From Balanoglossus misakiensis (Eukaryota > Animalia > Hemichordata): a stretch of DNA of 64,000 nucleotides. The stretch lies in assembly GCA_040954595.2 (NCBI GenBank), contig CM082582.2:2464303-2528302 (forward strand), given 5' to 3'. The translations under genes were made by a program, and so were the position numbers. The notes beneath the pieces are model-generated. The model worked only from the letters and a program-made list of their open reading frames with translations, did not search any database and had not been told where the DNA came from. How positions within the stretch are numbered: the stretch's first letter is position 1; each line of letters starts with the position of its first letter. Of the stretch, positions 1-64,000 are shown one piece after another.

Positions 1-814
1 CGATTGTATAACACTGTATTTTTGCATGGAATATTGTGCAAAAGGGTATTTGAGAAGCCAAAGAAACTTACCAAACGAAAGATGTTCGGGCGGTATTTCC
101 ATAACATCACCGTCCATCTACCTGATCAACTGAGATTGGTTTCTCTGAGGTCAACAAATGCTGAAAACCAGGAGCGAGTTTTCAATCGAATACGGAGAGT
201 GACGAAAACAACTTCCTCCAAGCGTCCAGGTGGTATCATAGGTAATGCCATGATACGTCTAGGTGCAGAAGAAGAGATGACAAAAGAAAGAGATCCATCA
301 CAAATTATAGAATCTGAAATTAGCAAAATTGGAAAGCAGCTCCCAAAACGTCAGAATACAGTAATCCCTGAGGACGAAATACTGCGACGACCAACACTAC
401 TGCAAAGCCACTATGAAAGGATTGCAGATTTCTTGCTGCCAGGAGAAGGTGCATTGTGGCAGAGACATGAGGAAGCAATAGAGTTTTTAACTCTGATACC
501 CAGGATGATTTCAAGGTATCTGCAGTGCAATTTAGTCCCAAATATTTTAACTCACACTTTTATTTCTTTTCAATAACAATTACTGTTGATTATATGCAGA
601 CATAATACAACAGATTGCATGGTGTTTTGGGACAGGAAAAACTAATCTAAAATATAGTATCAAAGCATCAAAAATTACATCTATACATGCCCTGTCTTTT
701 TCATGGAACTTTTCTGTCAAGCAGGTTTTGTTATATTTTGTGACGAGCAACCTCCATTTTTACAAATAATAGAACTATTCTCGGATATCCCACATGTTTT
801 ATGGCTTTCTAAAA

Positions 815-1156
815 ATGTCTCTCACTCGCTGCCCTTTTTCTTTTTGTGTTTGATACAAAACACCATTTATGTTAATGTACATGTGTATATGTAGTGAATG
901 AACGTTCAACCACACACAAGTTCCACCATGCTTGTATATGAGAGTAAAAACTCGCCCAAAATGAATAAATGGTAGAGACCGATTGTTCATTTTGGCAAGG
1001 TTTTTCACTCTCGTGTCTACAAGCGGGATGGAAGGTGTGTGTGGTTGAATGTTCATTCAGTATATATCCACATGTACATTAACATAAACAGTGTCTTGAA
1101 TGAAACATAATATTAATGGGAAAAGGGCAGCGAGAGAGAGAGACTTTGTCCCTTTA
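815..1156. mobile_element. Palindromic MITE ending GTCCCT-TTAA (Kolobok-type termini); related fragments at ~9680-9918, ~27198-27400 and ~49327-49450
   Basis: Inverted arms (tctcactcgctgcccttttt / aaaagggcagcgagagaga; aacgttcaaccacacac / gtgtgtggttgaatgtt). The same sequence recurs three more times, twice starting ttaaagggacaaa. Confidence 0.65.
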
Positions 1157-2727
1157 ACAGCATGCAAATCCTTATTTATTTTGGAAAATTCTATTGTAAA
1201 AATTTTCCAAGATTATAGTACTTACATTAGCCATTGGTGTTGTGTGTAAACTGTTATATAAAGAATGTTTGATCAATCTCCTTACCTGTTTATTTCTATA
1301 GGAACCATTTCCGGTCATAATCTCTGCAAAAGGTACAATGTGATATAGGTGTTGGTAAGATTGTGTGGACAGAGTAAGAAGTGAAGCAATTGCTTTACCA
1401 ATCCACAAGATAAAGCTCTATGACAGCAATGGTGAAAGAAGTGGTAGCCTCACTGTCACAGGCTTTCAAGATGATAGCAGACGTAAGAGCATATTACATC
1501 ACAGTCAAACCAAATAAGTGACTTCATCTGTATGCATATAATTTTGGGGGAAACATTACTTTCAAAAATGTGAATTTCTTTCACTTCAGCCTGTCAAAAT
1601 TAATTGACCTATATATACCCAGCCATGTTCAACTTTCAATACCACATGAATTCAATGAAAGTATATCTAATGGGCGAAATGTGTTGCTTCTCGCCTGATT
1701 TAGCAAAATTGAGTGACATAAATACTGGCTGGAACGGCTTAGTTAAATGAACGTTTGAAATTATTTTTGAATTATGATTAGTCTATAACAGTAATAAATT
1801 TTGAAATAACACTATATAATACAAGCACTACAAAAAATGTCAATATTTTATACTACCTTATAGAATCCGAGGAAATTCCAGAGCATCCAATTGGTGTAGA
1901 TGATGATGACCATGACTTGTTGATTGATCCTGGTTCCCATGAACACATCCTCTCAGTAGAAGATGATAAACTTGCCCCTGATATCACCATGGACATGAAT
2001 GACATCGAGCCGACAAGTGTACCTGAAAGGAACATAACATTACATGGTAGCAATGCTGAGGAGACCCGTTGCAGTATACCAATAGAAGATACAAGACAGA
2101 CACAGCATAGTACAGGGGAAGACATCAACATGACAGACTGTGATTTGGAAACAGAGCACACTGAGGAGACAGTTGAAGCAGAAAGGATGGAAGTCAATGG
2201 TATGGAAAATTGCTGCACTCAAGGAGGTAACTATTACTATAGTGAAGTTACCATGTATGGGATTGTTCATTTCAAGGTTCCACTCATTCTTATTTCCTCC
2301 CCCCCCCCACCATCCCCAAATAAATCTGCAAGCCCACATTCCAAGCACATAGTTATGTCACAGTGCAGGAGATAGTCATTTCAATTTTATTTTAGAAAGG
2401 AAAGATAAATGTGTGTGAGCGGGAAAAGATATGAAACATGACACACCCACATATATGTACATTTATAATATACCTCATGCTAATACTGTGCCGTGATTCG
2501 CCAGAATCCGTCACGTGATAGGAAAATAGAATCGACTATGAACCGCTAGGGAAATAGCAGAAAAAATATAAACCGGTCACGTGACCCGCGTGAGTGCGCA
2601 GACTCGGTCGCGTCAATCAGCGTCGCGTCGTCTGACACAATGGCCACCACTGAAGATGTCGTCTGCCAGCCTCAAGAAAAAATTGCAAGATTTTCCCAGC
2701 TGTTAGCATGAGGTTTATTATAAAACA

Positions 2728-2893
2728 CCTATAGCCTGGCCTATATTCGGGCCATAGCAGCCGTTTTTACCCCCTCGTGACTGTGAGTTACCAGAATCAT
2801 ATGCTATTTCCCTCGGCCGCATATGATTCTGGTAACTCACAGCCCCTCGGGTGTAATAAACGGCCGCTATGGCCCTCATGGCCAGGCAATAGG
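2728..2893. repeat. Near-perfect hairpin / small palindromic MITE
   Basis: gggccatagc...ctgtgagttaccagaatcatatgc is mirrored by gcatatgattctggtaactcacag...gctatggccc around a ~14-bp loop. Confidence 0.75.
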
Positions 2894-4727
2894 TGTTCAA
2901 TATTTCATGTTGACCTTGTGGAACCCCAGGTCAGTTTAAGTGGCCCAAAAGGAAATCACTTTAAGAAAAACTCATTATTATTGCTGTTAAACCTTAATGT
3001 TGTTTTCTTGTTTGCATTCAGGCAAGTCAAGTATCAAAGAAGTTGCCAAATCAACAGCAAAGATAACAGCCACACATGAAGAGTCATCAATCTCAGAGTA
3101 AAGTTAGTGATACTTCTTCAACCACGATGGACAGTCTGATATTTGTCCTTGGAGAGACAAAAGAAGTCGAATAATTTGATAAATCACGAAATTCTTTGAA
3201 GGCCCTTCCCAATGATAAGAAGTTAATAAATGAATATACAGAAGCTAAGGTGAAAGTAGGAACAAAGCTGATGAAATCATACAGCATAGCCAAGCTGTCA
3301 ATCAAAGAGTGGGAACAAGAATATTGCATAAATCATTGGGGTTGTGCACCAAATTTGGAAGATTACAAGAGAAATAAACGTATATTGAAATTGTACAAAC
3401 AAACAAAAATGGCAACACATTTTTTGAAAAGCTGGAATATTGATTATAACTGAGAGGTGAAGTATTTCCAGCTGTATGTGCATGCAATTTGATTACTCAG
3501 TGAGGACATATTTTGTACACTACACGTACATTCAGAAATATGGCATATTTTTCTAATGACATGGAGATTTTTGTGACTTCTGATGCAGAGTAAATATACA
3601 AGATATTGTTAACTTTGGTGAATTTAAGTTCATTTTGTTGTGGTTTAATTTACTGTAAATAATTTTTCCAAATGTTTGCATTGTATAATTTACTTCCAAA
3701 TCAGATGTTCTTTCCTTGTCATTTGCTACCAAAATTTAGTACCAAATGCATGGCATTTGTATGTCTGTGTTCAGGCTGTGGCCACAACCAATCTTGTAGC
3801 TGTGGCTGAGACTTTCAATTTTCTGCTTGATGTTAATAAACAATAACTTTGTAGTTTTGAATTTTGATGGAAAGGCAATCATCTATATTTGTCACTCATA
3901 AAAATGCACATTTCTTGACAATGTTGTTGAACCACTTCTCCCAAAATAATGGGACCCTTTGGTTTCAACCCCCAACCTGTCAGTGTTCAAATCTCACATT
4001 GTAAACACCACCTGCACCTGCACTTTGTTAATACAAGGAGACTGGAAACAGTGTGCTACACAATAAATTGAGACAAAGGAGTGTTACAAGACTTAACAAA
4101 CAAGTAATTAACATATGGCCTAGTTGCACAGGAAAATGCTACAAACAAGTTTTTCCCGCCCAAGTCAGACTGTGCGTGGCGTGGGTCCATAGCTGCAGCT
4201 GTGGTGTTTTCTGGCTAATTGTACTTTTCCTTTTTACGGGCTCTTTTTCCGTGTCGATCAGAAAATTGCCCGCAAAATGTCAGACAAAAATTGCCAGAAA
4301 ACACCACTGCTATGACCCAGAATGAGATTATACTTAGGCCGTCCTCTGCATGCCATACTATCGATCGCACGTACCGAACGAAACTCGCATCACATGCAAT
4401 CCGAAAATAGCTGATAAGAACTTACCTTCATTGTACAGTTTACCGTAAAAAGCAGTCTTACACCGACGATTACGTTGGCAGGAAATGAAGGCATCGACTA
4501 AAACAACATGAATCGGATGTACCGCGTACCGCCCACACGATGCACATGTCTGTCGCGATACAATACCATAGACTATTTTACTTCTGTCCATTCGCTCGCA
4601 AACGTCGTTTTCTGAATGTGTTATGAGCTTTGGGCACATTTAAGGACCGAAACGGGGAGATTTTTGACATTTTTTTGCCGAATTTTCGTCAAAACCTCGC
4701 CGTTTCGGTCCACGCCCGCCCACACAT

Positions 4728-6157
4728 CATATAGGGCGTTCTCACTGGCACGTTTACACCGGTGCTACAGCGGTGTAGATTTGACACCGACGGAAAAAAA
4801 CAAGTGAGAACGCTTTACACCGGTGTTGGGCCGGTGTTGATTTGCGACGGCGATGGGTGGCGGGTCAGGGCCAGTGCTGGGCCAGCGCTCCGACGCAAAT
4901 ACTCAGTGAGAACGCAAAGATAAACAAACACCGTTCAAAAGCGCCACCCTGCAGTGACTTTTGGGTATGTTTATTAGGTATAGCCCATTGTCTTTTTCCA
5001 TTGTTAAGTCAATCACACTGGACGTGAGTGGTTTTCAAACCATTCGCAGTTTGCATGGTCTGCAACACTTCTGTCTGCTACCAACTTTCGGAAGGTTCTC
5101 TCGATCACCGAAAAGCTGAGGCATTTTCCATTTATGGATTAACATTCATTTACTTCTAAACATTATCAAAACTGTCACAAAGTCGTCTAGAACGCATATG
5201 CAGGTATAGAAACTGCAACATGTTGCTGTAATGTCCTCGACGTCCTCAATTTTGTTAGTTGCCGTGTTGCTAAACATGGCCATTTAGACGATGTTTATTT
5301 CAAAACAGTGGCCAAAAGTTTAGTGTGTGGACGCACGGAGATTCTGTGGACTAATCCCCTGTGTTTGCAGAGAGTAAACACTGGCATTACACCGGTGTCA
5401 AAACTTTTAGTGAGAACAAGACTATGGAGGTACTAGATAGAAGGAGCGAGGACGCTATTGTTTCCTATAAACCCCATGTGCGTCTTAATCTGTTTGCAGA
5501 TATCATTAGGATCTCATCCTTTTATCACCTGATAGGCGTTCATAAAAGCTGTGCGCTTGCGTAGATAAACAAATTATAGCTGGCGGCGTGTCTCCATGAT
5601 TTACATTTAGCATATTCAACCAGACCAAACTGCTGTGCCGAAAGTCTCTGCACTAGCAATTACAATGGTGACTATCGGGCATCCCACACCATCCCACGCG
5701 AACAAAAATACTTGCATCGGGAAGATTGGTTTTCAAAGAAAACCTAAGAACTTATTTTTTTTTGCGGAAGTTTGCGAAAAACTCAAAATATACATTTCAA
5801 AATCATGCTTTTTGGTTGTACAAAGAAGAAAAATAACGCCACAAGTCTTCCAAGACGTCCGCCTGACACGTTTCCGGTAGTGGTGATGCGTAAACTTCAC
5901 CCCTAGATGTAAATAAAAGTCACCACGCATATGTAGTACGCTCGTCCGCGATGTGCGCATTGTGTTTTTAATATCATAGAAATATTACCCCGTAGATCTT
6001 GCAAACCTAACTGTAAAATCGGCGGTAACGCACAGTGGGTTCAAAGGACGCTTTCAACACAGAAACACAAAGACTTAAGAAGCTTATCACACTTCAGAAG
6101 AAAGGGAGTTAATCCGCTTAAAATCCGTCCTCGCTCCTTCTCTCTAGTACCTCCATG
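4728..6157. mobile_element. Non-autonomous P-element-like DNA transposon with ~32-bp TIRs and a 7-bp TSD
   Basis: Right TIR cgtcctcgctccttctctctagtacctccatg (6126-6157). Left TIR is CAT (4728-4730) plus ggaggtactagatagaaggagcgaggacg (5426-5454). CACACAT is duplicated at 4721-4727 and 6158-6164. CAT termini with a 7-8 bp TSD are typical of the P superfamily. Confidence 0.75.
4731..5425 (+). mobile_element. ~0.7-kb non-autonomous DNA transposon (PIF/Harbinger-group-like), copy 1, inserted inside the left TIR of the P-like element
   Basis: Imperfect TIRs agggcgttctcact / agtgagaacaagact. A close inverted copy is present at ~35379-36070. Confidence 0.75.
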
Positions 6158-7440
6158 CACACATGAAACCACGCAACCACGAGGCTGAAGCCTTGGAAAC
6201 CACCTAAGCTCGGCAATGCGTGTGTGCTCATGAATATGTAATATCTAATTCGCATATTCATGAAAAAGTAACCAAAAAAACAGGAAAACATTTTTAAAAT
6301 ACCAATAAAAAATTAAAAAAAACTAAACATTTGCAGTTTTTCTTTATTTACAATTTGATATATTTTTAGATTTTCAGTGAAAATTTTTTTTAATTTTTCG
6401 AGTTTTTTTTAAACATGCCGGGTTCAGAGATTTGTCCTTCCATGACTAGGGAAGCAATCAGGGATCGTCACATACGTCGGGTGCGGGATAACACTGTCCG
6501 CGGAAATGTTGATTTTGTTGCCCCAACTACTGAAGATAAGACAGCAATTCAACGTAAAATTTCAAAGCTTCGAACTCTGATGAAGGAGGGTAGGGCAACA
6601 AATTTTGACGTGTTATCAACGGTACTTGATTTCTTCCTGACGAGTCACGAAACGAACGGCAATGGTGGTATGCGTGACGAACCAGAAGAAGGTGCTTTCC
6701 ACGAACCAGTGTACCAGAGGTGTCCAATAGAACGGACCAGATGTATTTGACAACGACCCTCTCTGTCCAGAACCTCGTAAAAACTGTCGAATCACACTCC
6801 GGAGCATGTCGAGGAACTCTTGCCTCAAAGCGCACGACTTTGATGGGCCACGCGGGGAGGGTCAGTTTCAAGTGCGAGGAAGATCACGGATTCAATTGAA
6901 ATTCTTCGCCGTATTTGCCGAACGGGAGACTACTCGTCAACTACAGGTAAGTGTAAATACAGTGACATTGTATGATACGGACTTATATTGTTTTGTCATC
7001 TTTTATTTACCAAGAATACGTCAATGTATTATGCTCTCGCGTCGTAACTTTGAAATGCTATGAACATTATCCAACAGATTGTTACACGGGTTGTTGTCAG
7101 CTGGCGTACGGACGCGGACTTATGACACTGTAACCAGCAGTGCAAATATGGGGTCGTTGAAGGACAAGTATAGAACGAAATGTAAGCTTACACTTTCTTA
7201 TAGCTGAAACTATCTAGTTTTATATTTATTTGTGATCAGTCCTACTTTTAGTGTGGTCAACTTACATTGATTCTCAGACTGTTTCAATATATTGTATGAC
7301 CATGGAGTTACAGACATGACTGCAGCATATAAAGACATGTCAAGACAATTTTTTTTCCAAATGTATTAACTGTCGACCATCATCACAGTCACCCCATGAC
7401 TGTGCTGGCATATAAAGTAGGCAAATCATCACTAATATTT

Positions 7441-10400
7441 GGGTCGCCGCAAGGGAAAAGGGCCCTTATGCAAGTGTACGTCATTTTTAGTAATTTGCAT
7501 TTGAATAGGTGACGTTCTATGTGTGCTTTTCACATGCAAATATTCGCCTGCACGCTGGAGGAAAATGGATTTGTTCAGTATATTGCCCAACTTTTTCGAG
7601 AAAATGACAAAAGATATTCAAAGTATATCACGAAACACAGAACATTTATGTCATTTCTTCACTGAATTCGATTTCTATAGGTCAAAAAACACTTCTCACG
7701 TAGAGCGTTTACATTGTATCTAATTTTATTCCCGCCATTTTGCTCAGTTCATATACACGTGACCTCAGCGCTAAGGAGGTCAGAGTCAGAAATCGCTGTG
7801 CTACTGATGTTTCCCGTTGCGTAAAATCATGGCATTCTCGGTACCTCTCGACCCGCAATTAAATGCCGAGCTGCGGACTTTGCTCGAAGAACGCCACGAC
7901 GAGTTGGTCGAAACATTTAGTCCGCCGCAATCTAGGGAGAATTCCCAGTGTTCTGTTTCAGCCGATAGTGTACGCGATCACTGCCACCAGGGAGACGACG
8001 ACGATAGCGATGAAGACGAGCCAGTACCTGAAGCAGAGCCAGTCGAATTGGCGAGACTGTACTCTCAGTTACACCCAGAGATGGGTCAAGAAGATCGCGA
8101 AGAAGGAAATGACTGTGACGCCTTGGATAAGCCATCGGTGGAGGCCGTAATGCGGACTGGGTGTGTTTGTAAACACCAGTGCTACTCGAACTTTGCTGTG
8201 GACAGGGTGTGGGAATACCGTTTGAACATGTCAGAATTCCAGAAAGACCATCTTGATGTTCTCATCCTTGCAAAGTTAGAACAGTGTGAGGTTCATGGAG
8301 AACCTGTCCGTGGTGGTAAACGTGCGCGACAGTCCTTTGATTTACGTCTTTGATGGTCAACGCGTGTGTGAAAAAGTTTGGCGTTACATTCACAACTTGG
8401 GTGAGTGGCAGGGTATTTTTACGTTGGCACCAATGATTTATTTACACGTCGTGATATCCTCATCACACCCTGTGCGAGCATGAGTACTCGAAATGTGGAT
8501 TGTTAGGTGAATTATTGCATCCGATTGTTGATTTTTAATAGATTCCCCACATCACGTAGTTTACCGTAGTGCAGCAGTGACAGTCAATAAAGGATGATGA
8601 TGTCATCTTTTTCCTCCCTCACATGACCTTTGTTTACTTGGGGATTTTTCTCAAAGAGTTTTCTAAGTGTCCTGGCCCCCACAATCTTGATGTTGATTTT
8701 TTAAGAGAAGACACAACTTTACAGTAATTTCTTTTTAAATGTGTATCAAACGATTTTGAGAAGATTTAAACTACAGAGAAGTCATTGTTTTGACATAATC
8801 TTGGGATAGTATTAGTTAGTATTATCATCCTATAACTCTAATTATAGGGGAGAAAAGGTTCAAGAATTTAAAGGCCCACTACAAAATCCATGGTGTGGTA
8901 CCCAGATCTCATGGTCGTCGAGGAAAACGACCAGCCAATGCCTATTCATTTGAAGTAAGTATTACATTTCTGCATGCCATAACAAATATCTTTAAGAAGT
9001 ATATTCTTATACCATGTAAATGTGTATAAGAGTGTACTTATACTTGGTAATAAATTTCATATTTATGGTTTATTATTATCACGCAAACATGTGCTTTTAT
9101 GTCAAAGGGACAGGAATAGGTGCTCAGTACAGACAGGTTTCCAGATTAGACAGGGTTCGGTTTATTGTTGCCTTGAGTCGTAACAAAGGCGTCAGGATTT
9201 ATTATAACACACCATGCAGCGAACACTCGATCGTGATTCGTCAATACGCCGTCACGTGACCGTAGTCATTTCGAACTGTTCCCTAGGGCATGATTTCGAT
9301 CGGTTTCTGCCTGGTACTGTTGCCTGGATGTGGTGTGTGTCATGTTTGGTGTGTTATAAAACACATGATGACTGACATATTCGGGCAACGGTGTATTTTT
9401 GATGACCTCGGGACTGCTAGTCACAACTAAAACAGTCTTGTTTTCCCTATGCCCTCAGTCCCAAGGTCATCAAAAATACACTGTTGCCCTCATTGTCACA
9501 GTCAGTCATCATGTGTATACAGTAATACTGTATCTGGGCCCCTCAATATCTTGTCTCCTCCTCCTGACAGCTGCTTCATATGCTGGCCATCTTGAAGTAG
9601 TATTTTTCACCCACAGTTTGGAGCATGCCCAATTGACACTGAGACTTTCACATGGACCCTCCGACATTGAATCAGTGCTCGACCACACACAACATCCACT
9701 TTGCAGGATGAGAATAAAAATCTTGTCAAAATGAATAAATGGTAGAGACCGATTATTCATTTCGGCCAGTTTTTCACTCTCGCATCTTCAAGTGGGATGG
9801 AAGTTGTGTTTGGTCAACAATGATTCCCTATATCCACACGTAGAATAACAAATGGTGTCTTGTATCAAACATAATTAATGGAAAAAAGGGCAGTGAGAGA
9901 GAGACTTTGTCCCTTTAGGTGGTTTGCTATCTAACCTGTATATGTGTTCTCAGTGTTCACTAATTTATTTTGAGTGACTTAACTAGTCTTTTTTCCAAAC
10001 AGACAGTGCAAGATGCTGTTCAGTTCCTGGTCAGATATGCAGATGACAATGGTCTGCCTATGCCAGCTGCTCCTTGTGGTAGAGATGGAAGGCCTCCAAT
10101 TTATCTTCCATCCTGTGACACCAAGGCTGATATGTATAAGAAGTATGTGGAGGCCTGTAATGTTTGTCAGCCAACCAAGCAGCCTGTGGGGGAGACAACT
10201 TTCCGAAATATCTGGAAATTGTGTGTACCACACATTCAGCGAATGGAACCTCGTACAGATGTGTGTGCCAAATGTGAACACTTCCGGAATGAAATTCAGT
10301 TTGCCTCAACAGAAGAAGACAAACTGAACTCTAGTATTGCATTCTCAGGACTCATTTTGAAATCACAAAATGAAAGAGAATTTCTGAACTTGTGCATTAG

Positions 10401-11980
10401 AAAGGCACAGGATGAACTCAGAGACATTGAAGTTCAGCCCCCATGTAGTCCTTGCTCTTATGATTTACATAATGTTCATTATACATTTGATTTTGCACAG
10501 AGTTTTCTGCTGCCCCATCAGTCTCGTCAAGTTAGTCCACTGTATTTTCTGAATCCACTACGTGTAAATTGCTTTGGTATATGTAATGATAGTCAACAAT
10601 CTCAAATGAATTATCTGTTTGATGAGTCTGAGACCATTGGCATTGATAACAGAAAGTGCCATGGTGCCAATAATGTAGTTAGCATGCTTCACAATTATTT
10701 TGAGGAGCATGGATTGGGTGAAAAGAGTTGTCATTGCCATGCTGACAACTGTGGAGGTCAGAATAAAAGCAAAACTGTCATTCATTATTTTTGTTACCGT
10801 ACCAGTACTGGTTAACATGACGAAATTAATTATCATTTCTTGGAACCAGGTCATACAAAGTGCATTTGTGATGCTTGTTTCGGTAAGATTCGGCAAGTGT
10901 ATCGTAGAAGTGATGTTGACACAGTTCAGCAGCTGGCAGACATTGTGTCAAAAAGTTCACGAATAAACAATGTGAAATGTTATGGCAGTCGGAATTCTGA
11001 TCCCAACTTTCAATGGTTTGAGTGGGATTCATTTTTTTCTTCATTTCTCAAACCATTGAAGGGAATTCGTGTTTATCATCATTTTAGATTCACCAAGAAT
11101 GATCCTGGTGCTGTATATGTTAGAAAATTAGTCACAGATGATGAAATCCGTATAGATCTGCTCAAAAGAAATGCTACTTGGCCTCCATCACCACATATAA
11201 AACCCTCTGTATTGCCTGCTGGAGGAATGAGTTTAGCCAGATGGAGAGAGTTACAGAAGGAAATTGTTCCATTTGTCAGACAGCCATTTAGACATGCATT
11301 TTGCCCTGAAGAGTAAATCCAAAAACCCACTGAATACTCTTGCATGTATGTAGTACTGAAAATAAATGCAAACTTGTAAATATTTAAATGTTATCTGAAA
11401 AAAATGATAGTTAGAATTGTATGTAGCAATATCAGTGATGTAATGGTTGGAGTTCTGACACTACAGGTAGCCATGGCAACAGTTTAGATGGAGACTGCTG
11501 GTAGCCATGGCAACAGTTATGTCAATAATGTCATGTAAATATTCATATTTTCGGAGGATGTGATGTGTAGAGTTTTGGCACTTGTGGTGTCTAATAAAAT
11601 GTATTTTTAAATAGAACTAGCATCATCTTGTGTGCTTTCAACCCCTATGATATAATGGAATGACAGACACCCCCTCTCCCCCTAAAAAGTTGATTTAGTC
11701 AGTACCTACGGTATAAATGGATACAGATCTTCCATGTAGTTGGGAAAAGATGTTTGGTTTTTAAACCTCTTTATTGTGAAACAAAAACAGTGAATTTTAT
11801 TTGTGGGCTGAGGTCAAAGGTCATATGTCACATTCAATGGGCCACAAATGCCATTTCCAGGTGTAAGTTCATAGTGAGCGGCACACATATGAAAAGAGGA
11901 GTACAGGTACTATCAAAAAACGACAAAAAATAAAAATCGAAAAATCCATGCATAAGGGCCCTTTTCCCTTGCGGCGGCCC
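7441..11980 (+). mobile_element. Complete Sola1 DNA transposon (4.5 kb) inserted in an intron of the Kolobok-type gene
   Basis: 32-bp TIRs GGG(T/C)CGCCGCAAGGGAAAAGGGCCCTTATGCA with one mismatch. ATTT TSD at 7437-7440 and 11981-11984 matches the AWWT target of Sola1. Confidence 0.9.
7829..11316 (+). pseudogene. Sola1 transposase, 3 exons (~7829-8400, ~8848-8954, ~10003-11316), inactivated
   Basis: Motifs YTFDFAQ, LYF..PLRVNCFGI, GANNVVS, ADNCGGQNKS and FLEPGHTKCICDACFG. Frameshift near 8341 and an in-frame TAA at 10813-10815. Confidence 0.85.
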
Positions 11981-14900
11981 ATTTCTCGTCTGTCTTTTTT
12001 TTTTATTCAGTTTTTGAGAAGTACCGACAAACTGTCCACAATGAAGCGGTCAAATCCATGGATGATGCATTAAACGAGGTATGACATTTCACCACCCAAA
12101 AACAACTAAATAAATGTTATTTGATATTTTTATCATGCCACATTTTATCCGTGTGTTCATATAGGCCTAATAAATTTTGTTTTTGAATCCAATTTCAGGA
12201 AATCGCATCGGAAGACCGCACCATTAAGCTGGGGATTGAAAATATGAGCGATGCATGACACGGTACATGAAAGAATGCACAAAACTCTGACATAGTTGTA
12301 CTTGGTGACATGTATGTAACAACTTTTCGTTAGAAATAACATTTTTCATCTCTATGGCAATGATGGTTATATGTATGGTAATGTGTTACCCTTACACGCA
12401 CTCAATCGCATCGCTATTTCTGTCGACAGTGAGTATTGTGTTTGGCATCAACACACTTCTCCGAACTGACATGCCACATGCTTTGACGTATACTGTTATT
12501 GTAATATATGGCAATTTTGGATTAAATTCGAATAACTTTATTTGTAACTATTTTTCTTTGTTTTAGAACCCATAAGTGCATCCATAAGAAGTTGGTCAGG
12601 AAGCACGATGACCCGTGTTCCCAAAGACACGAGATGGTTGGGATCAGGCGATTTTATAACTGGGCTGATGAAAAAGGTAAAACATAGTATTAACACGGTG
12701 CTTTCCCATCAGTATCAGTAAAATCCTTGCTAAATGTTTTTACAAAACTTGAGGCATGTACATGGACCACATATAAAACGATAATTATAATTCTATGCAA
12801 GAAAATATGTCACACTGACAACCGGCTATTGCAAATGATTACATTTACAGGGGTTCCAATTTTAGTTCATGGCCACGACAACAACGCGTCTGTAAACAAA
12901 TTCCTGCGAGAGGAAAGGCCAGATACCATCAGCAGCAACGACACATGGCATGGTAAGGCTTCATTCTTACTTGACAGGGGAAGGTGTAGCAGCAAAAACA
13001 CTTTTGATCATCTGTAAACTTATAATTTGAAAGTGAATATGTGTATTCAGGTTTGTTTTCAAGGCAGAGTTGCATCAATCCAGGCACCATTAATTGATTC
13101 TGTTTCATCGTGTACACGTAGGCGAGGAGCTGTAACATCAATGCTTGTTTTTATTTTACAGTTACCAAGGCAATAGGCCGAGAGATGAAACGAGTAACCA
13201 CGGGGACACAACGAAACATGAACGTAACCTGGCACCCTGAACTTGCAGATAAAGGTAAAATCACACACATTTTATGTTTTCTCAATCGCAATGTTAAGTT
13301 TTCACTTTTGGTCAGGTATCTGTGGTTACGAGTTTCTGTTTCATGTTCAGTTTTATGCGTTGAATATTTTTTTTTCTCTTATGCAGCTTTGAAAATGGAG
13401 ATATTAAACGTAAAGCCATTTCGTTTGTGATAACAATTATTACAAATTCAACTATGTGTTCACCTCTCCACAGGGGCCAATGTAAAGACACATTGCTACT
13501 GGGCCATGACACGGGCAAAACAACACCTTCTGGACAATGGCAACACAACCCGGGCACGAACCGAAGCAGCGGCGCTAATCCGAAAAAAATTAGACAATAT
13601 TGTCGCTCATTATCAGGTAATTACCTTTGAATGAAACAAAAATAACTTTTTTGATTAAATAAAATAGTTGAAAATGTAACCATCGCCATCACACATTCTT
13701 TTAAAGTTATCTGTGGATGCCAACATCAGGACAAAACCGTGACTGTGTTTCTTAAATTCCATCAAATAGACGGTACATGTTATCTTTTCGATCTGTAGGA
13801 TAATCACGCTGGGTGTGACCCAAAATCGAGGTGTCGGAATAGCGCGAATTACGAAGCATCGTTCCGCCCAATCAGGCAATCGAAAGCAGCTGACCTCCTG
13901 AGGCATGCAGTTAGAAAGACGCAGCTGTACAAGAAGCCAGAGAATTATGTTGATGTGAGTTTTTTAAGTATTACATAGCATGAGGTAAATGTAGGTGTGC
14001 TTAGCTATGTGTATTGAATGACAATGTTTAGCTTGAAACACGATTTCAGAATACAGGTACATGTAGTTACAATGTGCAGTGTTTGAACACCACCATGCAG
14101 CAGATAGAGCATAGCAGTATTTCTCTCAGGCTTTCTTGTACCGAGATTATGCTGTAGTTTTTGTCAGCTATATGCAGACACGATTATGGAAAACCAAAGT
14201 CTCTACTCTTTGTAAAGATTGTATTTTATTTTCCATTCTAGTGTAAAGACACACACTATGTTGAGAGCTTCAACAATGTTGCGCATCCCATTAAAAAAAA
14301 AACTCCTATAAATTCAGGAGTGATCTCACCTGTCTGGACTGGGTAAGTTTTATTTTATTTCCGAGTGTGTTCATGTTTTCCCCATGATAATTTACAATGT
14401 TTCTGTGCAAGCTTATCACTGACAAAACAATAAAATATGACGCAGAAGCGAAAGTGGTGTCAACCAATACCAGGAAGAGTCGGCGAGGAAGGCAGTACAG
14501 GAGGAGGTCTGAGCGCAGGGTATTGACGGAAAAAACAAGTCGTTGGAGGACCAATGTGTGGAGGCGTTTTGTCGAAGAAGTTTTTAGTGCCTCTCTGTAG
14601 AAACCCAGAGACGTATGCTCTAGTGCATACACATACCAAACGGCCCTTATCAGGGCCACCACATCCTTCAAAAAGAGAACTACCGTAATCACCAAAACAC
14701 TTCGTAATAAAAAATTAAAAAGAAATGCACAAATCATTACACAGGCACACATACTCACATATAAAAGTGAATAAAGAAGTACACTACACACCCGAGGATA
14801 TGACTTTGGTGTTATTTTAATGTACCATTCATTTTTGTCAAAAACAATCACCACTCAAAGAAAACTGCCAAAAATAAAGATGTATCGCATTATAATATGT

Positions 14901-15667
14901 ACAATAATGTCGTCTCTTAAAAAACCTTAAACGGACTCTTGACTTCAGTGATGCCCGGATTTGATGAAATATCGAAACGTACGGAAACGCAGAAAGTCAG
15001 TCAAAGAATTGTTTTGCTATCAATCACGTGATCTGGCCATGTGACCCACGGCGTTGTCATTTCCAAGTGACGGGCAAGCAATATTTCGCCATTCAGTAAA
15101 AGATTTTTCCAAGTATGTTTTTATTTTAAAAACCGCCAGACACGTACCATGTATCAGGTATAATGCCTCCACGCTATTGAAGTTGCCCGTCATCTGGATA
15201 TTTGAATGCTAACGTAACTGTGCCTGAGCGTGCGTGCTGCTGTACACGGGCGCGACAGCTTCACGAGTGCATATAGCCGCGCCTATAGGCCTATGTCGCA
15301 ATAGCAATAGATAGGACTTTCTACCTGCAAATCATGACGCACCAAGTATCAAGACATGCTGCCAATCATTTATAGTTTTGGTAATTCGACTTGTATTCCT
15401 TTCATGTGGAATTTTTGACAAGCATCTGAGCTCCCTTCAAAAATTACCGACGCCACGATCGCGATTGTCAGCAATTAAAACAATGCGGACATTTTCGCAT
15501 CGTTCATTTCCGGGGATCAGTCTAGCTTGAACTGGGTTTGTATCGATGTCGATCTATAAACTTGATGATCGCGAATTCAGACATTTCAACGCCTATTTTG
15601 AGTAGCGATCCGCTCTCAAGTTGATAGGAAAATTATAGACAGGCCTGTGCCGAGCCGCCCCAGCCGT

Positions 15668-16169
15668 GCGCATATGGAAAGCCACAGCTTAAGTCCATTG
15701 TTACCATTATATGATGCCCATACATCATTATACGACGCTCATACATCTTTATACAATGTGTATACATCATTATACGCTGCTTGTGCAACCTTATACGATG
15801 TGAATACATCATTATACATTGCCCATACATCATTATACGACGCTCATACATCTTTATACAATGTGCATACATCATTATACGCTGCTTGTGCATCGTTATA
15901 CGCTGTGAATACACCATTATACATTGCCCATACATCATTATACGACGCTCATACATCTTTATACAATGTGCATACATCATTATACGCTGCTTGTGCATCG
16001 TTATACGCTGTGAATACATCATTATACATTGCCCATACATCATTATACGCTGCCCATACATCTTTATACAATGTGTATACAGCATTATACGCTGTGCATA
16101 CATCATTATATGCTGTGCCTACATCATTATACGTCGCTCATTCACCATGATACTATGCCCGTTCAACAT
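15668..16169 (+). repeat. 21-bp minisatellite array (~21 units) with a 105-bp higher-order repeat and unique flanks
   Basis: Unit ~TACATCATTATACGCTGTGCA. A five-unit block recurs about three times (translated as MMYGQCI MMYSQRI TMHKQRI MMYAHCI KMYERRI). Confidence 0.9.
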
Positions 16170-16530
16170 CTCAGATCTCAGAAACTACAAGTCTGATCAC
16201 CTTTAAATTTGGCGTGCAGGTAGACTACCTTTTGTCCATCATTTTTGTAATTGGAAATTATGCTGTCAAAGTTGCAGGTTTTTTTTTTTTTTTTTTTTTT
16301 TAAGAGGGCGCTCTGCATCTGTCATCCACGGAAACAGGGTTTGAACGCTCCGTGAGTTTTTTGACAAATTTTGTCATCGTACTGTTAAACTTGTTTACTG
16401 CGAAGTGTTCGGAGTGCAGTTTAACTACCTATGTAGCAGAAGTAACCTTTATTGTGTTACTATCTGGTCATTTTTGGACGTTTGAAGGAGTTTTCAGTTT
16501 TGTCGTTACAACAAAGGAACCCCACCCAGT

Positions 16531-17817
16531 ATGGCGGCCGGCGCGGCGGGAGTCCGAAGCTACGCACAAGTCACCATGCCGTATGCAGACTCAGAAACTG
16601 CTGAGGACCACAAGTCCGTTCTATTTCTAAAACAATCAGATGTTGTTAGACCAGAGACCAAACAATGGTTAAAAGGTGAGGAGATCCTTGCTAGTATTGC
16701 TGAAGTAGTGCCAATTGAGAACATTGACGGCTTGCAGCGGATTCGTGGTCTCTGGAGAATTTACCCAAGGGACAATGCCGATAAGCTAATACTGAAGCAA
16801 CATGGTTTGTCTTTACGTGGAAAAGCAATAGAACTTTGGGATAAGAATCCATTCAGGCGTGAGTTGCAAGAAGTTGGTGTCAAGATCATTGTGAAAGATT
16901 TGCCGTTGTCGTTAGATGACAGCGTCATCGGGAGCTCTTTGTCTGCGATAGGCCTGAAAACTAAATCTAGGCTTCTGCGGCAAAGATGGCGGGTGAACGG
17001 CAAACTCACCAATATTTGCAATGGGGACCGCATGGTTTTCGTTGAAAAACCATCCAAAGATCTACCGAAATTTATTAAAGTCGGACCGTTTTCTGCAAGG
17101 CTTTTCAGTAGCTTGCAGAACAGAAACTCTGAGCAAGAAACAAAGTGTAACAAGTGCTTGCAACTTGGACATTTTAGCTACCAGTGCACAAATCCTTTGA
17201 AATGCAGACTTTGTTTCGGCAATGGGCACCTTGCAAAGGAATGTGTTAATGCCAAGTGTGAAAAGCAGGCCGAACAGGAGGTGGAAAGTGGTGTATGCGC
17301 GTTGATTACTCCCGCGACGGAGGCAGTAATTATCACATCGACGCCACAACAAAGCACCACACCTACAAGTGACGCAGGCATTCCAACGCCTTTATCTACA
17401 TCTGCTGCAGAGCAGGCTTCGTCAGCTCATTGTGAGAGCCAACAGACGAGGGAGGCTACTACGAAGAGTGGATCGAACATAGGCAGTACTAGTCATGACA
17501 CAGTGTGCAACGACCCATCATCCTCATCGAGACAACGAGCCTCGCAGCGGTCGATATCATCGTACTTTCCTGAGAAAAGGCGCGATCCAAGAATACAGAA
17601 ACCGAAAGATTGTGATCAAGACGATTCCGTCGCTGCCGTCGCTGACACATCAGCGAATATCAGCGAGAGCGAGTCTGAACAGTACGTGGACTGTGACACA
17701 ACAAAAGAGGAAATGTCCGATCTTTCACCGGAATCACCCGTGATTTTAACGCCGGCTTCCGGGACGACCACGGACAATAGAAAGAGACGCAAGAGGAAGA
17801 GGAAACTAAAGAAATGA
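16531..17817 (+). CDS. Tx1/L1 ORF1 nucleic-acid-binding protein with two CCHC zinc knuckles
   Basis: Intact 428-aa ORF with CNKCLQLGHFSYQC and CRLCFGNGHLAKEC, a low-complexity tail and a basic C-terminus. ATGA overlap with ORF2. Confidence 0.9.
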   Translation: MAAGAAGVRSYAQVTMPYADSETAEDHKSVLFLKQSDVVRPETKQWLKGEEILASIAEVVPIENIDGLQRIRGLWRIYPRDNADKLILKQHGLSLRGKAIELWDKNPFRRELQEVGVKIIVKDLPLSLDDSVIGSSLSAIGLKTKSRLLRQRWRVNGKLTNICNGDRMVFVEKPSKDLPKFIKVGPFSARLFSSLQNRNSEQETKCNKCLQLGHFSYQCTNPLKCRLCFGNGHLAKECVNAKCEKQAEQEVESGVCALITPATEAVIITSTPQQSTTPTSDAGIPTPLSTSAAEQASSAHCESQQTREATTKSGSNIGSTSHDTVCNDPSSSSRQRASQRSISSYFPEKRRDPRIQKPKDCDQDDSVAAVADTSANISESESEQYVDCDTTKEEMSDLSPESPVILTPASGTTTDNRKRRKRKRKLKK

Positions 17818-20800
17818 GTAACAAATTACATATTGTAACTTTAAATGTAAGAGGTCTAGGTAATTACTCTAAACGTAGAGATATCTTGCAATGGCTTAAA
17901 CACCAGAAGGCGTCTTTTGCCGTTTTACAGGAAGTTTACGGTGAAAATATAAATATTGTTCAATGGGAAAAAGAATGGGGAGGTCGGATAATTATGTCGG
18001 AAGGAGCCAAAAATAGTAGAGGCGTCGCAATCTTTATTGCTAAACATTGTAATTTTCATATTGACAGTGTGTACAAAGATGACTCTGGTAGAATTGTTAT
18101 TGTTAACGGTATGTACGAGAACATGGGTTTTTCAGTCAGTGGTGTCTATGCACCGAATGATGCTGTACAGAGAAATCGCTTTTTTGTCAACTTTATGAAC
18201 ATCATTCAGGTTAATTGTAAGTATGAACGCCTTATAATAGCCGGTGACTTTAATTGTTCACTTAATAAGAGGCTGGATAAGAGATCTCGGGCGGTATCTG
18301 TGGATAAATCCGTCCCGACCTTACGTAAAATGCTGCAGCAGTTCTCCCTGGTTGACATTTGGAGAGAACGCAACCCGTCACTGCAACAGTTTACATGGAG
18401 ACGCTTGCATCCCAACCCGACCTATAGTAGAATTGACTATATTTTTGTATCTAAGAGCATTCTAAAAAACACAAAAAGAGTTGACATCAGACCTGCATTG
18501 AAAACAGACCACATGGCTGTTTATTTAGAAATTATGTATAGGAAGTCTGACAGGGGTCCTGGCACCTGGAAATTTAACAAGCACCTCCTTAAAAAGGAGG
18601 ATTACGTTATAAGTGTCCGTAATCTCCTGACACGGTGTAAAATTAAGTATGTGAATGTAGAAGCCAATGTTAGATGGGATTTGATAAAGAAAGATGTGAA
18701 GGAGTACACGATTGAGTATTGTCATAATGTAACGAAGAATTCTAACACCCTCATTCCGGAGTTGGAGAAGCATTTGCGTACTGCTGAACAAAACATGCTC
18801 CATGAGCCGTCTGATTCCAACATTGAGGCTTATGGTTTAATTAAACAGCGTTTGGAAGATCTTTTCACCCTCCGTGCCGAAGGTGCGCAGATACGCTCCA
18901 AGGCACGCTGGGTCGAAAAGGGTGAAAAAAGTACAAAGTTCTTTTTGGGTTTAGAGAAGACAAATGCCTCCAAAAAGGAGATGAATGTTCTCCGTACAGC
19001 GCAGGGTACCTATGTAACTGATACGGAGCACATTCTTGAGGAACAGAAGAACTTTTATCAAAATCTGTATAAAGATAAGCCGAGAGATAGTTGCCTTGAC
19101 GATTTTCTAGGAGATGCAGCTGTTTCACAGCTATCCCAGAATCAATCAGACATTTGTGAGGGTGAGCTCACAGAAAGAGAATGCTTTAAAGCACTGTGTA
19201 TGATTGCTCCCAACAAATCTCCTGGATGCGACGGGTTAACTGGTGAATTTTATCGTTTTTTCTGGAATGATATTTGCGATTATGTATTGTCATCTTTAAA
19301 TAGTAGTTACAGGTGTGGTTCGCTATCTTTATCTCAGAGACGAAGTTTACTTACACTCCTGTTTAAGAAAGGCTCCGAGGACGATTTAAACAACTGGCGT
19401 CCAGTGTCTCTTCTAAATACAGATTATAAAATTGCTACTAAAGCCTTAGCTAATCGGTTACAGATCGTTCTTCCGTCATTGATCCATAGAGATCAAACCG
19501 GGTATATGAAGGGGCGTTTCATAGGTGAAAATGTTAGACTTATCGCTGACATCTTTCATTACTCAAAGAAGCACAATGTTGGGGGAGTTGCCATGTTCCT
19601 TGATTATGAAAAAGCCTTCGATAGCGTTAACTGGGACTATCTAGATGAAACTTTACGACGTATGAATTTTGGTCATTCCTTTCGTCAATGGGTAAAAACT
19701 TTCTACACGAACATTCAGAGCTGTATTTTATACAAGGGTTGGTCTTCAAGTTACTTCAGGTTAGAAAGAGGTGTCCGTCAGGGATGTCCCCTCTCTGCAC
19801 TTTTATTTGTAATAGCAATTGAGTTTTTAGCTTGTAAGATCAGACACGATAAAACTATCAAAGGGTTTCGTCTGCCTGCTGGTAATGGTCATGCCAAAGA
19901 AGCAAAGATATCTTTACTTGCAGATGATACAACAGTATTCGTTGCAGATTTGTCTTCTGTTGTGTCTGTTCTCAAAGTAATGGAGAAGTTTCAAGGATAC
20001 AGTGGGCTAAGGTTAAATAAAAAGAAAACGCAGGCTTTTAAACTTGGTAATTTAAGAAAATGTAACGATAAAGTGGGTGATATAAGTTGGACTGACAATC
20101 CTGTAAAAACTCTTGGAGTATATTTTGGGTATGATGATGCTCTGTGTAAGCAGTTAAACTGGGATGATAAGTTAAAATCATTAGGTAAAGTTTTGGAAAT
20201 GTGGGGAAGACGGCAACTCACGATTTATGGCCGTGTTCTCATTACCAAGTCTCTTGCTGTTTCAAAAATTATGTATTTATCATCAGTAATTGGTATTCCC
20301 AATGATATTCTCTGTAAAGTACAACGTCTCGTTGACAGTTTTGTAAAACGTAAAAGGAGAATTTCGAACAAAATTCTTGAAAGTGGCTAAAAGCTAGGAG
20401 GAGTTAATCATATTAATGTGAAATGCCAAGTGGAAGCAATGATGGCTCTTTGGGTTAAAAGAATAATAATGTGTAAAGACGAGACATGGGCTGTCTTGCC
20501 CTGGTCATATTTGCTTTTAGATAATACCACAAATTTATTGCATCAACACTCAATTTGGCAAAGGGTTCCTGATTTTCTTTTATCTGTACTCCCAGAATTT
20601 TTTGTAAATGTACTGAATGCCTGGTATGCGGTGAAACACAATGCTTCCCGTGCAGGGAACCGTACCCTTGTCTGGTCCTCCAAATTCAGGTGTTTTTATG
20701 CAGCTCACTCTGAAAGTGATGACTATGATGTCACACTTGGCGTCTCTAAATCTCCGGTCCACAAATTAACTTGTAAGGTGTTGTATACTCATCTCATTCA

Positions 20801-21383
20801 GAGGCACTCAGTACAGGCTAGCGATAAACTCTCAAAATGGTTTTCTAAGTTAAATATCACCCCTGTAGAGCCAGAGAGCGACTGTTACAAAATCTGGCTG
20901 AGTATGTACAAGTTGACTAAAGAGACCAAGTTAAGAGAGTTTCAGTGGAAACTTCTACAACGCTTATTACCATGTAACAAGTATTTATACTTGTGGAAGT
21001 TAAATGAGTCAATGTTCTGTCCTCTTTGTCACCAGATTGACTCTCTGGAACACAGATTTATTTATTGTCAAATAGCTGTGAGATGCTGGAAAAAGCTGAA
21101 ATACGTCATCTCTAAATGTTTTGAGTGTAGAGAAATAACACCATCAGACATTATTTTTACAAAAGTTGGCGAGAATGTCAAACCCAAAGAAAAACGTTAT
21201 GTTTTTCAGCTTTTAATTCTTCTTGGGAAATGGAGCATCCATAAGTACTGGGTGACTAATGAAAACACACCGATTGAAGTTTTAATCAAAAATGAGTTTA
21301 TGTTAAGGTATAAGATTGAAAAACAACTGGATGCGAAAGCTGTTGTGCTAGAAACTTTTCAGAAAATTACGAGTTTACTGTAA
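17814..21383 (+). pseudogene. Tx1/L1 ORF2 (APE endonuclease, reverse transcriptase, C-terminal Cys/His finger) with one premature stop
   Basis: APE motifs TLNVRG, LQE, GDFN, SRIDY, TDH. RT motifs KSPGCDG, WRPVSLLN, DYEKAFD, GVRQGCPLS, LADD. C-terminal CPLC...HRFIYC. ORFs 17814-20390 and 20418-21383 are in the same frame, separated by a TAA at 20388-20390. Confidence 0.92.
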
Positions 21384-23282
21384 TTTTTAACCTCTTCAGG
21401 CCCGTGCAACAATACTGTCTTTTCTATATTTATATAAACATGTAATTGAGGTGAAGGTTTAAATAAAAGATAAAAAAAAAAAAAAAAAAAAAGTTGCAGG
21501 TTTTTTGCTACAATTGTTTTTCTGAAAAACTACTTAAAAATCTTCTCCTCCAGAACCAGCGATTGCCGAGTCACGGGATTCGGGGTATGTGGTCACCTAA
21601 CCTATGTCTATATAGTATGCGAAGCGCACTGTGATTGGTCTATCGTTATGGCGGCCATATTGGATTTTCGGAAAACCATTGAAAAATGAAAATTCCGTTT
21701 TGTAGCCAAAATGATGACAGCATGGAAAATCTTTTTGTGGATATGAGTCATCATATGACCGGAACTTGTCACAATTATTATTATTATTATTTTTTTTTTT
21801 TTTTTTTTTGGGGGGGGGTCCAATTTTCCCATGACCTTTGACCCAGTTTTAAAACAACTAATTATATATGCATATGCCTTGTACCTCCTCTTGCAACAGC
21901 ACCACAGTCATGAAATTTGTGGACATGGGTACCACTGCTACCAGGACATGACACAAATATTTTGGGAATTTTAGCAATGACCTTTGACCTATTTCTGAAA
22001 CATCATTTTTCTGCATATCTTATTCCAGGCTAACCAATAGGGCTAGAGGTCGTGTGTTTGTTGGACATGGTCCACTATGGGGTCAACATTTTATGCCCAA
22101 ATTTTGGGTGACCTTGGGTGACCTTTGATCTAATTTCCCATATCTCAGCAGCCGCAGCAGTTAGAGCCCTGGCTTTTGGGGGGATTGAGCACAATGGAGT
22201 CTTACACAAGACTTCATTAATTATGTGCATACCTAATTCTAGGCGAACCAATAGGGCTACGGGTCTGGTTTTTGTTGGACGCAGACTAGTATGAGGTCCA
22301 ATATTTTTGCGCAAATATGGGGTGACCTCAGGTGACTTTTGACTTACTTTCCCCATTCTCGCCCCACCAGACTACGGATTTCTTTCGTTTCACTATCGAA
22401 ATCACGTACTCTGGTTAAAATGGAGTACCGCGCTGGTATTTGAACATATTGGTAATGCATATTCATGAGATGACATCATTATAATCTGGCCAATCAAAGC
22501 CCGTCTCTCGAGGAGAGCTGGGACAATAGCACTTCCACACTGGAAGCCGCCATGTTGTTTAGAATGAGATGTAATGAGATGCGTGAATGGGATGTAACAA
22601 GCAATCTGATTGGTTGTTGGGTGTACTATGAAAGCGCCTAGACCAAATACTGAATACATGGCCGTATTATACCACGTCCTTTTTGGGGGGAGCAGAGCGC
22701 TGCCGTAAAAGGGCCGTGGTTTGCGACGATGACTTTCCCATATCTTGGTATCCACAGCAGATACAGCCTTGGCATTTGCTGGTTACCATGGGAACCGCTT
22801 GTGCCCCGCCAACGCTGCTTGCAGCTTTAATTTAATCTGTACTTGTTATGTATGACATTTTTCTCACCCAAAAAATGTTTATTCAAGCCGAAAATTTCAA
22901 AATTATATCTTTTTATCTTTTTATCATCGAAGTATGTTTCTCGATGATAAAATATGTATTAAACAATTTCTGATGTGCAAAAACTGTGATTTGGTGCCAA
23001 AAATATCATACATAACATGTCGAAAGAGTTTGATCAAATATATTCATATTTTTACAGAGTTATAAAAACTTATTTTCATACTCGTACTGCAGATGCCAAA
23101 CCGCGATGGTCGCCCGAAAATGCTTAACTACATGTACTTTCAGTCTCTCGAAACCAAAACCGAATCCAAGTCTTACTTCAGTACCGTCATGTGTATAAGT
23201 GCGCCCTCTTTGACGGAATTGGGGTTAGGAATAGCATATCATAATGACATGTCGGCATAGTATAAAGCCAAACGCGCACCGT

Positions 23283-23809
23283 ATGTTGAATGGGCATAGT
23301 ATCATGGTGAATGAGCGACGCATAATGATGTATGCACAGCGTATAATGATGCACAAGCAGCGTATAATGATGTATAAGCGTCGTATAATGATGCATAAGC
23401 GTCGTATAATTCTGTATGGGCAGCGTATAATGATGTATCCACAGCGTATAATGATGCACAAGCAGCGTATAATGATGTATGCACATCGTATAATGATATA
23501 TGCACATTGTATAATGATGTATACACATTGTATAAAGATGTATGAGCGTCGTATAATGATGTATGCACATTGTATAATGATGTATGCATATCGTATAATG
23601 ATGTATGCACATTGTATAATGATGTATGCACATTGTATAATGATGTATGCACATTGTATTATGATGTACGAGTGTCGTATAATGATGTACGAGCAGGGTA
23701 TAATGATGTATGAGCGTCGTATAATGATGTATGGGCAGCGTATAATGATGTATGCAGAGCATATAATGGTAACAATGGACTTAAGACAGCTGTGGCTTTC
23801 CATATGCGC
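23283..23809 (-). repeat. Second 21-bp minisatellite array (~22 units), inverted relative to 15668-16169 and sharing its unique flanks
   Basis: The reverse complement carries the same gcgcatatggaaagccacagct..taagtccattgttaccattatatg leader, the same 21-bp units and the same cattcaccatgatactatgccc.ttcaacat trailer. Confidence 0.9.
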
Positions 23810-25164
23810 AAGTGGATTGACCGACGCGTGGTACGGTAGCCGGTCATGCATGCAGGATGACTTTTTTTCATGCTGCCGGCTGCGCCTCCAATCACAATTG
23901 CTTGAGGTCAAAGTCGTCATCAAGACGGTCCTGCCTCGCAGGACAAATGCAAGTAAGAATCAATACACGCTGATTTCAGATCATAGTGAGGTGAATACAG
24001 CTTCTTTGTGTGAGATTGCGTTGTAGGGCTTACTTTACAGAGCATTGTCCGAAGTTTCGCGATCGCATTCCAGAGCTTGCACCTGTGCGCGCTTGGGAGA
24101 ATTGAGCGTCGAAGTGGTTAGAGCGATCGGCCTCTTGCTTTCCAGTTGACCGTAAACAGTCTCTACTGTACTCGTGTGCAGCTAGACCATGGCACGGCCG
24201 TTATCGTTATCTGTAATACCTAGCACCCTTTATAGGATTAGCTTAGGTGGTAAACTGTTGTGATTGGAGTGTGTTTTTAACGTACTGTAGGTTAAACATC
24301 GCAACTAGCCTAATGTTTGACTAGGAGGAGCACCTACTAATGCGAAAACCAGGGATTGAAAATTGCCCCTTTAAACATCGACAGACAAATGACACATTTT
24401 TCCCCCTTTATTTTGTAGAACAGAAGTAAAATGTTCTTGGAGAAGCAAATTTAAATTGTTTTGTGTTCTTTTCACAATTTTAGAAAAATGAAATATGACG
24501 ACAAGTTGACTGTAGAAACGGAAGGTTTGGGGTACTTTAGGCACATCACAGATAAATAAACACGAAACGCATTAATTTTTCAGCTGGAAAACTAAAGCCC
24601 TAGGCCTGCCCATCAGTTTCCTCCCATAGACAACCTTCACAATGGGACACCATCCCTGTTTCGTTCAGGAATCTCTCTGGGTTACCTCCAGGGGACGTAT
24701 AGAATGCATTAGTGACAATTAAAACGCCATCGACTTTATCCTGTATTATTTTGTAATATTTTCACGGAATCTGAGATTGAAAATTAAGTATTCCAACCAT
24801 CAGCAATAATTTACTTTCAAAAAATCTAACCGTTGAGAGCTATTTATAGAATAGAGTAATTTTGACATTAAGGCCGAACCCTGTTGTTGAGTATTAAGAT
24901 TTAATTTTAATGTTTCGATTAGTGATCTATTTCTTATGCATGAATGAAAAAAAATAATTGACAGATCTCAGTCTTACAGATGTTTATTTTATCACCATGG
25001 TAACAACTTCTTATCGGTATATAGAGGGTTGTTTGTCTCGTATCGCGCTACTGATATTGAAAAGTAACCTTCCTAATTTCAACAAGCTGTAAATTTTATA
25101 GACGTGTAACTCGTGCTCATTTTCTTCTTCTTCTTCTTCTTTTTAATTTCTGTGCCGACGGCTT

Positions 25165-25306
25165 CAGTGCCCAACGTTCGATTCTGGCAGGTGGTTTCGA
25201 AATTGGATTGTTGTATATGTGGACCAACGGCTTGTGGTCTGTCACAATGGTGAATTTCTGACCATATACATACAAGTGGAATCGTTCGCATGCCCATACA
25301 ACGGCA
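25165..25306 (-). pseudogene. Isolated Ty3/Gypsy RNase H fragment
   Basis: LAVVWACERFHLYVYGQKFTIVTDHKPLVHIYNNPISKPPARIERWAL is the typical Gypsy pol RNase H C-terminal segment. No adjoining pol or LTR sequence was seen. Confidence 0.8.
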
Positions 25307-28300
25307 AGGCCGGGATCCAGCCGGGATCGAGCATTAAACATGAAGCAGACGACAAAAAGTGACAAGACGGGCATCGCGCGTGGCAAAGTGAAAAATATTT
25401 CCACAGAGCAATTTCAAAATAAAACGTCCGTTAATTCAACAGTATTGTTGTTTTATTTATTTGGTTTAAACACGCGCGACTGTGGTTTTTGCTGCCATAT
25501 GCTAGTTCAGCAGGGGCCCGTTTTAGCTCTGCCAGCAGTGCATTATGAGTATTTTAGCATCGCTGGATTGAGCTCTCGTCCAATCAGAATTGCGGACGGT
25601 AGCATGATATAATATAATACTGTATATATACCATTTATATATTTGCGACAAAATTATGGTCATATATTGCCAAAGAAAACAATGGATTTCAAATAGAATT
25701 GTTTTATCAAATTCTGGATATATTTATTATTTAGCAGCATTCAAAAATGGCTAACGATGCAGTTTTTAATTTATTAAATTCATCCATATCAAACACAGAA
25801 ATGTTGTCTACCTAGGATAGGATGACTAGAACAATCATCTATACAAAGTCAGTCCCCCCAGATCAATGAGAATAAAAAGTGCCTTGCTCAAGGGCACAAA
25901 ATCATTGAAGTTTATGCCATTTCCACTCAAGTTGGACTGGAAGTCAAATATGAAGACATTTGTTGGAATTTCTCTTATCTCATATACTTATCTGCATTCT
26001 GATTGTGAGCTGATATGTTATGCGGGATTTTATTCTGAAATTGTTCTTTTTGGTGCTATGGTCTATTTATTTCCTAAGTGTCACATTCCACTGGAATGAA
26101 TTGTCTCTCCCATCAGAAAACAGCATCTAGACCCCCCTGGGGATACCAAATGATGACTCCCTGAGTACTTAACTCACTCCAAAATAAAATCAACCCAGTG
26201 CCAATTCTTCAAACATTTCAAGTAAAATTTGCCTGATAGAAGTTTCTCTTGATGAAAATCACTTGTGACTCTGAAGTGTTGCACAGAAAAGAACTTGTTT
26301 CTTTTTTTCTTTCTTCAAAGGGTGGAAAGTGTACCAGTCACAAATCAACGTCGTAACCAGGGTAACTACCAATTTCATGTCAAAGTTCATACATGCTATC
26401 CTCTGCTCGCATTAATAGCGATGTTTTGGGCGATTTCTGAGGGAGACTACACTTTCTACATGCTCAATCATGAAGGTAGCTGTGTTGTGATTGGTTATCT
26501 ACACATTTGTCTCAGTCAGCAACCAATCAAAGCACAGCTTACTTTCCAGTAGTTGAGTGAAAAAAAAATTCATTAAGTTGGTTATTTTCACAAAGATCAG
26601 TCCTCCAAACTCTTCCATGTTTTTGTATTAAAGTGTATATGAAGTCGATTTGAAAAAAAAAAGATTTTCATCACCTTGGTTTCATAAAAAAATAAACAAT
26701 GTTCACCATGGAGTTATAGCGGCCATTTTGAATTTCAAATTTGAGACAATTTTTGTCATTCAAATTTTTACGGTGAATAATTAATCTGTATTCTTTGTTT
26801 TAAGCAAGAATAATCTAAAGTTGTATTGAGGAGAATATGACTGATTTTGAAGGTGCACATTAAAACCAAACATGAGAAGCAGTAGGAATAGTTCATGTCT
26901 TGTATTGCAATAATTTGGCAGCCCGTGTTCAACTCGGGGGGTGGGGGGTGGGGGGGGGAATGCTAACAATGGACACACATATACACAAAAGATTGCAAAA
27001 GTAAAAGATTTATTTTGAACACATCAAGGATTTTAAAAACCTATAAAGAATCTTTCTGGCTGTGAAGAAGCAGTAAATAATTCATTTCTCAAGTCCTCAT
27101 GAAAAAGAACTGTAAAACTGCAGTTATGGAAACTGCATTGCAAGGATTGGTAACAGATAATATTCATATCCAAGATGAGGTCATACATGGAATAACATTT
27201 AAAGGGACAAAATCTCTCTCTTGCTGCCATTTTTCTGTTAATTATGTTTGATACAAGACTGTGGATATATAGTGAATCAACGTTCGACCACCCACAACTT
27301 CCATCCCACTTGTAGACACGAGAGTTAAACACTCGTCAAAATGAATAATCGGTCTCTACCGTTTATTCATTTTGGCGAGATTTTTACTCTTATATCCTTT
27401 AAACAGGCATAATTTTGAATGATAAAGCGAAACTGATTCAAATTTTAAAATCAAGATGGCCACCATTCAATGTGTATTGAGAAAATTTGAAGTATTTTTA
27501 TTTTTGAGAAAGCAAATTTTTTTCTGTTTTCAAAGTGACTCTTCCCACATTTTAATACTAAAAATATAAAGATATGTTGACCACCTAAATAGCATGTCTG
27601 CAAAATGTGAATGGTGATGTCTGTATTAGTTTATAATTCAAAATTAAGAAAATAGTTTCTCAATCCTAATATGAATGATCTTGAAGTGACAACTTGTGTA
27701 CATAGAAAAAAGATGTTGAGAGTGTGTTCAATGTAATTGAAAGCAAGAAGTGTATGACAACCTCTCTTAAATTGCATATTCTTGGTTAGTCATTTGCTTT
27801 TGGGAAATAGTACACATCAAAACTGAAGTCCAGAACATTACATAAAATCATTGTGAACATGTTCTTAACAAGTGTTTCAGATTTCTGCTTAAACTATTTG
27901 GAATTATTGTTAGTGCAATTTGAAACAAACTAACTCTTTACAAACTAATTTGGCTTTACAAATCAGAGACATTGTATACTGACAGGATATGTATGTTTCA
28001 GCTTTTTTGGCTCAAAATGAACATCTGCAAAACATAGAGTGAATTTCCTAAATCTGTCAACAAACAAAAGTAATGTTTCTACTGAAGATATTGATGATCA
28101 GGATTAAAAATATTACTGTACAGCTTTTTGGTGAAAACAATAATTTGAATAAAAAATGTTGCAACAAATCACAAAAATCACTAGAATTTTTAAAAAATCA
28201 ACTTTATTTTGCTATAATGGTCATTGATGTCATTAGCTGCAGTTTGTAAACTCAACATGACAATTTCTTAGTTGTCACTTTCTCATAATTGTAATTGACT

Positions 28301-28799
28301 CACTTTATTTGCATGTGTCTCCATCCTGTGAAGCTGACATGACATCATGTTCCTTAGAGTGATTTAATTTGTAATTAACCATTACATACACTTCAAATAG
28401 GTCAGTATCTGCAGGATGGTCTTGTACTGTATTTGGGTAATTCACTTTCTGTTATCTCATGCTAGATCTATGTCACAGATTCCATTCATTTATCTTTAGT
28501 TGTGTCACCTGTTGGTAGCTGTTTCTGCAATCACCATCTCCTCGTTGTACAGCCTGGTTATTGAGAAGACAGTAATGGTGGAGGGTGGTTTGGTGTATTG
28601 GCTTTGATTTCTCTGCAGGGCTTATAACAGTATGTGTGTACGGAACCTTTTCCTTGCACACACACATTACGTTACTCAGTTAAATTTCTCAGACATTGCA
28701 ACAAGTTCCATGGAAATACTGCCATCGTTTGCCATACTAATCAGAAATTGATATACTGACGTCACAATGGTCTGCTTCAGAGATGTTGATGTCATCATC

Positions 28800-30059
28800 T
28801 TAAGATGTAAGATGTAGATTAGCCATGTCACCTTCAACATCATGATGATCAGCTGACACACCAAGTTTTCGGAACATCTCATGTATTTCTTCTCTGGCAG
28901 CGTAGACATCACAACTTCCTTGCTCAAAAATTTTAACCAGGTTGGAAAAATTGCTCTTACAGAATTTCTTATCTGCAGTTGGCTGTTGGCCTGCACGTTG
29001 TTGTCCTCCACAGCCCTTGGACCAAACAGATAAAGCATGTTGTGTTGGGGATTGAATCAATGCACTGTATTGCCATGAATCCACCTCCATGCGAGGGATC
29101 CCCATCAAGTCTGCCATAGCCCTGTAGTCATTGCCGGATAAACGGATGATATCCATGATATTAGAAAATATCTTGAGGGCATCCTTCAGCATCCACTTGA
29201 CACCACTTTCATATCCACTGTGTCAGAGGATGGTTGTATCATACCCAGCACAAAGAAAGTCAGTAGCTGCTTCTGAAATCACCATCTCCTCGTTGTACAC
29301 CTTCTCATTCCTCTCTTCTGCTTCCCGAATTTGCTTCAATGTATAGAATGTGACATCTTCAGGGTTGCGATGGATTTGAAGAGAATCTGAACTCAACACG
29401 TGGATGTCAAGTCTTGTACCAGGACAGCAGATCTCTAACACTTCATAGACAATATCAGTTATTGTCTCTAATAATTTGTAGCATTCGCCGATTTCCTCTT
29501 CTTTCTCTGCTCTAACACAAACATGGATAGCTCTCCAACCTTTTGTCATATACACCAAGCCTTCTGCATTGTGACACACTTTGATGCCATTTTTCCATAT
29601 ACCACTTGTCCGTCGGTTGATCTTTCGTAAATGGCGTTCTATTCGGGCGTTAAGTCGGGGGGAAAATCCTGGCGAGAAACTATCAGCATCATCTCTGCAT
29701 TGGAACCGTCTACCATAGTAAATCTTCTTAGTAGCATCCTGTTTCCACTGATTTGCAGGCATATCTGTGTCCAACAACTCAGGTATTACATACCCAGTTA
29801 CAGTATTGGATTCAGAAATGACCTCGTAGAGAAGGGCAAACTCTTTGAGAAGATTTATCAGCAAATCAATATCTGCCAGACCATGGAAAACTTCCTCAAT
29901 TTCGCTTCTCATATGTAAGGACTTCCGTGGCAAGCGGTTTGCAAACTGCTCAAATATTTCAGGAGCCAGCATGGGACCGAATATTCTAGAACATAACCAT
30001 TGGGGATCAAGAACAATGACGTCATCTGAATCTGGTAGGGTACTCTCGATTTGGAACAT
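28800..30059 (-). CDS. Last exon: COR C-terminal part plus death domain; in-frame TGA at 29223-29225
   Basis: Acceptor ttcacag|ATG TTC. ORFs 29223-30059 and 28800-29192 are in frame. Death-domain-like NDYRAMADLMGI...SPTQHALSVW. Confidence 0.8.
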
Positions 30060-30419
30060 CTGTGAATAAACAATGGGGAAAAATACTTATGTTTTGAGAC
30101 ATTTATTCAAATGAAATTGTGCATATATCTTAGTGACACACATACCAGTATGTAGATGTGTGCATGGCTGATCATACATAGGGAAACCGCGAAACCCAGG
30201 CCAAGTCTAGCCTTGCCTGGCCAAACCATCTCGGCTATAGTGATCGAAAAAAAACTCATCAACGCCACAATATTGCCACTGGTGATTTAGGAACAATGTC
30301 AGGGCTATACCCACACTAGTGACACACATGGACCACAAAAACATGTTTATAGCAGAGGGCCTTTTCTGGGTTTTTTTCTCAGTCTTGAATCCCTGTCTAG
30401 ATCCTCAGCAAAAGGCTCT

Positions 30420-33400
30420 GTCAAGCCTTTCACCCCCAGATCCCTCTTAAGAGAACCCAGCCTGTGATTGGAACTGCGCTGAGTACTACAGCTGGCCTTC
30501 AAGGCGCAAGACCGCGGCGTGTATGTACACTTTTCGTGTCCCGGCTGAATCCAGCAACAACATGTGAAAATGTTGAGCGCTATGCTGCGGACAAATTTGA
30601 TGTAGGTGTGAACTGTACAAAACTGAAAACAAAGTATGATATGTATGCTTCTTTTATGGTTGAATTATCTGATGTAGACATTAGAGTTGCCCTTGATCCT
30701 GTAAATTGGCCTCAGGATACTCTTGTAAGAAAATACTATAAATCTCAGACGCCATGACAAAACGCAAAAATAGTTTACGGATTGTGTCATTTAACTGTCG
30801 CTCTGTGAAATCAAGCTTTCATTCTGTGTATGAATTGTGTGAAACCCATGATATTTGTCTTTTACAAGAACACTGGCTTGCTAAGGAAGAGCTGTCAATT
30901 TTACATGACATACATCTGGATTTTATGTCATTCGGAGTATCTGCTTTTGATTCGTCTGAACTCCGTATTGGTAGACCGTACGGGGGGGGGGGGGAGGGGT
31001 TGCAATTCTTTGGCGTAGATCGCTTGGCAAACTTGCCAGTATTGTTGAGTTTGCTGATAGTCGCTTGCTTGGTTTAGTTTTAGAAAATGATACTGACAAA
31101 CTTGTTATTGTAAACTGTTATTTGCCCACCAATACTAATGATAATTTTGAAGTGTTCAGTGAGTACTTGGCGAAAATCAATTCCATTGTTTCTGATATTA
31201 ACACTGGGAATGTCTTTTTTATTGGTGACTGGATTGCTGATGTAACTACTGATACAGGCTTTGGCCATGAGTTGATGGAGCATTGTGAGCAATTTGGTTA
31301 CATCGTTTCTGATGTTGAGCTGCTAGGCAGGGATTCTGGTACGTTTACTTAGATTAGCGATGCTCATGGCAGTACTTCATGGATTGACCACTGTGTTACC
31401 ACTGAAGTTTCTCATAGCAATGTTCTTTCAATTTCGAGCCTTTGCAATGTTGTTGACTCCGACCATATTCCTGTTTCAATAGAGGTTCATTTCAACACTT
31501 CTGCTGATGAAAGCTTCAGCAGTAGTTCCTTCAAGCAATGTAATTTTCGAGTTGATTGGAAAAAATTGTCACAGCAGAATATATCCGCCTACACCCTTGT
31601 ACCAAAGCCAAGATTGATAAGATTAATTTATCCGAACAGTTATTCTGCACTAATGTGAACTGTACAGACCCTTCGCATTTACAGGCAATTGATACTTGTT
31701 ATAGTAGTATTGTGGACGCATTGAATTGTGCTGCAAAATATACCATTAGGCGTAAGTTTCACCAGAAAGTTCATGTTGTACCTGGCTGGAACGATTTTGT
31801 AAAAGAAAGTCACGACTATGCCCGTTCCATGTTTTTATTATGGGTTAATGGGGGTAAACCTAAACAAGGCCCGCTTTTTGAAACCATGAAATCTTTCAGA
31901 GCTCGTTTTAAGTATGCTTTACGTGCTTGTAAAAAGATTGAGAATCAAAATAGGGCTGACAAGATGGCTGACAATTTATGCTGCCACAAACAGAACGACT
32001 TCTGGAAGGAAGTCAGAAAGCAAACTAGCAGAAAAACGCCACTTTCTGACACTGTAGGTGGAGCGACTAAAGAGAGTGAAATTGCAATTATGTGGCACAA
32101 GCATTTCAGTGATATTTTGAATTCTGTCCAGGCTCAGACTGGTAAAAATGACATCGAGGAGAAAATGAAGTATGTTAACTTTTCTTCTGATATGTATGTT
32201 TCTGAAGACGAAGTAATTTCTGCTATACATAAGTTACCTGACGACAAGACAGCTGGCATTGACAATATTTCAGCTGAGCACCTCAAATTCTCAGACTCCT
32301 CTATTTTACCCATTTTGACTTGTTGTATTAATGCTATGATTGTTCATGGTTACCTGCCAACTGAGGCTATCAAAGTTATTTTAGTTCCAATTATTAAGGA
32401 TAAAACTAAGCTTTGTAGTGATGCCAGTAACTACCGGCCGATAGCACTAGCAACTGTTTTCTCTTAAGTTTTTGAGCATATTTTACTTTCTCGTTGTGAG
32501 GAGTTTCTTACCTCTCATTATTTACAATTTGGTTTCAAGCGAGAACATTCAACTGACCTGTGTTTATTTGCATTTAAAGAAATCATTAGCTACTACACCA
32601 GCAATGGAGGACCAGTGTTTACTTGTTTTCTGGACGCTTCAAAAGCTTTTGACAGAGTTAATCACTTTAAACTGGTTAACAAGCTCATTGACAGGAATGT
32701 TCCCTTGTATGCTGTTCGAATTTTATATTACTGGTACAGAAATCAATTGTTTACTGTGTTGTGGGGTAATGAAACCTCAGAGTTGTTTTCTGTTTCTAAC
32801 GGTGTAAGACAAGGGGGAGTACTCTCTCCCTATCTTTTTAATGTCTACATTGATGATCTTATCAATGCACTCTGTAAAGCCAAAGTTGGCTGTACCATGT
32901 GTGGTGTCAGCGCTAACACTTCAGTTTACGCTGACGACATGACTCTACTCAGTCCAAGTGTTAAGGGTCTACGCCGTCTTCTTAGAATTTGTGAAATTAA
33001 TGGCAAGGATTATGATATCATTTATAATTCTAGTAAAACTGTGTGCATGCTTTTTAATGGGAAGAATATGAGCGTTCAAAGAATTCCTTCGGTTAAACTT
33101 AATGACATCACTTTGAAGTTTGTACCTGAACACACCTATCTGGGCCATGTAATATCTTGTGATGGTTGTGATAATGAAGATATTGAACGACAGAGAAGAG
33201 CATTTTGCGTTAGAGCAAACATGCTATTGAGACATTTTCAACATTGTAGTCAAGATGTGAAGAAAGTTTTATTTTTGGCATATTGTAGTAATATTTACTG
33301 TTGCAGTTTGTGGGCATCCTTTAAAGTTAAACCGATGAAAAAATTTAAAACTATGTACAATAATGTTTGGAGAAGACTTCTCGGTCTTCCGCCATTTTGC

Positions 33401-33731
33401 AGTGCATCGGGTATGTTTGCTACAAACCATGTATTGTCACTTGGTGAAGTTTTTAGACGCAATATGTACAGTTTTAAGTGTAGACTCGAAAATTCTTCTA
33501 ATGTTTTACTTGATGCGATCTGTTCATCAGATAGAGCGACTGACAGCATATTTTTCAAACATTGGCGAAAGCAATTGTATATCATGTAATTTTGCAGAGT
33601 TTTTTTTTGTGTGTGTGTGTCTCAGTTTCAGATTTTCCAGAGTATTTTCATTAGTGTTTTTTTTCTTCTCTCTTTTGGGTATATGGACTTTTTTTAAAGT
33701 CTGAAATAAAGTATTATTATTATTATTATTA
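30420..33731 (+). mobile_element. 5'-truncated, decayed RTEX-like LINE in the last intron of the ROCO gene (antisense to it)
   Basis: ORF1 remnant 30464-30757 with ATGA overlap into ORF2 (SFNCRS, LQEHWL, GRPYGG, NYRPIAL, DASKAFD, GVRQGGVLSP, YADD) ending at 33589. Frameshift at the G-run near 30985 and stops at ~31350 and ~32465. gaaataaag followed by a (TAT)n tail at 33712-33731. 5' boundary approximate. Confidence 0.8.
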
Positions 33732-34070
33732 AGGGTTAAATTTGTATGACACTAATCATGATCAAACAAAAAGTGCACTTAACGGTTGACACAAGCACAC
33801 CCCCTGTCAACAAATTTTCCAGCGTTATTTCTGGTTTCTGTATTAGTACTTGCTTTTCACATCCCATGGTTTATATGTTTAAGTCAATGATGCCCTCTAT
33901 TTTCGATGAACCCTGGCATTGATAGGTTTTAAAGAATTTCTAGAAAACTTTCAGAACTCCTGTTGGTCTTTGGAAAGGTTTCATCAGTAATTGTTCTGTG
34001 ATAAACATAATTGCAGTACTGTACTTTCTCCAAACTTTGCGAGAACATTTTCTTGTAGTATGACTTCATA

Positions 34071-34283
34071 CTGTAAAACAGGTTCTTTTCGCGACAGGAA
34101 ATTTTCGCGATATCAAAAGAAGCAACTGTTATGCATGGATTAATTTTGGCTTTCTCGTATTTCACTAACTGCATTGTTATCTAAGAAAAAAAACATTTTA
34201 TGCGACTTTTGTATTTTCACATTTTTGGGGGCTCTCGCATATTTCATGAAAATTTATTGCTCGCGAAATAACCTGTTTTACAG
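34071..34283. mobile_element. Tc1/mariner-pogo-type MITE
   Basis: TA-ctgtaaaacaggtt ... aacctgttttacag-TA. Confidence 0.75.
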
Positions 34284-34358
34284 TATCCTCCATGGATTTC
34301 TTAACCTACTGATCAAGTGGGGTAATGTCTTCAGCAACGATTTCTGTAATAAACTTAC

Positions 34359-37300
34359 CTCCCCAAGGTAGTGAAGGTATCTCGTAGCTTTCTTTAGAAA
34401 CTCTTCATCAATGAAACGATCCAACTCTTTCACTCTTTCTATATATGTTTTCCATTTGATGACCGGGAAACTGCTCACAATCCATTTGCTTCTTCCATCA
34501 AGTATCTTAGCACACAACTTTGGTATGTATTCTTCTCTCTGTAACATTAACACAGCGACATATACCAGGTTCATGTCCAGACAGGGTAAAATTCAAAACA
34601 TTTCATAGACACTATTTGCCAATAGTAAACACAGAGCATTAATCCTTTAAGTCGCCTTGTGTACACACACACAAACAATGGGTTGCGGAGAGGTGTTAAT
34701 CCTTACACTGGCTCAGGTCTGACCAAAGCCGTCTCAAATCTGAGACGTTTCAGGACCACTTAAACCATTCACACATGATAATTTACGCCAGTATTTCATC
34801 TGAGATGTTTCAAAAACGTCTTAAACCCCGGTGCGGAAAGTCCTGGGGTTCGGATTAACGTGTGTTTGTATAGTTGTTTATTTGGGAGTGGTCGTCGTGC
34901 ATAATGACTGTGTAATTGCTCTCATGTACACAGAAAATAATTGAACACTTCACACTTCCACGCGATTGACAACTGTTTGAATGGCGTGGTTATTGTTTCC
35001 CAGGGACGCTTCTGAAAAGCACTGAAACCAGATTTCTCCCAAAATCATCGTTGTTTCATAAGCTCGTGTACTTTTTCGTCGATAACTTTATGTTGTGTGT
35101 GTTTATAAAGCCAACTACTGTCGTTGTGTGGTGTAATTCTTTATGCTTGGACCTGTTTGGGCCGATTTTCATAGAGCCAAGATCGTTGGTGTTGTCTGTT
35201 GTCAGTCAAACGGCATTAAGATTCGCCACTGATTTGGGGGGTCTTTTATACCCCGCACCGGGGTTTAACGATGACCCCCATAATACTGTTGTTTGGTGAA
35301 ATGAACATTCAGAAAAGCAACTCGAACAATACTGGCAACAGTGATATTCACCCTTTACAGACACAGCCCATTATTTAAAGTCTTGTTCTCACTAAAAGTT
35401 TGGACACCAGTGTTATGCCAGTGTTTACTCTCTGCAAACACAGGGGATTAGCCCACAGAATCTCCTTGCGTCCACACACTAAACTTTTGGCCACTGTTTT
35501 GAAATAAACACTGTCTAAATGGCCATGTTTAGCAACACGGCAACTAACAAAATTGAGGATGTCGAGGACATTACAGCAACATGTTGCAGTTTATATACCT
35601 GCATATACGTTCTAGACGACTTTGTGACAGTTTTGATAATGTTTAGAAGTAAATGAATGTTAATCCATAAATGGAAAATGCCTCGGCTTTTTGGTGATCG
35701 AGAGAACCTTCTGAAAGTTGTTAGCAGACTGAAGTGTTGCAGACCTGGCAAACTGCGAATGGTTTGAAAACCACTCGCATCCAGTGTGATTGACTTAACA
35801 ATGGAAACTGACCAAAGACAATGGGCTATACCTAATAAACATACCCAAAAGTCACTGCAGGGTGGCGCTTTTGAACGGTGTTTGTTTATCTTTGCGTTCT
35901 CACTGATTATTTGCGTCGGAGCGCTGGCCCAGCACTGGCCCTGACCCACCACCCATCGCTGTCGCAAATTAACACCGGCCCAACACCGGTGTAAAGCACT
36001 TGTTTTTTTCCGTCGGTGTCAAATCTACACCGATGTAGCACCAGTGTAAACGTGCCAGTGAGAACGCCCTTTTAGACGTTTCTGATACCCGGTAAGTCAA
36101 AAGTATACAACCTTGACTTATTTCCCACTGATAAGAGTTCAGTTATTACTATCTGATAGTTGGCTTTCTTGGACTCTATGCATTACATGAAAGTATTAAG
36201 GTGATGTAAAGCATGCCTTTGTCAAATATGGCCCTAATGAATTAACATGTTCAATCCAGTCACACATTGCAGAATATCTATAAAACCATACCTTTGCACT
36301 TCGTAGACATTCACGCAATCTGTGCATATCATTATGCTGCGAGTTGTGACAATTCAGTATGAATGTCTCATCAAGAATATTCAGGTATTTGCCAAAGGTC
36401 TTCTGAGCTGTCTGGAGTATTTCCCTCATCACCAATTCAGCTATCAAGAAAAAAGTAATGATCTCTTGATAGATTTTTATTTACAAAGTATGGACATATA
36501 CACAGAAGAGGCCACTTTGGTGCTGTTTTGTATTTTTTGAAAGCATCCGGTGAAATTCTACATCAATCACACTATCTGAATAGGTAAAATGTTGAATAGT
36601 AATGAGATCTCCTTTTGCATAGGTTCAGATGTAGTATGGGTGTCCCTTTCGAACAGAACAGCCAAGAATCAGCAAAGGTAAAGACAGCGCCCAACACTAC
36701 ATCTGGTTTTAATCAGATTGAGTGTACTCCCACACCAGGCTCCCAATTGTGTGAATACCCTCGCTCTTGTCACCTTTTATCTAAACATGTACTGAACATA
36801 CCTTCTTTCTTGTGTTCAGCTTTCAACAAATCAGCCTTGCTTCCAATCAATATCACTTTTGGTTTACTCCCACCCTCATCCATATCTTGTGATATGATTG
36901 CCTTAAGGAATGCAAGCCATGATGTCACCTATTAAAGAAAGACATGAAGAAGAATATAAAGTCATCAATCATATTATATTCAATCAGTCCCTAAATCTGG
37001 ATAAAAACAAAAAGAGATAAATGTTTCACAAATATATATACTGTGCCATTCATCTTTACTTTAATTTCATTCACAATATTGCACCACCTAATTCACTGAT
37101 GCACTGCTTAGTAATAAAAAAAATATTGTAATATATGCACTGTGCCCTTTCTGAGTTTCATCTTTACCTTTATTCCATAATTGCCCAAAATATTAATATC
37201 ACTTATCATCAGTAACAAAAAAACAACGACCCACCTCTTGTCTCTGCTGTTGCATAAGTTTTCTTGGTGTCCAAACTACATCCTGCTTGTCCTCAGCCAT

Positions 37301-38090
37301 TTTGAAGACCAATAAAACCACTGCATTCTCGACTCTTAGGAACATATTATGTGTGACATAGTATTCTGTTTGTCCTGCAAAGTCCCACACACTGAACTTG
37401 CCAATCTTGGGTATGGATAATGTGGCTACATCTATGGCGGGTGTTGGTGTGTACTGCATGTTCCCTGGTAAAGGTGCTTTCTCTTCTGACCGTCGAGTCA
37501 ATTTTGCTTGCACAAAGTTCTGCATTGTAATATATGAACATAAGTGATGATTTTCTCACAATTTAGAGGTTGTAAACTTATAAACGGCAAGCGAGAGTAT
37601 TTGATTCCGGATATAAGACCTCCCAGGTGAAACTTAGCATATTTGGTGGGAAATAATCACTGAGCGAGGCGAGGCGTTCTGTTCTATGTGTCCCATTTCG
37701 GTTATTTTTTAGTTATTCACTGTTCAGGGTTCAGGTCTTCTCGTTGAGGATATAAACCGCGACTCGGGCCAATCAGCAAGCTTGATTAATGCCAATCATA
37801 TTGTAATAATATAAAATATTTGGAGAATTGGTTGGTCAACAAAATATGTACCGTGATTTCCACTGAAATGTAGTCTTCATGAAAACTTTAATATTTGCAC
37901 AAATCCTTCACTCCTCAAAAACAGCAATAATTGGCATTCATAATCAAATATTTCTACACACCCGCTGCAATGATTCTTTGAGTGTAGTTTTGCCATTCCC
38001 ACCGTATCCAGCTAACACAATCTTTGTAGTATTACGTTTGACACCAGGTTGTCACATGAGTGCTGTGAATTCTTTTTGGCGGGAAAACAC
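34359..38090 (-). CDS. ROC GTPase and COR N-terminal exons (37962-38090, 37235-37519, 36802-36928, 36292-36440, 34359-34538)
   Basis: All exons have AG/GT boundaries and compatible phases. KIVLAGYGGNGKTTL, TPTPAIDV, WDFAGQTEYYVTH, VILIGSKAD, YLHYLGE. In-frame TGA at 38052-38054, just before the P-loop. Confidence 0.85.
35379..36070 (-). mobile_element. Second, inverted copy of the ~0.7-kb MITE at 4731-5425
   Basis: The reverse complement aligns along its length with copy 1; the spurious ORFs 4842-5027 and 35515-35967 give nearly the same peptide. Confidence 0.85.
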
Positions 38091-39079
38091 CTGTCAGAAT
38101 TTGAACAGATATGTTATGTGTTATATATATTGGGAATTTTTACACTCAATTTACATGCCTTTCAATTAAACACCATGTCTTCAAAGAAGTCACATGACAT
38201 TTTGCTTCAGAAAAGATATTGATAAAAACGCTAGTATCAAAAAATATAATTTACATTGTTAACTACACTATTATGATGTGCTTATGATGTGGAAGCTATC
38301 ATTAACACTATAGAAATAATGCATAGTTAAAGCCTCATGAGCTGCCAAATTTAACATATTTTTTCCATAACTTCTATTTGCATAAGTTTGTCATCTCTTT
38401 GTGACGCACACCTCGATAGTTGTGTACTCTTTGTGTATATTCAACATTGTTATTTTGCAAAATTTGAATTGAAGTCCGGACTAGAATTCATGAGTCAACA
38501 ATAACAATGGTTGTTACAGAGACAGGCAATATACACAAGTTGAGTACTGGGCATATTAGCATGCAGTTTGGAGAAGAACATGAAATTGCATTTTGTACAC
38601 AAAAGGAAAAAAATCTGGAAATAAAGCCAAAAGTTATAGGTAATGTCCCTTTAATGCCTTCCTAGCTGGCACAATAGAATAAGTATGTAGTTAAAAATTT
38701 ATATGACAGTCTGGTTTTATGTTTTCCATGTTATAAATATAGAAGATAAATTCAAATACACTAGTGATATGATATGTTTTCATAGCCATTTATTATCAAC
38801 ATTACGACGTACATTATGATGGTTGATCAGGTCTCTTTTGTCATCTCTGTCATACACTGAGTTTATAACTGCCTGTATTTTCATTGATGAAAACAGAACA
38901 TGTATGATTGATTATATTATACCAGTATATTGATGGTGTAAATCACGCTATTTTATTGGTCGAGACACGACACGTGACTGTGATATATTAGCCATATACC
39001 ACAGTCATATAGCATAGTCAAAGAAAATGCCTTTTTAAAATGTTTTATGCAAAGTTTCAATATACTGGCATAATATAAT

Positions 39080-39253
39080 AGCAATAAAACACCCCCAGCC
39101 ATGGTATACCACTCGATTTTGACCAGTTCACGACATATACGCACTCGATTTTGACCAGTTCACGACATATACGCAGGAGCGATAGCGAGTGCGTATATGT
39201 CGTGAACTGGTCAAAATCGAGTGGTATACCATGGCTGGGGGTGTTTTATTGCT
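39080..39253. repeat. Perfect palindromic MITE with an internal 32-bp tandem duplication
   Basis: Arms agcaataaaacacccccagcc...tatacgcactcg (39080-39147) and its reverse complement (39186-39253). cactcgattttgaccagttcacgacatatacg occurs twice in tandem. Confidence 0.85.
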
Positions 39254-39680
39254 TAAATGAACTAGCTGTAAAGTACAGGATTATGACAATTATACCACAC
39301 CATGCATATTATGGACACTATTGTTAAATAATTTTGGTAAAAAATAAATGGATTTAAATATCCATGTGTCAGGTGTGAGTTGCCGGTAAGCTTTATAAAA
39401 CTGGTCAATGAGCATCTTTTAGAACAACAGAAAGAGCCAATTGGTAAATAACTGAAATACAGCAAAATCTCACAGTCCAAATTGGCCAGTCAGAGTGACT
39501 TTCCTAAATTGGCCTTAATAGACAGGTGGCCTGTATATACAAGTCAATAATTGCCCATGTTAACTGCACAGGGACTGTAACAAAGTGGCCACTATATAGA
39601 GGTGGTCGGTAACTAACACAATTTCACTGTTTTATCAAAAGTGAGTAACCTTGCCCTTTTAAATCTAACTCAATACTTGC

Positions 39681-39791
39681 CTGATATACTTTCTCATTGT
39701 CAAAATGATATTCCACAAAGGCTCTTGCAATATTGGTGCCTGCACCCCGCCCAGCCTTCCTTCCTGCCTCTTGACAAGGAGTCACTACGTT
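39681..39791 (-). CDS. Ankyrin-cap/linker exon with a GC splice donor
   Basis: ttttcag|AAC GTA GTG ACT CCT ... TAT CAG|gcaagt. The 111-bp exon is phase 0 and joins the last array exon to the ROC exon in frame. Confidence 0.6.
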
Positions 39792-40514
39792 CTGAAAATG
39801 GATCACAAATTTTCATAGATGAATACATGCATCAGATGATTGAGGCACGCACACCTATAAGTCAAATTTTAGGTCCTCCCAAACACTGAGATAATTTGCT
39901 CTTGAGTTCATAAAAATGCAACTTTGAGCTACATATTTTACACAATTTTCTTATGTGGGAGGGGGACACCCCCTCGCACACCCCTCCCCCTCCATTCTTC
40001 GCCACATATAATTTATTCGCTGGTTTGTCTAGTGTACCACGGCAGACTTCTACCCACCCTACCCCCGATGTTTACTTTGAGTGGAGTGGCAAAATTAAAA
40101 TTTGTCCTGCCTAACATTGAGTTAATTTGCTTTAGAGTTCATTCGAATGCAACCTTGAGCACCGTATTTTACAAAATTTTCTTAAATTTTCTATTGTATT
40201 GACTTGTCATTTTATTTTGTTCATATATTTTTTATTGCAACGATATACTATTATATATACTTCAATTACTTTAAGAAATTTATAATTGAGGTGTGAGGAG
40301 CCTCATTACCTTTATTGCATACAGTGTACATAGGATCAGCACGGCGAATGTTTTCAGCGGGGGGGGGGGGGGGGGGGTCATCATATTTTGGGTCTGTCAA
40401 AGGGGGGGTCATCATTTTTTGGTCCAGGGTGAAGGGGGGGGGTCGGCCTGATTTTGAAAATCGATGACCAAAACTTGCCCCCCCCCAGCCGTAAAAACAG
40501 TCCCTAACGTGTAT

Positions 40515-43500
40515 TTCAATACTTTCAGAATTAACCTGCAGAAGTCAGGTTGGTATTTACCTTGTTTTGTATGGTCACATCAGCTTTGTGTTCCAATAAC
40601 AATCTGACATGGCCTTCATCACCATCCCTTGCTGCATAATGCAAAGGAGTGTCTCCATCCTGTAAGTAATAAAGGAGGAGCATGATAATAATGTCACAAA
40701 AATTGAAATATAATGTGAAATTTCCTTAAACAAAAAAAAAAAAAATATATTTCAATACTTTCAGAATCAACCTGCAGAAGTCAGGTTGGTATTTACCTTG
40801 TTATGTATGTTAGCATCAGCTTTGTGTTCCAATAACAATCTGACAAGGCCTTCACCACCATCCCTCCTTGCTGCATCATGCGAAGGAGTGTCTCCATCCT
40901 GTAAGTAATGAAGGAGGAGCATGAGAATAATGTCACAAAAATTGAAATCTAATGTGAAATTTCCTTAAACAAACAAACAAACAAATAAATGAATAAATAA
41001 ATCCGCATTGATAGAATAAACCTGCTGAAGTCAGGTTGGTATTTACCTTGTTTTGTATGTTAGCATCAGCTTTGTGTTCCAATAACAATCTGACAAGGCC
41101 TTCACCACCATCCCTCCTTGCTGCATCATGCGAAGGAGTGTCTCCATCCTGTAAGTAATGAAGGAGGAGCATGAGAATAATGTCACAAAAATTGAAATCT
41201 AATGTGAAATTTCCTTAAACAAACAAACAAACAAACAAATAAATGAATAAATATATCCACAGTGATAGAATAAACCTGCTGAAGTCAGGTTGGTATTTAC
41301 CTTGTTTTGTATGTTAGCATCAGCTTTGTGTTCCAATAACAATCTGACAAGGCATTCACCACCAACCCTCCTTGTTGCATAATGCAAAGGAGTGTCTCCA
41401 TCCTGTAAGTAATGAAGGAGGAGCATGAGAATAATGTCACAAAAATTGAAATATTATGTGAAATTTCCATAAACAAACAAACAAACAAATAAATGAATAA
41501 ATATATCCGCATTGATAGAATAAACCTGCAGAAGTCAGGTTGGTATTTACCTTGTTTTGTATTGTCACATCAGCTTTGTGTTCCAATAACAATCTGACAA
41601 GGCCTTCACCACCAACCCTCCTTGCTGCATAATGCAAAGGAGTGTCTCCATCCTGTAAGTAATAAACGAGGAGCATGAGAATAATGTCACAAAAATTGAA
41701 ATATAATGTGAAATTTCCTTAAACAAAAAAAAAAACAAAAAAATATTTCAATACTTTCAGAATTAACCTGCAGAAGTCAGGTTGGTATTTACCTTGTTTT
41801 GTATGTTAGCATCAGCTTTGTGTTCCAATAACAATCTGACAAGGCCTTCACCACCATCCCTCCTTGCTGCATCATGCGAAGGAGTGTCTCCATCCTGTAA
41901 GTAATGAAGGAGGAGCATGAGAATAATGTCACAAAAATTGAAATCTAATGTGAAATTTCCTTAAACAAACAAACAAACAAATAAATGAATAAATATATCC
42001 GCATTGATAGAATAAACCTGCTGAAGTCAGGTTGGTATTTACCTTGTTTTGTATGTTAGCATCAGCTTTGTGTTCCAATAACAATCTGACAAGGCCTTCA
42101 CCACCATCCCTCCTTGCTGCATCATGCGAAGGAGTGTCTCCATCCTGTAAGTAATGAAGGAGGAGCATGAGAATAATGTCACAAAAGTTGAAATCTAATG
42201 TGAAATTTCCTTAAACAAACAAACATACAAATAAATGAATAAATATATCCGCATTGATAGAATAAACCTGCTGAAGTCAGGTTGGTATTTACCTTGTTTT
42301 GTATGTAAACATCAGCTTTGTGTTCCAATAACAATCTGACATCGCCTTCATCACCATCCCTTGCTGCATAATGCAAAGGAGTGTCTTCATCCTGTAAATA
42401 ATAAAGGAGGAGCATGAGAATAATGTCATAAATATTGAAATATAATGTGAAATTTCCTTAAACAAAAAAAAAACAACAAAATATTTCAATACTTTCAGAA
42501 TTAACCTGCAGAAGTCAGGTTGGTATTTACCTTGTTTTGTATGTTAGGATCAGCTTTGTGTTCCAATAACAATCTGACAAGGCCTTCACCACCATCCCTC
42601 CTTGCTGCATCATGCGAAGGAGTGTCTCCATCCTGTAAGTAATGAAGGAGGAGCATGAGAATAATGTCACAAAAATTGAAATCTAATGTGAAATTTCCTT
42701 AAACAAACAAACATACAAATAAATGAATAAATATATCCGCATTGATAGAATAAACCTGCTGAAGTCAGGTTGGTATTTACCTTGTTTTGTATGTAAACAT
42801 CAGCTTTGTGTTCCAATAACAATCTGACATCGCCTTCATCACCATCCCTTGCTGCATAATGCAAAGGAGTGTCTTCATCCTGTAAATAATAAAGGAGGAG
42901 CATGAGAATAATGTCATAAATATTGAAATATAATGTGAAATTTCCTTAAACAAAAAAAAACAACAAAATATTTCAATACTTTCAGAATTAACCTGCAGAA
43001 GTCAGGTTGGTATTTACCTTGTTTTGTATGTTAGGATCAGCTTTGTGTTCCAATAACAATCTGACAAGGCCTTCACCACCATCCCTCCTTGCTGCATCAT
43101 GCGAAGGAGTGTCTCCATCCTGTAAGTAATGAAGGAGGAGCATGAGAATAATGTCACAAAAATTGAAATCTAATGTGAAATTTCCTTAAACAAACAAACA
43201 AACAAATAAATGAATAAATATATCCGCAGTGATAGAATAAACCTGCTGAAGTCAGGTTGGTATTTACCTTGTTTTGTATGTTAGCATCAGCTTTGTGTTC
43301 CAATAACAATCTGACAAGGCATTCACCACCAACCCTCCTTGCTGCATAATGCAAAGGAGTGTCTCCATCCTGTAAGTAATGAAGGAGGAGCATGAGAATA
43401 ATGTCACAAAAATTGAAATATTATGTGAAATTTCCATAAACAAACAAACAAACAAATAAATGAATAAATATATCCGCATTGATAGAATAAACCTGCAGAA

Positions 43501-46500
43501 GTCAGGTTGGTATTTACCTTGTTTTGTATGGTCACATCAGCTTTGTGTTCCAATAACAATCTGACATGGCCTTCATCACCATCCCTTACTGCATAATGCA
43601 AAGGAGTGTCTCCATCCTGTAAGTAATGAAGGAGGAGCATGAGAATAATGTCACAAAAATTGAAATATAATGTGAAATTTCCTTAAACAAAAAAAAAACA
43701 AAAAAATATTTCAATACTTTCAGAATTAACCTATAGAAGTCAGGTTGGTATTTACCTTGTTTTGTATGTTAGTATCAGCTTTGTGTTCCAATAACAATCT
43801 GACACGGCCTTCATCACGAAACCTTGCTGCATAATGCAAAAGGGTGTCTCCATCCTGTAAGTAATGAAGGAGGAGCATGAGAATAATGTCACAAAAATTG
43901 AAATCTAATGTGAAATTTCCTTAAACAAACAAACAAATAAATGAATAAATATATCCGCATTGATAGAATTAACCTGCAGAAGTCAGGTTGGTCTTTACCT
44001 TGTTTTGTATGTTAGCATCAGCTTTGTGTTCCAATAACAATCTGACAAGGCCTTTGCCAACCCTCCTTGCTGCATAATGCAAAGGAGTGTCTCCATCCTG
44101 TAAGTAATGAAGGAGGAGCATGAGAATAATGTCACAAAAATTGAAATATTATGTGAAATTTCCATAAACAAACAAACAAACAAATAAATGAATAAATATA
44201 TCTGCATTGATAGAATAAACCTGCAGAAGTCAGGTTGGTATTTACCTTGTTTTGTATGGTCACATCAGCTTTGTGTTCCAATAACAATCTGACATGGCCT
44301 TCATCACCATCCCTTACTGCATAATGCAAAGGAGTGTCTCCATCCTGTAAGTAATAAAGGAGGAGCATGAGAATAATGTCACAAAAATTGAAATATAATG
44401 TGAAATTTCCTTAAACAAAAAAAAACAAAAAAATATTTCAATACTTTCAGAATTAACCTAAAGAAGTCAGGTTGGTATTTACCTTGTTTTGTATGTTAGC
44501 ATCAGCTTTGTGTTCCAATAACAATCTGACACGGCCTTCATCACGAAACCTTGCTGCATAATGCAAAAGGGTGTATCCATCCTGTAAGTAATGAAGGAGG
44601 AGCATGAGAATAATGTCACAAAAATTGAAATCTAATGTGAAATTTCCTTAAACAAACAAACAAATAAATGAATAAATATATCCGCATTGATAGAATTAAC
44701 CTGCAGAAGTCAGGTTGGTCTTTACCTTGTTTTGTATGTTAGCATCAGCTTTGTGTTCCAATAACAATCTGACAAGGCCTTTGCCAACCCTCCTTGCTGC
44801 ATAATGCAAAGGAGTGTCTCCATCCTGTAAGTAATGAAGGAGGAGCATGAGAATAATGTCACAAAAATTGAAATATAATGTGAAATTTCCGTAAACGAAC
44901 AAACAAACAAATAAATGAATAAATATATCCGCACTGATAGAATAAACCTGCAGCAGTCAGGTTGGTATTTACCTTGTTTTGTATGTAAACATCAGCTTTG
45001 TGTTCCAATAACAATCTGACATGGCCTTCATCACCATCCCTTGCTGCATAATGCAAAGGAGTGTCTCCATCCTGTAAGTAATAAAGGAGGAGCATGAGAA
45101 TAATGTCACAAAAATTGAAATATAATGTGAAATTTCCTTAAACAAAAAAAAAACAAAAAAATATTTCAATACTTTCAGAATTAACCTGCAGAAGTCAGGT
45201 TGGTATTTACCTTGTTTTGTATGTTAGCATCAGCTTTGTGTTCCAATAATAATCTGACAAGGCCTTCACCACCATCCCTCCTTGCTGCATCATGCGAAGG
45301 AGTGTCTCCATCCTGTAAGTAATGAAGGAGGAGCATGAGAATAATGTCACAAAAATTGAAATCTAATGTGAAATTTCCTTAAACAAACAAACAAACAAAT
45401 AAATGAATAAATATATCCGCAGTGATAGAATAAACCTGCTGAAGTCAGGTTGGTATTTACCTTGTTTTGTATGTTAGCATCAGCTTTGTGTTCCAATAAC
45501 AATCTGACAAGGCATTCACCACCAACCCTCGTTGCTGCATAATGCAAAGGAGTGTCTCCATCCTGTAAGTAATGAAGGAGGAGCATGAGAATAATGTCAC
45601 AAAAATTGAAATATTATGTGAAATTTCCATAAACAAACAAACAAACAAATAAATGAATAAATATATCCGCATTGATAGAATAAACCTGCAGAAGTCAGGT
45701 TGGTATTTACCTTGTTTTGTATGGTCACATCAGCTTTGTGTTCCAATAACAATCTGACATGGCCTTCATCACCATCCCTTACTGCATAATGCAAAGGAGT
45801 GTCTCCATCCTGTAAGTAATGAAGGAGGAGCATGAGAATAATGTCACAAAAATTGAAATATAATGTGAAATTTCCTTAAACAAAAAAAAACAAAAAAATA
45901 TTTCAATACTTTCAGAATTAACCTATAGAAGTCAGGTTGGTATTTACCTTGTTTTGTATGGTCACATCAGCTTTGTGTTCCAATAACAATCTGACACGGC
46001 CTTCATCACGAAACCTTGCTGCATAATGCAAAAGGGTGTCTCCATCCTTTAAGTAATGAAGGAGGAGCATGAGAATAATGTCACAAAAATTGAAATCTAA
46101 TGTGAAATTTCCTTAAACAAACAAACAAACAAATAAATGAATAAATATATCCGCATTGATAGAATTAACCTGCAGAAGTCAAGTTGGTATTTACCTCGTT
46201 TTGTATGGTCACATCAGCTTTGTGTTCCAATAACAATCTGACAAGGCCTTCACCACCATCCCTCCTTGCTGCATCATGCAAAGGAGTGTCTCCATCCTGT
46301 AAGTAATGAAGGAGGAGCATGAGAATAATGTTACAAAAATTGAAATCTAATGTGAAATTTCTTTAAACAAACAAACAAACAAACAAACAAACAAACAAAC
46401 AAATAAATGAATAAATATATCCGCATCAATAGAATAAACCTGCAGAAGTCAGGTTGGTATTTACCTTGTTTCGTATGTTAGCATCAGCTTTGTGTTCCAA

Positions 46501-47430
46501 TAACAATCTGACAAGGGCTTCACCATCATCCCTCCTTGCTGCATCATGCAAAGGGGTGTCTCCATCCTGTAAGTAATGAAGGAGGAGCATGAGAATAATG
46601 TCACAAAAATTGAAATCTAATGTGAAATTTTCTTAAACAAACAAACAAACAAATAAATGAATAAATATATCCGCATTGATAGAATAAACCTGCAGAAGTC
46701 AGGTTGGTATTTACCTTGTTTTGTATGGTCACATCAGCTTTGTGTTCCAATAACAATCTGACAAGGCCTTCACCACCATCCCTCCTTGCTGCATAATGCA
46801 AAGGGGTGTCTCCTGTCTGTAAGTAATGAAGGAGGAGCATGAGAATAATGTCACAAAATTGAAATGTAATGTGAAATTTCCTTAACCAAACAAACAAACA
46901 AACAAACAAATAGACAAACACACAATAAAACGAATAAATATATCCGCATTGATAGAATTAACCTGCAGAAGTCAAGTTGGTATTTACCTCGTTTTGTATG
47001 GTCACATCAGCTTTGTGTTCCAATAACAATCTGACAAGGCATTCACCACCATCCCTCCTTGCTGCATAATGCAAAGGGGTGTCTCCTGTCTGTAAGTAAT
47101 GAAGGAGGAGCATGAGAATAATGTCACAAAATTGAAATGTAATGTGAAATTTCCTTAAACAAACAAACAAACTAACAAACAAACAAACAAATAGACAAAG
47201 ACACAAACAAATGAATAAATATATCCGCATTTATAGAATTAACCTGCAGACGTCATGTTGGTATTTACCTTGTTTGGTATGGTCACATCAGCTTTGTGTT
47301 CCAATAACAATCTGACAAGGCCTTCACCACGACACCCTCTTACTGCATAATGCAAAGGGGTGTCTCCATTCTGTAAGTAATGAAGGAGGAGCATGATGAG
47401 AATGTCAAGAAAAATTAAATGTAACATGAG
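40515..47430 (-). repeat. Tandem array of 28 ~237-281-bp units, each one 99- or 102-bp phase-0 ankyrin exon plus its intron
   Basis: Exon left (plus-strand) coordinates: 40561, 40797, 41047, 41301, 41551, 41793, 42043, 42293, 42531, 42781, 43018, 43268, 43518, 43756, 43999, 44246, 44483, 44726, 44973, 45211, 45461, 45711, 45948, 46195, 46465, 46715, 46988, 47269. Consensus ttacag|DGDTPLHYAAR(R)DG.EG.VRLLLEHKAD..IQNK|gtaaa. Confidence 0.95.
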
Positions 47431-50139
47431 GTTATTTTGTTAAAATGAACGATCGAACAAACACACAAACGACAAATAATCGCAAACTCCCTTGTGGATA
47501 ATATTAACCAACAGTAAATGTCATTTGAACAGAAACAGTATCGACTCTACACACAAGATGTGTAATTCAGTTTTATACATGCATTTTAACGAGCTTAAAG
47601 AATTCTGACAAAATATCTGCCAGTTGATACAGAAAGAAAAGTTACTATAAATAATTCACAAACAAACTCAAATTTGACAACTTGCAAAACAGATAACATT
47701 ACGGATAACCAATACACCAATTTTAAACTGAACTTTATTTATGATTTTCTATCAAAAAACTGACAGTGATGTGATGTTAGTGAACATTTCCTGAATGGGA
47801 CCAATTTATTTTTGCAACCTGCACAATATAGAAGAAGATTTAGCAAACAACTACAGTGACATTTAGTAGAATTGTCAGAAGAATTTTGAATAATCACATC
47901 TCATCTCCAATATGATGACAAATTTGAGATATGTGGAGATTTATGTGGAAACAGATCAAACATCTGAGCTAACCAAACTATGTTTATTTCCTGTAGGAGG
48001 GCATCAGACTGTTCTCAGCACAAAGTAGCCAAGCTGTGCAGACTGAACGATGTCGATCAAAGGGGAAATAACAGAGAAATTGTATGTGACAAGGGATAAA
48101 TCAATCATCATTAAAATAAATTTCTACTGAGTGGTCCAACAATATCAAGTAGAGTTGTGCAATGGTGTCACTCGTTATTTGTAGAAATAGTGTTTAAATA
48201 AAAACAACTTGAATTTCACCAAAAAAAAAAAAACATCTGAAGAAAGTTAACACTGATTCCCTTTCTCCATCGCACTGCATCAAAAAGTCTAATAACCAAA
48301 GAAAGACTTCAGTGGACACTGTGGCCAATGGGAATGTGTGGCAAACAAAATTAAATGCAATGAATGCAGTCATTCTTTTCATGTAATATAAAGAACAAAC
48401 AAAATTATCAAAACTCTTCATAAGAGATAACATTGGAAGCCACAGTAGCACTAACTTTCAAGGACATTTGTGTAACCATTCCAGCCGTGCCCCACACTAA
48501 AACAGAACAGATTGGACCAGTCACACTTCCCTTAATCCTATTGTTCCCAATGTTTATCTCATCAATATATCTATTGCATGCTTTTAGCACCTTCTCTCAG
48601 GTTCTGGAACCTGGTTGGTTAAAACTTGCTGTTCTGGCCATCTTGATCACCCCCTTTGAAATGATTGGGTAAGTGACAGACAGTGATGAGAAGCTGAGGA
48701 GTGGAGCCGCACAGACCTCATGTTTTATAAGCTTGAGCTATTTCCAAGAGAAAGAGCAATCCAAATGCTGCCGCTGTGTTGCTCAGAATGATGAAAAAAA
48801 TCATCCGACTGAACAATTTAATGTTAAATGTATTATATTTTATAAAGTTTATAAAAGGTAAATTGGGTTGGCACTGTGCTATTCGGCCTGAAGTACAAGC
48901 TAAAACTGGCCGACTCCTCTCGGCACCGTCAACAAGCACCCCTGCCCCCAGCAAGTCCCCAACTTGACATGTGTGATGTGACCATGGCTGCGCATCCGTC
49001 CTTCGGTCCTAAAAGTTGCCAAACAAACCCTTTTTTAAAACGGCCCCAATCAGAGCCGCAATGAAAACAAGTTCTTCTGGTAAAGTCTTACTCAAAATGT
49101 TGCTATGACTATAATTCTGACACAAAACTGAGCATGAGTGTGGACTGATTGCATAAACATATTTTGAAAGTACTTCCTGTAAAAAAGGGAGGAGGCTCCA
49201 CAAACCAGACTATTTTTGTTTATGTACATGATGTACTTGTGCGAGGGTTGTCAACTTGATAGCCATTCTCAAGATTTACAATCATTATAAGAGTGTACGT
49301 ATACAAGAAAAGTAAATTCCTGAATATTAAAGGGACAAAGTCTCTCTCTCTCTCGCTTCCCTTTTTCCATTAATTATGTTTGATACAAGACACTGTTTAT
49401 GTTATTCTACATGTGTATGTAGTGAATTAACGTTCGACCACACACAAATATGCAAAGGAGAATTTATTAATAAGCCATACCCACCAAAATCTTATCAGAT
49501 CTAGAACTTATCATAACAATGCTACATACAAAATTTCATATCATTGGATTCAATTTCTCTCAAGATATGAGTGGAACAAAATCTGTCTACAGAAGGACAG
49601 ACAGAAATCGCTGTGCCAATAATGAGATTATTATTTAAACCACAAAAGATTGACGATAAACAATGCAATAAACAACAACATCCTTATGTTCAACAAGACA
49701 GTTTTTGGCAGATGCTGGAGACAATCCCCTTTTCTCATAACTCCAAATTGCTCACAGTGGAGATCAAATGTCTCAGATATAGGAGAGACAATCACATCAC
49801 CATAATGAATCAATACTTGCCTGTGTCTGGACAACACCTGGCCGAGAGGAAGTAGTTTTGATTCAAAGGACAGTGACAAATTATATGGCACCTCCTTATG
49901 ATGAATTGTATTAGGTACCAGACAGGAGTTGGCAGATGCTGGAGTCCGACAGACAATCACCCTATCTGATACGTTCAGTGATAGGATTGGCATGGACTGT
50001 CATCAGTCTATCTGTACAACACCTGACCAATGGAGGGAGTAGTTTTGATTCAAAGGGCAATGGACAAATATATACATTGTATCCCAGACACAATTTACTA
50101 AGAAAACTACAGAGGAAATGGCACTATTGAGAAAGCTCA

Positions 50140-50660
50140 TACTTTTAGAATTTACCTGCAGAAGTCAGGTTGGTATTTACCTTGTTTTGTATGGTTACAT
50201 CAGCTTTGTGTTCCAATAACAATCTGACACGGCCTTCACCAACATCCCTCCTTGCTGCAGAGTGCAAAGGGGTGTCTCCCCACTGTAAGTAATGAAGGAG
50301 GAGCATGAGAACAATGTCACAAAAATTAAACGTAATGTGTAATTTTCCTTAAACAAAAAACATACAAACAAACAAACAAACAAAAAATGAATGAATAAAT
50401 CATTCCATACTGATAGATTAACCTGCAGAAGTCAAGTTGGTATTTACCTGGGTTTGTATGGTAACATCAGCTTTGTGTTCCAATAACAATCTGACACAGC
50501 CTTCACCACCAAACCCTGCTGCATCATTCAAAGGGGTGACTCCATCCTGTAAGTAATGAAGGAGAAGCATGGGAACAATGTCACAAAAATTGAAATGTAA
50601 TATGAGGTTTCTTTAAACAAACAAACAAACAAACAAACAAACCTACAAATAAATAAACAA
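50140..50660 (-). CDS. Two detached, more diverged units of the same ankyrin exon-intron family (exons 50181-50282 and 50448-50546)
   Basis: WGDTPLHSAARRDVGEGRVRLLLEHKADVTIQNK and DGVTPLNDAAGFGGEGCVRLLLEHKADVTIQTQ, with the same intronic flanks as the array. Confidence 0.88.
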
Positions 50661-51363
50661 ATATCAAAAGTATCAGCCATATTGCAAAAAACAAGCAAGA
50701 ATGGCATACTGACTGATTTGAAAGGATAATGCACAGTCCTTCTACACACAAAATGAAAATTGCCGACTGTTAAAATGAATACAGATCAAAGAATGACGGT
50801 GAAGAATCTCAATTGATTCTAACAGCGAGGAAAACGCTTTGACTGGTCATATAGTTTTTAACATTGGATGTTTTAGACTCCATAGCTTAACTAAGGATGG
50901 AGGGGATGTGGAAGATTTTAAAAAAGATTGCCAGCAAAATTTCAGAGATGGCTTGAAAAAATTTGTTAACTTTGGTGAAACACAAAAAAATGCATCAAAA
51001 TTTACTTTCTGGAACATATTTATTCATTCGGAACAAATGTGTCAAATACACTATGGTTCAACATCTTTGGCTAAATTGTAAAGATTGTTAAATTTAGAGT
51101 GCAATGTGTCCCACTGTCCTTCCTATGGCTGGATCCCAAGGGTATCATGGTTAGTAAAACTAAATCAGTATGGGTAATACTTTTTGGCCTTTCCCTCTTC
51201 TTGTTCAGGGTTAGCTTGTTTCTTCCCATTGAATTTGGATCATGCAAAGTAATTTTGGATGAAAATAAGAGTGTTGTAATTAGGTCTTTTTCAAAGGCAT
51301 TTTTTTATTATCCAATTGTGTGGCCACATTATCCATAATAAAGTGATAAGTCAGTTCACGTAC

Positions 51364-51462
51364 CTCATCCTTCGCATTGACATCTGCACCATGGCTAATC
51401 AACATCCTGACAGCATCCAATTTACCTTTGAAGGACGCTGCATGCAATGCTGTGGAATCATT
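51364..51462 (-). CDS. Unique ankyrin exon
   Basis: ttccag|NDSTALHAASFKGKLDAVRMLISHGADVNAKDE|gtacgt; 99 bp, phase 0. Confidence 0.88.
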
Positions 51463-51722
51463 CTGGAATAAAGACGTTTAATGTTGGAATAAAAATGACA
51501 TCACAAATCTGATACTTGCAATGTGAGTCAACTGCTTGATCTTTTGATGAGGAAACTCTAGGAATTTCATCACAATGAGCTTCAGTCACTATTGTAATAA
51601 TGGTTTTGATTACGATGGTGTGTTATTTCAGTAATAGACTGATATTGATTTGAATCTGAAAGATCATAATAATAGTATTTTCTAAGGTTGAGTGACAATT
51701 CTCTATGACCAAAACACATGTA

Positions 51723-51892
51723 CAGTAAAACCCGTCTAATCCAAAGGGACAGAAGAAATTGTTCAGTTTACAGACGTTTCTGGTTTGTAAAGGTTCTTTT
51801 AACACGTGGTTCTATGTCAAGGGGACAGGAAAATGTGTTCATTATAGACAGTTTTCCAGATACGGCATGTTCCATTTCGACAGGTATTACTG
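51723..51892. mobile_element. pogo/Tigger-type MITE
   Basis: TA-cagtaaaacccgtc ... gacaggtattactg-TA. Confidence 0.65.
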
Positions 51893-52716
51893 TATGTGGT
51901 TGAACCACATTGAACCAAACTGTAGACTGATACCATGTTCACACTAGGTAAAACTGGAACTGTTGATGAAAAAGTCCGCGCTGAATTGAGATTATTTATA
52001 TTTGTGGGCTAGTGTAGGTCTGTTTTTGCACAATCTAAATGTGGTGTTGTGATATCATTTTGGGAGTGTGTGGTATTTTGGAAGTTCATAGATATCTAGT
52101 TGATTCAGTGTTACTGTTGTGTGAAAAGCCAGTCACTCATAACCATTGAAATGTTTCTGAAACGTCTCTGCTCAAATGCTGGCATAAAATATTACATGTG
52201 AACAGTTGAAGTGATCCTGGAACATTTCAGGGGTTCAGCTAGTGCTACTACAGTAACAGCATCAGGGGTGCTATAGAAAGCGGCGTGGCAAACTGCAATG
52301 ATGTATTTGCAAACAGAATAGTGCGATGGACCTTGAAAAACACCCCAGTTGAGAATTAGTTCTTGCCACAGAGAATTTGAAACACCATAGTTGACCCCTA
52401 AAAATACTGCTTGCAGCAGACCTCTCCGTGTCTGTAAGTTTATCTTTGTGGAAGAATTGACATTAGGAATATCTTGTTTGCACCAAGAATCCATTTTATT
52501 TCAACAAAATTCGTTATTTTAAAAAGATATTTCTATTAAAAGTTGTTACTTACCAAAAACCCAGGCTGTCTATCGTTATTTTGTTGCACGTAATTGAAAT
52601 ACAGTTTCACACAATTTTTTTAAGTTCCCGCATGCACCGCATGTGAAAAATTAAATATCAAACGCTAGCCCTGAGCGATGACTCTGTATAAAACATTGGT
52701 CAATACGAACACTTAC

Positions 52717-52815
52717 CTGTCCTGGGTATTTACCCCTTGCATTGACATCATATCCATCAGATATCAGCGACTGAATCTTTGCAACATCACCCTTCACTGC
52801 GGCATTGATTAGATT
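52717..52815 (-). CDS. N-terminal capping ankyrin exon (first visible exon of the ROCO gene)
   Basis: gttacag|NLINAAVKGDVAKIQSLISDGYDVNARGKYPGQ|gtaagt; 99 bp, phase 0. Confidence 0.85.
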
Positions 52816-53347
52816 CTGTAACATTCAACAATCAACATTTCTTTCATCAAAATATTCTCAAAATGCAATCATAAACAGCAGTAATATAAAAGGAAAACAT
52901 TGAAATCTTCATTAATGAAAAATTATGAAGCCAAAACATGATCATGTACGCCAATTTGAATACAAAATGATGACATCATGTTGTGAGAAAACAAAGACAA
53001 CACAATCACTCTTCTCCAAGACAAAGCAGCAAGATCTCCAAAGGGCAACAGGAAAACAGAAATACAAAACCGGTGCTGGCACTCTCAGGGAAAATAGACA
53101 TAGCCTGTCCACAACATTTCCAGGAATTTTCAACAACAAAAAGACAATTTGGATTCACCTCCTATTGATGTGTTGGTACCCCCTGGAAATTTAATTGTCA
53201 AAGGGGCACCTGAGTGCCCTTTAAAATGATGTTACTCACATGTTGAAGATATAACATTCCCCCTTGCCAGAGTGGAATCACCCTCAAATATTCTGGCGAA
53301 GGGGGACATATACCCCCTGCTGATACCATCCTGAATAAAACACTGTC

Positions 53348-53350
<3 letters not shown>

Positions 53351-53394
<44 letters not shown>
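53351..53394. repeat. (AT)n microsatellite
   Basis: About 22 uninterrupted AT units. Confidence 0.95.
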
Positions 53395-53396
<2 letters not shown>

Positions 53397-54487
53397 AAGA
53401 AAATGAGACAAAAGCCCCCCTAGCTCCTAATTTACAAAAACTGGGACAGTTAATGCCATAATACAAATATAAATTTGTGAAACACACCACGCTGGATTGA
53501 GGTAGAAGTAAGGCTTTTAATACCCAAACAAGAAACTCGCTTAACAAAACTTAATAAATTACAGAGAAAAACACAAGTGTCAATAAATGAACAATAAAAC
53601 TAAAATACACTAGTCTAGCTATTCAAAGTAAAAAAAACGCTAATCTAAAATTGGGAGGGGGCCCCTTCAGTCAAGCGGTCGAACCTGGCCCTGTGGGTGA
53701 ATCCATCCTGACAGGCCGAAATGTGAGGGAGGTTGTGCACTTCCCGAGAGATGGGGGTCAGGATGGAATCCAAGCCGGGTCAGGATGGAATCCAAGGCCG
53801 ACCGCAGGAATGAAGGGGAGAAAGGAAAGGTGGAAGAACGGGGTGGAGGTGGGAAAGACGACGTGACCTGGCTCAAGCAGAGAACTGAAAGAATGAATGA
53901 ATGAATGGGGAAACAAAGGACGCCCAGTCTGACGCTAAGGGCCGTGTGCACAGGCCAAGCTGATTGGTCAGAAACGAAGCAGTAAAGGTCAGCACCAACG
54001 GCGCTGATTGGTCGAGGAAATGTAGGTGGGGCTAGTGAAGACCACCTCGGTGTGTTCACAAAAAGCATCTGTGACACAACACAGATTTTACTTTGTGAAA
54101 CACACCACGCTGGATTGAGGTAGAAGTAAGGCTTTTAATACCCAAACAAGAAACTCGCTTAACAAAACTTAATAAATTACAGGGAAAAACACAAGTGTCA
54201 ATAAATGAACAATAAAACTAAAATACACTAGTCTAGCTATTCAAAATAAAAAAAAACGCTAATCTAAAATTGGGAGGGGGCCCCTTCAGTCAAGCGGTCG
54301 AACCTGGCCCTGTGGGTGAATCCATCCTGACAGGCCGAAATGTGAGGGAGGTTGTGCACTTCCCGAGAGATGGGGGTCAGGATGGAATCCAAGGCCCAAA
54401 CGAAGGAAGAATGACTGAAGTTGACCCCCAAAATAAAGGGAAGTGGAATAGAGGAAATGGGGTGAGATGTTGGAAATGGTGGGAGTG

Positions 54488-54830
54488 GGATCCTGGGGGA
54501 CGGGTCGACCGTGCGAGCCCAGGTGGGAGCGTGGAATGAATGAGCCCAAGGGATCATAACATGATGCGGCTTGGGGGGGAGGGGGGTCCTGGGGGACGGG
54601 TCGACCGTGCGAGCCCAGGTGGGAGCGTGGAATGAATGAGCCCAAGGGATCATAACATGATGCGGCTTGGGGGGGAGGGGGGTCCTGGGGGACGGGTCGA
54701 CCGTGCGAGCCCAGGTGGAAACAGGTGGAACGAATGAGACAATGGAAAGATGTCGCCCAAGGGAACATAAAATGATGCGGCTTGGGTGGGTGTGGTCCTG
54801 GGGGACGGGTTGACCGTACGAGCCCAGGTG
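54488..54830. repeat. ~96-bp G-rich tandem repeat (3.5 units) inside the Ngaro 3' region
   Basis: tcctgggggacgggtcgaccgtgcgagcccaggtgg recurs at about 54491, 54587, 54683 and 54796. Confidence 0.85.
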
Positions 54831-54894
54831 GCATTGTGGTAAAACAAGAGAATGGAGGTAAACTTAACAGAAGGCAAGCGCGAGAAGAAACACT

Positions 54895-55953
54895 CTAATG
54901 ACTGGCAAGCACATGAAAAGCGTGACGCAAGGAGGTCTCGGAGGTTCTAATATACAACTGGTAACAGTCACTAGACCATCTACCTAAGTACTGAATTAGG
55001 TGATCGGGGATGCGAGACGAAGCAGCCATTGTTGCTGCCCCTATTCGGAAGGAATGTCCGGCGAATAGGTTGGCCTGAAGGCCGAGTCGTGCCAGTACAG
55101 TACGAAGCGAAGTTATGAAAGTGTGACGGTCCATAGGGAGTCTGTCCGGCAGGAGAAACAGCGGTTCGCTCGGTGAGGCCTGCATAAGTTGGCGGACGGT
55201 AACAAACCGAAGTAGCATAGAGACTGGGCAAATCTGCGTATATGTTGGGAATAGGCGCAAGTCGAATCCACGACGCAATTGGTCAGTTTTGGACATCTTG
55301 ATGTGGACAGACAAAAAGTTAATGTGGGTATCCGAAGAGTTGATGCTGACGTCGCCAAGGCAGAGATTGGAACTTGCATGGAAATGTTGGGTTGTCATGG
55401 TGAATTCACTGCAACGGAGGAATCCGAAGAATGCCAGAAGGAAGGCTGCCTCTAGCAAAAGGTCAAAGTACGCGCCAAATACACCTTGACGGAGGAGGAG
55501 ACACATACGCCTGAGGATATCCGCAGTGATTGGTAAGCGTGGTCTGGTGGTAGATCCTTGCATCCGTTGAATACCCCTGAGGACGTTTTGGAGGCGTGGC
55601 AAAGACTGGCCGGTCGGTGACAGCAAGGGGTTGTGGTGACCGTACGTGATGTAGTGATTACGGATTCCTGCCAGGTAAACCTTGATCGTACTGAATTTCA
55701 GATTGAGGTTGTCCGCACAGTGGGTAACAAAATAAACCAGCAAATCTTCAGACACGGGTGGCAGGGAAGTATGGTATGAGACGTCTGCGAAGGCGCAAAA
55801 AGACACCCAGGCACGTACCCCAGACGTATACGATCCAGTGGTTCTTCGGCTTAGGGCTGCATCTTGGAACTTGCGTACGGCAGTGTTCAGTGGAACATTA
55901 CATCTGAGGGAATCCGGCAGGGAACTGGATCCGCCGCTGGGGCTTCGTTCCAA
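54895..55953 (-). CDS. Tyrosine recombinase of the Ngaro element
   Basis: Open frame with AFFGFLRCSE, KMSKTDQ, GHSFRIGAAT and LGRWSSDCYQLY (R-K-HxxR-W-Y catalytic set). Confidence 0.92.
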   Translation of the reverse strand: MERSPSGGSSSLPDSLRCNVPLNTAVRKFQDAALSRRTTGSYTSGVRAWVSFCAFADVSYHTSLPPVSEDLLVYFVTHCADNLNLKFSTIKVYLAGIRNHYITYGHHNPLLSPTGQSLPRLQNVLRGIQRMQGSTTRPRLPITADILRRMCLLLRQGVFGAYFDLLLEAAFLLAFFGFLRCSEFTMTTQHFHASSNLCLGDVSINSSDTHINFLSVHIKMSKTDQLRRGFDLRLFPTYTQICPVSMLLRFVTVRQLMQASPSEPLFLLPDRLPMDRHTFITSLRTVLARLGLQANLFAGHSFRIGAATMAASSRIPDHLIQYLGRWSSDCYQLYIRTSETSLRHAFHVLASH

Positions 55954-57445
55954 AACCGTGGCATCTGAAAACGAGAAAGGGAGTCAGCTAGAGAGTTCAG
56001 TCTGCCTGGGATGTGCTTAGCGTGGAACATAAAGTTGTGTGTAGCTGCCAGGATGACCAATCGTCGCATCAATTTCATAATGCTGGGTGATTTCGAACGC
56101 CCTTTGTTGATGATGTGAACTGTGGCCGAATTGTCGCAGTGGAAGAGGATACGTTTTCGAGTCCATAGATGGCCCCATAACAGCGCTGCCACAACAATGG
56201 GGTACTGAGCTCTTGGAAGGCTATTGACAATGTGGGGTCGGAATCAAGTTGAAGACTTTTGCTCCACCGATCTTGGAACCATTGGCCTGCGAAATAGCCC
56301 CCGTAGCCGATACCGCTCGCGTCAGTGTAGAGATCCATGTCGGAGGCAACTATCATGTTGGGGTCAAGAAACATGGATACGCCGTTCCAGCTCTCAAGAA
56401 AGTTGTGCCACATAGCAAGGTCTAGTCTACTTTCCGCAGAAATGGAGATATGATGGTCGAGCTTGTGTGTTGACTTTGATAGCTCAATTAAACGCGAAAT
56501 GAACGTGCGGCCGGGGACCACAACGCGACACGCGAAGTTTAGATGGCCAAGTAGGCTCAGCAACTGCCTTTTTGTGCAGGACTTGGGGTTGAGGAAGGAA
56601 GTGAGCAGCTCGAGGATTCTGGCTAGCTTGTCGCGAGGTAAGCACGCCTCCATTTTGACAGTGTCGAGTATGATGCCGAGATACTCCAGGGAGGTAGTTG
56701 GGCCCACAGTTTTGTGTGGGGCGATAGGGATACCGAGACAAATAAACAGCAGAGTCAGCAAAGCCATGGTGCGATCAGCATCGAAGGACGGGGGGTCAAC
56801 GGTGAGGAAATCATCCAGAAGATGGAAAATGGTATTGATGCCGTAGACGTGGTGAGCAATCCAGGATACCGCGCAAGAAAGCGAATCAAAGATCTTCGGG
56901 CTAGAACGCGAACCGAATGGGAGACGAACGAAGAAGTAGAATTGATCATCCCACTGGATACCATACAGGTGCCATAGCGACGGGTGTATAGGTATCAGTT
57001 TGAAGGCATCTACTATGTCAGTTTTGCAGAGCCACGAGCCTTTTCCTGACTTGAGGATGGCAGAAACAGCGTCGTCAATTTTAACGTAGGAAAGGCTGAA
57101 TTCCTCTTTGTCAATGAGGTCATTGATGCTAGAGATCGCGGGGTCATTGCGCGGTGAGGAGAGGTCAACGATGAGACGCTTCTTTGTAGAATACTTCTTA
57201 TCTGCCAGACCGATTGGACTGCAACGAAAATTTGCAAATGGGGGTTGGTCGAACGGGCCAGCTAGGTACCCCTTTTTCACTTCTGTATTTATCAGTTCGG
57301 AAACCGCTTCGGGCTGAGAACGCGCTGACAATAAATTGCGGCCGAAGAAGGAAGAGGAGGGTGCATTGCGGACGCCAGTGTGAAATCCCTGTTGCAGACT
57401 CGAGATGAGGTAGTTGACAAAGGCGCGGTCGGGGTGAGAGGTCAA
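55887..57445 (-). pseudogene. Ngaro reverse transcriptase / RNase H with one frameshift
   Basis: KRLIVDLS, DIVDAFKLIP, LPFGSRSSP, HLLDDF, YTDASG. The frame changes near 56205 (ELSTP instead of ELYPIV) into WGHLW...HCDNSATV...HIPGRLNSLADSLSR. Confidence 0.9.
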
Positions 57446-57496
57446 ATGGTGGGCGAGGCTGTCGATCTCAATAGGTGTGGACGGCTTGGTGGGTAG

Positions 57497-58756
57497 TCAA
57501 TTTTGGGGTCGCTGTTTGCCCGAGCACTTGCCCTGGGCTCTGCTGTGGTCGCCGGAGAAGCAGATTGAACAGCAATGGGCGAAGGAACAGTTATCTCTCT
57601 TGCAACCCGTGGGCGAATTGAAATTATTACAGAGTTCTTTACCCTGGTGGAAAACGCGGGGACGTCCTTTCCAGTCCTGTGATGACGATTGCGATGGTGC
57701 GGAGGAGGATTGCGATGGTGCGGAGTTAACCGATTTCTTGCTGCCCGGAGCAAGTTGTGGACAAATCTCAGTAGCGTGGGCTACACTTCCGCAAAGGTTG
57801 CACAGGGCAGCCCGCAGCCCGGAGAAAATAGAACAATATAAGGTGGTGTCCCGGCGTGACCAATCCACCTTAATGTTGTGGTTTAACAGCAAAGCCGCGG
57901 CCCTAGCGGAAAATGCACGGTGGTACTCATAAAAGGCCATGCCACTAAAACGACGCGACATGTCGACTATGTCCCTCTGGTATGAGTCCAATTCCTCGCG
58001 GCGATTCGGATAAACCTCGCACATAACGTTCTTGTAAACCGAGAAGGCGAGAATGAATTCTTGTATTGTGAGCGAGCGAGCAACCCGTGTATCATGCAAA
58101 GGTCGCAGCGACAGGGCCTCGTCGCCGATTACAATGTGACGCTGGCTATCGTTGAAACTGTACCCCGGAATGAGGAGGCATGCCAAATTGACATCCTTAC
58201 CTGCGAGAATATCTCGACGAAGGGAGGGTGATACCAGTTCGACGTGCGGTAAATTTTCCGAGGAAATACCGCGAGAACGGAGCAGGTCATTGGTAGCGCC
58301 AGAATGGTTGTTGTTAGTGGCCGAGCCCCGGCCGCCATCTTGGAAAGCGTTGGTGTTTTGCTCCATAGGCGGTTGTGACGTCACCGGCGATGACGTCATG
58401 GGTGCGTTGTTGCTGAACCCTGGATTTTGCTGTTCCAAGACTAAGCGCGTCAGGTTGTTGACAGAGTCTTGCAGAGATGTAAACATGGAAGTAGTTACAT
58501 AATTGTTTTGCTGCTCTTGCCTACTGCCTTGGGGGACGTCGGAAAATTCAGGACTGGAACGACGATCGGCTGGAACTTCGTTGTTGTAGCCCTGAACAGA
58601 AGTCGCACAGTTCTCAGTGACCAGTCTATTCAGATCGGTGGTACTCGGCGACGCAGACACGGCATCCGGAGTCGCTGAAGAACGGGATTGAGCTCGGGTA
58701 GTCGGTCTGACGTACGGCTGAGCTGTTGGGACTCGTGATCGACGTCTGGCGGGCAT
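57497..58756 (-). CDS. Ngaro gag-like ORF1 with C-terminal zinc fingers
   Basis: Intact 419-aa ORF; FYEYHRAFS, CNLCGSVAHATEIC, CNNFNSPTGCKRDNCSFAHCCSICFSGDH. Confidence 0.88.
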   Translation of the reverse strand: MPARRRSRVPTAQPYVRPTTRAQSRSSATPDAVSASPSTTDLNRLVTENCATSVQGYNNEVPADRRSSPEFSDVPQGSRQEQQNNYVTTSMFTSLQDSVNNLTRLVLEQQNPGFSNNAPMTSSPVTSQPPMEQNTNAFQDGGRGSATNNNHSGATNDLLRSRGISSENLPHVELVSPSLRRDILAGKDVNLACLLIPGYSFNDSQRHIVIGDEALSLRPLHDTRVARSLTIQEFILAFSVYKNVMCEVYPNRREELDSYQRDIVDMSRRFSGMAFYEYHRAFSARAAALLLNHNIKVDWSRRDTTLYCSIFSGLRAALCNLCGSVAHATEICPQLAPGSKKSVNSAPSQSSSAPSQSSSQDWKGRPRVFHQGKELCNNFNSPTGCKRDNCSFAHCCSICFSGDHSRAQGKCSGKQRPQN

Positions 58757-61592
58757 TTTTTTCTTCGGTTAGAACACGTAACGACGAAGAATGAAAACAC
58801 AGGTTGAAATGGAGGAGTTACGTAGTAAATAAAGACGACGTGACCTGGCTCAAGCAGAGAACTGAAAGAATGAATGAATGAATGGGGAAACAAAGGACGG
58901 CCAGTCTGACGCTAAGGGCCGTGTGCACAGGCCAAGCTGATTGGTCAGAAACGAAGCAGTAAAGGTCAGCACCAACGGCGCTGATTGGTCGAGGAAATGG
59001 AGGTGGGGCTAGTGAAGACCACCTCGGTGTGTTCACAAAAAGCATCTGTGACACAACACAGATTTTACGCAATAACAATGTTTCTAATATAAAGAACTAT
59101 GGTTTAGACACCCATCCGTATTTCAAATCCCATTTGAACATTGTCATGTTGTAAGATGTACCATTTTTTATCATTTTCAAAGACAGTGATGATACCGAAA
59201 AGCGTCCCCTTCTCTGTGATAGTTTTGGGAACATGCATGGATAGCTATTGACCCTGAGTGTATCACCACCAGGGGAGGGTAGAAATTCACAATCTTTCGA
59301 CATTCATATATTTTCCTTTTGTCATTCTGTATACACTTTCCTTCTGTAGTTTTTCTCTAGCAATTTATGTTTTAAGTATGTGAGAAATAACACAATAGCT
59401 TAATTACAGACACTATAATTGGTGTTCAAGAATGTGGTCGAAAAACAATTTGTTTCACTAACAACAATGACATGAATAATTTTATATCATTGCTACAAAA
59501 ATGCTGGGAGTTGTGATCGTGCCTGGGGAGTGATGACTGCTGACAGTCTAAAGCTTGAGTACCTGGGAAGGGTGCTAATTGCTCTGACTGACTCGATAAC
59601 TCTACTATTAATGTGGATTAATTAAATGTTGACAGAATGAAGAGTGCAGATATGAAGTCAAGTTTGGCCCACAAAACTTCAGTTATGTGTTCCACTATTT
59701 ATGAAAAAGCAAATTAATTTAATAACTTCACATTGCAATAGTAAACCAAGTAGTCATTACCATCACATGAATGTCGCCAAAAACCAACATGAGAACGTGG
59801 AATGAGAATTGTGTAATATTAATTGCAGCTTCCGCAATATATTTTGTTTGACCCATTATATTTACATTTTGTGCAGGGATTGTTTTGCCATTTATGGCTG
59901 TGTACAATCGAATCTGCAAAACTGATAACAGTTTCATAAATACTCTGTGTGCCATCATGATTCTGACAAATAGATGCTTATTTTTCTTTGTAGTGCAGCT
60001 TGTATTTACTTATTGACTTTTATACAGATACAGTCTTCAAAATCAAATGATTAGCTAGACGATGCAATCCCAACAAAACTAACTTGCCAGTTGAACTCAA
60101 GACTGCAACATCGTGCTATGGTGTAATTTGTGAATGAATTTCAAGGCAATGTTAATGACACAACAATGTAATGGCTTCCCAGGAAGATAAAGACCCACAG
60201 GTAAGTTACTTTTGAACTGAATTTACGCTGTCCGTCTCATCATGACCACCCATAATCTATCAACAGGTGTTTCAGAATAAATATCCGTCTGCTGAGATTT
60301 TTCTTGGTTCAAGTGGACTGAAACATTTGAACGACAAAATTTACAAATTACCACCCGGACAGAACGTGTCGCAGCAAAATTAAAGTTGTGAAAACTTGAC
60401 AAATTGTCGATGAAATTCAACACTGCAGACAGCAACTTGTAGACACGGCAATATATGTGTGCTCACATTTGCATGTTAGCTCCAATTGCAAGTCAGCTCA
60501 AACCAGCTCTGTGCTATGCGCGTTTTGTACGCCTAAAATATTAGTCCATGAATCTGACTTGTTCTACAAGACATCAAATGACTGTCCAAACATCTGTGGA
60601 AAGGTGAATCAGTCAGTCAGTCTATCCGTCAGTTGTGAGTGGGGTGTCTGTGTTGGATCGAGAGACTGTGAGTGGGGCACACAACTTTTAACAATGACAT
60701 CATGGAAACTGTTTGTTGTTTGTGCTGGACGTACAAAGTTTTTACTAGTAATAAATTGCTCGTCATATTTTATTATCACAATCCAAAGTTTTCAATCTAT
60801 GTCTGTATTACTGTATAGTCAATCATTCTCGAGTCTGATTAGCATCTCTTCAGTGGCTCACTCCACATAGATACCAATTACCATATCAACAGACAATGAC
60901 CTTTCTGACCTGTGCGAGTTCATTCAAGGTGACACAATTGTCGATTGTAAGCGAACAGTGTTTCAGCCGCACTCAGTTTAATGTCATGCTAACCTATGAT
61001 CACTTGGCTATCAGGTTTTATTGGGCCAGTGGCATGCTTGATCTAGATGTTATTTTTGGAAGCAAAGTTGACGGCTAGATACTAGACTAGGATAGTGCAT
61101 GATCACATACACGCCAAGATGAATCATTATAAACACAGAAATCATAGTGTCCTTCATAGTTGCATAGGTGTATGCAGGGACAGTTAAATTCTCTTCATCT
61201 TAATTTCATTCAAAAGCCTTGAATGCTAAATTTTCATGTTGGGATCGGTACGTAACAGCTTGAAAATGTAATTCGCCCATGCATTCAAATTTAGATAACA
61301 AGAAACAATGTTCTCTTTGTGTAGCCCTTATTAGAAAGGACAGGTATGGTCCCCTTTGGCCATAATGCCCTGACCATATCATCGATCGCCTCATGGTATC
61401 ACACAAACAAACACACAAAATGTTGAGTGGTTTACGAGGGTACTCGTTCTAAGCTATTTTCTTCATGATGTTTAGAGATGGCAAAACGTTGACAATAGCA
61501 AAGATGCTGAAAGCCAGTTACCAAACATTCTTTGAGAAATTGTGTTAAAGATGTATGATCAGTAAAATTGACCGTGTTGTTATTTCTCTTAA

Positions 61593-62387
61593 GATGGGTC
61601 CCTGGGATCTTTTTGCCCGTTGCTATGGGCCTTTATAGGACATTACACCCCGATTTGGACTAAGCCGTTTTCAGAGTCTAACAAGGGGCTGGTAACTAGT
61701 TGAAAATCTGCACGATTGTGAGCGCGCGCCCCCTGACGCCATTGATATGCAAATTAGCTAGGTCAAATTTCAAAAGCCTAAGGCTTTTTATTCCGTGACC
61801 TCAAAAACGAACTTGATACGTATTCATTAGTTGCTTGAACCAGGGAAGATCGTGACGGATTTTGTTTTCGAATATTATCGTTGTATCCTACGATTTCAGC
61901 ATACCCGTACCACACCTGAAAAAGTCATCGATTTTGGGTGTTTTTGGACGCACTCTTCCACTGGTATCGCTTCTTAACACGACGAAAACCGAAAAAACGA
62001 TCCGTCACACTATGCGGAAGTGCGTTCTCAACAAGCAGGTCAAATTTGGCTGGCCTACGTCGCCTGTGAAAAAAGCCTTAGGGATTTTTGTGAACGGTAC
62101 AAAATCTCTGTGTACAAAACATTGGATTTTTAGCGTTCGATCCAGTTACTGTGGTTACAGGACGCGCACGCTATCGCTGACCGCTGCTTTGCCGTATTAG
62201 CGTGGCGGCCTATGGCCGGGCGGTAGCTGCCGTAAACATACTCAGACAGGGGGTGTGCACACAATCGTGCGTATTTTTAACTAGTTACAAGCCCCTTGTC
62301 GGACGTTCATAACGGTTTCGATCAAAATTGAGTGTAGTGTCCTATAAAGGCCCATAGCAACGAGCAAAAAGATCCCAGGGACCCATC
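61593..62387. mobile_element. ~0.8-kb non-autonomous DNA transposon with TTAA TSD (Kolobok- or Sola3-like)
   Basis: TTAA-gatgggtccctgggatctttttgc...tataggaca and the mirror arm ending gggacccatc-TTAA. About 50 bp near-perfect TIR, extending imperfectly to ~110 bp. Confidence 0.85.
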
Positions 62388-62425
62388 TTAATTGTACATT
62401 TTTGGTTTCTCCTTAAATTAAATAT

Positions 62426-62770
62426 GGCGTTTACTGTAATTTGAATCATGGGAAAAAAAGCGCCAGGACCAACTTCCGCCCACCATGGTGTGGGTGATAA
62501 CATTCTCCGATTGGTGTCACTGGGCGACAGACTAGGCGTATTTTCATAGCTATTGTTTGTTCTTTGCATCAGTTGATAAACAATCATCAGCAAAGTCGAA
62601 AATTTGTCATCTATTGACAGTTTTCATGAGCTATAACCCATGAAAAATATGCAAATACGCTTAGCTTGTGATGCAGTGATACCAATCGGAAAATGGTATC
62701 ACCCACACCAAGGTGGGCGGAAGTTGGTCCTGGCGCTTTTTTTCCCATGATTCAAATTACAGTAAACGCC
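62426..62770. mobile_element. Palindromic MITE, ISL2EU-like (GGC termini, AT TSD)
   Basis: AT-ggcgtttactgtaatttgaatcatggg... and ...cccatgattcaaattacagtaaacgcc-AT; arms perfect for ~60 bp and imperfect further in. Confidence 0.75.
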
Positions 62771-63837
62771 ATATTGGAAATTCTGCCAACTTTCCCTAGA
62801 TTTTGTAAAAAATCGCGCGACCTATACATGGCGAATATGTTTTTTTCTGAAAGAGTGACATCAAAGCTACCAAATTATGTAGAAATCAGCTACGCCTGAT
62901 TTCTCCTTTAATAGGATAACATGGTGAAAGCAGGCGATCTGATGTCAGATGAAGCAAATTTTTCATGGTATTTTGGAGTTACTGAATGAAGCTAGACTTT
63001 GAGGATTATTTTTCAGATTTTAGGTTTGCATTTAAAAACAAAACACTTTGTTCTTTGTCCATGTAATGTCTTTAATCATTTTATATGTTTTAAATAAAAT
63101 TACCTTTTAAGTGAATTTTATTATGTGAGCAGTTTTTTGTTGATGCACGATGGGAGGAAGTGTATCGGCTTGAAATATGCATTTACCGATTTGTTGCTAT
63201 TGATCTGCTTTGAAATGCAGTTGCATCTCAAAGCAGATTAATAGTAACAAATTTACAGCAAAGGTGAATAAGAAGGAAAGGTCAAATCCTGACAATGAAG
63301 GATGACCCCAGAATTGTGACCTTTGGGGTAATTTAAATATGACCCCAAAATTATTTTGCAAATATTTGCCAACAATGATGACATAATGTATGGTAATTTC
63401 TGGAAGGGTCTGAGTTAAATATACGTAAAAATACCAGGAATGTGAACTCAACTATGCAAATGTAAATGTCTGTGATGATGATGTAATGGATGCTAATAAC
63501 ACAGTCATGCAAATAGCAAGGAAGATATGCACTGAGAATGTGTACAAATACGTTGGAATGTTTATAGTGTGCACTTGATCTGCATTGGTCTGCGTTGTGC
63601 ACACCCGTGATCTTCATAGATATACGTGCACGTATACTAACACATTGGTATGTTCCATATACGTGAATATACGTCACATATACGTGGTGCAGATTGTAGA
63701 TGTACAACTGTGCAGACTATTGTATACTTGCGCATATTCCTAATCTACGTGTCCATATACGTGAAAATACTGAATGTATATCAACCTTTTTGCCCTGTGG
63801 GGGGTATTCCGAATGTGCCCTTCCTATGATAGCTGCA

Positions 63838-63910
63838 AAAATTGTAGCCTAGATGGGCTGGTTGATCAAGCCCGTCAGCGATCAACCAGCCCACCAAAGC
63901 TACAATTATT
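63838..63910. repeat. Hairpin core of a small palindromic element
   Basis: aattgtagc..gggctggttgatc mirrored by gatcaaccagccc..gctacaatt. Confidence 0.65.
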
Positions 63911-64000
63911 GGACCTATTCTTATGATAGCTGGATCCATAGGGTAAACTGTACAAAACAAATCATTGTCAGTATAAAATGTGGTAACTTTTGGCTTTTGT

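Follow-up and report, generated by a model that had tools for sequence, protein, structure and literature searches.

A tandem array of ankyrin exons in a probably disabled ankyrin-ROC-COR-death-fold gene of the acorn worm Balanoglossus misakiensis

Analyses of a 64,000-nt stretch of Balanoglossus misakiensis DNA (the window) identified a minus-strand gene model of 40 exons, ordered ankyrin, ROC, COR and death fold, in which 30 near-identical ankyrin exon-intron units precede a GTPase module and two premature stops interrupt the reading frame. Our preferred interpretation is that this is probably a recently disabled copy from a fast-turnover, NLR-like family of sensor GTPases.

A sequence-only reading had described 28 tandem and 2 detached ankyrin units with stop-free, phase 0-0 exons of 99 or 102 bp bounded by AG and GT, and all of these features were recovered in 30 of 30 units. 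Every unit lies on the minus strand and none is inverted; the exons are 102 nt long in 17 cases and 99 nt in 13, no in-frame stop occurs in any of them (0/30), and one acceptor reads AAG and two donors GTAAAG. One of the units matched Pfam Ank at E 1.5e-5. The pattern of one repeat per symmetric exon, all in phase 0-0, extends from the 30 units to two divergent exons. Within the 28 tandem units the mean identity is 92% for exons (85-100%) and 95.5% for the intron flank blocks, and the 30 exons comprise 23 distinct DNA sequences encoding 22 protein types. With 4.6% of single changes creating a stop, the probability that the array would be stop-free by chance was 0.09-0.16 for 39-51 changes, so the missing stops alone are weak evidence. 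The features of the gene are as follows.

52717..52815, minus strand: exon 1 of the model, a divergent N-terminal ankyrin repeat (99 nt, phase 0-0; 58% to residues 10-40 of relative P0002)
51364..51462, minus strand: exon 2, a second divergent ankyrin repeat (99 nt)
50448..50546, minus strand: first detached array-type ankyrin exon (99 nt)
50181..50282, minus strand: second detached array-type ankyrin exon (102 nt), followed by a 2810-nt intron
40561..47370, minus strand: tandem array of 28 units, each an ankyrin exon of 99 or 102 nt plus an intron of 137-179 nt
39681..39791, minus strand: capping ankyrin-like exon (111 nt, GC-AG donor), which aligns with the last repeat of relatives
38813..38872, minus strand: linker exon (60 nt), matching relatives as judged by eye
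37962..38090, minus strand: ROC P-loop exon, exon 35 (129 nt, phase 0-0), containing premature stop 1
38052..38054, minus strand: premature stop 1, TGA at model codon 1143, ahead of the P-loop; relatives have K, N, R, Q or T there
37235..37519, minus strand: ROC exon with the switch motifs (Pfam Roc E 5.4e-8)
36802..36928, minus strand: ROC exon (127 nt)
36292..36440, minus strand: ROC exon (149 nt)
34359..34538, minus strand: COR-A exon (180 nt)
28800..30059, minus strand: last exon, with the end of COR-A, COR-B, the death fold and TAA
29223..29225, minus strand: premature stop 2, TGA at codon 1699, after COR-B and ahead of the death fold; 6 of 9 relatives have Arg there
28803..29222, minus strand: six-helix death fold, severed by stop 2

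The array had been said to feed a ROC-COR-death domain module. The downstream exons are indeed present and splice in frame, but TGA codons at 38054-38052 and 29225-29223 interrupt the reading. Pfam Roc, COR-A and COR-B all matched exons of the window, with ROC directly followed by COR, the COR scores being below the curated cut-off, and the predicted model of P0002, an intact relative, has a Roco fold (LRRK2, LRRK1 and C. tepidum Roco at E 1e-17 to 1e-15). The GTPase motifs G1, G3 and G5 are like those of the relatives; next to the G2 threonine a G is replaced by A, and G4 deviates. The proposed identity of the tail as a death domain was supported by its predicted model (pLDDT 68, six helices), whose structural matches to the Pelle death domain (Z 11.5, rmsd 2.6, 99 aligned), IRAK2 (10.7) and MyD88 (10.4) indicate a true death fold. 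All 16 of the 16 best rows in the structural search were death domains, and weaker scores came from Foldseek (E 0.09) and Pfam Death (E 0.028). Upstream of 52815, a search for a start exon gave 13 weak candidates, none resembling the starts of relatives, and candidates for an extra exon in the 2.8-kb intron had no ankyrin-like translation.

Both TGA columns are sense codons in every aligned relative. Selenocysteine or an altered code was excluded for both, as the relatives have Arg, Lys or Asn and one run reads CGA. With two in-frame TGA codons, the full-length protein cannot be made from the window copy. We compared the window with contigs of three runs of one sample from one study; the main contigs differed from it in the coding sequence by five replacement changes (one being the stop) and one silent change, among the 40 of 239 rows listed. 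At stop 2, run X1 has CGA and run X2 has TGA. A 942-nt contig with two other differences from the window retains stop 1, which is thus not private to the assembly of the window, and at position 38054 no alternative letter at a 1% share was among those listed for the three runs. The contigs of run X1 break at 38053/38085, exactly at stop 1; this could represent a fork with room for an intact allele, and contigs drop alleles. Neither frameshifts nor lost splice sites were found in the 40 exons, which, together with the intact G1, G3 and G5 motifs, indicates that the decay is young or partial.

The proposal that unequal crossover made the array was borne out by five duplicated blocks of 2-3 units each, whose duplicates differ by 0-4 substitutions per unit, and by four-gamete analysis, in which 64 of 465 site pairs were incompatible, with an Rm of 4 as the minimum number of recombination events among units. 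Incompatibility grew with distance between sites (p 0.04). The near-identical introns had been credited with driving exchange; three of the four minimal recombination intervals are wholly within the exon, so that the introns have no special driving role and the exchange of whole exons accounts for only some of the process. Both exon length changes are of 3 nt.

The earlier proposal of a rapidly remodelled binding solenoid was not supported for the window copy, based on the two TGA codons, a pN/pS not significantly above neutral (1.13-1.48, p 0.28-0.45) and core damage in most repeats: a polar or Pro residue occupies buried positions in 18 of 30 repeats, versus 0 of 67 in four relatives. Replacement rates in the array exons (0.34-0.40) were close to the intron rate (0.31-0.34), and the damaged units tended to be younger (p 0.051). 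The distribution of the 32 amino-acid variants along the repeat may reflect past selection. Helix 2 carries none of them (scan-corrected p 0.0006), and 11 of the 32 are at binding-face positions (enrichment p 0.026-0.044), which we take to be those of DARPins. The intron also holds an invariant run, of 20 nt (helix 2 versus intron p 0.014), which weakens the argument from helix-2 conservation. The variability profile along the repeat correlated with those of three of four relatives (p 0.004-0.04). Of the 147 columns of the ROC-COR-death portion that are otherwise invariant, 18 (12%) differ in the window copy, compared with 3-14% in similarly distant relatives.

The closest relatives are kinase-less ‘DAPK1-like’ ANK-ROC-COR-death proteins of acorn worms, so named by automatic annotation, from Ptychodera (XP_070546803.1, XP_070550397.1 and XP_070546714.1), Glandiceps (XP_077996865.1) and Saccoglossus; the last exon has 51-57% identity to the six best hits. 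These hemichordate proteins share the domain order, a similar repeat consensus and the skippable ROC exon sizes (43 and 92 aa) with the window gene, but have 3-19 repeats, whereas the window array is longer (30 + 3) and younger and has two stops. In a quick tree the window gene joined eight Ptychodera rows (SH-aLRT 99), with DAPK-like rows as the outgroup. Ptychodera family members form 16 clusters, of which 6 are on one contig and 10 have no ankyrin in the model; no second ROC-COR locus of the 64,000-nt window was among the tblastn matches listed for 5 of 9 relatives. Near-identical ankyrin repeats were found in 7 of 57 relatives having at least 3 repeats, from acorn worms, a brittle star and amphioxus, and apparently intact relatives reach near-identical arrays of ~25 repeats. 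The C-terminal tails swap among death, CARD, caspase and GT4 (glycosyltransferase), with GT4 or caspase in P0051 and P0046. As had been suggested, the family looks NLR-like, its ankyrin repeats being nearly identical and its effector tails exchanged among members, but the window copy is probably disabled. An ankyrin-only search gave generic ankyrin proteins only (26-38%).

Several other interpretations were weighed against a recently disabled copy. We think it unlikely that the locus encodes a functional variable receptor of which the window happens to carry one null allele, with intact alleles segregating as in plant and fungal NLRs. Such a locus would fit the polymorphism of stop 2, the X1 contig break at stop 1, the frame and splice sites kept in 40 of 40 exons, the intact G1, G3 and G5 motifs and the binding-face bias of variants; however, position 38054 showed no other listed letter at a 1% share in three runs, the differing X2 haplotype also reads TGA there, and 18 of 30 repeats have core damage. 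It is quite improbable that the gene serves as a decoy or signalling-dead sensor through a shortened product, either ankyrin-only (1142 codons) or, with the P-loop exon skipped, ankyrin plus a dead ROC and COR (1655 codons). The 30 ankyrin exons are stop-free and stop 1 sits in an in-frame exon (exon 35, phase 0-0) whose 43-aa orthologue is absent from RefSeq isoform X2 of a Ptychodera paralogue, but that isoform is a computed model and damaged repeats would destabilise the solenoid. In addition, stop 1 is 831 nt upstream of the last exon junction, and a premature stop far before that junction is a standard decay signal.

An ordinary 250-nt tandem repeat that contains an exon by chance and grew by neutral expansion within a dead gene, never having been a variable sensor, would account for the pN/pS values, the similarity of replacement and intron rates and the modest improbability of a stop-free array. 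We consider this very doubtful in light of the helix-2 conservation and binding-face bias, the 3-nt size of both length changes and the similar arrays of up to ~25 repeats in apparently intact relatives. The array was read from the assembly alone, yet that it is an assembly artefact is extremely improbable given 23 distinct sequences among 30 exons, duplicated blocks that differ by 0-4 substitutions per unit and a longest exact internal match of 359 nt; the unit count could still be wrong by one or two blocks.

Returning to the disabled-copy interpretation, the layout likely serves to vary a putative immune sensor, and the family may have an immune role, judging from this layout and by analogy. 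In intact members the ankyrin solenoid would bind a foreign or damage ligand, ROC-COR would serve as a switch controlled by GTP, and a death-fold adaptor would be recruited through the death fold. Since exon and intron are duplicated as one phase-0 unit of 250 nt, germline unequal crossover and conversion at any point within it would alter repeat number and produce mixed half-repeats while keeping the frame. At the window locus, the array may have diversified first as coding sequence. Stop 1 would then have severed the GTPase, nonsense-mediated decay likely removing the transcript, and further expansion of the array would have gone along with a build-up of damaged repeats and the appearance of stop 2.

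Repeat-shuffling sensors have been described in brown algae and fungi, and sensing within animal cells is for the most part attributed to NLRs. We tentatively suggest, by analogy, that acorn worms, echinoderms and amphioxus may possess an undescribed NLR-like receptor class built on ROC-COR rather than a STAND ATPase, with an ankyrin surface rebuilt by recombination of exon-plus-intron cassettes, swapped death, CARD, caspase or glycosyltransferase tails, and alleles born and killed fast, the window locus being just lost or a segregating null. If this speculation is correct, invertebrates related to vertebrates would have a second class of sensor that arose by convergence, and the GTPase module of LRRK2 and DAPK1 would be placed in an immune setting. 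The window copy, being broken, is a signpost only, although it displays the DNA mechanism clearly in its phase-0 units, block duplications and crossovers within exons. The older Roco surveys of Marin 2008 and Civiero 2014, cited in PMC11378527, may describe the architecture. No paper on animal ankyrin-ROCO exon arrays, nor any study of the hemichordate ‘DAPK1-like’ proteins, was found in the literature outside subscription journals, and passages of PMC6321704, PMC9334734 and PMC12373286 do not mention such arrays.

The brown-algal LRR-ROCO and NB-ARC-TPR candidate receptors have one repeat per symmetric exon and recombination of the repeat domain, and many of their loci are disrupted, at least half in Ectocarpus (PMC3341825, PMC11378527). 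The algal ROCO genes share all of these properties with the window gene, but their repeats are LRRs in phase 2 and spare exons are inverted or inactivated, whereas the window has ankyrin repeats in phase 0, a death-fold tail and no such exons (0/30), all being on the coding strand with splice sites. Fungal NLRs with ANK, TPR or WD repeats of high internal conservation have >85% identity, variable inner-helix and hairpin positions and effector swapping (PMC4986451). The window exons, at 92% DNA identity with several identical, are above that level, which is defined over 100 aa, and its family has the same variable positions and swapping of effectors; the fungal proteins, however, use a NACHT or NB-ARC (STAND) NTPase, in contrast to the ROC-COR, N-terminal sensor and intron inside the repeat unit of the window gene. 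Bacterial LRR-AP-GTPase-COR conflict proteins combine a repeat sensor, Roc-COR and variable C-terminal effectors including GT4 and caspase, and the supplement of the same paper includes animal Roc-COR proteins with ankyrin, DED and caspase (PMC8195603). The sensor, Roc-COR and swappable effector are thus shared, but the window family is animal and ankyrin-based with exon-cassette repeats.

DAPK1 has the same ANK-ROC-COR-death order as the window family. DAPK1 also has an N-terminal Ser/Thr kinase and calmodulin-binding segment; a kinase domain is absent from 14 of 14 relatives scanned, and for the window gene the search for a start exon gave the weak candidates mentioned above. DAPK1 has 8 ankyrin repeats, whereas the window family is multi-copy with a repeat number of 3-33.

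Analyses of the window revealed that an animal ROCO gene contains a clear array of exon cassettes. A ~250-nt tandem repeat fills 40.5-47.4 kb of the window, and each repeat consists of one ankyrin exon and its intron, read on the minus strand. The sequence-only reading had counted 28 units in tandem and two detached, and the same total of 30 was obtained here, with the detached units at 50.2 and 50.5 kb. Its description of the exons also held in all 30, which are 99 or 102 nt long (102 nt in 17, 99 nt in 13), phase 0-0, bordered by AG/GT and stop-free. Among these exons, 23 distinct sequences encode 22 protein types. Mean identity in the tandem block was 92% for the exons and 95.5% for the intron flank blocks.

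Placement of relatives by tblastn, together with reading of splice sites, produced a gene model of 40 exons (52815 to 28800, 1839 codons). The model opens with two divergent ankyrin exons, which are followed by the 30 units and by a capping exon whose donor is GC. A linker then leads into ROC, COR-A, COR-B and a helical domain at the C terminus; no start exon was found in the window by this approach. A DIRS-type retrotransposon, whose three long ORFs are listed below and whose split terminal repeats are 97-99% identical, lies immediately upstream of the first ankyrin exon identified and may separate that exon from the start exon or promoter:

53454-59091, minus strand, DIRS-type retrotransposon
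57497-58768, minus strand, its gag-like ORF
56075-57496, minus strand, its RT ORF
54895-55983, minus strand, its tyrosine recombinase ORF

The top sequence matches were "DAPK1-like" models of Ptychodera flava, Glandiceps and Saccoglossus (nine hits, 36-57%), which points to an acorn worm as the probable source of the window. Judged by domain content the gene is a ROCO. The model of an intact relative, P0002 (pLDDT 84), matched LRRK2, LRRK1 and bacterial Roco. The predicted C-terminal tail has six helices and matched the death domains of Pelle (Z 11.5, rmsd 2.6 over 99 residues), IRAK2 (10.7) and MyD88 (10.4), which were tied. The ROC, COR and death-fold exons that the array had been said to feed are present, but the frame is cut by two TGA codons, at 38054-38052 directly before the P-loop (stop 1) and at 29225-29223 before the death fold (stop 2). 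Both had been overlooked in the sequence-only reading; its observation was largely right and its interpretation half right, as this gene copy is broken.

The window copy probably yields no full-length protein. Both TGA columns are sense codons in every aligned relative, with Arg at stop 2 in six of nine. The locus was covered by three DNA runs, all from one sample, and these listed no other letters at stop 1. Stop 2 reads CGA in run X1 and TGA in run X2, as might be expected if a null allele of a live gene were segregating, and the X1 contigs end at 38053/38085, near stop 1, a break that could hide a dropped allele. However, TGA is also read at stop 1 in an X2 contig of 942 nt that has two differences from the window elsewhere, and we consider a live-gene null unlikely. 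A truncated decoy seems more doubtful. The exon with stop 1 is in phase 0-0, and a RefSeq isoform of a Ptychodera paralogue lacks its 43-aa counterpart; skipping of the stop 1 exon would remove the stop and the P-loop together. Nevertheless, stop 1 is 831 nt upstream of the last exon junction, and since a stop far before that junction normally leads to transcript decay, decay is expected here.

The proposal that near-identical introns drive unequal crossover was upheld as to unequal exchange between units. Blocks of two or three units are repeated in the array and differ by 0-4 substitutions per 182 nt (units 20-21/22-23, 13-15/16-18, 8-10/17-19, 24-25/28-29 and 10-11/27-28), and 64 of 465 informative site pairs failed the four-gamete test. 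At least four exchanges are needed, three of them inside the exon, and identical front halves of units are paired with different back halves, indicating that exchange occurs anywhere in the unit, exon included, and that half-repeats are mixed. Phase 0 merely preserves the reading frame during such exchange. An assembly artefact is scarcely credible, as the longest exact internal match is just 359 nt, which disfavors a collapsed or duplicated array. Selection signals were mixed. A neutral repeat would account for the overall pN/pS of 1.13-1.48 (p 0.28-0.45) and for a replacement rate equal to the intron rate, but is very improbable given that ankyrin helix 2 held none of 32 amino-acid variants (scan-corrected p 0.0006), a signal tempered by a 20-nt invariant run in the array intron, and that six positions, which we take from DARPin numbering to be the binding face, held 11 of 32 (p 0.044; 14 of 40 in all units, p 0.026). 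Ser, His, Arg, Asp or Pro occurred at buried positions, picked after seeing the window's changes, in 18 of 30 window repeats versus 0 of 67 repeats of four relatives. Damaged units tended towards the youngest (p 0.051). We infer that the array fits early diversification under selection, then expansion under relaxed selection.

The significance of the locus rests with the family more than with the window copy. Sequence searches identified 16 Ptychodera clusters, some of which may be haplotigs or split models; six were on one 23-Mb contig and ten had no ankyrin repeats in the model. A profile search returned 1095 representatives at E <= 0.001 (best 150 of 1095 listed). At least three ankyrin repeats were present in 57 of 175 relatives examined, and seven of these (six genes) had two or more repeats >=85% identical to another: Amphiura XP_072045771.1 (24 detected), Saccoglossus, Branchiostoma, Ptychodera (2) and Glandiceps. 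One repeat per exon was seen at the window locus only, the relatives being known as proteins. A kinase domain was found in none of 14 relatives scanned, whose tails included death (4), CARD (5), caspase (1) and GT4-conflict (1). ANK-ROC-COR is joined to CARD and caspase in P0046, to a GT4-conflict glycosyltransferase in P0051 (amphioxus), and to doubled death and CARD modules in P0057 (brittle star), which has about 25 near-identical repeats. In P0004 (Ptychodera) a retroelement-like domain, PF18701, is attached to the exon that caps the ankyrin repeats, which probably reflects mis-annotation at an unmodelled array.

Brown-algal ROCOs (PMC3341825, PMC11378527) carry a single LRR in each exon, show recombination and positive selection, contain inverted spare exons and are disrupted at half or more of their loci; the window locus likewise has one repeat per exon, recombination and a disrupted frame, although its repeats are ankyrin. 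PMC4986451 describes fungal NLRs whose ankyrin repeats are >85% identical (92% for the window exons, at the DNA level), vary in number and are under selection on their concave face, and places 0.8% of metazoan ANK/TPR/WD repeats in this highly identical class. Bacterial LRR-Roc-COR proteins exchange effectors (PMC8195603), which is comparable to the varied tails among the relatives here; the supplement matches listed include Roc-COR proteins of animals that carry ankyrin, DED and caspase domains. By analogy, the window locus appears to work like these systems but belongs to none of them. The literature searched yielded no account of such an ankyrin-ROCO exon array in an animal. In intact members, the ankyrin solenoid would be the sensor, remodelled by germline unequal crossover and conversion, ROC-COR would act as a GTP-dependent switch, and the death fold would bring in an adaptor.

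Other elements were also identified in the window:

30742-33589, plus strand, LINE-like element (RT Pfam E 1e-26), stop-broken, antisense within the last intron of the ankyrin-ROCO gene
16486-21383, plus strand, nearly intact L1/Tx1-like LINE with a zinc-knuckle ORF1 and an endonuclease-RT ORF2 with one stop near 20390
6394-11316, plus strand, probable DNA transposon with fragmented ORFs and DUF7869
15705-16158 and 23322-23768, two related 21-nt minisatellites that run in opposite orientations, share about 80% identity and have several open frames
about 28520-28555, minus strand, short last-exon copy (about 35 nt; source near 29270-29300), downstream of the stop codon of the ankyrin-ROCO gene
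35379-36070 and 4733-5423, two inverted copies of a 698-nt element, 94.6% identical

One X2 contig skips 35373-36070, which hints that the intronic copy of the 698-nt element is polymorphic or mobile.

Follow-up and report, generated by a model that had tools for sequence, protein, structure and literature searches.

In brown algae, LRR-ROCO genes join a ROCO GTPase to repeats that are encoded one to an exon of constant phase, recombine with one another and carry signs of diversifying selection, as far as the available parts of the two sources describe them (PMC3341825, PMC11378527); the same material describes these exons as alternatively spliced (PMC11378527). Fungal NLRs with ANK, TPR or WD40 repeats of high internal conservation carry near-identical repeats under concerted evolution with few variable positions (available part of PMC4986451). 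In fungal NLR families, pseudogenes can keep nearly intact repeats, and for some of the pseudogenised genes other strains have an intact version (available part of PMC13449251). Here we analyse a 64,000-nt stretch of the genome of the acorn worm Balanoglossus misakiensis (contig CM082582.2; hereafter, the window), which holds a ROCO gene resembling the brown-algal genes in its GTPase, its one-repeat exons of the same phase, the recombination among its repeats and, less securely, its signs of diversifying selection. It resembles the fungal genes in its near-identical repeats with few variable positions and in being a probable pseudogene whose repeats are nearly intact. A literature search, with subscription papers mostly outside it, found no description of such a family in hemichordates or of ankyrin exon cassettes in animals.

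The window contains 30 ankyrin cassette exons, 28 within 40561-47370 and 2 outside, all on the minus strand. A gene model from 52815 to 28803 joins them with flanking exons into 40 exons and 1,839 codons, in phase throughout and free of frameshifts, each border being canonical or GC-AG (Table 1). Its domain order is ankyrin-Roc-COR-death, and its Roc P-loop and DxAGQ motifs align to those of homologues. The C-terminal six-helix domain, in a predicted model with a pLDDT of 69, matched the MyD88 death domain with a Z of 9.8 and an rmsd of 2.9 over 96 aligned residues; a Foldseek search with this domain gave no match at E 0.001, and death domains were common among its top rows. No first exon was found upstream of 52815 by a simple pattern search, and the homologues P0002 and P0007 start ~10 residues before the part that matches exon 52815-52717. 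The window gene is a broken copy of a ROCO gene, with no open frame through Roc-COR. Judging from its two in-frame TGA codons, one of them ahead of the GTPase, this copy probably makes no full receptor. Since there are just two lesions, no frameshift and splice sites that are all intact, the loss of function was likely recent relative to the mean DNA difference of 8.5% between units and likely came after most of the variation had arisen. In the Roc switch region (37430-37445), the window gene has Ala where four aligned homologues carry Gly.

Table 1. Exons and in-frame stops of the ankyrin-ROCO gene in the window
Feature	Coordinates	Strand	Basis or remark
N-cap ankyrin exon, 99 nt	52717..52815	-	tblastn to P0002 residues 10-40, 58%; AG/GT borders
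Divergent single ankyrin exon, 99 nt	51364..51462	-	PF00023 E 3e-10; borders
Cassette exon 30	50448..50546	-	array's first exon in transcript order
Cassette exon 29	50181..50282	-	2,810-nt intron after exon 29
Tandem array of 28 one-repeat ankyrin exons	40561..47370	-	exon and border scan
C-cap exon, GC donor at 39681	39681..39791	-	tblastn to P0005 and P0007
Linker exon	38813..38872	-	tblastn to homologues, gene model
First Roc exon with P-loop, holds first premature stop	37962..38090	-	homologue alignment
In-frame TGA before P-loop, codon 1143 of model	38052..38054	-	a residue in 10/10 homologues covering the column
Roc exon with DxAGQ motif	37235..37519	-	PF08477 E 5e-8, 33.5 bits vs curated cutoff 27
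Roc exon 3	36802..36928	-	homologue alignment, gene model
Roc exon 4	36292..36440	-	homologue alignment, gene model
First COR exon	34359..34538	-	homologue alignment, gene model
Last exon: COR and death domain, natural TAA end	28800..30059	-	PF25497 E 6e-5, below curated cutoff on exon alone
Second in-frame TGA, just before death domain	29223..29225	-	Arg in 13/16 homologues covering the column

Mobile elements and other repeats surround and enter the gene. A DIRS-like retrotransposon with a tyrosine recombinase (PF00589) and a reverse transcriptase lies on the minus strand just upstream of the first modelled exon (53454-59068), with split terminal repeats (53454-53774 matching 54072-54393, and 53854-54091 matching 58831-59068); it may interrupt the 5' end of the ROCO gene. 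The intron between the two COR exons holds a degenerate LINE on the plus strand (30742-33589; RVT_1), and a 698-nt element occurs twice in opposite orientation at 94.6% identity (4733-5423 and 35379-36070), one copy being in an intron of the ROCO gene. Elsewhere in the window lie a LINE (16486-21383) whose ORF1 has a zinc knuckle and whose endonuclease-RT ORF2 is broken by a stop ending at 20390, two related 21-nt minisatellite arrays in opposite orientation (15705-16158 and 23322-23768) and fragmented transposon-like ORFs on the plus strand (7808-11316), one of which matches DUF7869 (PF25273).

All 17 matches to the COR region were hemichordate proteins (40-60% identity), 15 of them from Ptychodera flava. 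These "DAPK1-like" proteins (P0001-P0017; Ptychodera flava, Glandiceps talaboti and Saccoglossus kowalevskii) share with the window gene its caps, linker, Roc, COR and C-terminal domain, and the window protein groups with seven Ptychodera proteins (support 100/99). Compared as proteins, they differ from it in repeat number, which varies among them (~17 array repeats in P0007, 15 in P0015, ~5 in P0001) and reaches 30 in the window gene, and in lacking its 34-residue loop-insertion units and two stops. As in ROCO proteins generally, a Roc domain (PF08477) is followed directly by COR, the latter recognised by the identity to these 17 COR-annotated proteins. DAPK1 has the ankyrin-Roc-COR-death order in common with the window gene; its N-terminal kinase and calmodulin-binding domain are not features of the homologue family, in which none of the 17 proteins has a kinase Pfam domain, and because the family is without a kinase the window gene is not DAPK1. 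The family is a kinase-less ankyrin-Roc-COR-death type that has expanded in hemichordates.

Each of the 30 cassette exons is phase 0 and 99 or 102 nt long, the longer ones encoding 34-residue units with a loop insertion, and each has intact AG/GT borders and neither a stop nor a frameshift. The units are distinct in 23 cases at the DNA level and 22 at the protein level (codon alignment), with mean identities of 91.5% and 81.5%, respectively. Introns within the 28-exon array are 137-179 nt long, near-identical and of two types (intron pi 0.064). Using 4 of the 30 exons as blastn queries, we found no further cassette copies, inverted or intronic, in the window, apart from one 22-nt match at chance level. 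We numbered residues in the 33-residue library register (PMC4308713, available part), set by alignment. As the initial annotation had noted, VRLLLEHKAD is the same in all 30 units, and a single silent change lies in exon 45211-45312. The residue variants it listed are all present, but W at residue 1, S after the His and GV occur only in the two cassette exons outside 40561-47370, the span it gave. The loop indel it described as one codon is real but consists of two separate 3-nt indels, both inside the triplet-like loop. Its list of variable sites was incomplete: G4E (2/30 units) corresponds to its "ED" variant, and it omitted the core substitutions L8S (7/30), P7L (3/30) and H9N (1/30) as well as changes at positions 12, 33, 1 and 2. 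Altogether, the GTPLH core is altered in 13 of 30 units.

The units are mosaics, with 205 of 1,081 pairs of informative sites incompatible. Compatibility is higher between neighbouring sites than after shuffling (p 0.002-0.011), and at least 10 breakpoints are required. Over the compared columns, unit pairs 8/10, 9/11 and 13/22 do not differ, distance between units dips at a lag of three and the tandem array has a weak period of three units. Identical loop types recur joined to different hairpin lead-ins. This pattern fits unequal crossover and conversion that would preserve the reading frame. Three sequencing runs were listed, all of one sample and one study. We rejected one candidate sign of extra arrays, sequencing-run contigs aligned to a stretch of the C-cap exon and one unit, in which some loop variants make up 42-66% of summed depth vs 5 of 30 exons, because the variant amounts to 4 of 11 among units that share the reference gap and mapping favours those units. 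Over the C-cap stretch 39688-39871, one contig of run X1 has a depth of 638 and 4 differing letters, most other listed X1 contigs having depths of 19-119; depth being no copy number, this contig gives a hint of many near-identical paralogues.

The initial annotation held that variation among the cassettes is mostly amino-acid changing, with few silent differences, and read it as diversifying selection on ligand specificity. We counted each distinct allele once, a count that recombination does not inflate, and obtained 41 nonsynonymous changes in 77.2 sites and 10 synonymous changes in 24.8 sites over the whole of the 30 exons. Both descriptions are right as counts (41 and 10 of 51), but the nonsynonymous share of 80% is at chance level given that 76% of sites are nonsynonymous, and the silent changes show no deficit with 24% of sites synonymous (binomial p 0.07-0.39 across settings). 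The nonsynonymous density of 0.52-0.56 is intron-like, the flanking introns having 0.48 (46 alleles in 96 sites), and intron bases near splice sites are possibly constrained, which would inflate ratios of exon to neutral change. Taken whole, the cassette exon looks neutral.

Along the repeat, however, variation is heterogeneous. The helix-2 block (positions 20-29) has 0 amino-acid changes in 22.2 sites (p=1e-4); it also has little silent change (1 in 7.8 sites) and is invariant at five positions that other ankyrins tolerate changing. Because of these last two features, conversion may partly keep the block identical. Relative to a neutral reference that pools introns and silent sites, the 41 changes in the 54.3 sites outside helix 2 amount to a 1.63-fold density over 30 exons (p=0.02), 1.58-fold in exons 1-28 and 2.06-fold in exons 1-25 (p=0.009). 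Positions 13-19 stand at 1.9-2.8x neutral in all three exon sets (30, 28 and 25; p 0.005-0.03) and positions 15-19 at about 2x over 30 exons (p 0.02-0.03), but both the 13-19 zone and the helix-2 block were chosen post hoc, from the data. The library-randomised positions 2, 3, 5, 10, 13 and 33, a set fixed beforehand from the available part of the library paper (PMC4308713), have 14 changes in 14.6 sites over 30 exons, about 2.1x neutral (p=0.02). That substitutions at variable codons are denser than in the flanking introns, which the initial annotation had taken as decisive, was seen over 30 exons but lost significance in exons 1-28 (1.65x, p 0.08-0.18) and in exons 1-25 (1.41x, p=0.41), and the five outer exons supply much of the excess. 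After correction for base composition, with intron rates taken as known, the excess at 15-19 drops to p=0.085 and that of the randomised set stays at p=0.005. CpG hypermutation was rejected as the cause of the hot zone, the consensus unit being without CpG. A test on the initial annotation's own site list gave 2.0-2.8x (p 0.0005-0.009) but is circular, because those sites were picked for being variable.

We placed the variable sites by register on published positions. Of the 41 changes, 18 fall at library positions, in the inserted codon or at position 14, which we take to be a site randomised in DARPins. The other 23 lie off the randomised face: 11 at positions 15-19, 6 in the G-TPLH-A framework and 6 at 30, 31 and 1. 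The placement of the variation on the ankyrin binding face therefore stands for fewer than half of the changes, and, by register, residues away from the concave surface vary as well. With helix 2 left out, the randomised positions (the set without 10) show no excess over the remainder of the exon (p=0.18). As in the DARPin and ANK-N5C libraries (available part of PMC4308713), the 33-residue register fits and positions 2, 3, 5, 10, 13 and 33 vary; unlike in those libraries, the densest zone here is 13-19, and the framework positions 4, 7, 8, 9, 12, 30 and 31 vary. The same available text treats position 14 as framework.

Other ankyrin repeats bear on this distribution. Ser at position 8 occurs in 0 of 336 control repeats vs 7 of 30 cassette units, and His, Arg or Asp at position 19 in at most 0.6% vs 11 of 30 units; 118 of 119 new matches were used, and the control search pattern fixed positions 20, 23, 24, 27, 28 and 30, so that frequencies there are unusable. 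These residues, rare in natural repeats at core positions, look like decay. In the Ptychodera protein P0007 (19 repeats, 2 of them non-array), variability is highest at 10, 13 and 14 (2.8 bits) and at 15-19 (2.5 bits) vs 0.5 at GTPLH, and its profile correlates with that of the cassettes (rho 0.40, p=0.02). The LLExKA motif is kept in the Ptychodera paralogues too. In the Glandiceps talaboti protein P0015, 15 ankyrin repeats of high similarity fall into two types that roughly alternate, with positions 5, 10, 13 and 14 variable and 15-19 conserved; this is a second hemichordate ROCO array, nearer to the DARPin pattern than that of the window. From the sequence comparisons, we infer a variable rim that is shifted toward the inter-helix loop and wider than the DARPin face.

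We evaluated these patterns with forward simulations that include conversion (six settings, 150 runs each). Simulated diversity lay above that of the data (intron pi 0.08-0.10 vs 0.064), and the simulations apply to the 30-exon set, being too lenient for 25. Fully neutral simulations reached the observed whole-exon ratio in 19-31 of 150 runs and yielded an unchanged 10-codon run in 2, 0 and 5 of 150; with constraint on helix 2 only, the whole-exon ratio was reached in 0, 5 and 3 of 150. The observed density at the randomised set with position 14 and the inserted codon was reached by neutral simulations with recombination in 0-1 of 150 runs per setting. Codon models gave likelihood ratios of M2a vs M1a of 8.4 (30 exons), 6.2 (28) and 3.3 (25), yet this result is not robust to recombination among units. 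Of the simulated sets without positive selection, 34 and 31 of 150 were fitted, and a ratio as high as 8.4 came up in 1 and 7 of these, respectively, so the codon-model test adds little.

Our favoured explanation, to which we give an even chance, is past diversifying selection of moderate strength on a predicted ligand-binding rim, running from helix 1 into the inter-helix loop, in a recombined array of a stop-carrying, kinase-less ankyrin-Roc-COR-death gene. The roughly twofold protein-changing excess around the predicted rim likely, though not securely, reflects selection for novel specificities of binding; the signal is modest and sensitive to the set of exons included. The reading of diversifying selection on ligand specificity is supported in part: it gains from the heterogeneity along the repeat and the approximately twofold density at randomised positions, and loses from a whole exon that behaves as if neutral and from stops that allow relaxed constraint. 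Because the host gene carries two premature stops, which the initial annotation had not noticed, relaxed constraint combined with conversion is a live rival, although we think it somewhat unlikely: here the cassettes of a pseudogene drift, helix 2 is identical as the seed of crossover or conversion, and the loop owes part of its variability to slippage in a G-rich, triplet-like stretch. The intron-like density of the whole exon, a ratio reached in 19-31 of 150 fully neutral simulations, speaks for such drift, as do the core-breaking substitutions in 13 of 30 units, the helix-2 block low in silent change and fixed where other ankyrins vary, and the position of both indels in the triplet-like loop. 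The COR-death region also deviates at 14 of 110 otherwise invariant columns, but P0006 does so at 16 of 112, and the figure may just reflect that the set holds no close relative. However, an empty helix-2 block rarely arose in neutral runs with conversion (0-5 of 150), and so did the density seen at randomised positions (0-1 of 150). Stops and frameshifts are absent from the 30 exons, their splice dinucleotides are all preserved, and the persistence of LLExKA in Ptychodera paralogues likewise argues against mere drift.

The stops themselves admit other readings. They could have come from errors in the assembly, or one haplotype could carry a null allele; the gene would then normally encode an intact receptor of 1,839 codons on which diversifying selection continues. 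The 40 modelled exons, which keep phase without a frameshift and have canonical or GC-AG borders, would suit this, as would the single-base nature of both TGA codons, the second at the homologues' Arg column, and the fungal NLR pseudogenes that are sometimes intact in other strains (PMC13449251, available part). We nevertheless consider it improbable, as errors would have to have arisen twice independently, both yielding TGA, and two stops in a null allele imply some time free of constraint. Still less probable, in our view, is that an ankyrin-only protein of ~1,140 codons, a decoy or antagonist, functions with its end at the first stop, or that the exons are spliced in varying subsets. The ankyrin part is indeed lesion-free, with both stops downstream and all cassettes in phase 0, and brown-algal LRR-ROCO exons are alternatively spliced (PMC11378527, available part). 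Against variable splicing, the introns are near-identical and no signals of mutually exclusive splicing were seen. A premature stop with introns downstream is a classic substrate of nonsense-mediated decay, and here a donor follows 90 nt after the first stop, with five further introns beyond it.

Under past selection on the rim, unequal crossover and gene conversion would copy whole exon-plus-intron units with the frame kept and, with the identical helix-2 block as the joint, would bring the helix-1/loop half together with different hairpin lead-ins. In family members that are intact, the array would act as the binder of a variable ligand, Roc-COR as a switch between states and the death domain as the recruiter of a signalling partner. 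If selection holds in intact copies, a deuterostome would be using a GTPase switch of the DAPK/LRRK2 type in a variable receptor whose diversity comes from exon-sized ankyrin cassettes. Invertebrate immunology would then gain a new receptor family open to testing, along with a natural counterpart of DARPin libraries in which the hot zone differs. If selection fails, the gene is in decay and its tandem array is young. A wider proposal, which we regard as doubtful, is that acorn worms have expanded ankyrin-ROCO-death immune sensors, with one-repeat cassettes recombining, half-repeats being reassorted across a fixed helix-2 crossover block, selection on the rim of helix 1 and the inter-helix loop, and stop-broken copies acting as reservoirs for intact paralogues.

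The differences from the described systems are as distinct as the likenesses. The brown-algal repeats are 72-nt, phase-2 LRR exons (available parts of PMC3341825 and PMC11378527), whereas those in the window are phase-0 ankyrin exons in an animal gene with a C-terminal death domain, and the search with 4 of the 30 exons brought up no spare copies, inverted or intronic, in the window. Fungal NLRs, in the available parts of their sources, use a NACHT or NB-ARC switch where the window gene has Roc-COR, and the window repeats are separate exons. Variable sites of the fungal repeats lie almost all on the concave face, while 23 of the 41 changes here are outside the library-randomised positions, and the window units, at 81.5% mean protein identity, fall below the 85% mark used there (PMC4986451, available part). 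Because either the repeat type or the switch differs, the window gene belongs to neither the brown-algal ROCO nor the fungal NLR class. If the wider proposal is true, the acorn worm genes would show that a deuterostome, too, diversifies receptors as brown algae do with ROCO genes and fungi with NLRs, here on the basis of the DAPK/LRRK2 switch.
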